Assembly (NCBI GenBank): GCA_973895155.1
Contig: OZ316899.1
Location: forward strand, 9,360,287 to 9,424,286
From: Marsupella aquatica
Lineage: Eukaryota; Plantae; Marchantiophyta
DNA: 64,000 nucleotides
Direction of reading: 5' to 3'
This document shows, one piece after another, positions 1 through 64,000 of the stretch (its first letter is position 1; each line of letters begins with the position of its first letter). Below the pieces are notes generated by a model, which worked only from the letters and a program-made list of their open reading frames with translations, was not told the origin of the DNA and ran no database searches. The position numbers and the translations under genes were made by a program.

Positions 1-1220
1 CTCCACCTCAAACTCCTCATCGTTGTTGCATGGATTGAATGTAGGGGTCACCTCGGGCAAACAGACTATTTATGGCTGCAATCGAGACAAGTGATGAACA
101 CAATTTGGGGCCCAAACTCAAACACTTTATTTTTTGAAAGCTTCATGATCAATACAATGGGTGCCCTCAAGCCGGTCACTCGTGAAAGCCTGATGTCTAG
201 CCTTGCAGCGGGCCACTATCTATCTTCCATCCAATTATTATCCTCTCGAAAAGGTATCAAGTCCAAAATCCACAAAAATCCAATTCCTCAAGTGCTCAAG
301 CTCAGAACTTTGATCCTACTCAAAATCTATCAGGTCACATTGCCAACGATCCAAAACTCAAGCTTGCTGGCTCACGGTTGGTAGCACCTCAATTCCCAAT
401 CCAAATCTCCACAAAATGATCGACTCCCTTGGACTGAGCCGAATCCCAAGCCTTAAGTATGCCTCAGAAATAGCATCCCCGCCCAACGTGCCACCGCCAG
501 GCAGGTTCAAAACTCAAGATTCAGCCTTATCCCTAAACACTAAACCCATTTCCTTGGGTGTCTCCAACACCATCAAAACCGGATTATCCTTGTGGGCCCA
601 TTGGATGATGCAATAAGGCCCCGCATATCTGGGAGCCAACTTCCTACTTTTGTTCTTGTGGTATTGTTCAAGTCTCAACTATAACCCGGCGCTCTTGATG
701 CCTATCCCCTTGCTCCTTGTACCAACTTTGGGCAAGGGTAATACCCTTGGTAGCTGCTTCCACAACTAGGCATTGCTCTCGAATAAATTGTCTATAGAAG
801 GAACCCTGCTTTCCGTCCGCCAAGCTTCCAGATTTATGAACCAAGAGGGCGCCCTTGACGTCCTCCTAGTGGCCAACACAAATGATGCAAACCCCATCGT
901 CGAATGCTTGGTCGAGTTATACCTAAACTTGGCCATTGTTAAGTGCTTTGCTCAATCCTTTTGATTGGCCGTCACAAAATGATGCAAATAGTCTTCCACA
1001 ATACCATTCACCCGTTCCATTTGGCCATCCGTCTCACGATGATACGCTGATCCCTCAGTAAGGTCTGTGCCAGATAACCGGAATAACACCTTCCAAAAGT
1101 GGCCCATAAACTTAGTATCACGATTGGATAGGATATGCAATGGCAATCCCATTGTTGGAAGACATTGTCAAATACTAGACCGGCAACCTCACGGGCCAAA
1201 ACTATCTTTGTAGTCGGCAA
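1..1220 (-). pseudogene. Ty3/gypsy (chromovirus-type) integrase, C-terminal half with GPY/F motif and possible chromodomain remnant; decayed
   Basis: Minus-strand translations GLPLHILSNRDTKF, SAYHRETDGQMERVN and KSRKLAPRYAGPY (~610-650). It joins 5527-5761 in frame (..MCFL|PTTK..) once the 1221-5526 insertion is removed. Confidence 0.85.
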
Positions 1221-2289
1221 TGTAGTATGACACTAGGGATATAAATAAACATTTAAGATCCAAAACTCGATATTCATTCCCATGGAAGAACATGTAAGGA
1301 ATGATTTTCTATGATTTAGCACTTTTGAATGAATAAGATAACAAAAACACAAGGTTGAGCCTTTTACTATGGTTGCTCAGCAAGGCATAGTTTTGAATGT
1401 TTGCTTAACATTGTAAATAAAATAACAAAATGGAAATAATTAACAAAACACAATGAAAATCTTGAGGTATGGTGAGGGAGTTAGGAAACAACCAAGGTGA
1501 CTCCTCAACATAACTTCATTTGATATGATTTAGGTGGTATATCCGTAAGAAACATTTTTGGAAAGGATTACGGTACTAGGATGATCACTAAAATGCCGTC
1601 AACATGTCTCAACTTTTCCTTCCAAGGTACTAAGTGGAGACTAGTAATCAATCACTTCTGTATCCAATCGGTACTTTGTGTCACGAATAAGAGACACTAT
1701 CATCATCAAATTTGAAGTCATAAGTTATTGGAAATTCATTCAGACTTGAAAGGGGAAGAATTCCTTTGTATTAAGTACTCATATGCAATGGAGTGCTTGT
1801 TACAAATGGAGGTAACAAAGTTACAATCTTACAACTAAGGGCTCATGAAATTTCTTCACACAAGAAATGACATGAGAACTACTACTTATATGCTAGCAGG
1901 AACCAAAGGAAAAAGAGATAATGAAAGGACATGTCCTTTCTTATCTCAAGGATCATGGGTAAAAGTAAAGTAACAAAATTGTACTACAGAAGTGCTTATG
2001 GTTCACATGAATACTTTTGGAATGTAAAACTAACTAAAAAATATTTCAAATGTTAACTACTGTAAAAGTGGAATTGTGGCAAAACTAATAAATAGGGGTT
2101 ATGTCCTAATTTTAGTTTCTAAATTAAAAGTCATAAAAATGTGAGACTTTATTGAAGTGGTCTCTGATGTATATTCTTCATGTTAGCAAAATATGAGACT
2201 TTTTTGAGGTGCCTAAGTGTCTCAATAAAATAAGTGAAAGTGTTAAAAAGATTACAGAAAATGAAAACCGGAAAGTTTTCTCAGTGCTA

Positions 2290-2350
2290 GGCGCATTCGC
2301 GCATAAGCGCATAGGCACATAAGCGCATTAGCGCTTCATGTCTAAGCGGA
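2290..2350. repeat. GCGCATAAG-type motif cluster (also 5087-5150 and 5280-5330)
   Basis: gcgcataagcgcataggcacataagcgcattagcgc and variants on both sides of the ORF. Confidence 0.8.
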
Positions 2351-2519
2351 AAACAGTAAAACTAAAATATTCTTAACTTTCAAATCACATGTTGGTTTGA
2401 GTTGAGATTTTCAGGGTAGGTTTTACTAAGTAAGGACTATCTATTGGAAAAGTATGAGACTTTTCTAACTACTTAAGCTATTTAACTAAAATTGCAGAGA
2501 TCGGCTGGTCTTTACTATT

Positions 2520-5014
2520 GTCATAGGAGAACTAATCTTGTTGGAGTAGTGTTGTCTGATCTGGTTACTGAACTCTTGTGAAAGTATTTGTTTGCATAGC
2601 TTCTCGAATTACATCCATGTCTTGAGCGTGATGTCGATAAAAAGGTAAAGACTTTCACTGTCGTTCAAGATCCAGAACAGGAAGTAGCCTCCAATGTAAC
2701 ATGGTATTTACCTTGCTAGCTTGCATGTAAATACCAATGAAGTCGGAAGTGCAGCAAGTAGCATGGTAGTTTTGAGCAAACTTGGCCATGAATATCTTAG
2801 AGTCTCTGGCAAGTGGTAGAAGTAAAGTGACTCTAGGTAGGAGTTCACGCCACTTCAGAGTATACTCTGTTAATCATTGAGAAGTAATATTATCCCAGAT
2901 CCTCTCCTTCTCAGTGATTGGAGTAACAAATTGTTGGAGGACAATAGGTTGTACTGGAGAAGCTTCGTGATTCATCTGGAATCTCCTCTTGGATTGTCTT
3001 AAGAAGACAACGATGAACTCCAGGACATAAGCAGGTAGATTCCCAAAATGAGCTAGAGCCAGATCTCCATTCTCCAATACAATGTGTCCAACGAGGATCA
3101 TGACAGCAAGAACAGGGCAAAAATACTCAGCTTCCGTCTAGATCTCATCTATTTCTGCTATCTCCAAGCGAGTGACCTCTAACAAATGAAGTTTCAAGAT
3201 ATAAAGGCATTCAACTCTCTTCTTATGGTAATATTTCCAGAACTCTAAAATAGGAGGAGATCTAAGGTCTGAGACTCTAACAAACTCAACAAACTGTTTA
3301 ATATTTTCCTGAGGGGTTTTTGGATCAATATGCAGGGTAGGGATAAAATTGACTTGGCATGCTTTGTCTTGACTGGGTGGAAGAGTGTCAGGGAAAGAAA
3401 TGGCAAGATGTTCACCTGCAGGAGTGATCTCAGGTTCTGGAAAACTAGGAAAAAGTTGGTTTGGTTGATTTGAAGGACTATAAGGAGAGGTAGGTGAATG
3501 GCTAGAAGGAGGGCTAGAATAATAAATGGGAGAATCTGATGTTGAGGTATGATAGCGAACTGCAGAATAGACTTGCTAGGTGTTGCAACCGAACATCTGA
3601 GTGAACCTGTGGACGAGATCTTCACAGTATTCCAAGTGCTGGTCATGGCTTGAAATATGTGACAATCTATACATAACCTCATCTAATACCTCGATCAAAT
3701 GATCAGGATCACACTCCAACATCTTGCATATCTCATCTACAAGATTAAAGTAATACTCAGCTGAATGTCAGGGTGAAGTGTCCACAATTTGTTGAAGATC
3801 TGTCCCAGTGGTGGTAATCTCTCATCTATTGGGGATCCCATAATAGTGTCGGGATTCCAGATGTCTGTCAGAGAAAGGTGATCTGTAGTCCCAAGGGCTT
3901 CTGGTTGTCCTTTAGTGGATGGATAATTTGGTTGGATAGGACTCTGTGTTGGTGAATAAATGGAAGTGGGACTGTATGGAGTGATACAGTTATAAGCTAG
4001 TGATGGTTGAGTAATAGAAGCAGTCCTTAATCTATCTACAATAGTGAGGATTTCTTATGGATCACAAGTCAACATTCTAGACAAACTATCTACTATATCC
4101 TGGTTAAAAACAGTCTTCCCATCATCAATCAATTTCTTTGGATGATTATGTTCACTGGCAGGAATAACAGGAAGAGGAGTGTGGTCGGTCGGACTACTAT
4201 TGGTATGGTAAAGTGTAATCTCAATATTAGGATTAATATCCCCATCCATAAGTTCTGGGGCAGGTGACATAATTTCCTGGTGACCAGTTTCTGATGTTTT
4301 CTCCATTCTCAGATCATCGGGTCTTGAATCAGTCTCTGAGTGTTCCACATCTAATTCCTCCAATAGTGCAATCATTTTGACCTTTTCCTGTGGGAGTAAA
4401 CAATCCCCATACCAGTAGAGCTGACTGAGGTAAACTAGGAGGTGTGTAGGCCTTCCATTCTGTACAACATTGATTTGATTGAGGATGGTGTGTCTTAGTA
4501 ACAATCCCCAATTAACTTCAGCAAGTCCTTTCCATGAAGTAACAAACATTTTCGCCAAGGATATAGGTACCATATATGGTCGAGTGGGATGAAAAATTGG
4601 TACCAGAAACTCAAGGATGATCTTGAAGGTATAATCAATACATTGATTAAGCTTCCATCCCGCTTTTGAATTTCTCATTCCAGCAAACATCGGATCGGAC
4701 AGAGTACTCTTTCCAGATTGTAAACCACAGCCTTTTGAGGGACAACTAAAAGCGTCAGCAATGAACTCTAAGTCCCACTTCTCGGGATCTGCCCTTACAG
4801 TATCCTGAAATTCTTCGGGTATCTGTGATCCATCCGCAAACTCGCGCAAATAGGTTGGGCATATAGAAGCCCACAGAATAGATAGAAGTTTTCCCAGGTG
4901 TATAACTTCTAGAGCATCAGTCAATAACATCAAATCCCTCTTGAGTGCAGGGTACTTCACAGGTACAGCTCTAGGAATGGGGAAGTCGCAACTCATCTCA
5001 TCCACGCCCGCCAT
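2520..5014 (-). pseudogene. LTR-internal ORF: N-terminal plant-mobile-domain-like region plus conserved unknown C-terminal domain; stops and at least one frameshift (3' end approximate)
   Basis: ORF 4055-5014 (IADAFSCPSKG..KAGWKL..VNWGLL) and 2560-3360 (EFWKYYHKK..YFCPVLAVMIL..LAHFGNLPAY..KERIWDN) align by eye with 16581-19001. Confidence 0.75.
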
Positions 5015-5526
5015 GGCAAGTTGTAGCTATGGTTCTTAAAGTTTGTTTCACTATCGCCACATAAATCTAAGTTGCAAAACATCAGGGCGTATTGGCGTGA
5101 TCGCGTATAAGCATATAAGCGCCATAGCGCATAAGCGTCTCTACGTATGAGTGTATGGTCATCGAGACGTTTGGTATCAAAACAGGGAAGTGGAAGTGTT
5201 TGTCGCGAGCAGGTGGTCTAGTAAGTCGCTCTCTCCCTCCTCGTTGTCAACGGCTACTTTCAGTTACCGGTAGGGTGGGCTGCATATAAGCGTCTGAGCA
5301 CATAAGCGTCTATGCGTCTGAGCGCATTAGTTGCTATTGTGACTCCCAATTTGACATGGCTTTAAAAGTAACTAATTTTAGTAGACTATAGGGATGTACT
5401 TGAGGATGGCTTAGCTACTCTAATGCTCCTAGTTAATATAAATAACCTGAGTTGAATCACTACTTATCTTGAAAAGTTAAAAAATTTCAAGTTTTCTCAG
5501 TAATCCTGAATAACTGCTATCTTACA

Positions 5527-5761
5527 GGCAAGAAACACATTATCTTGGAAAAACAATCCATGATTGTTAAGATGGAGTTACTGCCGTGGGACTCAGGTAA
5601 CCCAATAATGAAATCCATGGAGATGGACTCCCATGGAGCTGCGGCTACTGTAAAGGTTGCAAAAGTCCTCCTTTTGCCCTATAGACCATTCGGTTCTTTT
5701 GATACAAGTAACAACTTTGCACGTGGCAAAGGACCAATTGCTTCATGTCCGGCCAATACAT
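5527..5761 (-). pseudogene. N-terminal part of the same Ty3/gypsy integrase
   Basis: YWPDMKQ..CYLYQKN..GLLQPL..WESISMDFIIGLPES..DCFSK on the minus strand; cut at 5762 by the next element. Confidence 0.85.
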
Positions 5762-6630
5762 TGTGACACGGGTAACATGTCACTTAACAAAACACAAGTC
5801 CTAGGTTAGGACTTATACGGTCATTAGGACCGTAGCCGTAGCGTAGAGTAGTACGAATAGCCGTCTTTGCCATTATGAATAGATTAGGAGTAGGTTAGTT
5901 ACAAATTAAGGGAAGGAAATTATTATGATCGACCGAGGTACGGTGGTGGCGGCGGAGTAAAAATCCGTTAGGAGATCACGCTTGGACCGAGACACCCAAC
6001 TTCGAGCCATTATCAATGACTAAACGGCCTCGCCTTCTCACACTCAAGCTCACCCTGAGTCGCGGGACTCAACTACCTTAACACCTAGCTCCGGCATCGC
6101 TGACTCCAACGCCGAGCTCCCTTATGGTCCAGGCCCGGATAGGCCATTCGGGGAGGACTTAGCATGGGGAGACTTGTGGGCAATGAGACGTGGCACTGGC
6201 GAGGCAAGGGGCCAATTTGAGGACACAAACTAAGGACTTGGACTAGCCTATGGCTGGTTGGGTCAAGGGGAAATGGGCCGGACTCAAGGATGGCCGTCCG
6301 AACCGTCGAATGGGCTTTGAGTTCTGAGGGCTTGGGAGTGAGCTCCTCTTGGGAGTTGACGCCATTGGTAACAAACGCTTGGGGCGCAAGTTGTGGCCCG
6401 ATCCGGGTTGGGCAGGTCGGGGGCCCCAAGCGGCGATCAGACCTGAAGGCCTATGCATGAGCACTGGGTCGGCCTGGTCACAACGGGCTAAGGCACTCCG
6501 CTTGTGGATGCCTATCAAGAAAGTTATGGGCGTTGCTAGTTGGTGGCGCGCCAATTATGCGCGATGGGATCCGGGTTGGGGGCCAAATGTTTAGGGACCA
6601 AAGCTGGTCCGTGGGTGGCTAGGTCCACCA
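5762..6630 (+). repeat. 5' LTR (~870 bp) of a chromovirus-type Ty3/gypsy element
   Basis: Starts TGTGACAC where integrase homology stops; ends ..CCACCA four bases before a PBS. Confidence 0.75.
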
Positions 6631-6634
6631 CTTG

Positions 6635-6646
6635 TGGTATCAGAGC
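6635..6646 (+). other. Primer binding site, tRNA-iMet
   Basis: TGGTATCAGAGC, the canonical plant iMet PBS. Confidence 0.92.
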
Positions 6647-6778
6647 GATTGCCAGCATAGACACCGGGACGGGGTCGTGCTAAGTCGGAATCCAAAAATC
6701 TTAACGGATTTTTGCGGGGACTTAGTGCTTCAACGTACTTGGCGGGTCGACTGAGCGGCAGATTTGGTCGCTGGGAAC

Positions 6779-9700
6779 ATGGCAAAAAATACTCGTGCAA
6801 AGAGTGGCAAGCAGGCTCCCCCCACCAAGGGGAGAGCCCAAGTTCACGATGAACAGAAGGAGGACGGGTTGACTTCCCTAGACGAACGTTACAAGCAAGA
6901 TGAAGAAGACGCAACAGACGAACCATCGACCGCTGCGACAAACAAGTCAAGTGCAGAGCGCCGTCAACGTAAAGGGAAGGAGGCGGCTGATCCTTCAGAG
7001 GATGGGTCGGATGACGACGACTCCGACGCAACCGCAAGCGACGACAACACTGAAGTTGAGACAGAGGAAGAGGGTCAGGACCCGGAAGAGGAACTGATCC
7101 CAGCCTTGAGAGGGTTGGATGCAGAACCAGAGGATGATGCCAAGCCGGACATCATCATGGATAATTTGACCAAGCAGAACCAGGATGACGCGGGTGATAC
7201 CTCAGTCCTGGGAGGTCATGGTGCTCGCAAGACGCGGGGGGTGTCACCAAAATCCACAAGAGAACCTAAGGACAGGCGGCCCGCAAAGGAAAGACGGTTG
7301 GAGGACCGTCCTCATACAACCCGTAAGGCCATTGACGACGGTCTGGGTCCGTTGACTCAAGACCAACGACTCATCTATGAGCAGTTGGAACACAACAAGG
7401 GGGCCCAGATTAAGTACTTACTTAGTCTGGGTAGTCAGAGTGCGTCGTGTCCCGAGGGGGGAATGGTAATTGGACGTAGTATGTTCCAAGTGAACCAGCT
7501 ACCGACTCCTCCAACTTACGACGGGGCCTACAAAAAAAGTGGACAAAAGTTCCTGAGTTGGCTCTCCACGATGGAGATTCATCTCCAAGCGTGCGTTGAG
7601 CGTTCCACTTGGGCTACCGCAGCCGCTCCTTACCTGAAGGACTATGCCTTGACTTGGTACAAGTCATGGAAGAAGTCGCGATAGGACTCCTCCTTGCCAT
7701 TAACTTGGGAAAACCTGGTTGAGGGTCTCCGTGCTCATGTCACCACTAAGTACCCGGAGCGGCACGCTCAAAAATCCGTAACAGAGATGAGTTTCAGGGG
7801 TGATATCCAAAAGTTCATCACTTATTACCAGAATCAGTTGACGTGTATCCCGGCGGGACAAGAGACCCTACATACACAACTTCACAACTTTATCGTGAAG
7901 CTCCCGCCGTTGCTCAAGGAAAAGTTGCAGAAAAAGCATCATGAGTTCAAAACACTTTTTGACGCCTTCGACAAGGCCACTACGTTGGTGAATAACCGAC
8001 CGGACTTGGCAAAGGTGGGTGGCAAGCAATCCAAGGGGGAAGCTGGGAATAAGGTCCCGGGAATAAGCATAAGCAACCTCAGGGGGCGGGGGCCGGTGGT
8101 TCGGATCCCCAGCCCTAGAATGGGGAAGCTACGCAAAACCGGAAGGCCGACAACTTTTAAGAAAGGAGCCTCATCGGCACAAAAAGCAAAGAAGCAGGCA
8201 ACCATGGAGCAGAGGCGGGCTGAAGGTTCATGCTTCACATGTGGTGCCATGGGCCATCAAACTAAGGATTGTTCCACAAAAGGTGGCAAAGCAAACGGAG
8301 ATGGTGGAGGGCAGAAGAGCATTAAGGTAAGTATTGCTCTAACCAAACCCTTAGTAGCTGACAAGGTCCCTATAGGGGATGTCCCCGACGGAGAGAGGGT
8401 GTTGTTGCGAGAGAAGATACCTAAAGTTAAGACAATGGATCCTGAAAAACTGATTTTTGTGAACGTCACTTCTAACGGTAATCTGGGTGTTGCTTTGGTC
8501 GATACAGGCGCGACCGCCTGCTTCATAAGTGGGCAGACGGCAACTCGTCTTGGGGTGGACGTGCAAGAGTTGTTACAACCGTTAGTGTGCAAGTTTGCCA
8601 ACGACACAAAGGGGATAGTGTCGAGAGTAGTGCATAGACTTTGGGTAGAGGTCATAGGCGAACAACAAAATTTTGTTAGTCAGGAGATGTTCTACATTCT
8701 AGACGGTCTAGCCATAGACTTCATTTTGTCGGTAGGTTATCTCAGAAAGCACAATGTTACCTTGAACCGAGGGGTGAGGTGCTCCATTTTCCCAATAAGG
8801 GCGGTGAGCCCATCGTTGTACACGAAATTACCGAAAATAAAGAAAGATTTCTTAAAGTAAGTAAAGTGTCGTGGATGTCTCCGTGTGTATCGGCGAAGCA
8901 ATGGTGGAAAGACTTCAAAGGTGGACATGAATGTTTCTTCTTTCATCTCCACCCAACTAAGGAGGCTGTGTTGCAGCCAAAGGTCAAGTCAGCTAAGGTC
9001 GGGCCCGACTGCGGTCGAATTCCCAAAATTTTAGAGGAATTCAACGACGTGCTCTTGCAGAAGCTACCTAAAGGTTTACCCCCGCGGAGAGAAGTGGATC
9101 ACCAAGTTGAGTTGGAGCCGGGATCGGCTCCTCAGGCTAAAGCTCCTTATCGTCTGAACTTGAACGAGAAAATGATGTTGAAGAACGCCTTGGAAGAGTT
9201 GATCGATCAAGGGTTCATTCGCCCTAGTAAGAGTCCTTACAGGGCGCCCACGCTGTTTGTGTCCAAAAAGGATGGTACTTTGAGATTGTGCGCAGATTAC
9301 CGGGCTCTCAATAAGCAGACGGTAAAGAACAAGTACCCGTTACCTCATATGGATGACCTCTTTGATTGCCTCTCTGGGGCGAAGAAGTTTTCAAAGGTGG
9401 ACTTGCGGTCTGGGTATTACCAAATCCGCATGGCTAAGGGAGACGAGTGTAAGACCGCAATGCGCACAAGGTTCGGATCCTATGAGTTTTTGGTTATGCC
9501 GTTTGGGTTGTGTAATGCAACCACAACGTTCATGAAGATGATGAATACCATCTTTCATGACTTGTTGGACCAAGGAGTGGTCGTCTTTATTGACGACATC
9601 CTAATCTACTTGAAAACGTTGGAGGAGCATGAGCAGTTGCTCAAAGAAGTGTTCTCTCACCTTCGTAAGGCTCGTCTCTTTGCTAAACCTAGCAAGTGCA

Positions 9701-10442
9701 AGTTTGCGATGAACGAGATTCAGTTCCTCGGCCATACCTTTACCCTAGAAGGGATTACGCCTAGTCAGGACAAGCTTAAGGAGATCAAAGAATGGGAGCG
9801 CCCGTCCAATGTAAGGCAAGTTAGAGCCTTCTTAGGATTTACGGGGTTCTATCGGAGATACATGAAAGACAATGCAAGGATTGCGAGGATTGCGAGGCCC
9901 CTCAATGCGCTAACGTTGAAAAACAAAGTGTTTGTGTGGACATAGGATTGCGAGTTAGCATTCCTAGAACTTAAGCGGTTAATGATAACGCCGCCGGTTC
10001 TAAAGTTACCTGAGATGGGGAAGCCGTTCAAGATTTGGACAGACGCAAGCGATTATGTCATCGGCGCCTGTCTTCACCAAGATGGGCGTCCTGTGGCCTT
10101 CGAGTCATGTAAGTTGGAAAATCACTGGATCACGCCGGAAAGGGAAATGTATGTTGTGATCTACGCGTTGAAGAAGTGGAGATTTACCTTAAGAACGGTC
10201 CCAAAGTGGTAATCCACACAAACAGCTCGCTGCCAAGGCTGAACCCCAAGGAAATGCGCTGGCAATTGTTCTTGGCGGATTTTGATTTTGAAGTCCGCCA
10301 CGTTCCAGGGAAGAAAATTACGGCAGCGGACGCGTTATCGCGTAAGGACCAACATCGTATCAATGGGATCACGATGCTCAAATCCGAGTGGCCAAAGGTT
10401 TTGGCCGCAGCGTATGGGGATGACAGGTTAGCTTGGGGTTAG
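6779..10442 (+). pseudogene. Ty3/gypsy gag-protease-RT-RNase H, disrupted, truncated before integrase
   Basis: CCHC CFTCGAMGHQTKDC, protease ALVDTGA, RT LRLCADYRALN / DLRSGYYQI / FIDDIL, RNase H TDASDYVIGACL..ADALSR. Stops at 7684 and 9945 plus frameshifts. Confidence 0.93.
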
Positions 10443-10444
10443 CT

Positions 10445-11381
10445 GAAGCAATTTAAATCCATGGCTTGACCAAGGATTTGACAACGTGAATTCTTCGACA
10501 CCGAGGCCATTGTTGTGGTGTTGGTCAAAAATCCTATAGCTTGCTCTCTCTCATTAGAAAGTAGGCTCTACTAGGTGTTATAGAGCTATATCCCACACGA
10601 GTCCAGGGCCACCTGCCCAAAATGCGTATGAAGCAGAATGACTCACAAAAGTGGGTAATGCACAACGTGGACGCCCAACTACATTCACCACTACTAATGG
10701 CGGTCGGTCAGATTGGGTAACACTTTGTGCACGACGCCCTGGATCCAAAATATCATCCACCACTAAGGTTGTTGAGCAAGTAATACCATCAAATGCTCGC
10801 TTTAACACCTCACATGGTAACAAATTAGTCCACCACAAGCGTGGACAATGTGAACGAGAACCCACATGTGCAACATCCAATAGCACAGCAGGTCCAATCC
10901 AAGATTGAACCTGATGAACACTAGCAACAATTTGATGACGATCATCACCCAATAGTGGCAGATTCTCTTAAATGTATGTAAGAGAATGTGTCTAATGCAT
11001 TTGGAGATGGTGCAACACATGTAACATCTCCCAAAATAGTGCAGAACTTGGATCATGAAATCCATGTCCAATTCCAGCCCGAGATTGACCCTGACATGGC
11101 CAACTCACAATCACCAAATCAATGGGGCCAACACGATCCAAATGATCTACCCCCAATAATGAAATATCAATCGGCAATGCATGCTGATAACCACGAACAA
11201 CATCCACGGGCAACAACTGTGGATAACATTTCACCAACATCGCTACATGACGTAGTGAGATCCTCCATGTTATCTCATCATTTTCCACATACAAGTAACG
11301 ACGCACAGGAATTCCTGCTTGAAGAACAATAGCCAATCCAGTGCTAATCCCATCAAATAAATCCAACAAACAAATACCCTC
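10445..11381 (-). pseudogene. DNMT3-like C5-cytosine DNA methyltransferase domain
   Basis: Motif I LLDLFDGISTG, IV SWPCQGQSRAG, VI ENL, VIII HCPRLWWTNL, IX EREQAIGF, X RCQILGQAMD in canonical order. Several stops and a frameshift near 10555. Confidence 0.9.
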
Positions 11382-11699
11382 CTATGGATACTGCCACGCA
11401 ATAGGAGTGGTATCCAATGGTGAAAGGGTCACCGGTCCATCTGCAAAAGATTGTTGTGCTCCTAACTCCGGTGTGAAAGCATGACGCCATGCATCATGTA
11501 TCAATTGGGCCGCATTTTGTTGCAAGGCCTCTCCAGTACCCCATACTGGTGCCACAATAGTATCAACAAGTAATACACTCATCATGTGTTCCTCACGTGG
11601 CTCCTCCATTGTCGGAACATCTGCTGCATGTGACCTTCAATCAAATCATCAAATCCAGTCATCAAACTACTGAATGCTGCCAAAGACAATGGTGCAGAT

Positions 11700-12344
11700 T
11701 TAGGACCTCCCACGTCCACTAAATTGCACTGGCAATCGGCTCAATCGAGCATCTCCAGATCGCCAATCGGGTCGATATGACACCGACTCATCCCAAAAAT
11801 CAAGAACAAATCCCATAGGATAAAGTACTGTACATCCCACTAACGCATCATATGACTCAGCCTTAGTCAAAATAGCTTGAGCCTGGATCCGTGAGTTATC
11901 TTTTGGATGATCCTCTTGAATCCTAAGTTCAAGTGCCCATCTGGTGATATGTTGTTTGGGTGTAGGTCCTCCCAATGAAGTCTGAATGGGAAAGGGACAC
12001 TCCTCCAAATCATCTTGACGCAATCCTAATCCTTGTATCGCAGACTTACCCAACATCAAGGGCTGAGCACTAGTATCCAATAACACTCGTTCTGGCTGGT
12101 ATATCGCTCCAAAAGGCCCAACTAATCGGAAGATACCACTCCGATTATCCAATGATACCACACTAGGTTTAAACCTAGTTCTCTCAAAGGCAGGGCATGC
12201 TGGTAACTCCATCAACCTCGTCGCTTTTGCTTGCCATGTTTCACCACTAGCAATAGGTGGAATCAACTCCACAACTTCATAATCATGCTGCATTGTCTCT
12301 ACATGAGAAGTAATAACTTGAGTGTCTTCACATAATGTGGGGGT
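11700..12344 (-). pseudogene. Retroviral-like aspartic protease
   Basis: RVLLDTSAQPLMLG..IQTSLGG..SYDALVG..LYPMGFVLD. Confidence 0.75.
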
Positions 12345-12664
12345 ATTTACAAACGACAGGAAACAACAAACAGTAACAGAAAATAGAAATTGGTAACAGG
12401 AAAATGAGTGGTGATTTTTTTTGAATTTTTTTTTTAATTTTTTGAGTTTTTTCTTTTTCAAAATTTTATTTTTTTGGCTAGCGCCCGACGCTGGTAATGC
12501 TAGCGCCCAAAGCTAGCCAAAAAATGTTGTAACTTAGATTTTTTTGGAAAATGAGACTTTTTAGAAAATATTTTGACATGGTTATTTTTCCTGGTAACAG
12601 TAACTTTTTGCTGGTAACAGGAAAATTTTTCCTGGTACCAGTAAACCTGTTTCTTGTTTACTGT
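12345..12664. mobile_element. Unclassified 320-bp AT-rich insertion
   Basis: Interrupts the gag-protease frame cleanly; repeated GGTAACAG motif; internal inverted repeat TTTTTTGGCTAGC..GCTAGCCAAAAAA (~12470-12523). Confidence 0.6.
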
Positions 12665-15600
12665 CACGCGTGCCATACCCCATAATGTGGCCGCCAATCT
12701 GAACACTTCAGCTGGACTAACTCCCAATGCCAACATATCTGTTGCTGAAAATAATGGGGTGCACACAATGTTTGTGGCCGCCCCCAGCAAGGTACTTGCC
12801 ATCCCTGCTACAACATCATCTGAATCTACCAACTTATCCACACTTGGATTTATCTGAACCAGATTCATAGAGGTAGTTTGAGCTGCCTCTAACAATGTAA
12901 ACAATTGGGGAAGCTTTGTTTGTCGATGAGCCTCCCCCCTTTGAGGATCCAGCTCTACCATTGCTCCTCGGGGCTCAAGGGCTTTGGTTTCTCCTCGAAT
13001 CAAAAATGCCGATGCATCAACATGGGCAGTGCCACACATGAATCCCATGGTGGCCAAGTCTCCGTCAGCTCCATAAGATGTAGAAGCTCCATCACCAGAA
13101 GTAGGTCTAACCTAAGAACTGGCCATGGCAACTAGTTGTTGCTCCAATTGAGCAATCTTTGCATCCTTTGGATCTATGATAGTGGCAGGAGCATCACCTT
13201 GTTGTCTCCCTGCATGTGGCATGTGGAATGGCTTGATATAGATTTATGTAAAAAACTTGTTTTTGCTTTTTGAACAAGGAATAGTAAGAAAGACGTTTTA
13301 GTGTTAGCAAAGTATTTAGAGTTTGCAACCCTAAGTAACTAGGGAAGGCTAGTAGGAAATAATGTAAGGGAGAAGATATGATGTTTCAAGAAAGTTTCAA
13401 GGGATAACTAAGGTCTTTATGGTAGGGCAGCAAATGTTCCATCCTTAGTTAGAATAGGCGACTAAATTGGGCCGGAAAATGACCTGACACTTGAAGTCTT
13501 AGTTTTTGTTAAAGATTTTTCCTATAGGTGCTAGGAGGTTTTTAGAGCACCCTTGTGAAGTATGACGTCAAGTGGGGTCTCAACCTAGGGTTTCCTTGTG
13601 TTTTGGAGGGACTTAAATTAACAAAATAGCGAGTCTCGGGAAAAATAGCTGATGGAAAAGGTAGGGGTTCCAAGTTGGAAAGTAGGTTAAATATGGTCCA
13701 CTCTATCCCTGGAAACTTGTGGGAGAACATGGTTACCTTTGGTTATTTTTTGGGGCGATCCAAATTTTTTGGAAAACATAAGAATTAACCCTCTTTATGT
13801 CTAGAAAATTTGTAGATCTACTTAGAAGTCATTTTGGACTCATGTGTGATTTTTTGGGGCGATCCAAAACGGCCTGGAAATAGTGTTTTTCCAACAACAA
13901 AATCCAAAAAAATTCTAAGTGTCAACCGCATCGGCGGCAACCACGACTTAAGCACGAGGCCGGGGAGACTCAAGCACAAGGTCAGGAACACCATAAGGGT
14001 CAATACATAAGATGCTTGCTTCAAATTGGGATCAAGAGGCAGCTACAAAATTGAATTGAGCTGGTATAGCTTCAGGCATGGGATGCTGATCAGAATTGGC
14101 TGCCTGCCTCGATGCTGCTGATTGGAATAGAGCTGCTTGCTATGGAGAGATAGGCTGCTGCTGATCAAGAGATGACTGGCTGGCTGTGAGCTATGGTGGG
14201 CTACGAAATTGAAGGGTTGGCAGCTGATTAGACTGACTGCTGCACCAGAATTAGAAGAGCTAGTTTCAAGCATGAGATGTTGAGTGTGGGCTGATTAGTA
14301 AGTATGTTGCAAGCTCAATAGTGTTGCTGCTCTGCTAGCTATGAAGTTGAGAAGGGTGAGCTATGGCTGGCTGCTGGAGAATAGAGCTAGACTACTAGCA
14401 AATTGATTGAATGTAGTAGCAAAAGGACCAGCTACAAGGAAGAAATTAAGAGGGCTAGCTGCGAATTGGTGGGCTATGGCTGCTGCAAAATTCTGCTGCA
14501 ATTTTGAATCACTTGCAAGGATGGATGGCTATGGAGGTGGACTGAGAAGGCTGCTGCAAACCTGGTTGAACTGTTGATTGACCTGCTGCCATTTGAATCC
14601 AACAGAGAATGTTGTCGTTTCAAATTGAATTCAAGAGAGAGGAAAATGGCTGCGAAAATTGATGTCCTTATCAAATTCTTCATAAGAAACGTGAGTATAA
14701 TGAGAGTACTCTCCCCTGGTGACACCTGGAATCTCCATAAGGGGCGTGTAAAGAGTAAGTGTAATCGGGTCGCTGCTTACACCAGCTTTACACCAAAAAC
14801 AAGCCTTGGGAGAATGGGCATAACTTTGGCTAGGGGTATCCGTTGGGGCCCAATTGTTTTTGTGCTGAGTTAGGGGAAGGTAAGGCACCCCTTGGTGAAG
14901 TTGTAAACCCAGAAAAAGAACCACCCAAATGTATTTTTAGCCGAGGCCGCGAGGGGTCCCGATAGCTTGCAAACCGGAGCCGACATAGCGGAATGAACAC
15001 CAGATTTAAGGACTGACTTTTCTCGCACCCATACCACTTTAGTTAGGCTCTAGGGAAGGGTACTTACCTTTGGTCAAAGTTGTAAGGCCATCAAATTAAG
15101 AGATGTAAGTATAGGGGGTAGTTTACTTAGGGTAGTAAAAGGGTTACAAGTAAAATAAGGCCAACTTTGACTAGGCATAACTTGAGACTCACTCACTCTT
15201 TTTGCAAGCTTTCAAGTGGGTTGGAAAGCTGGTGAGGAGGACCATAAGCGAGAGCAGGTTTGGAGGTCAAAGGATACAACTCATGTGTGGCATATTCCAG
15301 GGCTTGGAAGGAGGCAAAATATCAAGTAGTAGGTGTAGTTTGCTATGAAGAACCAAAAATACATTTAAAGGTCTCCAAACTCGGTATTCGTTCCCGTAAT
15401 GAACAAGATGGGGTTGGTTTGATAATTTTAAACAACAATAATAGACTTAAGATGTTTTCCACACATAGTAATCAGGTTTGATTACTTTACTAAGGTATTT
15501 TGAAGATAGCTCCACAGCGGTGAGTAGTTTTTAATGGTAACTCGGCATTGTATAAACATAAATTAATAAAAGGAAATGATTAACAAAACACAAGGGAAAA

Positions 15601-16247
15601 TATCTTAAAATATTCTAATGGAGTCTGGAATTGACCAAGGTTGCTTCTTAGACATAAGTCAAAATGAAAAGACTTAAGGATTCAAATCCATATTGCTTTT
15701 CAGATCTAATGTGCTTACTAGAGTACTCTTTTAAAGTGTCGTCAACACGTCTTGTCTTTTCTTTCTAAGTGGTACTCAGACAAGATCTAAAAGGGTGAGT
15801 ACTTCAACATTTAGATGGTACTAAGCAACATGAAAAAAAATCCATCAATTTCAATAAGACTTCAAACTCAATGAGTTAACTTCAAGAACTTAGGAAATTG
15901 CAATGAGTCACCAAAGAGAAATCTGTCATTACAACATCCAAAGATTTTGCACAAATAGATTTTACTTCCCGTGTTTATAAACAAAGGTACAAACACAAGA
16001 AGGAGGTAAGACTCTCCTGTTGCTAAATCTGATCTTGAACTCATAGATTCATGATCAATGGGTTTAACACAAGGAAGAGGCAAAAATGCATAACTTAACC
16101 ATAACTACACTAGTGGTAGAGGGGTCTTATAGTAAGAATCTACAAAGTGAAAGGTCATAGGGTTGAAGAGACATGCCTCTTCATACCCCTCAAAAAGTTA
16201 AAATGGCGATTCAGTAAGTGAAAAGCCGGAAAACTGGCTAAGTATGA

Positions 16248-16372
16248 ACTCGTAAACTAGTAAAAACGTAAAGTCGTAAAGACACTAACTCGTAATCGTC
16301 TATCTATCAGAAACTCGTAAGTAATAAACTAGTAACTCGTAAAAGCTTAAGTCATAACTCATAACTCGTAAT
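16248..16372. repeat. ACTCGTAA/ACTAGTAA motif cluster (second cluster 19187-19272)
   Basis: Many copies of aactcgtaa / aactagtaa on either side of the ORF. Confidence 0.85.
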
Positions 16373-16580
16373 TGCGATACAACTAAAAACTTATCAAATT
16401 CAACTATTTTTTACTTCCTAAGTATAAGTCAGAAAACTCTGAGATTTTGCCAGCAGGCTTTCCTAAGTACAGACTATATGCTGAAAAGGTATGACAGCTT
16501 TTAAAGCTTTAGAACACATTTATAAAAATCAGATGAGATGTACTACTCCTAAAACTAACTAGAAATGCCTAGACTCTGCC

Positions 16581-19001
16581 TTAGTCTTGTTGTTGAATGT
16601 CATGTGGTTTGAGAAGCTTCACAAATGTAACAGTCCCTGACTGGGTAACCTCCATGAGTTCGGCTTGACGTGGTGATCCTCGAGAATAGGGCAGGCATCT
16701 TAGTTGTCTCTCAGGATACATCAGAGGCATTCTCTTCATTAAGTAGCATGAATCTATACGAAGTGCCTCTCGGTAAATGCCAATCACATCATAGTGATTA
16801 CAGGTAGCAGTGTAAACCTGAGGATAGTGAGATAGGAAATCTTCGGTCCTCATCATTCTAGAATAGAAAGGACGAAGTCTCCAAGTAACATCCTTAAAGT
16901 ACCGGTTGAACTTGGCTAGGGTTTGAGTGGTGACATTATTCCATATTCTCTGTTTCTCGGCTAAAGTGCTAGTCGAGACCAACTCAACCTTTGGTTCCTG
17001 AGGGATGTAGTTGTTCTAACAAGAAGTGGTCTTCTTACTTTGCATGAGAAAGGAAATCACAAAGTCCAAGGCATAGGCTGCAAAATTTCCAAAGTATGCC
17101 AAGACTAAGTCAGGATCCTCCACTTCTACATCACCTTGTAGCAGCATTACAGCCAGTATGGGTCGGAAGTAAACAGAGTCGGTCCAAAACTCATCAAACT
17201 GTGCCATCTCCACTCTAGAAGCACTATGAGACCTAAGATCAAAAATGTAGCTTGCCTCAGTTTTCTTCAGGTAACAGTATCTCCAGAATTCTCCAACTGG
17301 CGGCTTGTTAGCATCCATTATTTTACAAGTGTCCACATACCTCTGTAGTTGGGATTCAGGAAGTCTGGGGTACCTTCTCTCAATGGTAGCATTCCTGGGA
17401 GTCTGAGTAGAGGATGTGACAACTGCCACTAGGTTTGGGTTCGATCTTAGAGCTACATCAACATCCTCAAATCCCTGCCTTGGTGAAGACTCAAGTGAGT
17501 TATCATAAGATCGATAAGTTTCATTATATGAAGGCGGGTCAAAGTCATAAGAGAGGTCCCGGCTAACAGAAGGATCTTTAGGTTGTGCCCGAGTAAAGAT
17601 AGGTCCATCAGTGGGTTCATAATTGGAATCAGGACTATAGGGACAAGGATCTGGATTATGAGGAATTTTAGCAACTGGGGAGTTCTTAATTAAGTTGCTA
17701 ACAACAAAGACTATCTCCTTAGGTTCACACTAGAGCATTTCCAGTAGGTCATCTACAACTGCAACATAGCTTATGTTTCCCATTTCCGAGACAGGTTCAC
17801 ACTGTTCTGTAAGGGGATTCTGTTGTGTGATAGGAGTGAGGTTAACAAATTCTTCTGGTTCCGAACCCCCTATAGGTGAAGTTACTCTGATAGGAGTCAA
17901 TTGATCTGGAAAAGGTGATGGTAAACTAACTGACTCATTTCTCAAGTCACTAACCACATTATAAAGCTCAGCATCACTACAACCAAAGAGAGAGGTTAAC
18001 TTATTGATGAGTTGCTGATTAAACTTAGCCTTCAAAAAAGTAGTCGAACTGGTCCTAAGGATGAAAGCAATAGTTGGTTTAGCAACATCTTCTTGTTGCT
18101 CAAAGAAGTCCTCGTCTTCTTCAGCTACAGGTTGTTCTCCCATGCTGACTTCTCTTGAGTACACCTGGTTATTTAGAGGATGTTGGACAAGCTCCAAGTT
18201 GTGTTCAGGCAAAGCCTCAAGACCTCCCATAGATGCATTTTCTATATCCATATCAACATTCTCATCATTGGAATTCAGGGGAATGGCATCCACTGGTTCT
18301 TCCACATCAATTTCTTCCTCAATGCCCATCTCGATCAGAAGTAACTCCCTTTTTGTTCTCTCCTCTGGATGTAGACAGTCATGAGCCTAGTAGAGTTGAG
18401 ATAAATAAACTTGCAGGTAAGTGGGTCTGTCTGCCTTCATACTTCTCACTTGATCTTTCATCACATTAAAAATCAACAATGCCCAATTCACTTGGATGAC
18501 TCCACTGTGAGCAGCTACAATAGTATTCACCAAAGCCACAGGGCAGATAGTTGGCTTTTTCGGATGAAGAATTGGTACTAAAAATTCCAGGGGGACTCTC
18601 AGATCCGGATAAGTACATTGTGTCAAATTCCAGCCATTAGTAAGATTGCGAATTCCTGAGAAGTATGGGGTAGACAAATCCTTCTTCTTTGAATACAATC
18701 CTTCTCCTTTTGAGGGGCAGCGGAAGGCATAGGCAATTTGCTCCACAGTCCATAAACTTGGTCAAGCTCTAATGGTTTGTCGGAATTCAGGAGCAATCAG
18801 TGATCCTTTCACGAAATCCTGTAAATACGAGTGAAGCTCTACATTCCAAGGAATTGAGAGTAGATGTTCTAGTCCGATCTGCTGTAATGATGTTCTTAAA
18901 TTTGCGCAACTGTTGGGCGCCTGAGGAATTTGAGCTACTACACTCTTAGGAATTTCCAAAGCGTCAACACGGTTTTGCTCATCAGTGCCCAGGTCAGCCA
19001 T
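16581..19001 (-). pseudogene. Single ~806-codon LTR-internal ORF (PMD-like N-terminus, acidic linker, unknown conserved C-terminal domain) with 4 in-frame stops
   Basis: Track ORFs starting 19001, 18746, 18329, 17429 and 16982 are all in one frame; I translated the largest gap (17430-17729) and it is open. Confidence 0.82.
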
Positions 19002-20508
19002 AGCTCTAATCTGTTCTGTCGAGTGCGCAAAGAAGTGGGGAGCTCAAGAGAGGTGATGAAGGAGGCAGGGAAGTAATCAGGAGTGAGCGCCTAAGTCCTA
19101 CATTGCCTTCCCTTCAATGCGCGCTCTTCGTCCGTTGTGGAGTTCCGTTGAACTAGCCGTAAGATGTCGCTATCACAGGGTCGCCAACTCGTAAGGCGTA
19201 ACTCGTAAACTCTTAAGTCCTAACTCGTAAACCAGTGAACTAGTAAACTAGTAAACTGAGTTTACTCGTAACTTAGGAACCCTTAACTTTGAATGTTGTT
19301 TACAGTTATAGTTAGCAACAATTGCAGTCTAAACACCATTTTTTTTAATTTAAATTCAGTTTCTTCATGCTTTTGGAATTACCCACTACTTACAGTAGGG
19401 TGGGCTATGAACTATAGAGTTGGACTTTGTGTGTTAAGAGTCCGACTTGGGGGAAGTATAGTTGGACCCCAGGTTAAGCTTGGTGTAGTGTGGAAGGAGA
19501 ATAGTATAAAAGGAGGAGTTTTCCTTTGTTAGGGACCGGGAGTCTCATCTCTTAAGTGGAATCTCTACCTTGCCAAGGTAGGGCTAAGCTTGAGAACTCA
19601 AGGGAGAGGTGGTCCATGCTTAGTGTGGAGAATGTGTAGTAAACTTTTGCTGTAAAGATGATGCAATAAAAGGAGACTGGTGGAAAGCATGATTGAGGGG
19701 TAGATAAAAAGGATCTTCAAAGTCTCCACCAAAAGGAGTGAGTCCTCATGATTTTTGCAATAAATTGGGGGGTGTTACACTCAAGGGCCAAGATGTAGAA
19801 GGACCAAATCAAAGGCTGGATTTGAATATCAATCAAAAATATATTCATTTGGACCGGTTGAAGTACAGCCTATGCGTAATTCCTATCTTGGACTTTAGCA
19901 AGGACGACGTATAAATGTTCTCCTTGGATCCCGTGACATTGAATAGAGCAAGTTGCTGCTCGCAGTGTGTTTGAATACAAGGACTCATAGTCGATGCTTT
20001 TGAAAACAAGGACTAAAGTGGGCAAGGACTCATAGTCGATGTTTGAAATTGATCGTGGATTTTGTTCTAAGCACAAGTTAGACTTGAATTGTCTTGGGAC
20101 GGGCAAGCACCAACAGCAAAGGGCTTAGGGGTTAGGGATGGCTATGGTGGTCAATTACTTATTGAAGGAGCTTGCGCCATACACACGCAATGTGAGAGCT
20201 GAGTTGTTGGGGATGGGGCATAGTTGGATAGTTGAAGCTTTGGATCGGGAGTTGATAATTCATCATGGAAGTTTGATTTACAGCAATGCATCTTGGAGAT
20301 TGCCCATAGGAGGAGCACTGTGATTGAAGCGTTGGTGGACCTCGGGCGATTGTTGAGCTTTGCCATGGTGCTTGCAGGATCAAATGGGTAGGCAATTTTA
20401 GAAGTATTGGCCTAGTATCAGGTAGAATCTGAATCCTCAAATGCTTCGCATCCCGCTTTCAATACCTCCCAAGTTTTGTCTAGTACTTGATGCGGTGCTT
20501 GACATTGA

Positions 20509-23235
20509 ATGGCCAGTCTTGCTAAAGTCCACAACGCCCTAGCAAGAGAGGGATCAGAAAGGCAAAACCTTAGCAAACGCAAGTCCTATTGTAATAGGCA
20601 GCAACGGATCACCGATGGACAATCGATTGCACATGGTGGTAATAGTAACGATGTGGCTGGACAGGGTTTGTTGGAAGATGCACGAAACAAATGCCAGCAA
20701 ATGATTTCATCTGCTGAGAATGAAGCAAGTAGACTTCGTGCAGAGGCTTCCCAAGAGGTTGCCAACGTCATAGTGAATGCAAGTACACAAGCTATTTGCA
20801 TCGTATAGTCTATACAATTACAATATGACAAATTGATACAAAGAAGACACACTCTCCGCAATCGCATAGGGCGTCAAGAAGCACGTCTTTGGTCCTTAGA
20901 TGGGCAACTTCTTGGTGAGAGCATGCATGGCCAAACTTCATAGCTACAGCAGGAGAGTTCAGCTTTGAGGCAAGCAAACTGTCAATCCTCTGCTTCAACA
21001 GAATTTAGAGCACGAGATGCTCAAAGGAAGCGAGCAGCATATTGGAAGAAAAAGGGTAATACACGCACAGAGGCTTGGCAATGTGGGTCTGCTGGTGATT
21101 TAGAAGATGAATTGAATTCCAATAGGAGAACACGAAGTGTTCAGTCTTAGGTGTCTGTGGCGGTGACATCGATCCATCCTGAGTAGATTGGACAAATGTA
21201 ATTTGTCTGCAAGGAAGCTATTTTTCACTAAGTTTATGCTCCATCCTTCCTTGAAGAAGTACCTCCCTACAGTTTTTGGCACTCGTCCGAGAGATGTAGC
21301 AATACTTGCTGCAATTGCTGACCTAAAGAATTGCTTGCAAAAAGTGAAGACTGCAAAGCGGAAAGACCATCTAGGTGCAACGTAGATCTTGACAGTTGCA
21401 TTGGCAAGCTAGGCCACAATAGTGAATAGGTATTAGACTTCAGTGGCTGGGGCTTTGGGTATCAAACGGCAAATCATATATAAAGCGTCAAGAAGGAGGA
21501 AGTCCATAGATTCCAATTGTTCGATAAGGTTTCCAATGGGGGGAAGGAAAGTGAGAAGCGAAAAAAATTCAGCTGAAGTCCAAAGAATTGTGGAAAAGTT
21601 TTGGGAATCAAATACTCGAATCTCTCCTTGCGCCAAGGACAAGGCTAGACTAAGATTGAGTAGAAATGTGTACGAGGAGCATCAGGTGCATTGGCTGGAG
21701 GATACCCAGGTTAGATTTTGTTAATTTGTCATTATCAATGACATTCAAATAGGGCTTACAATAGGGTACAAGAGCTTTCATGTTCATCAGTAAGCGATTT
21801 GAACTCTACTGCATCTTTGTTTACAATGATTGAATATGTTTTGAAGCAAGGCTTGCATCTTTTTCAGGTGGAGTTTTTTCTGAAATTCCAGGAGTTTTGC
21901 AGCATAGACGGGAATGGAGTTCATGTAGGATTCAGGTCTTTTCAGTATATGAAGCCTTACTACATTCGTCCTATGAAAGACAGAAACGTTTGTAACGTTG
22001 CTGTAAGCAACATGTTGAAATGGACCTCTTGAAGGAGGCAATCAACAAATTCAGGAAGCATTAACACAGTAAGCATTGCTCTTGTGATTGCCCCATTTGC
22101 ACATCAGTTGATGCTCCTTTGCAGAGTTGTGTAGCTTCTAGAACAACAATAACATTTGTACGGGGCTGGATAGAGGGAGCTCTTTCTCCAAGAGCTGAGG
22201 GGAAGCAGTGGCATGGAAAGAAATGTATCATGGGTTCCTGTAAGAATTGTGGTGTCAACAAGTTGGATTGGTGTACATCTGAGTTAGATCTAGTTGACAA
22301 GCAATTTATTGAGTGGGCGACATTTCAGTATTTGGAGTTAGACGAGAAAGCCCAGCAAAAGAGAGAGAAGAAAAAAGGAACAGACGAGAGTGCTACAAAA
22401 AAGTCAAAATGGTTGAGAATGGTGTTTAAGAGAACTTCAATGGGTGAATTCATAACTAGTGGATGAGGGAATTACTTTACATGTACATCCACTCATTCCA
22501 GATTGTGTTTTAAGCTGAAGTTTCCTATAGTAAATTTGTTGTTCTATATTGATTCATCCAAGTTTCATTTCCTAAGATGAGTACTATGGTGTGTGCTTTT
22601 AGGATGCCCTTGGAGGCCACATAAAGCAAGGGATTGAGAGAGAACAGCTGAAGGGAATCCATGTACATCGATTGGAGAATGCCCATGATGTGGTTTTGTT
22701 CTGCAAGGAAAAATTTGCTATGGGCCAAGAAAAGGAGTATGGAGACGTCCAACTTGTTTGACGCCTGTTTTGGGAGATTCCAATGGGAGCAGTCAATCGC
22801 AAGAAGAAATGGGACTGTGATCCTATCCCAGGTTCCCGATCCTTACACTGCTTTGATGGATTTAGTAACCGCCTATCAACTCTCCTTCAAGTCAGAGAAC
22901 TTTGTTGTTTCTGTCTCCATTGCTTAGATGATGAACCTTTGCAATGTGAGAATATAAGTTGGGCTGGACAGTTTAAGCTCGTCATGGTGAACGGAGTCCT
23001 GCCAAGTGATGTGAGAACTGATGTGGAAGAAATGGGAGTGGGGGAAGGACTGTACCAATGGGAGGATGGGCTGCTGGCCGAATTGGTTCAACAAGGTGAC
23101 TTCTTTGTAATGAAGGCTGAGATAGGTAACAAGTGGAATGTGGACTTCTACATTCTTCAATGTGAGCAGACTTTGCACACCGTGAAGAAGAGTTTCAAGG
23201 ACTCGTATGGAGAGGAATTTAACGAGGGTGATTTA
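20509..23235 (+). pseudogene. Sola2-like transposase, decayed; C-terminal tail continues at 38779-38988
   Basis: ORF fragments match 48948-52434; many stops; catalytic core deleted. Confidence 0.82.
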
Positions 23236-26200
23236 TGTGGTGCGTCCCATGGCTCCCTAAACCCAAGAAACCCCCCAGCTCAAGCCGATTCCCGCAGGTT
23301 TCGCGCTTGGCGAGGCCGTTTCCACGGCTTAGCGGCATGGGACGCTGCTAACCTTCTACTACTACTATTAACATTTTACACACATATACTGGACAGATCC
23401 TTCATCGGGTCATGAGATACGTAGCCGGCCTAATATAGGCCTTCCCCTGTCTTCCCCTGTCTTCCCCTCCGTCTCGTTAGGTATGTTTGGATTCCGCCGC
23501 CGGAATGATCCCCAATAGGCTTGGTTAAGCCGCTAAGACCTCTCTCAGCTCGACACATCCAACTCTCACTCCCCTGCTTACTTTCCTTCGTTCTGTTGAT
23601 GTGGGCACTCTTCACACAAGTTAATGCGACACACAAATAGCAAAATGACTCATTCTGACTGAGTCATACCATGCACTTGCCATACAAACAGTACATCTCA
23701 TACACAAGTTCTGCGAACTAAGCCGTGAGGCCAACTCTATTCAGCTCTTAGGCATGAGGAAACATGAATATACACAAGGGTCACTGTATGACTAACCGAG
23801 AGCTTCTCGTACTACTTGATCCCAGCCCGGCTGGTGCAAACTAAAAACTTGCTAAAGAAGAGGCCCTGAGCTCCCCGCTGCCCAGGTACTTATCCTGGTA
23901 GTGGATCCGCCATTCTTTGCATCGTAAGCCTAATCTACTTAACAGTAATCTACTTGCCCGAATCTACCTATGTACAGCAAGGCAGGAGCACAAGTGTTGC
24001 TCCTACCAGTGGGACCGCAATCCCACTAAGCTAAGTGTCAGGGCCGCTCCTGGTTCTGATCCTAATCCTAAACGTGGAGATCCGTGCCCGCCCTGCCCAC
24101 TCACGCCTCCTCCCTCCACGTCCGCCCTCCCTAAAAGGAACGGCGCCCTTGCACCGTCACGACACCGGTGGTGGATCCTCAATGGACGCCCCCAACACTT
24201 CCTCCGCAGCCACTGCCGTTGGCCCGCCTACTGACAGATTACCTGCCCTTGACCGAGTCAACTCTCCCTCGGCCTGACTGGGTCCACCTTCGGCTTCAGC
24301 CTCGACACCGGCCTCGGCAATACCCACGGCTTCAGCCTCAGCCACTCTCACGGCTTCGGCTTCAGCCACTCCCTCGGCTTCGGCTTCCCCTTCCCCTAGG
24401 GTAGTTGGATCCTTAGCCGTGACCCTGTCTGGGGTCGGTGCTGGGTCTACCTCCTTGATCACCACGGCCTGTGAAGTCGTATTACTCCTTGACCCTGAAG
24501 GTTTCCGCTTCTTCTTCGTTGGTGGCTCGGCAGCTGGTCCCTTCCCCTTCCCACTTAATTCCGGCACTGGTGCAGGTGGCGCGGCTTGTCCTTCGGCAAT
24601 TACCACCCCTGGTAACTGGTTTGTCCCAATAGGAGATGGACCTGCTGCAGCTAAGCATTTAAATACTGCGGCTTGTTTCTTCAGCCGCTCTGTTTGGTTG
24701 TCGGCCCGCCGCTGTAGGTTCTCCATCTTCCTCGTGATTTCCTCCAACTCCTCTTGGGTTTCATCCAGGTCCTTACGTGCCCCCTCCAGCTCGTTTTTGG
24801 CCTCCTCCTGCTCCCTGTGGGCTTCCTCCAATTCCTTCTTCAAGGTAGCCCTCTCCTCCTGGGTTGTTCTTAGCTCCTTGTCGAGCTCTGCAATGATGAC
24901 AGACTCCATCTGGTTCATCTTGGCGTAAGTCTGTTCGAGCATCTCGTCCTTCTCCCTTAGGTCGGCCTTGAAGCTGGCCGTCAGGGACGCAAGCTCCTGC
25001 TGCAGCGCCATAATCCCTTGATAGGATTTCCCTAACTCGACCTCCTTCTGCTCAAGGGCTCCGCGGATTTTCTCGAGCTCCCCTTTCAACGCCCATTCCT
25101 TTCTTTGGGTCTCCGCCATGGCCCGGCTGTTGGCTGTTATGTGGGCCTCCTCTGTATTCTTCAGCTCTTGCTTCCACTTTTCCCTTTCTTTGATCGTGTC
25201 GGCCAACTCTTCCTGCGTCTGAGTCAGTTTATCCTTGATATTCTGATTATCAGCCTGCGCGGCGTCCAACTGCCCCTGCATGATGTTCAGCTCATGTCGT
25301 TTAATCCGCAGTTCATCTTGGGCTTTCTTGGCCGCCCTTAGATCTTCAATCTCGGCTTCCATCCTCCTAAGCCGCCGAATGACCTCGTCCTTCTTGCTTC
25401 TCTCTAAAGCCACCGCTTCTTCTAATTGGTGCTTCTCCAACTGCTCCCTATGGAAAAAGGGTCCTACCTCCAACTCCTCTCCAAAGATGCCGAGCGCAAG
25501 TTCCCCACACATCTCACCATACTCCATGGCTCTATTCTTAGCGTAGGTGGAGTAAGTAGAAGTGATCGGCATCGCCCATCGTGGCCTCTGCTCCCAAGCC
25601 GTCCTGCGGATCTCTTCAATCGTGGCTAGAGGTTTGCTTCCTTTTTCGGCTAGCCGCCTGATGTCCTCCGGCCAATCTCCTCCTGGTAAATCCTTTTCCT
25701 TAGCCAGGGCGGCCTCTTCCTCCTGCTTGATTCGCTCCTGAAATTCCTGCACCGTCTGTTTTATGCCGTCGAAGCTCGGGGGAGCAACATCTGGTGGGGG
25801 AGACTCAGGGCTACTCTGTTGGTTGGGGTCCCCTCGCACTACCCTTGGAAGTGTGGGGACAAACCGGCCACAGGTCCTTACTCCTGGAACGTGATGGTCC
25901 GACCCATAGCCGGAATTATCATGGCTGCAGTCCTCCACTGCCTCCTCTACCTCTTGGATTTCCGGCTTCTCCTTCTCCTCTTCCTCGGTAGGAGCTTCAG
26001 GCAATTCTGCCTCAGATTCGGAGCTTGAGGTTCCCACGTACATTCGAACACCTGGCTTGGATCCCGGCCTGATTCTCTCGTCTCCAGCAAAGGGGTTTTC
26101 TCTTGTGAGCCGGTGTAGGCCTACCTCTGTAGTAGTGTCCTGCATGGTTGCCGTTGCCGTTGTTGTTGCCGATGCCGATTTCTTTTCTTTCTCCAGTAGT

Positions 26201-27892
26201 TTCAGCAGACTCTGCATGCCTGGTTGCTGCATCGGCAAGTCTTCCTTCCTGGGCCTAAACACCTGCTCGATCGTAGGACTAACAGGTGGTTGAGGCTTCT
26301 CAGCCAACGGCCTCGGCGTTGGAGCTTCCTCGGGTGCCCTTACCTGCAGGGGAAGTACCGGGGCAAAAGTCTGACCTCTGGCATACCGGCACAACAGCGG
26401 CATGTGATAGCCAAGCCGCGACACGCTCCCCATGCCGATTACCTGCTGCTCCTCCTTTAAGATCTTCTTCAATTGGTTGAGGAGGTACCCGTTGTAGTCC
26501 CGGCTTGGGTCTGGCCTTTCTGCCAGATAGACCTGTGCCTTGCCGATCTCTGCCCTCAGCAAGTTACAATGCATGGTCACCCGCAAGAAGTCGATCATCT
26601 CTCCTATGTGCGGGTTGGTGCAGGTGTTCCGGAAGAAGCCATTCTTCGTTGATGGCCCGGGGAACGACCGGAACTCCTTGTCAGGCAAGGTCTTCCTGGT
26701 ATCAACTTTGGTCTTATTGCCCATCGGCAAGCCAAACACTTCGGCAATCACCTTGGGAGTAAGATAGAAATCCTTCCCATATATCCTCGTGCAATTGGTC
26801 TCGGGTTCCCATGACCCCACGAATTCTAATAGGTCTGACTCCGGTACCTCCGGCTTCAGCCATGGTAATCTTACAAAGGCCTCCAAGCCGGATCCGGCCA
26901 TGAAGCCTTGGTACTTCTTGGTCTGCATGGCCGTAAAGCATGCATCCTCCTCCCGTGCAAAATGTAGTTGCACCTCCACCGGTAGGGTTGCCGCCCAGCC
27001 CTTCCAGGTGTCATCCCTGGTTGGAATGGCCTTGATGGGATCGACCTCCTCCTCTTTGGCTTCTCCCTGCCTCCTGCTCTGCTGCTCGGCTGGCTTCTTT
27101 GGTGCCGTCGACCTCGTTCTTTTTGCCGGGGTGGCTTCATCGTTGACGGCTCCCTTCCTCTTCATCTCTGCTGCCGTGGAGGTTTCTCCTAGCACCGTTG
27201 CCTGGGTCCACCTTTCCGTGCTACCCTTTAATTCCCAGTGTATGTCGTTGCAGTTCTTGATGGCCTCTCGGATGCCGACGACGCTGTCCTTGCAAAACAG
27301 AAGATCGTCGAGTTGATTGGAAGTAGGTGTCCACAGGAACTCGTCCTTGATGAGTTCGCCTCCTAAGAAAGCCGTCTTCTGCAGCTCCCACAATCGAGCG
27401 AGCTCCTGCCGTTCTCGAGCTGCCCTTTCTGACTCCTCGTCCTCGTAAGTCTTGATGTACTCAGTTGCCCGTTCGAACAGGCATCCCCAGAAATGTGCCG
27501 CTTGATTGACGTTGCTCATACCCTCCTTAGGTTGATCGTCGGTATCTACTCTCTCCCCGAGTGCTTGCCTAAGCAGCTGACAGTAGTTGGCCTCCCGTAG
27601 TCGTCTGCCTAGTTCGTGCTCGCAAATGAGCCACCATCTCCTGCAAGCGCTCCTTACCCCTCTCCTCTGCCGGTCCTTCTTCCCGTTGATCCTTCCTAGC
27701 CGCCGACGCTTAACGCGCCATAACCCTAATCGGGTTTTCACCCTCAGCCTTACCTCCGGCCTCTGCCCGGGTTCCATGGTTGCCCCTAATTGTTTATATT
27801 TTCCTTGTTTTGTCACTATACTAAGGTGTTCCTAGGGTGCCTTCCTGCTTTACCCACTTAACCGGCCGAGTGATTCCTGTCTAGGCATCACA
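23236..27892 (-). repeat. 3' LTR, 4,657 bp
   Basis: Direct repeat of 34117-38773 (offset 10,881); about 11 substitutions seen by eye, all transitions. Confidence 0.96.
24157..27777 (-). CDS. LTR-encoded ~1,206-aa protein: basic N-terminus, PMD/plant-transposon-protein-like domain, long coiled coil, AE-rich tail
   Basis: Uninterrupted ORF, first ATG at 27777. GLEAFVRLPW..LLEFVGSW..IYGKDFYLTPKVIAEVFGLP motif; heptad-rich region ~aa 790-1060. Confidence 0.88.
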   Translation of the reverse strand: MEPGQRPEVRLRVKTRLGLWRVKRRRLGRINGKKDRQRRGVRSACRRWWLICEHELGRRLREANYCQLLRQALGERVDTDDQPKEGMSNVNQAAHFWGCLFERATEYIKTYEDEESERAARERQELARLWELQKTAFLGGELIKDEFLWTPTSNQLDDLLFCKDSVVGIREAIKNCNDIHWELKGSTERWTQATVLGETSTAAEMKRKGAVNDEATPAKRTRSTAPKKPAEQQSRRQGEAKEEEVDPIKAIPTRDDTWKGWAATLPVEVQLHFAREEDACFTAMQTKKYQGFMAGSGLEAFVRLPWLKPEVPESDLLEFVGSWEPETNCTRIYGKDFYLTPKVIAEVFGLPMGNKTKVDTRKTLPDKEFRSFPGPSTKNGFFRNTCTNPHIGEMIDFLRVTMHCNLLRAEIGKAQVYLAERPDPSRDYNGYLLNQLKKILKEEQQVIGMGSVSRLGYHMPLLCRYARGQTFAPVLPLQVRAPEEAPTPRPLAEKPQPPVSPTIEQVFRPRKEDLPMQQPGMQSLLKLLEKEKKSASATTTATATMQDTTTEVGLHRLTRENPFAGDERIRPGSKPGVRMYVGTSSSESEAELPEAPTEEEEKEKPEIQEVEEAVEDCSHDNSGYGSDHHVPGVRTCGRFVPTLPRVVRGDPNQQSSPESPPPDVAPPSFDGIKQTVQEFQERIKQEEEAALAKEKDLPGGDWPEDIRRLAEKGSKPLATIEEIRRTAWEQRPRWAMPITSTYSTYAKNRAMEYGEMCGELALGIFGEELEVGPFFHREQLEKHQLEEAVALERSKKDEVIRRLRRMEAEIEDLRAAKKAQDELRIKRHELNIMQGQLDAAQADNQNIKDKLTQTQEELADTIKEREKWKQELKNTEEAHITANSRAMAETQRKEWALKGELEKIRGALEQKEVELGKSYQGIMALQQELASLTASFKADLREKDEMLEQTYAKMNQMESVIIAELDKELRTTQEERATLKKELEEAHREQEEAKNELEGARKDLDETQEELEEITRKMENLQRRADNQTERLKKQAAVFKCLAAAGPSPIGTNQLPGVVIAEGQAAPPAPVPELSGKGKGPAAEPPTKKKRKPSGSRSNTTSQAVVIKEVDPAPTPDRVTAKDPTTLGEGEAEAEGVAEAEAVRVAEAEAVGIAEAGVEAEAEGGPSQAEGELTRSRAGNLSVGGPTAVAAEEVLGASIEDPPPVS

Positions 27893-30800
27893 TAGCTCCC
27901 CACTTAATTGTGAAGCGTCCTCGCGAACAACTTCATCTTCGTCCATATAGTATTTCTTGAGGCGGTCATAATGGATGCGAACTGGATATACCTCTCCCGT
28001 AATGTTGGCCAATTGCACGGAGCCATTGGGGAACATCATGGTTACTCTAAAGGGTCCTAACCAGCGAGTGTAAAGCTTTCCTGGAAACCTACTATACCTA
28101 CTGTCATAAAGTAGCACAAGATCACCGGTATGAATACTAACTACTTTTAACCTTTTATCATACTGCTGCTTCATGATATTCTGTCTATATTCTACTCTCT
28201 CGGCTGAAATCATTCTCGCTTCCTCTAAAGCTTCTAACCTATATTCTCGCTCCTTTAGGCTCTCCTCCGCTGAGGCTCTTTCCTCAATTGTAACTTGAAA
28301 TGTCGGTATCTCAAGTTGCATGGGTACCAGGGCTTCTTGTCCAAAGGTTAAGAAGAAGGGTGTATGACCGGTAGTGGATTTATAGGCAAGATTGTAAGCA
28401 AAAACAACAGCAAACAATTTATCATCCCAATCGAGTTTGTTCTGAGCTACTGTTTTGTTCAATATCTTTCCTATGATTCCGTTTGCTCGTTCTGTCAACC
28501 CGTTTGCCTTTGGATGGTAGGGAGTAGTAGGCCTATGTTTAACTAAATACTGCTCATTTAAACGACTAATTATATCATTCAAAAAATGGGTTCCTCTATC
28601 ACTAACTAATTCTAGGGGTGCTCCATACCTGGTGAAGATCTGCTCATACATGAATCTAGCCGTAGTAATTGCATCATCCTTCGTTGTTGGTCTGGCCTCT
28701 ACCCATTTAGTTGCATAATCCGTAGCCAGGATTATGTACTTGTTCCGTCGAGGGTGGGTCAGTGGTTTCAGAGGTCCAATGTAATCAATACCCCACTTCT
28801 CGAATGGTGCCAGAGGTAGAATAGGGTGCAGTGGATGCCTGGTGGACGCCCTTGGTCCTCCCGCTCGTTGACAAGGATCGCATTGTTTGATAAACTGATA
28901 GACATCTTTGTGCAAGGTGGGCCACCAGTAACCGGCATTTAATATCTTCTTAGACGTGGTTACTGGGGCAAAATGTCCTCCGGCCTCCTCTCCATGCATG
29001 GCCCGTAGGACTCGTTTTACCTCTCTCTTCTCCAAACACCTTTGAATCGTGCCGTTGATTCCATGCTTGTGCAGTATGCCTTTAATGCACTGATACTGTC
29101 TGACCTTCCGCACAAAGACTGCGGCTTGCTCTCGGCTTAATCCTGGCTGTAATCTGGAAGTGCTGAGAAATTGTAAAATCTCAGGGTACCATGTACCAGC
29201 TATTTCCACAACGAATAGCTCCTCGTCGGGGAATCGATCATCGATGCAATCCGTGGCAGGTTTACCTGTGATCCTTGAAAAGAAGTCGGCATTGGCATGT
29301 AACTTTCCTGGCTTGATCCTCAGCTCATAGTCAAACTCCTGTAATAGCAAAATCCATCTTGCTACTCTGCCTGTAAGGTCCGGCTTATTGACTAGGTACT
29401 TCAAACTTTCATGATCAGTATGAAAGATTACCTTGTACCCTAGTAAATAATGCCTAAACTTTTTACAAGAATAAATGACTCCTAATGCTTCTCTTTCCGT
29501 GGTAGAGTAGTTCCGTTCGGCATCGGCAAGCTGACGGCTTGCGAAGTATATGGGATGGTCCCTTCTTTTCTCATCCAACTGACTTAGTACTGAGCCAATA
29601 CAGAAGCCCGAGACATCTACAAAAACATGAAAATCTTTGTTCCAGTCCGGTGCTATCATGACTGGGGCCTCTACTAACATCTGCTTCAATTCTACCACCG
29701 CTGTGACTCGTTCGGGTGTGGGTTCGAAGTCTGCTCCTGCCTTGAGCATATTGGTTAATGGTAAAGCTAGCTTGGCAAAATCCTTGATGAACCGGCGATA
29801 GTAACCAATGCATCCCAAGAAGGATCTTACATCCTTTATGTTCTTAGGTTGCATGATATCTAGCCATACTGCTAGCTTACCTTTGTCAATCTCAATGCCC
29901 TTCCTTGATACCTTGTGACCTAGTAGCACCCCCTCGGTTACTGCAAAAAAACATTTATCTGGGTGTAACTTGAGACCCACCTCCCTACATCTCATGAAGG
30001 TTTTCCTGAGGTATTTAGCATGTTTCGATGCCTTCCCGAATACTGCAAAGTCATCAATGAAGATTTCCATGAACTTTCTCAAGTAATCATGAAAAATGTT
30101 CACCATTAATCGTTGGAACATAGCTGGTGCGTTGCAGAGTCCAAACGGCATACGATTGAAGACATAGATCCCCCATTCCGTGATGAAGGCCGTCTTGATT
30201 TGGTCTTCCTGCCGAATCCTGATTTGGTTATAACCAGAGTATCCATCCATGAATGAATATAGTTCATGACTGGCTACCATGTCTAGTACCATATCAGTAA
30301 ACGGTAAAGGAAAATGGTCTTTTAATGTTGCTTCATTCAGCTTCCTGTAATCCTGACAAACCCGGATCTTGGGTTTACCATCGGGTCCAGCTTTCTTGGG
30401 AACTATCACAATTGGAGACACCCAGTCTGAATGCAGGACTGGAGTGATGAATCCAGCTTCCACTAGTTTGTCGATTTCTGTTTTGACCAGCAGGGAATAC
30501 CTCGGGTTCATCCTTCGAATTGGTTGTCGAAATGATTTGGCTCCTAACATGAGATCAATTCGATGTTCCCCTAGTGTTGGATCTACGCCCTTTAGATCTT
30601 GGTGACTCCATGCAAACACATCCTGAAATTCAATCAATAAGTCACTGATCTCTTTCTCGAGCTCAGGTGCTAGGTTTCTCCCTAAGTTCAGTTCTCTTCC
30701 CTCTCCTAAGTCGAGCTTCCGATATTGCCGTGCTTGGATCATATTAATCTGCTTCTTCAAATTCGGGTCCAGTTCGGCTTCCAGTCTCTCTAATCTCATA

Positions 30801-31123
30801 CCTCCATAAACTGGGATCTCGGCTGGACTAGCCGAGTCGGTCCCTTCCTTGGTGTCCATAGATGGTCTCCTTACCGGTCTATTCGGTTTTGAATTAGTGG
30901 TCGGCTCCCCTTCCTGCCTTGGCTCTGGATCGTGTCTGTCCATCTCATCCACCTCTTGCTCCTGAGAGTTAGGCCGCTGTGCTCTCTCGGCTTCTAATAG
31001 GGCCTCAATTTGTTCTGCCCTCGTAATCGGCTTGTATGCCGATCCCTTGGTATTTAATTCCTTGCCGATGATCGATGGCGTTGTGGACCCCGTCGGCTCT
31101 GCCACAACGCCTGCAGAAAATCC
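27881..31123 (-). CDS. pol: pol: reverse transcriptase, RNase H, integrase (intact; probably reached by -1 frameshift)
   Basis: RVCQDYRKLN, MDGYSGYNQI, FIDD; RNase H VDVSG..NYSTTERE; HHCC, WGIDYIGP, SDRGTHF, YHPKANGLTE, WLGPF. The stop codon lies inside the 3' LTR. Confidence 0.96.
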   Translation of the reverse strand, partial: GFSAGVVAEPTGSTTPSIIGKELNTKGSAYKPITRAEQIEALLEAERAQRPNSQEQEVDEMDRHDPEPRQEGEPTTNSKPNRPVRRPSMDTKEGTDSASPAEIPVYGGMRLERLEAELDPNLKKQINMIQARQYRKLDLGEGRELNLGRNLAPELEKEISDLLIEFQDVFAWSHQDLKGVDPTLGEHRIDLMLGAKSFRQPIRRMNPRYSLLVKTEIDKLVEAGFITPVLHSDWVSPIVIVPKKAGPDGKPKIRVCQDYRKLNEATLKDHFPLPFTDMVLDMVASHELYSFMDGYSGYNQIRIRQEDQIKTAFITEWGIYVFNRMPFGLCNAPAMFQRLMVNIFHDYLRKFMEIFIDDFAVFGKASKHAKYLRKTFMRCREVGLKLHPDKCFFAVTEGVLLGHKVSRKGIEIDKGKLAVWLDIMQPKNIKDVRSFLGCIGYYRRFIKDFAKLALPLTNMLKAGADFEPTPERVTAVVELKQMLVEAPVMIAPDWNKDFHVFVDVSGFCIGSVLSQLDEKRRDHPIYFASRQLADAERNYSTTEREALGVIYSCKKFRHYLLGYKVIFHTDHESLKYLVNKPDLTGRVARWILLLQEFDYELRIKPGKLHANADFFSRITGKPATDCIDDRFPDEELFVVEIAGTWYPEILQFLSTSRLQPGLSREQAAVFVRKVRQYQCIKGILHKHGINGTIQRCLEKREVKRVLRAMHGEEAGGHFAPVTTSKKILNAGYWWPTLHKDVYQFIKQCDPCQRAGGPRASTRHPLHPILPLAPFEKWGIDYIGPLKPLTHPRRNKYIILATDYATKWVEARPTTKDDAITTARFMYEQIFTRYGAPLELVSDRGTHFLNDIISRLNEQYLVKHRPTTPYHPKANGLTERANGIIGKILNKTVAQNKLDWDDKLFAVVFAYNLAYKSTTGHTPFFLTFGQEALVPMQLEIPTFQVTIEERASAEESLKEREYRLEALEEARMISAERVEYRQNIMKQQYDKRLKVVSIHTGDLVLLYDSRYSRFPGKLYTRWLGPFRVTMMFPNGSVQLANITGEVYPVRIHYDRLKKYYMDEDEVVREDASQLSGELCDA
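27896..27906 (-). other. Polypurine tract
   Basis: Minus strand TAAGTGGGGAG-CTA immediately before the TGTGATGCC start of the 3' LTR. Confidence 0.65.
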
Positions 31124-34047
31124 ACTGTCCCTGCTACTGCTCCCCACTTAGCCGTTTCATCCAATTGGTCTACATCCTTAACTTCCTCCGGAATTGCAGC
31201 TAAAAAGGTGGATTCTATTGTAAAGCAGTCCTCGACCTCTTCGTCTTCTTCTTCCAAGTCACCTTCCATTGGTTCTTGCCATAATCCGCTGGGGGGTACC
31301 TCTGGTCCAAAGACACCTTCTTCGGTTAGGTTAGTGAAGCATTCTAACCAACGTACTTCATCGGCTGACTCCAGTCCACTATCGTACCCATCTACTTCCC
31401 TTATGCTTTTCCTACGGTCATCCTTAGTGTCCCAGGATACCGTGATAGAGGGGGTCCCGAAAGTGAACTGCTTTTTACCCCAATCTTCTATTACCTCGGC
31501 TAGGTACAGCCATGGCCTACCAATCAATAGCCGGAATGACGTAGGATTTACCGGCTTCATTACTACATAGTTAATGCTAAAGAAGATACCTCCTATCTCT
31601 GTCTTGATGCCGGTTAACACTCCCGTCGGAATGACCTGATATCCATTGGCCATGTTCAACACTCTTCCAGTCATCTCCGGTGTTAGACCCCACCCTTTTG
31701 CTGTTGAATCAATCATAATACATACCCCTGATCCTCCATCGATGGGTACCCGTAGTAATAATTCTCCTTGAATCATTAATGGTAATGCTGGGGCTCCTTG
31801 ATCTTCTTCTATCATTAGTACGTCGGATCTGGTTGCTACCTTGGGTAATCTCGGCTTGCCGAGAATAGCCTTCCTTAATTGCTTCCGGAAGTACGGGCTA
31901 TTTTTCAATAGTTGACCTACTGTTGCCGAGACTCTAGATTCTAGTACATCTTTAGCCAGGTCATAGGGAACAATCGGCTTCTCCTCTGGTGGTGTTTCCG
32001 TCTTGGATTCGGCCAGTTTTGCCACGCTAGTCTCCACAGCTGTTGGGTCTTCCGAAGCAAACAATGCTTTTGCTCGTTTTACATCCTTGGCAATGGCTTC
32101 GGTATTCTCCAGGGTTTCTAATTCTCTTAGTTGTTCCTTAACACTAGCCGTAACAGAGGGGTAGAACAACTTAGGATGATCTCGATTGAAGTCGCTATCT
32201 TGTGAAGGATTGGTTTCAATGGTGGGCTCATGGCTTACCTGTATTGCCGGAGCCCTCCCTTCTTCTTCTGTTGATGTTGACGAAGAGTCGATCCTTTCCT
32301 TCGTAACCTTCCCTTTATTTTTGGCCAGCCCATCCCACCTTTCCTTCCTTCTGGTAGATCGAGTAGAGACCCGGTAGCAATCATGATCTAAATCCTCCTC
32401 TGAGAAGGTTGATAGGGCTTCGGCCTCATCATCAGATGGTACGAACTCTGCCTCGGCATCCTCTTGCCATCCTAGTTCGATGTGGTTGATTTGAACTCCT
32501 CCGGGGGTAGTACCTGGCGGTAAGATCTTGATCGGCAAAAGCTTATGATTTGCGGCCAGGCCTGCCAACCAAGTAGGACATTGCCCTAGCATATGACCTT
32601 CCTATCGGCATCCCATACATAGCTGAGCTGGTTGTCCATCACCCTGTTTGCGTGCATTCGGGCATTCTCTAGCAAAATGGCCAGGTTGACCACAATTATA
32701 GCACGCCGCAAATCTTTGCACATTCGGCCTAGGAGGTACTGACGGGTTCTGAATAATCCGAGGATACATCTCTCCTGGATTGTTCCTTAACCCTGACCAT
32801 AGAGATGCAGGTCTGTTGGATAGGTCTCGTGCTCCAGTCTCACTGATGCCGAAAACACTATCAGCGGCATCTCCCAAAAAGTACTCTACTTCTCCCTGAC
32901 ATGGTCTGATCTCGGCCACATGCCGAACATGATTAGTATTAAGCTTAGGACAAGCATCTTTATGGTGTCCGGTTTTATAACATAAGGCACACCATACAGA
33001 GCTATCCTCCTGTACTACCTTCTTCTTTGGTTTTACCTCTGCAATGATAGCCTTAAGTTGCTCGGTAAGGGCTACGATGTTATCTGGTGGCTTAGCCTCC
33101 ATCTTGACTTTCGTCTTCCCTCTCCTTCTGCCCTTCCTTTTCCTAGTTTTTTCTTCTTCAGAACTAGAAGATGACTCACTCTTGCTACTCCCACTATTCG
33201 AGCTTGACTTATCACTTCTAGACTTCTTGGAATGTTTCTTCTTCTTATCTTTTTTCTTATGGGGTGATCCCTCCTCTGATGAGGAACTCTCAGACTTAAG
33301 CTGTTTCTTCCGGCTTGTGATATCTGCATTAATGTATAATTGAATATCCTTAATTGCTTCGGCTAAGGTCTCCGGGTTCTCCTTCCTAATTGCAAAACTC
33401 ATCTTCTGTGGCAAAGCATTCACCAACCATTGAAGTTGCATACCTTCAGATGCATTGGTCTTTGTACGTCTTACCAGTTTCTGAAAGCGTTGCAAGAACT
33501 TCCTGAAGGATTTGTTCTCCTTGAACCGAAGTTGTCCCAACTTCAGCACTGCTAGTTCTGAAGTTCCAATGGGTCGAAACTCCTTAACAAAGAGTGTTTT
33601 GAAGATATCCCAGATGGCTTGATCTTCCACATCTAATGCTCTGTACCAAGGCCTAGCCTCACCCTTGAACAGGCCGGGAAGAATCTGCATCTTGATGGCC
33701 GATTCTCCATTTGCTGCAGCGGTTCCCTCGAAATCATCCAACCATTCGTCCGGATCCTCATCTCCTCTCCCATGAAATGCCTTGTAATGTATGCGCGACC
33801 GCTGGCTCAATCTGGTCCCTGGCCTCTCGTCTGGCCGTGCCTCTGGTTCCCCCATGTCGGTTGGAGACTCACTTCTCCTTACCGACTCTTCTTCTGGTAT
33901 GTCTTCTTCGACGCCACTTCCAGTTTCGGAGCTACCAGCTCTTTCTGCCCCTCTCAGTCGCTGTGTATCATGCCACCCGGCGAGCTGCTGCAGTCGAGCT
34001 CTCTCCCGTTGAATCACTCTTTCTTCCCTCGGTGTAAGGTCAGTCAT
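31054..34047 (-). CDS. gag: gag-protease, one frame with a single TAG at 32602-32604 inside a zinc knuckle
   Basis: FHGRGDEDPDEWL, knuckles CALCYKTGHHKDAC, CYNCGQPGHFAREC and CMGCR*EGHMLGQC; protease VPIDGGSG..LLIGRPWL. Confidence 0.9.
31064..31123 (-). promoter_or_regulatory. Putative -1 programmed ribosomal frameshift signal between protease and RT
   Basis: In-phase G GAT TTT (31123-31117), 5-nt spacer, perfect 10-bp stem GGCGTTGTGG/CCACAACGCC; loop GCCGA can pair with downstream TCGGC. The RT ORF is in the -1 frame. Confidence 0.75.
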
Positions 34048-34094
34048 TACCTACGCTTCCGTTCTAACTTCATATCTCACGGCTTAAGAAATGC

Positions 34095-34112
34095 CCCCTC
34101 CATCTAGCGCCA
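34095..34112 (-). other. Primer binding site, tRNA-Asn-like
   Basis: Minus strand TTTT-TGGCGCTAGATGGAGGGG after the 5' LTR; one mismatch to the plant tRNA-Asn(GTT) 3' end as I recall it. Confidence 0.75.
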
Positions 34113-34116
34113 AAAA

Positions 34117-37100
34117 TGTGGTGCGTCCCATGGCTCCCTAAACCCAAGAAACCCCCCAGCTCAAGCCGATTCCCGCAGGTTTCGCGCTTGGCGAGGCCGT
34201 TTCCGCGGCTTAGCGGCATGGGACGCTGCTAACCTTCTACTACTACTATTAACATTTTACACACATATACTGGACAGATCCTTCATCGGGTCATGAGATA
34301 CGTAGCCGGCCTAATATAGGCCTTCCCCTGTCTTCCCCTGTCTTCCCCTCCGTCTCGTTAGGTATGTTTGGATTCCGCCGCCGGAATGATCCCCAATAGG
34401 CTTGGTTAAGCCGCTAAGACCTCTCTCAGCTCGACACATCCAACTCTCACTCCCCTGCTTACTTTCCTTCGTTCTGTTGATGTGGGCACTCTTCACACAA
34501 GTTAATGCGACACACAAATAGCAAAATGACTCATTCTGACTGAGTCATACCATGCACTTGCCATACAAACAGTACATCTCATACACAAGTTCTGCGAACT
34601 AAGCCGTGAGGCCAACTCTATTCAGCTCTTAGGCATGAGGAAACATGAATATACACAAGGGTCACTGTATGACTAACCGAGAGCTTCTCGTACTACTTGA
34701 TCCCAGCCCGGCTGGTGCAAACTAAAAACTTGCTAAAGAAGAGGCCCTGAGCTCCCCGCTGCCCAGGTACTTATCCTGGTAGTGGATCCGCCATTCTTTG
34801 CATCGTAAGCCTAATCTACTTAACAGTAATCTACTTGCCCGAATCTACCTATGTACAGCAAGGCAGGAGCACAAGTGTTGCTCCTACCAGTGGGACCGCA
34901 ATCCCACTAAGCTAAGTGTCAGGGCCGCTCCTGGTTCTGATCCTAATCCTAAACGTGGAGATCCGTGCCCGCCCTGCCCACTCACGCCTCCTCCCTCCAC
35001 GTCCGCCCTCCCTAAAAGGAACGGCGCCCTTGCACCGTCACGACACCGGTGGTGGATCCTCAATGGACGCCCCCAACACTTCCTCCGCAGCCACTGCCGT
35101 TGGCCCGCCTACTGACAGATTACCTGCCCTTGACCGAGTCAACTCTCCCTCGGCCTGACTGGGTCCACCTTCGGCTTCAGCCTCGACACCAGCCTCGGCA
35201 ATACCCACGGCTTCGGCCTCAGCCACTCTCACGGCTTCGGCTTCAGCCACTCCCTCGGCTTCGGCTTCCCCTTCCCCTAGGGTAGTTGGATCCTTAGCCG
35301 TGACCCTGTCTGGGGTCGGTGCTGGGTCTACCTCCTTGATCACCACGGCCTGTGAAGTCGTATTACTCCTTGACCCTGAAGGTTTCCGCTTCTTCTTCGT
35401 TGGTGGCTCGGCAGCTGGTCCCTTCCCCTTCCCACTTAATTCCGGCACTGGTGCAGGTGGCGCGGCTTGTCCTTCGGCAATTACCACCCCTGGTAACTGG
35501 TTTGTCCCAACAGGAGATGGACCTGCTGCAGCTAAGCATTTAAATACTGCGGCTTGTTTCTTCAGCCGCTCTGTTTGGTTGTCGGCCCGCCGCTGTAGGT
35601 TCTCCATCTTCCTCGTGATTTCCTCCAACTCCTCTTGGGTTTCATCCAGGTCCTTACGTGCCCCCTCCAGCTCGTTTTTGGCCTCCTCCTGCTCCCTGTG
35701 GGCTTCCTCCAATTCCTTCTTCAAGGTAGCCCTCTCCTCCTGGGTTGCTCTTAGCTCCTTGTCGAGCTCTGCAATGATGACAGACTCCATCTGGTTCATC
35801 TTGGTGTAAGTCTGTTCGAGCATCTCGTCCTTCTCCCTTAGGTCGGCCTTGAAGCTGGCCGTCAGGGACGCAAGCTCCTGCTGCAGCGCCATAATCCCTT
35901 GATAGGATTTCCCTAACTCGACCTCCTTCTGCTCAAGGGCTCCGCGGATTTTCTCGAGCTCCCCTTTCAACGCCCATTCCTTTCTTTGGGTCTCCGCCAT
36001 GGCCCGGCTGTTGGCTGTTATGTGGGCCTCCTCTGTATTCTTCAGCTCTTGCTTCCACTTTTCCCTTTCTTTGATCGTGTCGGCCAACTCTTCCTGCGTC
36101 TGAGTCAGTTTATCCTTGATATTCTGATTATCAGCCTGCGCGGCGTCCAACTGCCCCTGCATGATGTTCAGCTCATGTCGTTTAATCCGTAGTTCATCTT
36201 GGGCTTTCTTGGCCGCCCTTAGATCTTCAATCTCGGCTTCCATCCTCCTAAGCCGCCGAATGACCTCGTCCTTCTTGCTTCTCTCTAAAGCCACCGCTTC
36301 TTCTAATTGGTGCTTCTCCAACTGCTCCCTATGGAAAAAGGGTCCTACCTCCAACTCCTCTCCAAAGATGCCGAGCGCAAGTTCCCCACACATCTCACCA
36401 TACTCCATGGCTCTATTCTTAGCGTAGGTGGAGTAAGTAGAAGTGATCGGCATCGCCCATCGTGGCCTCTGCTCCCAAGCCGTCCTGCGGATCTCTTCAA
36501 TCGTGGCTAGAGGTTTGCTTCCTTTTTCGGCTAGCCGCCTGATGTCCTCCGGCCAATCTCCTCCTGGTAAATCCTTTTCCTTAGCCAGGGCGGCCTCTTC
36601 CTCCTGCTTGATTCGCTCCTGAAATTCCTGCACCGTCTGTTTTATGCCGTCGAAGCTCGGGGGAGCAACATCTGGTGGGGGAGACTCAGGGCTACTCTGT
36701 TGGTTGGGGTCCCCTCGCACTACCCTTGGAAGTGTGGGGACAAACCGGCCACAGGTCCTTACTCCTGGAACGTGATGGTCCGACCCATAGCCGGAATTAT
36801 CATGGCTGCAGTCCTCCACTGCCTCCTCTACCTCTTGGATTTCCGGCTTCTCCTTCTCCTCTTCCTCGGTAGGAGCTTCAGGCAATTCTGCCTCAGATTC
36901 GGAGCTTGAGGTTCCCACGTACATTTGAACACCTGGCTTGGATCCCGGCCTGATTCTCTCGTCTCCAGCAAAGGGGTTTTCTCTTGTGAGCCGGTGTAGG
37001 CCTACCTCTGTAGTAGTGTCCTGCATGGTTGCCGTTGCCGTTGTTGTTGCCGATGCCGATTTCTTTTCTTTCTCCAGTAGTTTCAGCAGACTCTGCATGC

Positions 37101-38773
37101 CTGGTTGCTGCATCGGCAAGTCTTCCTTCCTGGGCCTAAACACCTGCTCGATCGTAGGACTAACAGGTGGTTGAGGCTTCTCAGCCAACGGCCTCGGCGT
37201 TGGAGCTTCCTCGGGTGCCCTTACCTGCAGGGGAAGTACCGGGGCAAAAGTCTGACCTCTGGCATACCGGCACAACAGCGGCATGTGATAGCCAAGCCGC
37301 GACACGCTCCCCATGCCGATTACCTGCTGCTCCTCCTTTAAGATCTTCTTCAATTGGTTGAGGAGGTACCCGTTGTAGTCCCGGCTTGGGTCTGGCCTTT
37401 CTGCCAGATAGACCTGTGCCTTGCCGATCTCTGCCCTCGGCAAGTTACAATGCATGGTCACCCGCAAGAAGTCGATCATCTCTCCTATGTGCGGGTTGGT
37501 GCAGGTGTTCCGGAAGAAGCCATTCTTCGTTGATGGCCCGGGGAACGACCGGAACTCCTTGTCAGGCAAGGTCTTCCTGGTATCAACTTTGGTCTTATTG
37601 CCCATCGGCAAGCCAAACACTTTGGCAATCACCTTGGGAGTAAGATAGAAATCCTTCCCATATATCCTCGTGCAATTGGTCTCGGGTTCCCATGACCCCA
37701 CGAATTCTAATAGGTCTGACTCCGGTACCTCCGGCTTCAGCCATGGTAATCTTACAAAGGCCTCCAAGCCGGATCCGGCCATGAAGCCTTGGTACTTCTT
37801 GGTCTGCATGGCCGTAAAGCATGCATCCTCCTCCCGTGCAAAATGTAGTTGCACCTCCACCGGTAGGGTTGCCGCCCAGCCCTTCCAGGTGTCATCCCTG
37901 GTTGGAATGGCCTTGATGGGATCGACCTCCTCCTCTTTGGCTTCTCCCTGCCTCCTGCTCTGCTGCTCGGCTGGCTTCTTTGGTGCCGTCGACCTCGTTC
38001 TTTTTGCCGGGGTGGCTTCATCGTTGACGGCTCCCTTCCTCTTCATCTCTGCTGCCGTGGAGGTTTCTCCTAGCACCGTTGCCTGGGTCCACCTTTCCGT
38101 GCTACCCTTTAATTCCCAGTGTATGTCGTTGCAGTTCTTGATGGCCTCTCGGATGCCGACGACGCTGTCCTTGCAAAACAGAAGATCGTCGAGTTGATTG
38201 GAAGTAGGCGTCCACAGGAACTCGTCCTTGATGAGTTCGCCTCCTAAGAAAGCCGTCTTCTGCAGCTCCCACAATCGAGCGAGCTCCTGCCGTTCTCGAG
38301 CTGCCCTTTCTGACTCCTCGTCCTCGTAAGTCTTGATGTACTCAGTTGCCCGTTCGAACAGGCATCCCCAGAAATGTGCCGCTTGATTGACGTTGCTCAT
38401 ACCCTCCTTAGGTTGATCGTCGGTATCTACTCTCTCCCCGAGTGCTTGCCTAAGCAGCTGACAGTAGTTGGCCTCCCGTAGTCGTCTGCCTAGTTCGTGC
38501 TCGCAAATGAGCCACCATCTCCTGCAAGCGCTCCTTACCCCTCTCCTCTGCCGGTCCTTCTTCCCGTTGATCCTTCCTAGCCGCCGACGCTTAACGCGCC
38601 ATAACCCTAATCGGGTTTTCACCCTCAGCCTTACCTCCGGCCTCTGCCCGGGTTCCATGGTTGCCCCTAATTGTTTATATTTTCCTTGTTTTGTCACTAT
38701 ACTAAGGTGTTCCTAGGGTGCCTTCCTGCTTTACCCACTTAACCGGCCGAGTGATTCCTGTCTAGGCATCACA
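34117..38773 (-). repeat. 5' LTR, 4,657 bp
   Basis: Direct repeat of 23236-27892, followed on the minus strand by the PBS. Confidence 0.96.
35038..38658 (-). CDS. Second intact copy of the LTR-encoded ~1,206-aa protein
   Basis: Six amino-acid differences from the 24157-27777 copy; no stops. Confidence 0.88.
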   Translation of the reverse strand: MEPGQRPEVRLRVKTRLGLWRVKRRRLGRINGKKDRQRRGVRSACRRWWLICEHELGRRLREANYCQLLRQALGERVDTDDQPKEGMSNVNQAAHFWGCLFERATEYIKTYEDEESERAARERQELARLWELQKTAFLGGELIKDEFLWTPTSNQLDDLLFCKDSVVGIREAIKNCNDIHWELKGSTERWTQATVLGETSTAAEMKRKGAVNDEATPAKRTRSTAPKKPAEQQSRRQGEAKEEEVDPIKAIPTRDDTWKGWAATLPVEVQLHFAREEDACFTAMQTKKYQGFMAGSGLEAFVRLPWLKPEVPESDLLEFVGSWEPETNCTRIYGKDFYLTPKVIAKVFGLPMGNKTKVDTRKTLPDKEFRSFPGPSTKNGFFRNTCTNPHIGEMIDFLRVTMHCNLPRAEIGKAQVYLAERPDPSRDYNGYLLNQLKKILKEEQQVIGMGSVSRLGYHMPLLCRYARGQTFAPVLPLQVRAPEEAPTPRPLAEKPQPPVSPTIEQVFRPRKEDLPMQQPGMQSLLKLLEKEKKSASATTTATATMQDTTTEVGLHRLTRENPFAGDERIRPGSKPGVQMYVGTSSSESEAELPEAPTEEEEKEKPEIQEVEEAVEDCSHDNSGYGSDHHVPGVRTCGRFVPTLPRVVRGDPNQQSSPESPPPDVAPPSFDGIKQTVQEFQERIKQEEEAALAKEKDLPGGDWPEDIRRLAEKGSKPLATIEEIRRTAWEQRPRWAMPITSTYSTYAKNRAMEYGEMCGELALGIFGEELEVGPFFHREQLEKHQLEEAVALERSKKDEVIRRLRRMEAEIEDLRAAKKAQDELRIKRHELNIMQGQLDAAQADNQNIKDKLTQTQEELADTIKEREKWKQELKNTEEAHITANSRAMAETQRKEWALKGELEKIRGALEQKEVELGKSYQGIMALQQELASLTASFKADLREKDEMLEQTYTKMNQMESVIIAELDKELRATQEERATLKKELEEAHREQEEAKNELEGARKDLDETQEELEEITRKMENLQRRADNQTERLKKQAAVFKCLAAAGPSPVGTNQLPGVVIAEGQAAPPAPVPELSGKGKGPAAEPPTKKKRKPSGSRSNTTSQAVVIKEVDPAPTPDRVTAKDPTTLGEGEAEAEGVAEAEAVRVAEAEAVGIAEAGVEAEAEGGPSQAEGELTRSRAGNLSVGGPTAVAAEEVLGASIEDPPPVS

Positions 38774-39039
38774 ATTTAGCTTTGAGGGCAGTGTGGTTTC
38801 AACAGGTCCCAGGTTGAGATAACAAATTTGTGGTGAACGATCTAGCTGGCGGGAGCTATGCCCATGCTGAGACAGTAGTTCACCTTAGATTTAGTCTCAC
38901 TCCATGTGAGGCAGGAAAGGGACGATATAGAATGTACACCCTTGAGCCCGAGACTCTGGCAGCAATATATGCATCCTTGGGTTCCTAGCAATATGGAGGA
39001 GGATACTGAGGTGTGTTCACCAGTTTTTCTCCATCACCA

Positions 39040-39530
39040 GTCCTCTATCCTCTGTTTGAAGTCCTTTGTCTTTTGTCTCTACTCCTCAATTATCCGTTGC
39101 TGGTCCTCAGTCCTTGGTCACTAGTCCTCAGTTCCTCCGTCCAGAGTCCTTAGTCCTCAGTCCGGAGTCCTCAGTCCTTTGGCTTCAGTCCTTAGTCTTT
39201 GCCATGAGTCCTTGGTTTTTTACCCTGAGTCCTTAGTCCTTTTCCTTGAGTCCTCAGTTTGAATCCTCTGCCCAAGTCCTCAGACCTCAGTCATCAGTCA
39301 TCAGTCCTCTGCCCGAGTCCTCAGTCCTCAATCCTCCGCCCGAGTCCTCAGTCCTCTACCCCAAATCCTCAGTCCTTCATTCTGAGTCCTTAGTCCTTTT
39401 CCCCGAGCCTTCAGTCCTCCATCCTTAGTCCTCAGTCCTCTACCGTGAGTCATCAGTCCTCCACCCTGATTGAGTCCTCAATCTGCCATACCTACTCAAT
39501 GAGTCCTCTGGCCCAAGTCCTGAATTAGCA
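39040..39530. repeat. GTCCTCA (7-bp) degenerate minisatellite of the Sola2-like element
   Basis: Repeated agtcctc/gtcctca; mirrored at 48410-48900. Confidence 0.9.
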
Positions 39531-40614
39531 AACTTTTGTCAATCCTTAGTCCTAAATTCCCAGTACCCAGTCTGGCCTTATGTCCTAAACAACTATCCTC
39601 AGGGTTTTCCTGAGTCTAGAGTTAGAGTCCTGGGAGATATTATAGCCACGTACTGCTTGCTAAAATGACCAAAATCCGTCTTACTTATATATGTACATTA
39701 CAGTTGCTACAGAGGTTGGCTGAAGTCTATATGCTGAACTGTTCTTCCCTACATGAGCTTGACTATTTCTATCACTAATATTTATGTGGGAGTATAGGTA
39801 CATCATCAGTTATCAGTGACTGATAACTGATATTAGTCACTGATATCAGTCATTGCTCATCGCGCTTAACACTTACCTGCATGTCAGCGACTGTGCTCAG
39901 ATTGGCCCGGGGATCTCGGCGAACTCGCAAACATCTCCAATTCAGGGTTTATGGTCTTGAAACGCAAAGCAATAAGCATAAAGGCGGTGTCCGTACAGTT
40001 TTAGGCGACCATAGTCAGAATGTCAAAGAGGTTGCCGACATAAGATCGACACGATGTTTACTAGAAAAACATTTTAAAACCCATATATTGTCATTCCTTG
40101 GCAATGCTCGCCGAGAAGACATCATTGAGATACTACTACTAGCCTACTGGTGGTGCCAGCCTTGAAAGAAGTAATCAACAAGAATTGTGATGCAGTGTAG
40201 AATCCTTGGGATCAGTTGTGACCACCAGAAGATCAAGATGTTTGCCCAATAAGAGAGCTTATAAGAAAAGGTAACATGAATTCATTGTCATTCCTTGGCG
40301 ATGCTCGTCGAGAAGACATTGTCAAGAGACTGCTACTCCTACTTGTCAAGCCTTGGAAAATGCTCTCGGCGAGGGTCGTCGACTTTACCATGACAGATTC
40401 AGTAATGTATAACTAAGGTGCCTAGTCTGCACAAAATATTTCATAAGATTTGGATTACATAGCCGATTAGACAGATTTCTACTATCATCGTCCAATTTAA
40501 TTTGACACTCCATAAAATCATTACCGACAAACGATTCAGTAAACACCAAAATGTATCAAAACTTTGAGGCTACAACGTTCCGCTATTTCCTACAAGTAAA
40601 TGTGTACACGAAAT

Positions 40615-41341
40615 TCATGTTTTTTGTACATTCACTCCAGTGAACGCCCCCAATTCAGCTATTGCCGAGAGGAGGTCATTCATTTTTACCCATAGATTCT
40701 GGATGTTGTCACACATCTCAGATAGCCTAGCCTACACATCTATATGAAGGCTCATAAGCTTCTGGAAGTCTGACTTGCTGTCCGTGATCTCTGCATCCAA
40801 ACTCTCCAGCAACTCCTTAGATAACACAAAGTCAACATCAACATATTTCAAACACTCGGCACTGGGCGAGTCCTTGGCTGGTTGTGTTGTCACGACCGCA
40901 GAACTTAGCCGCACTGTCTATGGGCATCTTCAACTTCTCGTTCATTCTGTTTGTATCACCAACAGCCTTGCAATTATTTGGAGATCTCAACAAACAAGGA
41001 GCTTCACCATCACCGTCTGGCAGTGTGGTAGCCATTGCAATTGGATGCTTCCTCGGCCGACCTCGTTTCTTCTTCTCTATCAAGAGCCAAGGAGCTTCAT
41101 TATCAGGTAACGCTATTGACATTACGATGGGATGCTTCCTCGGCCGACCTCGTTTCCTCTTCTGCGGGATGATGCCCAAAACGACAAAGACAGTGGGTGT
41201 GTGCCTGTCTTGGACACTGATCACAGACTCCACTCTTGCCATGGTGCTTTGCCCTGATGAGAAAGAAGGTGAACAATTGGAGGGCGCACCGTGTTGCCAC
41301 ATTGCCTTCACCTCCATCTTTGTTTGCGCCATGTTTACCAA
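40615..41341 (-). pseudogene. AT-hook protein with helical C-terminus, frameshifted
   Basis: Two RGRPRKHP motifs in an ~87-bp internal duplication; continues in the 40732-40914 frame. Confidence 0.6.
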
Positions 41342-42903
41342 GGACTTTCATAAGAATGAGTCTGGATGGAACGATTGATTCACATCATATACCAAACGCC
41401 CACTCGAATATCACACCAAATATGTACTAACCGGGATCGGGTAATGGAAGCAATCGGCGTACGTATAACGGGTACATATCTATTCACATGCATGTCACTT
41501 TTTGTCAACGCTATCTAGTCCATGTTGAGGTAACCTGCAACGCACAAGACGATCATCATCATCGCCACTAAAAATCCAGCAATTATTGGTATCCTATCCC
41601 TAGATGGTTGAAGGGACAACAACGTCCGCTCGTAATAATAGGTACATATCTTTTCACACACACTCCAGGTTTGGCCAACAAATGAGTTAATGTTGATTTG
41701 ACCTGCAACGGTCAAGATTGTCATGATTAGTTTTTGGCACTGTATGAGCGTATGATTCCATAGTTACTACGTAATCCCATTTTGGCGAGGATCTCTGAGA
41801 TCAGAGGCCAGTAACTTCTTTGTTAGTTTGACGACAAAGAGTTTAGGGTGTAAGTAGATCTCGGAGAGGGTCTCCGAAATCTGGCGGTTCTCTCACTCGG
41901 CAACGGTCAAAATTATGATTGTAAGTTCCATTTCTACGAGGGTCTCTGAGTCTGGTTTCTTGCTTTTCCTTGGTAAGTGCGATTTTGGCGAGGATCGCAG
42001 ACATCCGGTTGGGAAGTTCCATTCCTGTAAAGTTCCATTCTGGCAAGGGTCAATGGAAAGCATGATTGAGGGGTACCAAAATATGCAAAAAGGACTGGGA
42101 TTCTGGGATGGCAGTCCTCGCAATCCTTGGCACATGAATGGTTGAGATGACAAGGATCTTGAGCCGCCAAGGACGTTTTGAACTCACTTTGAGACAAAAC
42201 GTACTTAAGACTTAATAACGACATTGGTGGGGCCAGGACATTATGAGGACTCCAAACGCGCGGAGTTCTCTGCCAATTTGAATCCCTTGAGAAGAGAAGT
42301 GCGGCCAACGCGAGAGTTGTACAGTTGTCCACAAAACTTCCCGCTCATAGAAAGCTTGGGCCGCCCATTTCTCACTTGCACTTGTTTCACTTGGGCGGAG
42401 CTCTATCCGCCCATTTCTCACTCAAGTTTCACCTGGGCGGAGCTCTATCCACAGAGCGTATGTGGTAATGGGGGTTTGAGCATTGCGGATTTGCCAATTG
42501 ATAGAGGATTGCTGCTTGATGGGTTGTTGATTGCTGCGCATTGGGGGATTGGTCATTGCTGTGCATCGGGGATCGTGGATTGCTGCGCATTGGGGGATCG
42601 TTGATTGTTGGGCATTGGCGGATTGCGAGCTACTTAATTGCGGTGGAGGATTACTGCTCGTTACTAGCTGGTTGCTGCTCGGTGGAAACTACTCGGTGAG
42701 TTGCAAAGCAGACATCAGAGGGGACTTAATTTTGTTATCGTGGCTAGAAGGTATAGCTCAAACTTCAAATTTATGTATATTCCTATATAGGCTATCGCTC
42801 CGTGTAGTTTAGTCCATCCTGTGAGGCGTACCTTTACATATTGTGGGCAGAGGTCTTATTGAGTGTTTAGTCACAATTTTTTTGTTTATTGAGGAAGAGT
42901 TCG

Positions 42904-45330
42904 ATGGATACCACTTCTCCATTGACAGTTGATGGAGGGGTGGATGTCAAGTCGATACAGCGAGTATCCAATGTCCTGGCGAAAGCTCAGACAAGCATCA
43001 CGAAGGAAAACACCAAAGCTCAACTGCCAAGAGCAGCTAAGAAAGTGAAAGGCCAGAGCTTTGATGTAACTTGGTCTCCGACCGAGTTCTATAGGGATGC
43101 AGCCTGGTTTGCTACAAACTTTGGTCTCCCCAATGAGGGTGAAACTCCGCACAAGGTTTTAGATCTCACCAAGGAACAGTTGAGTGCATGCTTTGGTGAG
43201 GTAACAAGGAATGGCTATAAGCTAAGTACTTACACGGGTATTCCTCTTGATGAGATTTTAGCACTGTCTCAAGTGGTGGACGGGTATGAGAAGCCTGTTA
43301 ATGGAATTCTATCTCATACGTTTGTCAAAGGTGCCTATGCCGAGCGGGTGCTTCATAGAAAGGTAAACTAGGTAGCGTATGCATCGACAAAACTGAAGGG
43401 TCAGGTAACTCAGTGGTCACAAGATGGGAAAGGTAGGCCTGATGGCCCTCCTTGTGTTAGAAAGCCTCAACTGTATTCAGCTCCAAAGTCTTCGTCAGAG
43501 ACTAAACCCGTCGTCTGTGACGGACAGTTAGCACTTTTTGAGAGCCCTAAAAGTGTCGTGCCCAAGGAGCTTGGCAGTTGCAGCTTGACTCAGGTTAGGA
43601 CAGTACCTCCTCCCACACCTATTCTATGTGTTCGTCCATCCGAGAAGACTGAGACAGATTCCCTTGAAAGTGAAGAACGTTCTGGTATCTGCCATAGAAG
43701 TCGAGATATCTAAAATGAGGGGTCAGCTCGTGTCTGTGAACAAGAGGTTTGACAAGGTCCATTCTACCATGGACAAACTGAAGGTAATTCAGTCGGGATG
43801 TGATGATGTGGAGAGCTCATTACAGCAAGAGATTGAGAACCTACGACTTCAAGAAGATAAAATCTCCAACAAAATTGATGCAGAAGAAATTGCAGTGGAA
43901 GAACTAACAACCAACATTGAGTTGGAATCCAACAAGCAGGGTGAAGGAGAGGCGATTGAAGAGGTACTTTGAGATTTCCTCCTTCATCTTGCTAGGATCA
44001 TGTCCTTTCTCTGTTCAGGACCCGTTTGTTTGCGGTTGTGGACTTCAATGTGGGCTTTAGGCGATGGACCTTGTGGCAAGACATGTGATTGTTTGAAATG
44101 TTGATATTGCAGGTTAACAACGACTTGTTGGCCTTGATGGGGACAACGCTGAGAACTCACAAGAGTACAGTCATCCAGCTTTCTAGCCTGTTGGAAGCCA
44201 CCCGACGGGATTTGCATAGTGTGAAGGAAAGATTACAGAGAAAACAAGAGTATGACGAGAGTGTGCCTAAAATGATGTCCCGGATGTTTGACTTATCTAA
44301 CAAGTTAACAGCAGAACGCCGAAAGATTGAATCTAATTTGAAGCATCAGGAAGTAGAGCTTGCGATTGTGGCAGACGTTTTATGCAACCCATGTCCTGCA
44401 ATGATGCCACGTTATACCCTTATGTCCACTGAAACAATTTTTAGCAGAGTTTCTGTATCAAGTTGTCCAATTTGTTGCAATGGATACCATTGCTACAATT
44501 GGATCCCAACATCATGTGGGCACACATATCATCCTGCATGTTTGTTTACTTATATTCATTCATGTACGGGCGGCCCACAATGCAAGGCATGCGGGGCAAT
44601 TTTCAGTAATGACTGGTTACAAACCTGGGGTTTAGATGATGAGCAAGGCTACAAAGAGGGCACTCATATAGCCCTGGAGCATCACCCAATGGCCATGGAA
44701 GTGGAGGACCTATATGGGAAGAACTGTAGGCGATTGGCCCAGAGGCGACAGCTGGTGAACAATATGGTCTCAATCGAAGGAAAGGTATCCACACTGATCT
44801 GCACTTTAATTGCTAGTTGGCTTTCAATTGATGAATTTGCAATCTTTGGAGATGGATGGGTTACGAATGGATGTTGAGCACTGTTCACTGTGTACTGCTT
44901 CTTATGGAACATGGTCTACTGTTGTGGAGCAGGATTTGCAAGAGATTGTTGAGCGATGCTTGGCTTCTATAACACCTTCTGCCACGGTTGAGGATGCAGC
45001 TATTGAGGATTGCGGTGGTGAAGATCATCCAAGATGGTCATGTTGTCACCAAAGGTTGAGGATGAGGATTCAGGGAAAAAACGGAAGTGTGATGTAGATT
45101 CTAGCAGGAAGGTGAAATTAATACCGTTGTTGAGTGCTAAGCCTGGTCAACATGTGCTAACGCCTAGTGCCACTCTCCCATTTTCCCCAGAGGCAGATGT
45201 CACCTTTAAGACATACTCTTCACTGAAGACTCCAAGCCCTTATGGACCGACAATACCTCCACCAAATTGCGATGGTGTAGATGCTAGGCCAAAGAAGAAG
45301 CTTTACAATATGCCTCGGATAACGTTTTAA
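42904..45330 (+). pseudogene. PMD-like domain, coiled coil and RING-H2 (putative E3 ligase) cargo gene, intron-containing, disrupted
   Basis: FATNFGLPNEG..RNGYKL..KVN*; coiled coil 43680-44370; CPICC..SCGHTYHPAC..CKAC; likely GT..AG intron ~43964-44112. Confidence 0.7.
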
Positions 45331-45599
45331 GTCGTACATTCTGTGGCTGTTGAAGATGTGGTGTGCATTTTGCAATGCGCATACCGTGATTTTCATGCCT
45401 TTTGTGTTTAAAACTTCCTCTATGCTCTTTGTGCAGCTTCGAAAGACCAGCCGCAAATCATATTTTTGAGCAATTCTCAGTTTCTCACTGGTAAGTCTTC
45501 ACTAAACCCTCTATTGGCAAATGTCATGTGCAAATGATGAGGAACCTTTAGCAAAGTCTTGTTGGTAATAGCACCGTCACTCTCTAATCTGAGTAATCT

Positions 45600-46320
45600 T
45601 AGATGAGGGGTCTGGTCCTTTTTGAAAGGAGTGTACACAGGAGCGAGTCTTGTACAGTCCTTTTACACTTAGTTCATGACTTGTGTCAATTAAACAAGTT
45701 CTGAAATCTGCTCTGTCAAGGACTGTGAGCCCTTGTCAACCATTTTTTTACCTCTTAGTTGTTCTTCTTTGTTAAGGACTGGGTGGCCTTCGTGAAGGAG
45801 TGGGTGTCAATTTTCAAGGAGTCCATGTCCATTGTGAAAGGAGTCTGACTCCTTTTCCAAGGAGTCTATTTCCTTTTCCAAGGAGTCTGACTCCTTTTCC
45901 AAGGAGTTCAGGTCCTTCTGAAGCAAGTGCATGTCCTTTTTAAAGGACTGATGGTCCTTGACAAAGGAGCACTAGTCCTTTGAAAGGACAGTTGGTCCTT
46001 GACAAAGGAGCAATAGTCCTTTTGAAAGGACTTTCGGTCCTTGTAAAAGGAGTGTTACTCCTTTCCAAAGGACTGTTCATTTAGGAGTGTTTGTCCTTTG
46101 GAAAGGGTGCATGTCCTTCTTAAAGTAGTAGACGTCTTCGAAAAAGGAGTCGAACAGGGAGTGCATGTCCTTAGAGAAGGAGTGATTCTCCTTTTTGAGG
46201 AGTGGGTGTGATTCAAGTAATTTCTCCCTTCTGCAAACAAGTCCTTTCCTTGGTCAAGTCCCGGGTCAAGTAGAGTATGTGCTTTGTAGTATCTGGATCT
46301 TGACTGTGTCCTTAAGGAGT
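45600..46320. repeat. AAGGA(G/C)T / GTCCTT-rich degenerate repeat region
   Basis: Repeated aaggagtc..tccttttcc units in both orientations. Confidence 0.75.
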
Positions 46321-46421
46321 GAACTGTGAATGTGCCATTCAGTACTTCCATGATAGCATACGTGCAGCATAAGATTTTAGCAGTTTCTAAATACTTAGCC
46401 TCTCTATTTGATTTGCTGCAG

Positions 46422-47126
46422 ATGGCCAAGAATGAGAAGTTTGTCACCCTCCATCTGGCCAAGATTGAATCCATGTGGGGACTTTGTGCTGGCTCTTATG
46501 TTTATGAAGGTTGTTCAAACCTGTTGAGTGATGGTAGACCCTGTGCTTCGGGCAAGCACAAGTAAAAATTGAGAAGGCAAGATGCAAACTCCCCAATGGG
46601 ACCCCATTCACGAGGCAGAACCACACATGAGTGCTGTGTTGATGGGGCTGGTACACAGATGTACTGCTTTGCTGTGCAGATTGGCGATGAAGTGATTCAG
46701 TTTAATGAAGAGAATGGGGAGAAGCTAATGGGTGTGTCTGGTAAAGTTTTTAAGGACGAGCTTGATGGCTACCCTGACAAGATCAGGAGTGCATGTACTC
46801 AAGTAATGAGTACATTGTGGACTATTACTTATGTGAAAGACAAAGATGCCTGTCGAGCACTTGTTGTGGCTAGGTCTTTACAGTCAACTAGTGTTATTAA
46901 ATGTGAGCCTAAAGTAGGACCTAGCCTCCCTGAGCCACATAGTAGTGTACATGTGATCATACCAAAGGAAGACAACAATCCTAAGTTTTTGAACTCGCTC
47001 AGCCGTAGTGACACTACTCCGGTGAAAGCCCACTTGGGGCCGCTCAGTAGACTTAAGGATGCCTGTGTGAATTTTGGACGGGAGCTATTTGAGTCCCTGA
47101 AATCTATGAAGATCACCTACGAGTAG
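46422..47126 (+). pseudogene. RPA1 C-terminal OB-fold-like (Zn ribbon) ssDNA-binding protein, one in-frame stop
   Basis: YEGCSNLLSDGRPC..YCFAVQIGD..FNEENGEKLMGVSGK resembles the plant RPA70 DBD-C pattern YxACP..C..YILQLQIQD..FQEAGEEIMGMSAK. Confidence 0.62.
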
Positions 47127-48409
47127 TATAGTGAAGTAGTTAGACAAAGTTGGAACCAATTACACTTGGATGTTTACTCCAATCTTTGTAAACTAAGACT
47201 CAAGAGCAATCATGAATATATTTTGAAGCGCGTATATTTTTCCCCACTCAAATGACTTTCCTGTGGGACATAAGTACTACCTTTTAGTAGCGGCTATTGA
47301 AGTAAGTTAGACAGTTTAACTCCACCTTGGGATGCGCTTGACTTCAAAACCTCCACCTTCTAGTATACTGTGGGACATAGGTTGCATTTTTACTCTTGCA
47401 ATGGTAAGTAAATATTCAACTCCATCCCATCCCCGCAGGGCACATATAATGGATGACAACTCCAGCCTCCTTTCTCAGGGTTGTAGGTTTTGAGTTCTCT
47501 TAGGTTGGACTTTTCCAATATGAAATCTCTACTGTACATTGTCCTGCTCTTTCTGGATCTGGAACAGGTAGACAATGAGAATACTAACCATTCTTAGAGC
47601 TGGGAAGTGGTCCCATTTGGAAGCGCATCAAAGTCTTCCTTAGTCCTTATGAACTAGTCAGGGATAGTTGATCCAAAAATGTTTTGGGAAATTGGGAGTC
47701 TTGAATGGGAAGGACTGTAGCTATGTTCTAGACAGTAATTACACAAACTCAAACATGAAGTCCAGATGATTGAAATTAATACATTCAAGTGATATAGCCA
47801 AATAGACACGCCACTTGAGACTTCTCGGTTGAAAACTAAGCTTGACAAGAGATGGGCCAATTAAAATGAACTTTATTGTGCACAAGGGATTTATTACAAA
47901 ACAGGTGCATCTTACTGCACATATATAGCGATTACTAACAAGAGACCTTTACTAAGTAATATTCAATGCTACCCTTCACTAGTGATATCCAATGCCTGCT
48001 TAGCCTTTATTGTATACTAACTGAGGACTATCCACTGATATGGTTTAACCTTCAGTGGATAGTCCTCAGTTAGTATACAATCATATCAGTGGATAGTCCT
48101 CAGTTAGTCCACCTTCAGGGAGCTCAAAGTCCTGTGGAACAACAATCCACATAAATATTAGTGACAGAAATAGTCAAGCTCACGCAGGGAAGAACAGTTC
48201 AGCAGATAGACTTTAGCCAACCTACTGTAGCAACTGTAATGTACATATATAAGTAAGATGGATTTTGGTCTTTTTAGCAAGAAGTACATGGCTATAATAT
48301 CTCCCAGGGCTCTAACTCTATACTCAGGAAAACCCTGAGGACAGTTGTTTAGGACATAAGGGCAGACTGGGTACTGGGAATTTAGGACTAAGGATTGACA
48401 AAAGTTTGC

Positions 48410-48900
48410 TAATTCAGGACTTGGGCCAGAGGACTCATTGAGTAGGGATGGCAGATTGAGGACTCAATCAGGGTGGAGGACTGATGACTCAGGGTAGAGG
48501 ACTGAGGACTAAGGATGGAGGACTGAAGGCTTGGGGAAAAGGACTAAGGACTCAGAATGAAGGACTGAGGATTTTGGGCAAAGGACTGAGGACTCGGGCA
48601 CAGGACTGAGGACTAGGGATAAGGACTGAGGACTGAGGGTTTAGGACTGAGGACTAGGGATAAGGACTGAGGACTGAGGGTTTAGGACTGAGGCAGAGGA
48701 CTGAGGACTCAGGGAAGAAACCGAGGACTCATGGCAAAGACTAAGGACTGAAGCCAACGGATTGAGGACTCCGAACGTTCGAACTGAGGACTCCGGACGA
48801 AGGAACTGAGGACTAGTGACCGAGGACTGAGGACCAACAACAGATAACTGAGGACTAGAGACAAAAGACAAAGGACTTCAAACGGAGAATAGAGGACTGG
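48410..48900. repeat. TGAGGAC (7-bp) degenerate minisatellite
   Basis: Repeated gaggact; reverse complement of 39040-39530. Confidence 0.9.
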
Positions 48901-48947
48901 TGATGGAGAAAAATGGTGAACACACCTCAGTATCCTCCTTCATATTG

Positions 48948-51900
48948 CTAGGAACCCAAGGATGCATATATTGCTGCCAGAGTCTCGGGCTCAAGGGTGT
49001 ACATTCTATATCGTCCCTTTCCTGCCTCACATGGAGTGACACCAAATCTAAGGTGAACTACTGTCTCAGCATGGGCGTAGCTCACGCCAGCTAGATCGTT
49101 CACCACAAATTTGTTATCTCGCCCTGGGACCTGTTGAAACCACACTGCCCTCAAAGCTAAATCACCCTCGTTAAATTCCTCTCCATACGAGTCCTTGAAA
49201 CTCTTCTTCACGGTGTGCAAAGTCTGCTCACATTGAAGAATGTAGAAGTCCACATTCCACTTGTTACCTATCTCAGCCTTCACTGCAAATAAGTCACCTT
49301 GTTGAACCAATTTGGCCAGCAGCCCATCCTCCCATTGGTACAGTCCTTCCCCCACTCCCATTTCTTCCACATCAGTTCTCACGTCACTTGGTAGGACTCC
49401 TTTCACCATGACGAGCTTAAACTGTCCAGCCCAACTTATATTCTCACATTGCAAAGGTTCATCATCTAAGCAATGAGGACAAAAACAACAAAGTTCTCTG
49501 ACCTGAAGGAGAGTTGATAGGCGGTTACTAAATCCATCAAAGCAGTGTAAGGATCGGGAACCTAGGATAGGATCACAGTCCCATTTCTTCTTGCGATTGA
49601 CAGCTCCCATTGGAATCTCCCAAAATAGGCGTCGAACAAGTTGGACGTCTCCATACTCCTTTTCTTGGCCCATAGCAAATTTGTCCTTGCAGAACAAAAC
49701 CACATCATGGGCATTCTCCAATCGATGTCCATGGATTCCCTTCAGCTGTTCTCTCTCAATCCCTTGCTTTATGTGGCCTCCAAGGGCATCCTAAAAGCAC
49801 ACACCATAGTACTCATCTTAGGAAATGAAACTTGGATGATGAATGAATATAGAACAACAAATTTACTATAGGGAACTTCAGCTTAAAACACAATCTGGAA
49901 TGAGCGGATGTACATGTAAAGTAATATTGCAACTTATAGTGACACCTTTTCCGTGCCCTGAAGCATGGAAATACCACTTCATTCGTGCACCAAATCTTTT
50001 GTAGTATCTGGATACATAATAAAAAGGTCTGCAAGCCTTGAACTGTGAAGCAGCCCCATCTGACCAGACCCAATGTTGCTCAAACTGAATTCCTTCCTCC
50101 CTCATCCACTGGTTATGAGCATCCATGCAATGTTGGACGAAGAGAGTGTCGTGACAATTGTCATCACTGATATAAAAATGATAATCTGCAATAATGTCTC
50201 GACCACCCTCCTCATCCAATGCCATCCGAACCGTACTTCCAACAGCAGCCTCCAGAGATTCCACACAATCTTCTCTATGCCTATAAGTGACATGAATCAA
50301 CAAAGTGACCTGTCTATTATCCCAGTGTTGACTCTGTATCTCATTTTGGATTTTGAACGTGTAATTTTCAGAGAAATCAATAGATGACACTATAGTTCCT
50401 CTAGGGAAAGTTTTCAAACAAAGTTTGAATTGTTCTGACTGCCAACGTGCTCTGAAATTATGCACAATGAATGTCTTCATTGTATTCAAAACCCGACTCT
50501 TGAATTCACCCATTGAAGTTCTCTTAAACACCATTCTCAACCGTTTTGACTTTTTTGTAGCACTCTCATCTGTTCCTTTTTTCTTCTCTCTCTTTTGCTG
50601 GGCTTTCTCATCTAACTCCAAATACTGAAATGTCTCCCACTCAATAAATTGCTTGTCAACTGGATCTAACTCAGATGTACACCAATCCAACTTGTTGACA
50701 CCACAATTCTTACAGGAACCCATGATACATTTCTTTCCATGCCACTGCTTCCCCTCAGCTCTTGGACAAAGAGCTCCATCTATCCAGCCCGTACAGATGT
50801 TATTGTTGTTCTAGAAGCTACACAACTCTGCAAAGGAGCATCAACTGATGTGCAAATGGGGCAATCACAAGAGCAATGCTTACTGTGTTCATGCTTCCTG
50901 AATTTGTTGATTGCCTCCTTCAAGAGGTCCATTTCAACATGTTGCTTACAGCAACAAACGTTTCTGTCTTTCATAGGACGAACGTAGTAAGGCTTCATAT
51001 ACTGAAAAGACCTGAAGCCTATATTAACTCCATTCTCGTCTCTGCTGCAAAACTCCTGGAATTTTAGAAAAAACTCCACCTGAAAAAGATGCAAGCCTTG
51101 CTTCAAAACATATTCAATCATTGTAAACAAAGATGCAGTAGAGTTCAAATTGCTTATTGATGAACATGAAAGCTCCTGTACCCTATTGTAAACCCTATTT
51201 GAATGTCATTGATAATGACAAATTAACAAAATCTAACCTGGGTATCCTCCAACCAATGCACCCCATGCTCCTCATACACATTTATACTCAATCTTAGTCT
51301 AGCCTTGTCCTTGGCGCAAGGAGAGATTCGAGTATTTGATTCCCAAAACTTTTCCACAATTCTTCGGACTTCAGCTGAAATTTTGTCGTTTCTCACTTTC
51401 CTTTCCCCCATTGGAAACCTTATCAAACAATCGGAATCTATGGACTTCCTCCTTCTTGAAGCTTTATATATGATTTGCCGTTTGATACCCAAACCCCCAG
51501 CCACTGAAGTCTGATACCTATTCACTACTGTGGCCTGGCCTGCCAATGTAACTGTCAAGATCTGCTTTGCAACTAGATGGTCTTTCCGCTTTGCAGTTTT
51601 CACTTTTTGCAAGCAATTCTTTAGGTCAGCAATTGCAGCAAGTATCGCTACATCTCTCCGACGAGTCCCAAAAACTGCAGGGAGGTACTTCTTCAAGGAA
51701 AGATGGAGCATAAACTTAGTGAAAAATAGCTTCCTTGCAGACAAATTAAATTTGTCCAATCTACTCAGGATGGATGTCACCGCCACAGACACCTGAGACT
51801 GAACACTTCGTGTTCTCCTATTGGAATTCAATTCGTCTTCTAAATCACCAGCAGACCCACATTGCCAAGCCTCTGTGCGTGTATTACCCTTTTTCTTCCA

Positions 51901-52434
51901 GTATGCTGCTCGCTTCCTTTGAGCATCTCGTGCTCTAAATTATGTTGAAGCAGAGGATTGATAGTTTGCTTGCCTCGAAGCTGAACTCTCCCGCTGCAGC
52001 TCTGAAGTTTGGCCATGCATGCTCTCACCGAGAAGTTGCCCATCTAAGGACCGAAGACATGCTTCTTGACGCCCTATGCGATTGCGGAGAGTTTGTCTTC
52101 TTTGTGTCAATTTGTTACATTGTAATTGTGTAGACTGTAGGATGCTAGTAGCTTGTGTACTTGCATTCACTATGATGTCGGCAGCCTCTTGGGAAGCCTC
52201 CGCATGAATTCTACTCGCTTCATTCTCAGCAGATGAAATCATTTGCTGGCATTTGTTTCGCACATCTTCCAACAAACCCTGTCCAGCCACATCGTTACTA
52301 TTACCACCATGTGCAATCGATTGTCCATCGGTGATCCGTTGCTGCCTATTACAATAGGACTTGCGTCTGCTAAGGTTTTGCCTTTCTGATCTCTCTCTTG
52401 CTAGGGCATCGTGGACTTCAGCAAGACTGGCCAT
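48948..52434 (-). pseudogene. Sola2-like DDD transposase with two introns
   Basis: IDFSENY..QNEIQSQHW..QVTL, SDDNCHD, WSDGAASQFK, ASGHGKGVT^DALGG. Introns 51080-51237 (GT-AG) and 49791-49937 (donor reads ATAAGT). Stop at 51940, frameshift near 50788. Confidence 0.85.
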
Positions 52435-53554
52435 CCGATGTCAGGCACCGCATCAAGTACTAGACAAAACTTGGGAGGTATTGAGCGGGATGCGGAGCAT
52501 CTAAGCATTCAGATTCTACCTGATACAAGGCCAATACTTCTAAACTTGCCTACCCATTTGATCCTGCGAGCACCATGGCAAAGCTCAACAATCACCCGAG
52601 GTCCACCAACGCTTCAATCATATTGCTCCTCCTATGGGCAATCTCCGAGATGCATTGCTGTAAATCAAACTTCCACGATGAATCATCAACTCCCGATCCA
52701 AAGCTTCAACTATCCAACTATGCCTCATCCCCAACAACTCAGCTCTCACATTGCGTGTGTATGGCGCAAGCTCCTTCGATGAGTAATCGACCACCATAGC
52801 CATCCCTAACCCCTAAGCCCTTCGCTGTTGGTGCGTGCCCGTCCCAAGACAATTCAAGCCACTTGTGCTTAGAACAAAGTCTGCGATCAATTTCAAACAT
52901 CGACTATGAGTCCTTGCCCACTTTAGTCCTTGTTGTCAAAAGCATCGACTATGAGTCCTTGTATTCAAACACACTGCGAGCCGCAACTTGCTCTATTCAA
53001 TGTCATGGGATCCAAGGAGAACATTTATACGCCGTCCTTGCTAAAGTCCAAGATAGGAATTACGCATCTAGACTGTACTTCAACTGGTCCAAATGAATAC
53101 TTAATGCATTTTTGATTGATATTCAAATCCAGCCTTTGATTTGGTCCTTCTACATCTTGGCCCTTGAGTGTAACACCCCCCAATTTATTGCAAAAATCAT
53201 GAGGACTCACTCCTTTTGGTGGAGACTTTGGAGATCCTTTTTATGTACCCCTCAATCATGCTTTCCATCGGTCGCTACATCCGGTTTTAGTGCCATTTCG
53301 GCGAGCGTCCCTGTTTGCAACCCCTTGAACTTCATCTTCTTTGGTCTCATTACCAGAACAATGTCAGGCCTGTGTGAATCTTCTACTACCACATGAGCGC
53401 TAGAAACGGCCTTCCCGCGCTTCATAGAAACCGTTTCTACATCTCCGCTAAGTGGGTCCGCCAACGAGAACTTACGCAATTCTGGACGAGAACTTACGCA
53501 ATTCTGGTTGAGTGGTTCCATTCCAACGAAGTTCCATTCCTGCAAAGTTCCATT

Positions 53555-53975
53555 CCGGCGAGGGTCGCTACATCCGGTTTCAGTGCCATTTCGGCGAGGG
53601 TCGTTGACATCCGGTTTCAGTGCCATTTTGGCAAGGGTCGCTGACATCCGGTTTTAGTGCCATTTTGGCGAGGGTCGCTGACATCCGATTTCAGTGCCAT
53701 TTTGGCGAGGGTCACTGACATCCGGTTTCAGTGCCATTTTGGCAAGGGTTGCTGACATCCGGTTTTAGTGCCATTTCGGCAAGGGTTGCTGACATCCAAT
53801 TTCAGTGCCATTTTGGCAAGGGTTGCTGACATCCGGTTTTAGTGCCATTTCGGCGAGGGTTGCTGACATCCAGTTTCAGTGCCATTTTGGCGAGGGTCGT
53901 TGACATCCGGTTCAGTGCCATTTTGGCGAGGGTTGCTGACATCCGGTTTCAGTGCCATTCGGGTGAGGGTCGCTC
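53555..53975. repeat. 37-bp tandem array, ~11 copies
   Basis: Unit CAGTGCCATTT(T/C)GGCGAGGGT(C/T)GCTGACATCCGGTTT; related units at 41980-42051 and 53270-53308. Confidence 0.95.
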
Positions 53976-54279
53976 AAATCCGACAGACGGCGAATGGCTC
54001 CAAGGTGAGTAGCATTCAAGAACACTACATCTTGGAGACCCTCGCCAAATTCCAACGATGCCGTTTGGATGTCGGCGAGGCCGCCGGGAGGGAAAAAAGA
54101 CCACACCAATAGTGTGATAACGTAAGCTTTTTTATTATTGAAAAATGTCGTACAAAATTAGTCCATGATGCTAGCCCTAACCTCATTACTACATGATGAG
54201 TTCAAGTCATGACATGACCTAGTGGCCAGTGGACCCTATCGACAATGCTATCCGCGATGACGTTCGGTGCCTTCACAAT

Positions 54280-54872
54280 CAAATATCACTAGAATAAAGC
54301 CCGTAGCCACTGTCCGAATTGTTGCTCGGCAATTTTTCTACATTGTCACACCAGAAGATTTGGGTTAACCTGTTCTCCACCCAGTCCTGGACTCTTCCTA
54401 GCACATCTCCATCGAAGAACTTATCATACAGATCCCTCTCATATATCTCCATCCTCTAGACATAGTTTGCCACCCAAGACTTGAGTGATGTAACTGACAT
54501 CATAGAGAGGGTATCAATAGGCAGAATTTGATGTAAGAGAACAAGGAACGTACAGGCGGTTCGATGACAATTTCAATGTCGGTTGTCGTCCATGTTTTCA
54601 ATGACGTCCTTCACCACTTTTAACGCTGCCCATCCCTTGGAGTGAGTCACGAGGAATCTCCATTTCCTACTAACTCTGGACAATATGCGCATGTTGTCGA
54701 TCGTCTTGAAGGTAGCATCATCATCAGTGCCATGTGTATTTGCAGACTCAAATGCATTTCTAAGTAGAGGCCAAACATGGCCCTCTATCAGCATATCCGG
54801 GAGGCCAGAGATGAGACTTTGCCTTTTTTCTTCTTCTACTTCCTCCAGAATAGGCTCCCCAACAGTCCCCAT
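54280..54872 (-). pseudogene. F-box-like protein, in-frame stops
   Basis: LISGLPDMLIEGHVWPLL..LSRVSRKWRFLV..WAAL; paralogous to 60730-61359. Confidence 0.65.
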
Positions 54873-55549
54873 ACTGAGAGCCGATCAAAATTAGCTTTCA
54901 ATTTCAGCTCAGTAATTGTCGCCGTAAACTTATCAAGGCATGTAGCGCACTTTTCATGATAACACCTCTTCGTGTATGATCCTTCCATGTTGGAGAGCCG
55001 CTTGAAGCAAGTTTAGCCGCTTGAAGCACCCGTGAGATGAAGACGACACCCAACACATTGAACACAACAACCAACCAACCAAACAAGCGGATGAAGGATA
55101 GAGAAAGTGCCCTCCTCTTTATAACGACAATGACATTGACATATTGGTTTCAACGGTCTCCACTTGCAAAGTTTACGGGTTGATCTTGACCCTGTAGGGG
55201 CTACACGCCGGTCGCGCAACGGGCGTAGAATGTCTGCCTTTGTGGGGAGGCTCTCCCTAAGCAATGAACAACAATGTGATTTCTGCCCAGTGCGATGAAT
55301 GTCAAAGTGTAGAAATTCAACCAAGCGCAGGGATAAGTGAGAAAGACGTTGAAAACCCTAACGAAGAGTGAAGAGGAAGAGGAAGAGTAAGGAAGAAGGG
55401 AGCACGTACCGCACATACCGCACATACCGCACCGCATGAAACTACATCATGGATACGGGACATCCCAACTATACTTGACAACGTACATCTTGTTAACGGA
55501 CCAAACAAGAAAGTATGCAAGGGTCTAGGATTTACGGCCCAGGGTACAT

Positions 55550-55590
55550 GTTTAGGGTTTAGGGTTTAGGGTAAACCCTAAACCCTAAAC
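55550..55590. repeat. Head-to-head plant telomere repeats
   Basis: G(TTTAGGG)3 T (AAACCCT)2 AAAC. Confidence 0.9.
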
Positions 55591-55769
55591 GGTCCAAATA
55601 TCAAAGACCCTCGCCGAGAATTGATAGTGAAAGACAGGAAGGATCTCATGTTGCCAAGTATTTTATTATTCAAAAAAGTCATACAAAATTAGTCGATGAT
55701 CTCTAAATTTAAACCAGGTGTGGCGTACTCTTGCGTATTCTATAAACTAAACCGATAATGACATGAAGT

Positions 55770-58700
55770 TGTGATGCCTAGCCAGAAATCACTAGGCCAG
55801 TTAAGTGGGGAAAATGGAGGTGTACCCTATAAACACATTAGTATAGTAACAAAAGCAAGGAAAATATAAACAATTAAGGGTGACTATGGAACCCGGGCCG
55901 AGGCCGGAGGTAAGGACGCCGGGGGAGAGAACACGATTAGGGTTAGGGCGCACTAAGCATCGGCGGCTAGGGGTAACCAATGGGAGGAAAGACCAAAGGA
56001 GGAGAGGGGTAAGGACCGCTCGTGAGAAATGGTGGCTCAATTGCAAGCACGAACTGGGCAGACGACTACGGAAGGCCAACTACTGTCAGTTGCTTAGGCA
56101 AGCACTCTGGGCGGGAGCAGATACCAACGATCGAGTCAAGGAGGGTATGAGCAACGTCAATCAAGCGGCACATTTTTGGGGATGCCTGTTCGAACGGGCA
56201 ACTGAGTACATTGGGACTTATGAGGACGAAGAATCGGAGAGAGCAACTCGAGAACGGCAGGAGCTCGCTCGACTGTGGGAGCTGCAGAAGTCTGCCTTCT
56301 TAGGAGGAGAACTCATCAAGGCCGAGTTCATGTGGACTCCTACTGCCAATCAGCTCGATGACCATTTGTTTTGCGAAGATAGAATCGTCGGCATTCGGGA
56401 AGCCATCAACTGCTGCAATGACGCGCACTGGGAGTTGAAGGGTAGCACGGAGGGGTGGACAAAGGCAACTGTGCTAGGAGAAACATCCACGGCAGCCGAG
56501 ATGAAGAGGAAAGGAAACAACAACGAAGAGGCCACCCCGGCAAAAAGAACAAGGTCGGCGACACCAAGGAAGCCAGCAGAGCAACAGAATAGGAGGCAAG
56601 GAGAAGCCAAAGAGGAGGAGGTCGATCCCATCAATGCCATTCCAACAAAGGATGACACCTGGAAAGGCTGGGCGGCAACCCTACCAGAGGAAGTGCAATT
56701 ATATTTTGCACGGGAGGAGGATGCATGCTTTACGGCCATGCAGACCAAGAAGTACCAAGGCTTCATGGCCGGATCCAGCTTGGAAGCCTTTTTAAGATTA
56801 CCATGGCTGAAGCCGGAGGTGCCGGACTCAGACTTATTAGAATTCGTGGGATCATGGGAACCCGAGACCAATTCCACGAGGGTGTATGGGAAGGATTTCT
56901 ATCTCACTCCCCGGGTGATTGCCGAGGTGTTTGGCTTGCCGATGGGTAATAAGACCAAGGTTGATACCAGGAAGACCTTACCTGACAAGGAGTTCTGGTC
57001 GTTCCCAGGACCATCAACGAAGAATGGCTTCTTCCGGAACACCTGCACCAGCCCGCACATCGGAGAGATGATCAATTTCTTGCGGGTGACCATGCATTGT
57101 AACTTGCCAAGGGCAGAGATCGGCAAGGCTCAGGTCTACCTAGCAGAAAGGCCAGACCCAAGCCGGGATTACAATGGGTACCTCCTCAACCAACTGAAGA
57201 AGATCTTGAAGGAGGAACAGCAGGTGATCGGCGTGGGAAGTGTGTCCCGGCTTGGCTATCACATGCCGCTGTTGTGCCGGTATGCCAGAAGTCAAATCTT
57301 TGCCCCAGTACTTCCCCTATCGGCAAGGGCACCGGAGGAGGTTCCGGAGTAGAGGCTGGCAACAGCAGAGCCCAACTAGCCTGCCAGTCCTACGATCGAG
57401 CAGGTGTTTCGGCCAAGGAAAGAAGACTTGCTGATGTAGCAATCAGGCATGCAGAATCTACTGAAATTGTTGGAGAAGGAGAGAATGGCACCGGCACCGA
57501 CAACGGCACTGGTACAGGGCACTGCCCCAGAGGCCGGCTTAAGCCAACTCAGGAGGGAAAACCCCTTTACCGGAGCCAACAAGAGAAGGAGGCCGGAACA
57601 CAAGCCGGGAGTTCGAATGTATGTGGGAGCCTCAAGCCCTGAATCGGAGGCAGAGCAGCCTAAGGCTCCTTCCCGCGGAAAACAGAGGGAGAGGATAGCC
57701 TGGAAACTAGAGGAGGAACAAGAGCCCGTGATCTGTGAGGCCGTTTTCACGGTAGGACCAGGGGAACAGAGGGGGAAGCCGAGAGTCCAAGCAGTGGAGG
57801 AGGCGATGGAGGACTACAACAATGATAACTCCGGCTATGGGTCGGATCATCATGTTCCAGGAGTAAGGACCTGTGGCCGGTTTATCCCCACGCTTCCAAG
57901 AGTAGTTCGAGGGGACCCCACCCAGCAGAGTAGCCCCAAGTCTCCCCCACCAGAGGTTGCTCCCCCGAGCTTTGACGGCATAAAGCAAACGGCACAAGAT
58001 TTTCAGGAGCGACTTAGGGAGGAAGAGAAAGCAGCCCTGGCTAGGGAGAAAGATTTACTAGGAGGAGATTGGCCGGAGGACATCAGGCGGCTTGCCAAAA
58101 AAAGAAGCAACCCTCTTGCCACCGTAGAAGAAATCCGCAAGGCGGCTTGGGAACAGAGGCCGAGGTGGTTGATGCCGATGACTTCTACTTACTCCACCTA
58201 TGCTAAAGATAGAGCCATGGAGTACGGGGAGATGTGTGGGGACCTGGCGCTCAACATATTTGGGGAGGAGTTGGAGCAGGGACCTTTTTTTGAAAGGGAG
58301 ATGTTGGAGAAGCACCGATTAGAAGAAGCGGTGGCTTTGGAGAGAAGCAAGAAGGACGAGGTCATCCGGCGGCTTAGGAAGATGGAAGCCGAGGTGGAAG
58401 ACCTGCAGGCGGCCAAGAAAGCCCAAGATGAGCTGCGGATTAAGCGGCATGAGCTAAACATCATGCAAGGACAATTGGATGCCGCTCAGTCTGGCAATCA
58501 GATTATCAAAGATAAACTGACTCGGACTCAAGGAGAGTTGGCCGGCACGGTCAAGGATAGGGAAAAGTGGAAGCAGGAGCTGAGGGACGTAGAGGAGGCC
58601 CACATAACCGCCAACAACCGAGCCATGGCGGAGACTCAAAGAAAGGAGAGGGCGTTGAAAGGAGAGCTCGAGGATATCCGCGGAGCCCTTGAGCAGAAGG

Positions 58701-60487
58701 AGGCCGAGTTAGGAAAATCCTATCAAGGGAGTATTGCACTGCAGCAGGAGCTTGCGTCCCTGACGGCCAGCTTCAAGGCCGACCTGCGTGAGAAGGACGA
58801 CCAGCTCGACCAGACTTATGCCAAGATGAATAAGATGGAGTCTGAGGTCGTAGCGGAGCTCGACAAGGAGCTAAGAGCAACCCAGGAGGAGAGGGCTACC
58901 TTAAAATTGGAATTGGAGGAAGCCGGAAAGAAGCTACAGGAGGGACGGAAGGACTTGGAGGAAGCCCAAGAGGAGTTGGAGGAAACCACCAGGAAGATGG
59001 AGAACTTACAGCGGGGGGCCGATAACCAAACGGAGCGGCTGAAGAAACAGGCCGCAATATTTAAGTGCTTAGCTTCATCTGGTCCAACTCCAATTGTGGG
59101 AACTCCGTTACCAGGAGGGGTACTGGCCAAAAGACAAGCCGAGACACACGCCCCGGTGCCGGAGGTAGGTAGCAAGGGGAAGGGACCAGCTACCAAAATA
59201 GGGAAGAAGAAGAAGCGGAAACCTTTTGGGTCTGGGAGTTATACGGCTCACCAAGCCATTGTGACCCAGGAGGTCAACCCGGCACCAACCTCCGGCATGG
59301 TCACGACAGTAGATCCACCTGTTGAAGAAGGTGGGGATGGCAAGGCCCAGGCCGGGACAGCTATTGATGAAGCCGAGGTACCGGATCCTCCACTAGAACA
59401 TGACGGGGAGGCCGAAGCTGTATCGAAGGCCGTGACCGATGCTGAGGCCAAAGCCGAGGGTGGACCCAGTCAAGCCGATGAAGACTCGGTCCGGGGCAGG
59501 TAATCTGTCAGAGGACGGACCGACGGCAGTGGCTGCGGGGGAAGCATTGGGGGCGTCCATTGAGGATCCGCCACCGGTGTCGTGACGGTGCAAGGGCACC
59601 GTTCCTTTAAGGAAGGGCGGACGTGGAGGTAGGAGGCGTGAGTGGGCAGGGTGGGCTCAAATCTCCAAGTTTAGGATTAGGATCAAGACCAGGAGACGGC
59701 CCTAACACTTAGATTAGTGGGATGGCGGATCCACTGGTAGGAGCAACACTTGTGCTCCTGCCTCACTGTACAGTTAGGTAGATTATAGGTAGGATAGATT
59801 AAGCTTACACAGTGATGTTTTGGATAGATCCGCTGCCAGGATAAATACCTGGGCAGTGGGGAGTCTAGGGCCTCTTCTTTAGCAAGTTTTTAGTTGCACC
59901 AGCAGGGCTGGGATCAAGTAGTAAGAGAAGCTCTCGGTTAGTTATACAGTGACCCTTGTGTATATTCATGTTTCCTCATGCCTAAGAACTGAATAGAGTT
60001 GGCCTCACGGCTTAGTTTGTAGAGCTTGTGTATGAGATGTACTGTTTGTATGGCAAGTGCATGGTATAACTCAGTCAGAAGGAGTCATTTTGCTATTTGT
60101 GTGTCGCATTAACTTGTGTGAAGAGTGCCCACATCAATGAAGGGAAGTAGCAAGGGAGTGAGAGTTGGATGTGTCGAACTGAGAGAGGTCTTAGCGGCTT
60201 AACCAAGCCAATTGGGGATCATTCCGGCGGCGGAATCCAAACATACCTAATGGAAGACCAGGAGAGGAACACAAGGGAAGGCCTAGAATAGGCCGGCTAA
60301 GTATCTCATGACCCGATGAAAGATCTGTCCAGTATATGTGTGTAAAATATTAATAGTAGTAGAAGGAGGATTAGCAGCGTCCCATGCCGCTAAGCCGCGG
60401 AAATGGCCTCACCGAGGACGAAACCTGCGGGAATCGGCTTGAGCAAGGGGGTTTTCTTGGGTTTGGGGAGCCATGGGACGCACCACA
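55770..60487 (+). mobile_element. 4.7-kb solo LTR, diverged subfamily of coding-LTR family A
   Basis: TGTGATGCCTAG..GCACCACA ends match the family A LTR. TSD GAAGT/AAAGT; the empty site CATGAAGTGCACC is preserved in the adjacent duplicate at ~60619-60631. Confidence 0.95.
55886..59503 (+). pseudogene. LTR-encoded protein homologue with two premature TAGs (57350-57352, ~57437)
   Basis: ORFs 55880-57352 and 57449-59503 are in one frame and highly similar to the 1,206-aa protein. Confidence 0.9.
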
Positions 60488-60673
60488 AAAGTGCACCTAA
60501 AAGTTGTCACGATTGACACTTACACCTTGATCAAGTCTTACAAAATTAGTCCATAATCTCTAAATTTGAACCAGGTGTGGCGTACTCCTGCGTATTCTAT
60601 AAACTAAACCGATAATGACATGAAGTGCACCTAAAAGTTGTCACGATTGACACTTACACCTTGATCAAGTCTT
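60488..60673. repeat. ~135-bp tandem duplication whose first unit (starting ~55682) was split by the solo LTR
   Basis: tacaaaattagtc..acatgaagtgcacctaaaag..gatcaagtctt occurs twice. Confidence 0.85.
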
Positions 60674-60729
60674 TCCTGAACCTGCTCAGTGTACCAATTA
60701 TCAAGACAAGTCCTTTTCCAAGCATCTAC

Positions 60730-61359
60730 TCATTCTTGTTGAACACCATATATCGACAGATAACAGTCCGCTTCCTCCGAATCACATAATAACCAGGAAT
60801 TGATCCTCTCATTTAAGATATCATCAGCCAACCGAGCCCAAACATCAATCAGTGGGAACGCTCTCATTGACTCACAAAAGAAGTGAGGTGTCAATTCAGG
60901 CCATCTTGTGGCACAACATATCACAGCAGTAGTCATTGCAGCCCATGTTATGGAGTTTGTTATCAAATATCTCCATTTCCTGTTGATATGCGCAACAGAC
61001 CGCACCATCAAGGACATATTCCTCACTAGAGCATCCACAAGCACAACATCTTCCAACATTGATCGGATCCGGGGCCATATGTGCAACTCCACAAGATCAT
61101 CAGGCAATCCCGGAATCAAGTTACCGGCTGGAGGGTGACATCGTAGGGGATAACGAGAGGAGGGGAGATTCCAGATGCGAGCACGGTCTTGTTCTTTACT
61201 AGCAAGAAGCGTCTGCAATTCCAATGTAAGCCTTTCTTGTGTCCTATCAATCACCATCTCACGTCCGCCTGCACTTGGATCCATAGTTTTGAACAAAGCA
61301 ACAACCCTCATCCCAAGGACCCAAGTGGGTTTAGGGTCGAATCTGAGCCTCGTCAACAT
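60730..61359 (-). CDS. F-box-like protein, apparently intact
   Basis: LIPGLPDDLVELHIWPRI..VAHINRKWRYLI..WAAM; 209-aa ORF with a telo-box (AAACCCTAA, ~61396) nearby. Confidence 0.65.
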   Translation of the reverse strand: MLTRLRFDPKPTWVLGMRVVALFKTMDPSAGGREMVIDRTQERLTLELQTLLASKEQDRARIWNLPSSRYPLRCHPPAGNLIPGLPDDLVELHIWPRIRSMLEDVVLVDALVRNMSLMVRSVAHINRKWRYLITNSITWAAMTTAVICCATRWPELTPHFFCESMRAFPLIDVWARLADDILNERINSWLLCDSEEADCYLSIYGVQQE

Positions 61360-61573
61360 AAATTTGTAACCCTATACTTATAACGGTCATATTATAAACC
61401 CTAACCCCCTAACCCTAGGCCCGCAACCCTGAAGTCCATGTCGGTGAGGGTTGCCAAGACGACTCAGGAGTTAGGTTGGTGAGGGTTGCCAAGATTAGAT
61501 GACTCGGCAAGGGTTGGCAAGATGATCTCCTGAAGAAGGAGACAATGTCAGCAAGGGTCGCAGACATACAATG

Positions 61574-64000
61574 TCAGACGATATTGGCATTTGCTACAAG
61601 GCCGCGGACCTCAGTTAGAGTCAAGATAGGTTGGTTTACACATTGATCCGTGTCAATGTCCCTTTTACATATGTTTGCAAAGCACCAATACAAGTGCTTG
61701 CACGGGAAGTAGGCTCTTCCCATCGACTCCCTATACATGAAATCCTTGCAGGAGCAACTTGGGAAGACACAGATCTGGACGCAATGTACTGAAGTTTGCC
61801 CCCCGCTAGTGTTGTTCACCATGAGCCTTATGCCGGTAGCATTCCCTGTTTCAATTCTCCTCATTGACATGCACACAATGGCCTTCGTCTTAGCATTTGG
61901 ATACGTGCTAATGCATCCTTGGGGGGGTCTGACCTCCTTTGCCTTGCCTGGCCATTGCGGCAAGTACCACAATCGTCAGGCCTTGTAGGATCTGGCCACT
62001 CTGGGTATGTGTTCAAATCCATGATGATGTCGCCAACACTCACTACCTCATTCATAACATTGCCAGCAGAAATGACATCCACTCCATTGTTGTGCAGGAA
62101 AATAACCTCTGCTTCTGTAAGATTAGTACCACGAGAGACCGGAAACTTTGAAGGCAGTGGTGGTAGCACGCCGGTACTGAAAGGCAAAAAGGATTTTGTG
62201 CAACAGTGATTGTTTGGGCAAAACCAATACAGATATGGAACACCTGGTTCATTAAATTTACTCCCCGCCAACCAACAAATACCAACAACACCCAATCCAC
62301 TCACTTTCAATCCTGCCTCTCTAATAAATCGAGCACATACTCCCCGTTCCTTGCCTCTGAACGCACCTCTACAACCGAGACTCTTACCACATGTTGAGAT
62401 GCGAGCCAGAAATAACGTCCGTGGCACCAAATCAGTTTCCTAAACATGTCTTTTGACGGGCTCCGGACGTGGGGTTGACCTTGTCATCCGTTGGAGAGGT
62501 TCCACAATGACAACTTCAGGCTCGCCCAAGCCACTACCGCCATCGAAAGACAAATCCACAACTTCAAGATCTGTGCTTTTTAAGGTTGCATCCCTGTTTG
62601 CAACCCCCTTGAACTTCCTCTTCTTTGGTCTCGTTACCATAACAATGTCAGGCCTGTGTGAATCTTCTACTACCACATGAGTGCCAGAAACGGCCTTCCC
62701 GCGCTTCATAGAAACCGTTTCTACATCTCCGCTAAGTGGGTCTGCCAACAAGAACTTACGCAATTCTGGTTGAGTTATAACTGTGTTCAATTTTGAAAAG
62801 AAAGATTCCACATTCCCAACAGCAGTAACGTCTCGAAGTCGGAGTTCAAATAGGCTCGGTCCCCGCCCTTTCCTCCCACTGTGTTGGTAGTGCTCCAAAG
62901 ATGCAACCTGGCTCAATGCTCGAGTTGCATCTAAGTTACAGGACTGTGCTAACCCAACCTTTCTATTAGAGGACCATTTTTACATGACCGCATGCACCGA
63001 CTCTGCCCCACTGTGGTTAGGCATCAGCGCAGCCTTTTCTTTGTCCATCTCCTACAATTTCCAAGAAGAATGTCAATACAATTGGAAACATATCTCAGCG
63101 ACCTTTGCCAATATTTGATAGAAAGCGTTACAGACAGAGGTCGTCCAATTGAACATCCCTTCAACTGACCCCATGTCAACGAGCTTCGCCAAGATTTGAC
63201 GGATTTCATGCATATAGAGGAAAAGCGTTAGACACTTATGAGTCTCAAAAAAATTCCCCATTGAGAAAACCGAACAATCCACCAAGACATCCACGTTGTG
63301 AGCTCCTTTGCTTTTTCGGGTAGCGCGTTGCCCTCGCTCCACCACGTCTTAAGCTTCTCAAAAACTCAAAATGCAAGAACTATGTTGCCGGTGTGTCGAA
63401 GCAAATCTAGAATTTCCTTATGCTCAAATCTATTCTATGGGACAATGTGCTTCTGCACCCTCTCCACTGATTGGGCCCAGTGAAACGCATCAGACTTCTC
63501 TCTATGGGTATTTACCTTTCCATCCCAAAATTCATTGCGGATTGCATTCCACCCAGCAGCAGCATTATCAGCCATAAAGCCACAACATTCTTCAGCCCAT
63601 GTTCTCCGCACACCCTCCTCATGACCTTCCATGCAGTTTGTAATGCCGCACTATCTTCTGAAACCAGCTCACAAACAAAGATTGTGCACAGGCCCCGATA
63701 GAAATGGTCATACAAGTGTGCTGACATGGTGCACCATTTGTTGTCAAGTATACGATGCACCACATCAGACATCACCCATGAATGCTTGAGATCCCCGCCT
63801 GGCTGCATTCTTTGAACAAGGTCCACCCCGGAACCAGGACCTTTTGTACTCTTTTAAAAATGTGCGGTCGCTCGTCTGTTCCCACATTCTGGGATGGGAA
63901 CAAAACACTTTGGATAAACAGAAAGGCAGTCACCTTCCGCATCTTCAGTATCATGTGAAGATCAGACAACACATGACTGTACTTCTTGATGCTCCTAATC
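61574..64000 (-). pseudogene. MULE (Mutator-like) DDE transposase with C-terminal SWIM zinc finger, frameshifted; starts off-window
   Basis: WVMSDVVHR, FMADNAAAGWNA, DAFHWAQS, AESVHA, GRGPSL; SWIM CSCKDF..CKH. Confidence 0.75.

What the first reader, a model, noticed from the sequence alone, without database searches (positions are those of the whole stretch)
1221..19394. Second group of protein-coding giant solo LTRs with an uncharacterised conserved domain
Seen: 1221-5526 and 15334-19394 are 4.1-4.3-kb units with TGTAG..CTTACA ends, perfect 5-bp TSDs and no gag/pol. Each holds one ~800-codon ORF. Their DNA is very diverged, but two protein blocks are conserved: a PMD-like N-terminus, and a ~270-aa C-terminal domain (EFW.Y..KK..YF.P.LAVM.L.G....DL.LA.FGN..AY.L.F..K.RIW.N) that I do not recognise. 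Inference: these are solo LTRs of a second coding-LTR lineage, so the architecture is not a one-off.
Basis: partly seen in the sequence, partly recalled or inferred. Interest (0 to 1): 0.8.

Follow-up and report, generated by a model that had tools for sequence, protein, structure and literature searches.

The report
Retrotransposon LTR carrying VANC-like gene
Two 4-kb insertions in this genome, likely a plant's, are most likely lone end-repeats (solo LTRs) of a jumping gene, and each carries a decayed 800-codon protein gene whose front domain is predicted, weakly, to fold like a transposon anti-silencing protein, which would let even the leftover repeats help their family escape silencing.

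The parts
1221..5526 (-). Unit U1, 4,306 bp, inferred solo LTR (5' end TGTAAG at 5526, 3' end CTACA at 1221)
   Evidence: TSD GGCAA at 1216-1220 and 5527-5531; it interrupts a gypsy integrase-like frame that continues on both flanks
2535..5014 (-). U1 ORF, about 826 codons, broken: frame change near 3740-3755 and 6 in-frame stops
4316..5014 (-). U1 N-terminal domain (open frame, 233 aa); predicted fold's only PDB match is VANC21
2535..3335 (-). U1 C-terminal conserved domain (about 267 aa)
5115..5308 (-). U1 upstream motif array, 4 x CGCTTAT, in a CpG-retaining stretch
2303..2325 (-). U1 downstream motif array, 2 x CGCTTAT plus degenerate copies
1388..1513 (-). Only DNA block shared with U2 (15525-15657), 72% identical, in the 3' non-coding part (inferred R/U5)
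15334..19394 (-). Unit U2, 4,061 bp, inferred solo LTR; relatives carry a PPT directly beyond 19394
   Evidence: TSD GTAGG at 15329-15333 and 19395-19399; empty-site joint in 3 of 4 runs; PPT junction
16581..19001 (-). U2 ORF, 806 codons in one frame, 4 in-frame stops (codons 80, 205, 424, 662)
   Evidence: intact 808-aa relatives P0004, P0032, P0033
18300..19001 (-). U2 N-terminal domain
16584..17384 (-). U2 C-terminal domain, all-alpha, no known family or fold match
19188..19271 (-). U2 upstream motif array, 4 x TTACGAG
16249..16371 (-). U2 downstream motif array, 5 x TTACGAG
23236..38773 (-). Reference for the architecture (group 1, a different family): complete gypsy element with two 4,657-bp LTRs (99.76% identical), each holding a 1,206-aa ORF, around gag-PR-RT-RH-INT; PBS, PPT and TSD ATTTA

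Best explanation
U1 and U2 are most likely solo LTRs of two diverged families of one Ty3/gypsy lineage whose LTR holds an ~800-codon accessory gene, and the protein likely binds the family's own short motif arrays to keep its copies transcribed. Shown: TG..CA ends, TSDs, dispersed multi-copy family, a PPT-like tract directly before the ORF-upstream end in U2 relatives, two domains conserved at protein level, intact natural copies, and family-specific same-strand motif arrays on both sides of the ORF. Inferred steps: (1) The gene began as an ordinary extra ORF between pol and the PPT, as still seen in L003, and entered U3 when priming moved to a PPT upstream of it; the direction is not polarised. 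(2) It would be transcribed from its own promoter in the first 400-500 bp of the LTR, because U3 lies upstream of the main start site. (3) The N domain, predicted to be VANC/PMD-like, would bind the arrays at both promoters and oppose silencing or activate transcription. The acidic, proline-rich linker is likely flexible, and the helical C domain would recruit a partner or oligomerise. (4) LTR-LTR recombination would leave a whole gene-plus-target cassette behind. Odds: solo LTR with the gene in U3 about 0.8; sequence-specific anti-silencer or trans-activator about 0.45.
Confidence: 0.6

Rival explanations
1. Solo LTRs with the gene in U3, but the protein does something other than anti-silencing, such as targeting integration, moving the particle or RNA, or acting as an env-like accessory factor; the motif arrays are host transcription-factor sites.
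For: All structural evidence for the LTR applies. The C domain has no known relative. One hydrophobic stretch at residues 634-652 of P0004 (KD 1.73). Functions of plant aORFs are unknown (PMC7264820).
Against: The hydrophobic stretch lies inside the modelled helical domain. The only fold match of the N domain is a DNA-binding anti-silencer. Motifs differ between families as the proteins diverge.
Confidence: 0.25
2. The units are not solo LTRs of a coding-LTR lineage but self-contained non-autonomous elements, or deletion derivatives (internal aORF plus 3' LTR) that share termini with an ordinary LTR family and move in trans.
For: L003 has the homologous ORF in the internal region before PPT and LTR. 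No paired copies seen. The terminal 40 bp and the 3' end are covered much more deeply than the ORF linker, so ORF-less relatives may exist.
Against: No PPT relic or inner TG start after the ORF, and no inner LTR pair or TIR. The PPT abuts the ORF-upstream end. Two independent insertions with saturated synonymous divergence share the same layout. The depth drop in the linker is also expected from the 80% cut-off in a fast-changing region.
Confidence: 0.12
3. A DNA transposon or captured host gene that happens to have TG..CA ends.
For: The VANC-like fold is known from MULE DNA transposons.
Against: No TIRs (scores 16 and 24 against shuffle maxima 28 and 31), no transposase family, 5-bp TSD, PPT junction, and the C-domain homolog sits in a gypsy element.
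Confidence: 0.03

Closest known systems
Additional/extra ORFs (aORF, eORF) of plant non-chromovirus Ty3/gypsy elements: Athila ORF1/env-like, Ogre PMD ORF, Retand TRP28 (PMC7264820 parts 1-2 of 3; PMC6317226 and PMC11963269 passages)
   Same: Family-wide accessory gene under protein constraint; PMD-type domains known from Ogre; family-specific repeats and predicted DNA binding in Retand; LTRs up to about 5 kb known. L003 has the classic sense ORF between pol side and PPT.
   Different: In the passages read these ORFs lie in the internal region. Here the whole gene lies between PPT and LTR end, so it is duplicated in full elements and survives in solo LTRs. No Pfam match to PF10536, PF04195 or PF03078.
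MMTV sag, and HIV nef in part, in the U3 of retroviral LTRs (PMC12789967 passages)
   Same: A complete ORF inside U3.
   Different: Retrovirus versus retrotransposon; no homology tested or expected; sag is a membrane superantigen, and the ORF here is about 800 codons with two domains.
VANC21 anti-silencing protein of VANDAL21 MULE transposons (PDB 9lnk; PMC5735166 abstract and sections 8, 9)
   Different: VANC is encoded by a DNA transposon of dicots; no sequence similarity; the second domain here is unrelated to known families; binding and demethylation untested.
Group-1 coding LTR in the same window (23236-38773)
   Same: 4.7-kb LTR holding one long sense ORF, under purifying selection (pN/pS 0.29-0.38); similar PPT junction.
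   Different: 1,206-aa protein with a coiled coil; no detectable homology to the U1/U2 protein (BLASTP E 0.26; hhalign 0.6%; HMM E 1.4).

Membership tests
Solo LTR of an LTR retrotransposon | TG..CA termini | tested here: met
Solo LTR of an LTR retrotransposon | 4-6-bp target-site duplication and an empty site | tested here: met
   GGCAA, GTAGG; empty-site joint for U2 in 3 of 4 runs
Solo LTR of an LTR retrotransposon | No gag/pol, PBS or PPT inside | tested here: met
Solo LTR of an LTR retrotransposon | Family copies preceded by a PPT | tested here: met
   U2 family only: 2 of 7 listed terminal rows, runs X2 and X5; U1 not tested
Solo LTR of an LTR retrotransposon | Family copies followed by a PBS | not tested
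   both read-laying runs spent; one search listed no such junction
Solo LTR of an LTR retrotransposon | Two copies flanking gag-pol in a full element | not testable with these tools
   no genome held
Ty3/gypsy non-chromovirus lineage | RT-RH-INT phylogeny of the cognate pol | not testable with these tools
   cognate pol unknown; the C-domain homolog L003 lies in a gypsy element whose pol is 47% identical to group-1 pol
LARD/TRIM non-autonomous element | Pair of terminal direct repeats with inner PBS and PPT | tested here: not met
   the only direct similarity is the motif arrays
TIR DNA transposon | Terminal inverted repeats | tested here: not met
Plant mobile domain (PF10536) | Match to the Pfam profile | tested here: not met
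   0 hits at E<=10 in 14 proteins; the group-1 N region also has none
VANC / DUF1985 anti-silencing proteins | Shared fold | tested here: inconclusive
VANC / DUF1985 anti-silencing proteins | Sequence match to DUF1985 or to the VANC21 chain | tested here: not met
VANC / DUF1985 anti-silencing proteins | Dense same-orientation family-specific motifs in non-coding DNA of the element | tested here: met
VANC / DUF1985 anti-silencing proteins | Sequence-specific DNA binding and loss of methylation | not testable with these tools
   needs binding and methylome data
Env-like aORF | Transmembrane segment(s) | tested here: inconclusive
   one 19-mer at KD 1.73 inside the modelled helical domain

The most novel reading that the evidence does not exclude
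A retrotransposon lineage has put a VANC-like, sequence-specific anti-silencing gene and its target motifs inside the LTR itself. Solo LTRs, normally the dead remains of element removal, then stay self-contained regulator cassettes. This would be a retrotransposon counterpart of VANC, fused to a 270-aa domain of undescribed fold, and it would point to PMD/VANC anti-silencing being older than flowering plants.
Probability: 0.35. Interest if true: 0.85.

Novelty: new variant of a known kind. Interest (0 to 1): 0.64.

Why it matters
The function of extra ORFs in plant gypsy elements, and of the retrotransposon-encoded PMD clades, is an open question in the papers read. These units pair each protein with a candidate target motif that changes with the family (TTACGAG, CGCTTAT, and a palindrome in L003), so protein-motif specificity can be tested directly with natural intact copies. 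A gene in U3 is present twice per element and is kept by solo LTRs, which changes how LTR-LTR recombination limits a family. L003 and the window show the same domain on either side of the PPT, a natural record of how genes enter LTRs. The C domain is a confident model with no match in the libraries searched.

Full report
Observation. Both units are real. U1 (1221-5526, 4,306 bp) is flanked by GGCAA and U2 (15334-19394, 4,061 bp) by GTAGG; read on the minus strand both run TGTAAG...CTACA. U1 interrupts a gypsy integrase-like frame that continues on both flanks. For U2, contigs from 3 of 4 public runs join 15327 to 19394, the host repeat without the insertion. The window's own gag, protease and pol find nothing in either unit. 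There are no terminal inverted repeats, no inner LTR pair and no inner PBS or PPT. Each unit has a 390-510-bp leader, one long minus-strand frame and 1.25-1.3 kb of 3' non-coding DNA. U2's frame has 806 codons and 4 stops; U1's has about 826 codons, one frame change and 6 stops.

Is the gene real? The two units share only 134 aligned bases at 72%, but the N block is 43% and the C block 33% identical in protein. Synonymous sites are saturated (pS 0.73 and 0.78) while pN is 0.41 and 0.44. An intact 808-aa relative, P0004, was the 1 hit among 463 candidates. Its cluster of 5 holds three full-length members on contigs of 3.5-3.9 kb. Against U2 it is 86% identical in the N domain, 64% in the linker and 77% in the C domain. 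The C domain has 26 relatives at E<=0.001 among 1.84 billion representatives; the N domain has 3 among 3,185 candidates. None that I looked up carries an informative name. The host is not identified; I infer a plant, probably outside the seed plants, from the element types, and did not test this.

Is it an LTR? No genome is held, so I laid contigs of four runs on the ORF-upstream end of U2. The last 40 bases (19355-19394) are deeply covered, and several contigs stop exactly at 19394, as expected where many flanks diverge. Seven loose-end rows lie behind the terminus, and three further rows of the table were not shown. Two of the seven (X2, one contig; X5, consensus of three, from a different coded organism) read TTGAGGAGAGGGCTA directly before TGTAAG on the element strand. 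The group-1 element in the window and L003 have AGTGGGGAGCTA directly before TGTG. The other five rows are single different flanks or mixed consensuses. A PPT upstream of the ORF places the ORF in U3. The link from ORF to terminus is a tiling of overlapping contigs, not one molecule, and the listed pieces leave about 19225-19260 uncovered, although that bin has depth. U1 was not tested and is included by homology and layout. The PBS side and paired copies remain untested.

A result against a simple reading. The metagenome scan gave 3 loci from 265 pattern matches; two end inside the ORF. In L003 (6,969 bp, 29% aa) the C-domain ORF stops at about 576 and is followed by a PPT, a 1,086-bp non-coding TG..CA LTR, a PBS, gag, protease and RT. 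This order may be a tandem or an assembly passing through the repeat, but either way the gene is internal there. Its pol is 47% identical to group-1 pol. So the domain belongs to this kind of gypsy element and occurs on both sides of the PPT. The simplest path is that a new upstream PPT captured an ordinary 3' extra ORF into U3. I found no relic of an old PPT after the ORF and cannot polarise the change.

Cis motifs. U2 has TTACGAG 4 times before and 5 times after the ORF; U1 has CGCTTAT 4 times before and twice after. All are on one strand, expected counts are 0.41 and 0.25, and neither motif occurs in the other unit. CpG o/e is 0.95-1.4 in the 250-bp bins holding most of the arrays, against 0-0.6 across the ORFs, which is partly circular. 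L003 has its own palindromic array. VANC21 binds dense, same-orientation motifs in non-coding parts of its element, and these evolve fast with the protein (PMC5735166 sections 8, 9). The motifs were chosen after inspection and could be host-factor sites.

Mechanism. Most likely these are solo LTRs left by LTR-LTR recombination (about 0.8). The gene in U3 would need its own promoter in the leader. The protein would bind the family's arrays at the leader and at the main promoter after the ORF, and oppose silencing or activate transcription in trans (about 0.45). Young solo copies would keep a complete gene; U1 and U2 have decayed. Binding, expression and methylation effects are all inferred.

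Comparison and novelty. Extra ORFs are common in plant non-chromovirus gypsy elements, PMD among them, and LTRs reach about 5 kb, but the texts I read place the ORFs in the internal region (PMC7264820 parts 1-2; passages of PMC6317226, PMC11963269, PMC6431247, PMC3485330, PMC5418596). A whole ORF in U3 is known from MMTV sag (passages of PMC12789967). Seven searches found no plant retrotransposon case; the library is incomplete and I opened no supplements. Earlier unchecked notes of this scan describe LTR-borne genes in moss, fungi and a flatworm, so the layout may recur widely; these are leads, not support. Verdict: a new variant of a known kind, interest 0.64. The VANC-like anti-silencing reading has probability about 0.35 in its full form and would deserve 0.85.

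Noticed in passing
window 23236-38773 and 55770-60487: Group-1 element: complete, LTRs 99.76% identical, both with an open 1,206-aa ORF; the pol frame ends inside the LTR, with the PPT in its last codons. A diverged solo copy at 55770-60487 has a near-TSD (GAAGT/AAAGT) and pN/pS 0.29-0.38 against the paired copy.
   Followed up: partly
L003:575-625 and window 27885-27925: L003 and group 1 share a roughly 35-base motif ending in the PPT (CGCG.GG.CGCTTCACA.TT.AGTGGGGAGCTA|TGTG), and their pols are 47% identical; yet L003 carries the group-2 C domain. This suggests accessory genes are exchanged among related elements.
   Followed up: partly
L003:695-830, 2460-2500, 4665-4710, 5535-5600: Four clusters of a palindromic motif (GAAACCGCTG...CAGCGGTTT), in the LTR, before gag and inside pol: a third family-specific CG motif array.
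   Followed up: partly
window 10581-13111 (-): Decayed element with a C-5 cytosine methyltransferase fragment (Pfam PF00145, E 6.7e-7, at 10995-11381) downstream of an ORF that looks by eye like an aspartic protease (no Pfam hit); it recalls methyltransferase-carrying retroelements (recalled, not tested).
   Followed up: partly
window 19675-23235 + 38774-39789 vs 48147-53273: Two inverted copies (92-97%) of a roughly 5-kb element with a broken transposase-like ORF (motifs recalled as DNA-transposon type; no informative Pfam hit); the group-1 element is inserted in one copy.
   Followed up: no
proteins P0039, P0040: Distant N-domain homologs continue into a coiled-coil-like tail instead of the C domain, as does the group-1 protein, so the N domain takes different partners.
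   Followed up: no
window 53533-53986, 45758-46203, 39027-39541 and 48365-48887: Tandem arrays with 37-bp and 21-bp periods.
   Followed up: no
window 6755-10350 (+) and 847-1220 / 5527-about 6000 (-): Two further decayed gypsy elements; U1 sits inside the integrase-like frame of the minus-strand one.
   Followed up: partly
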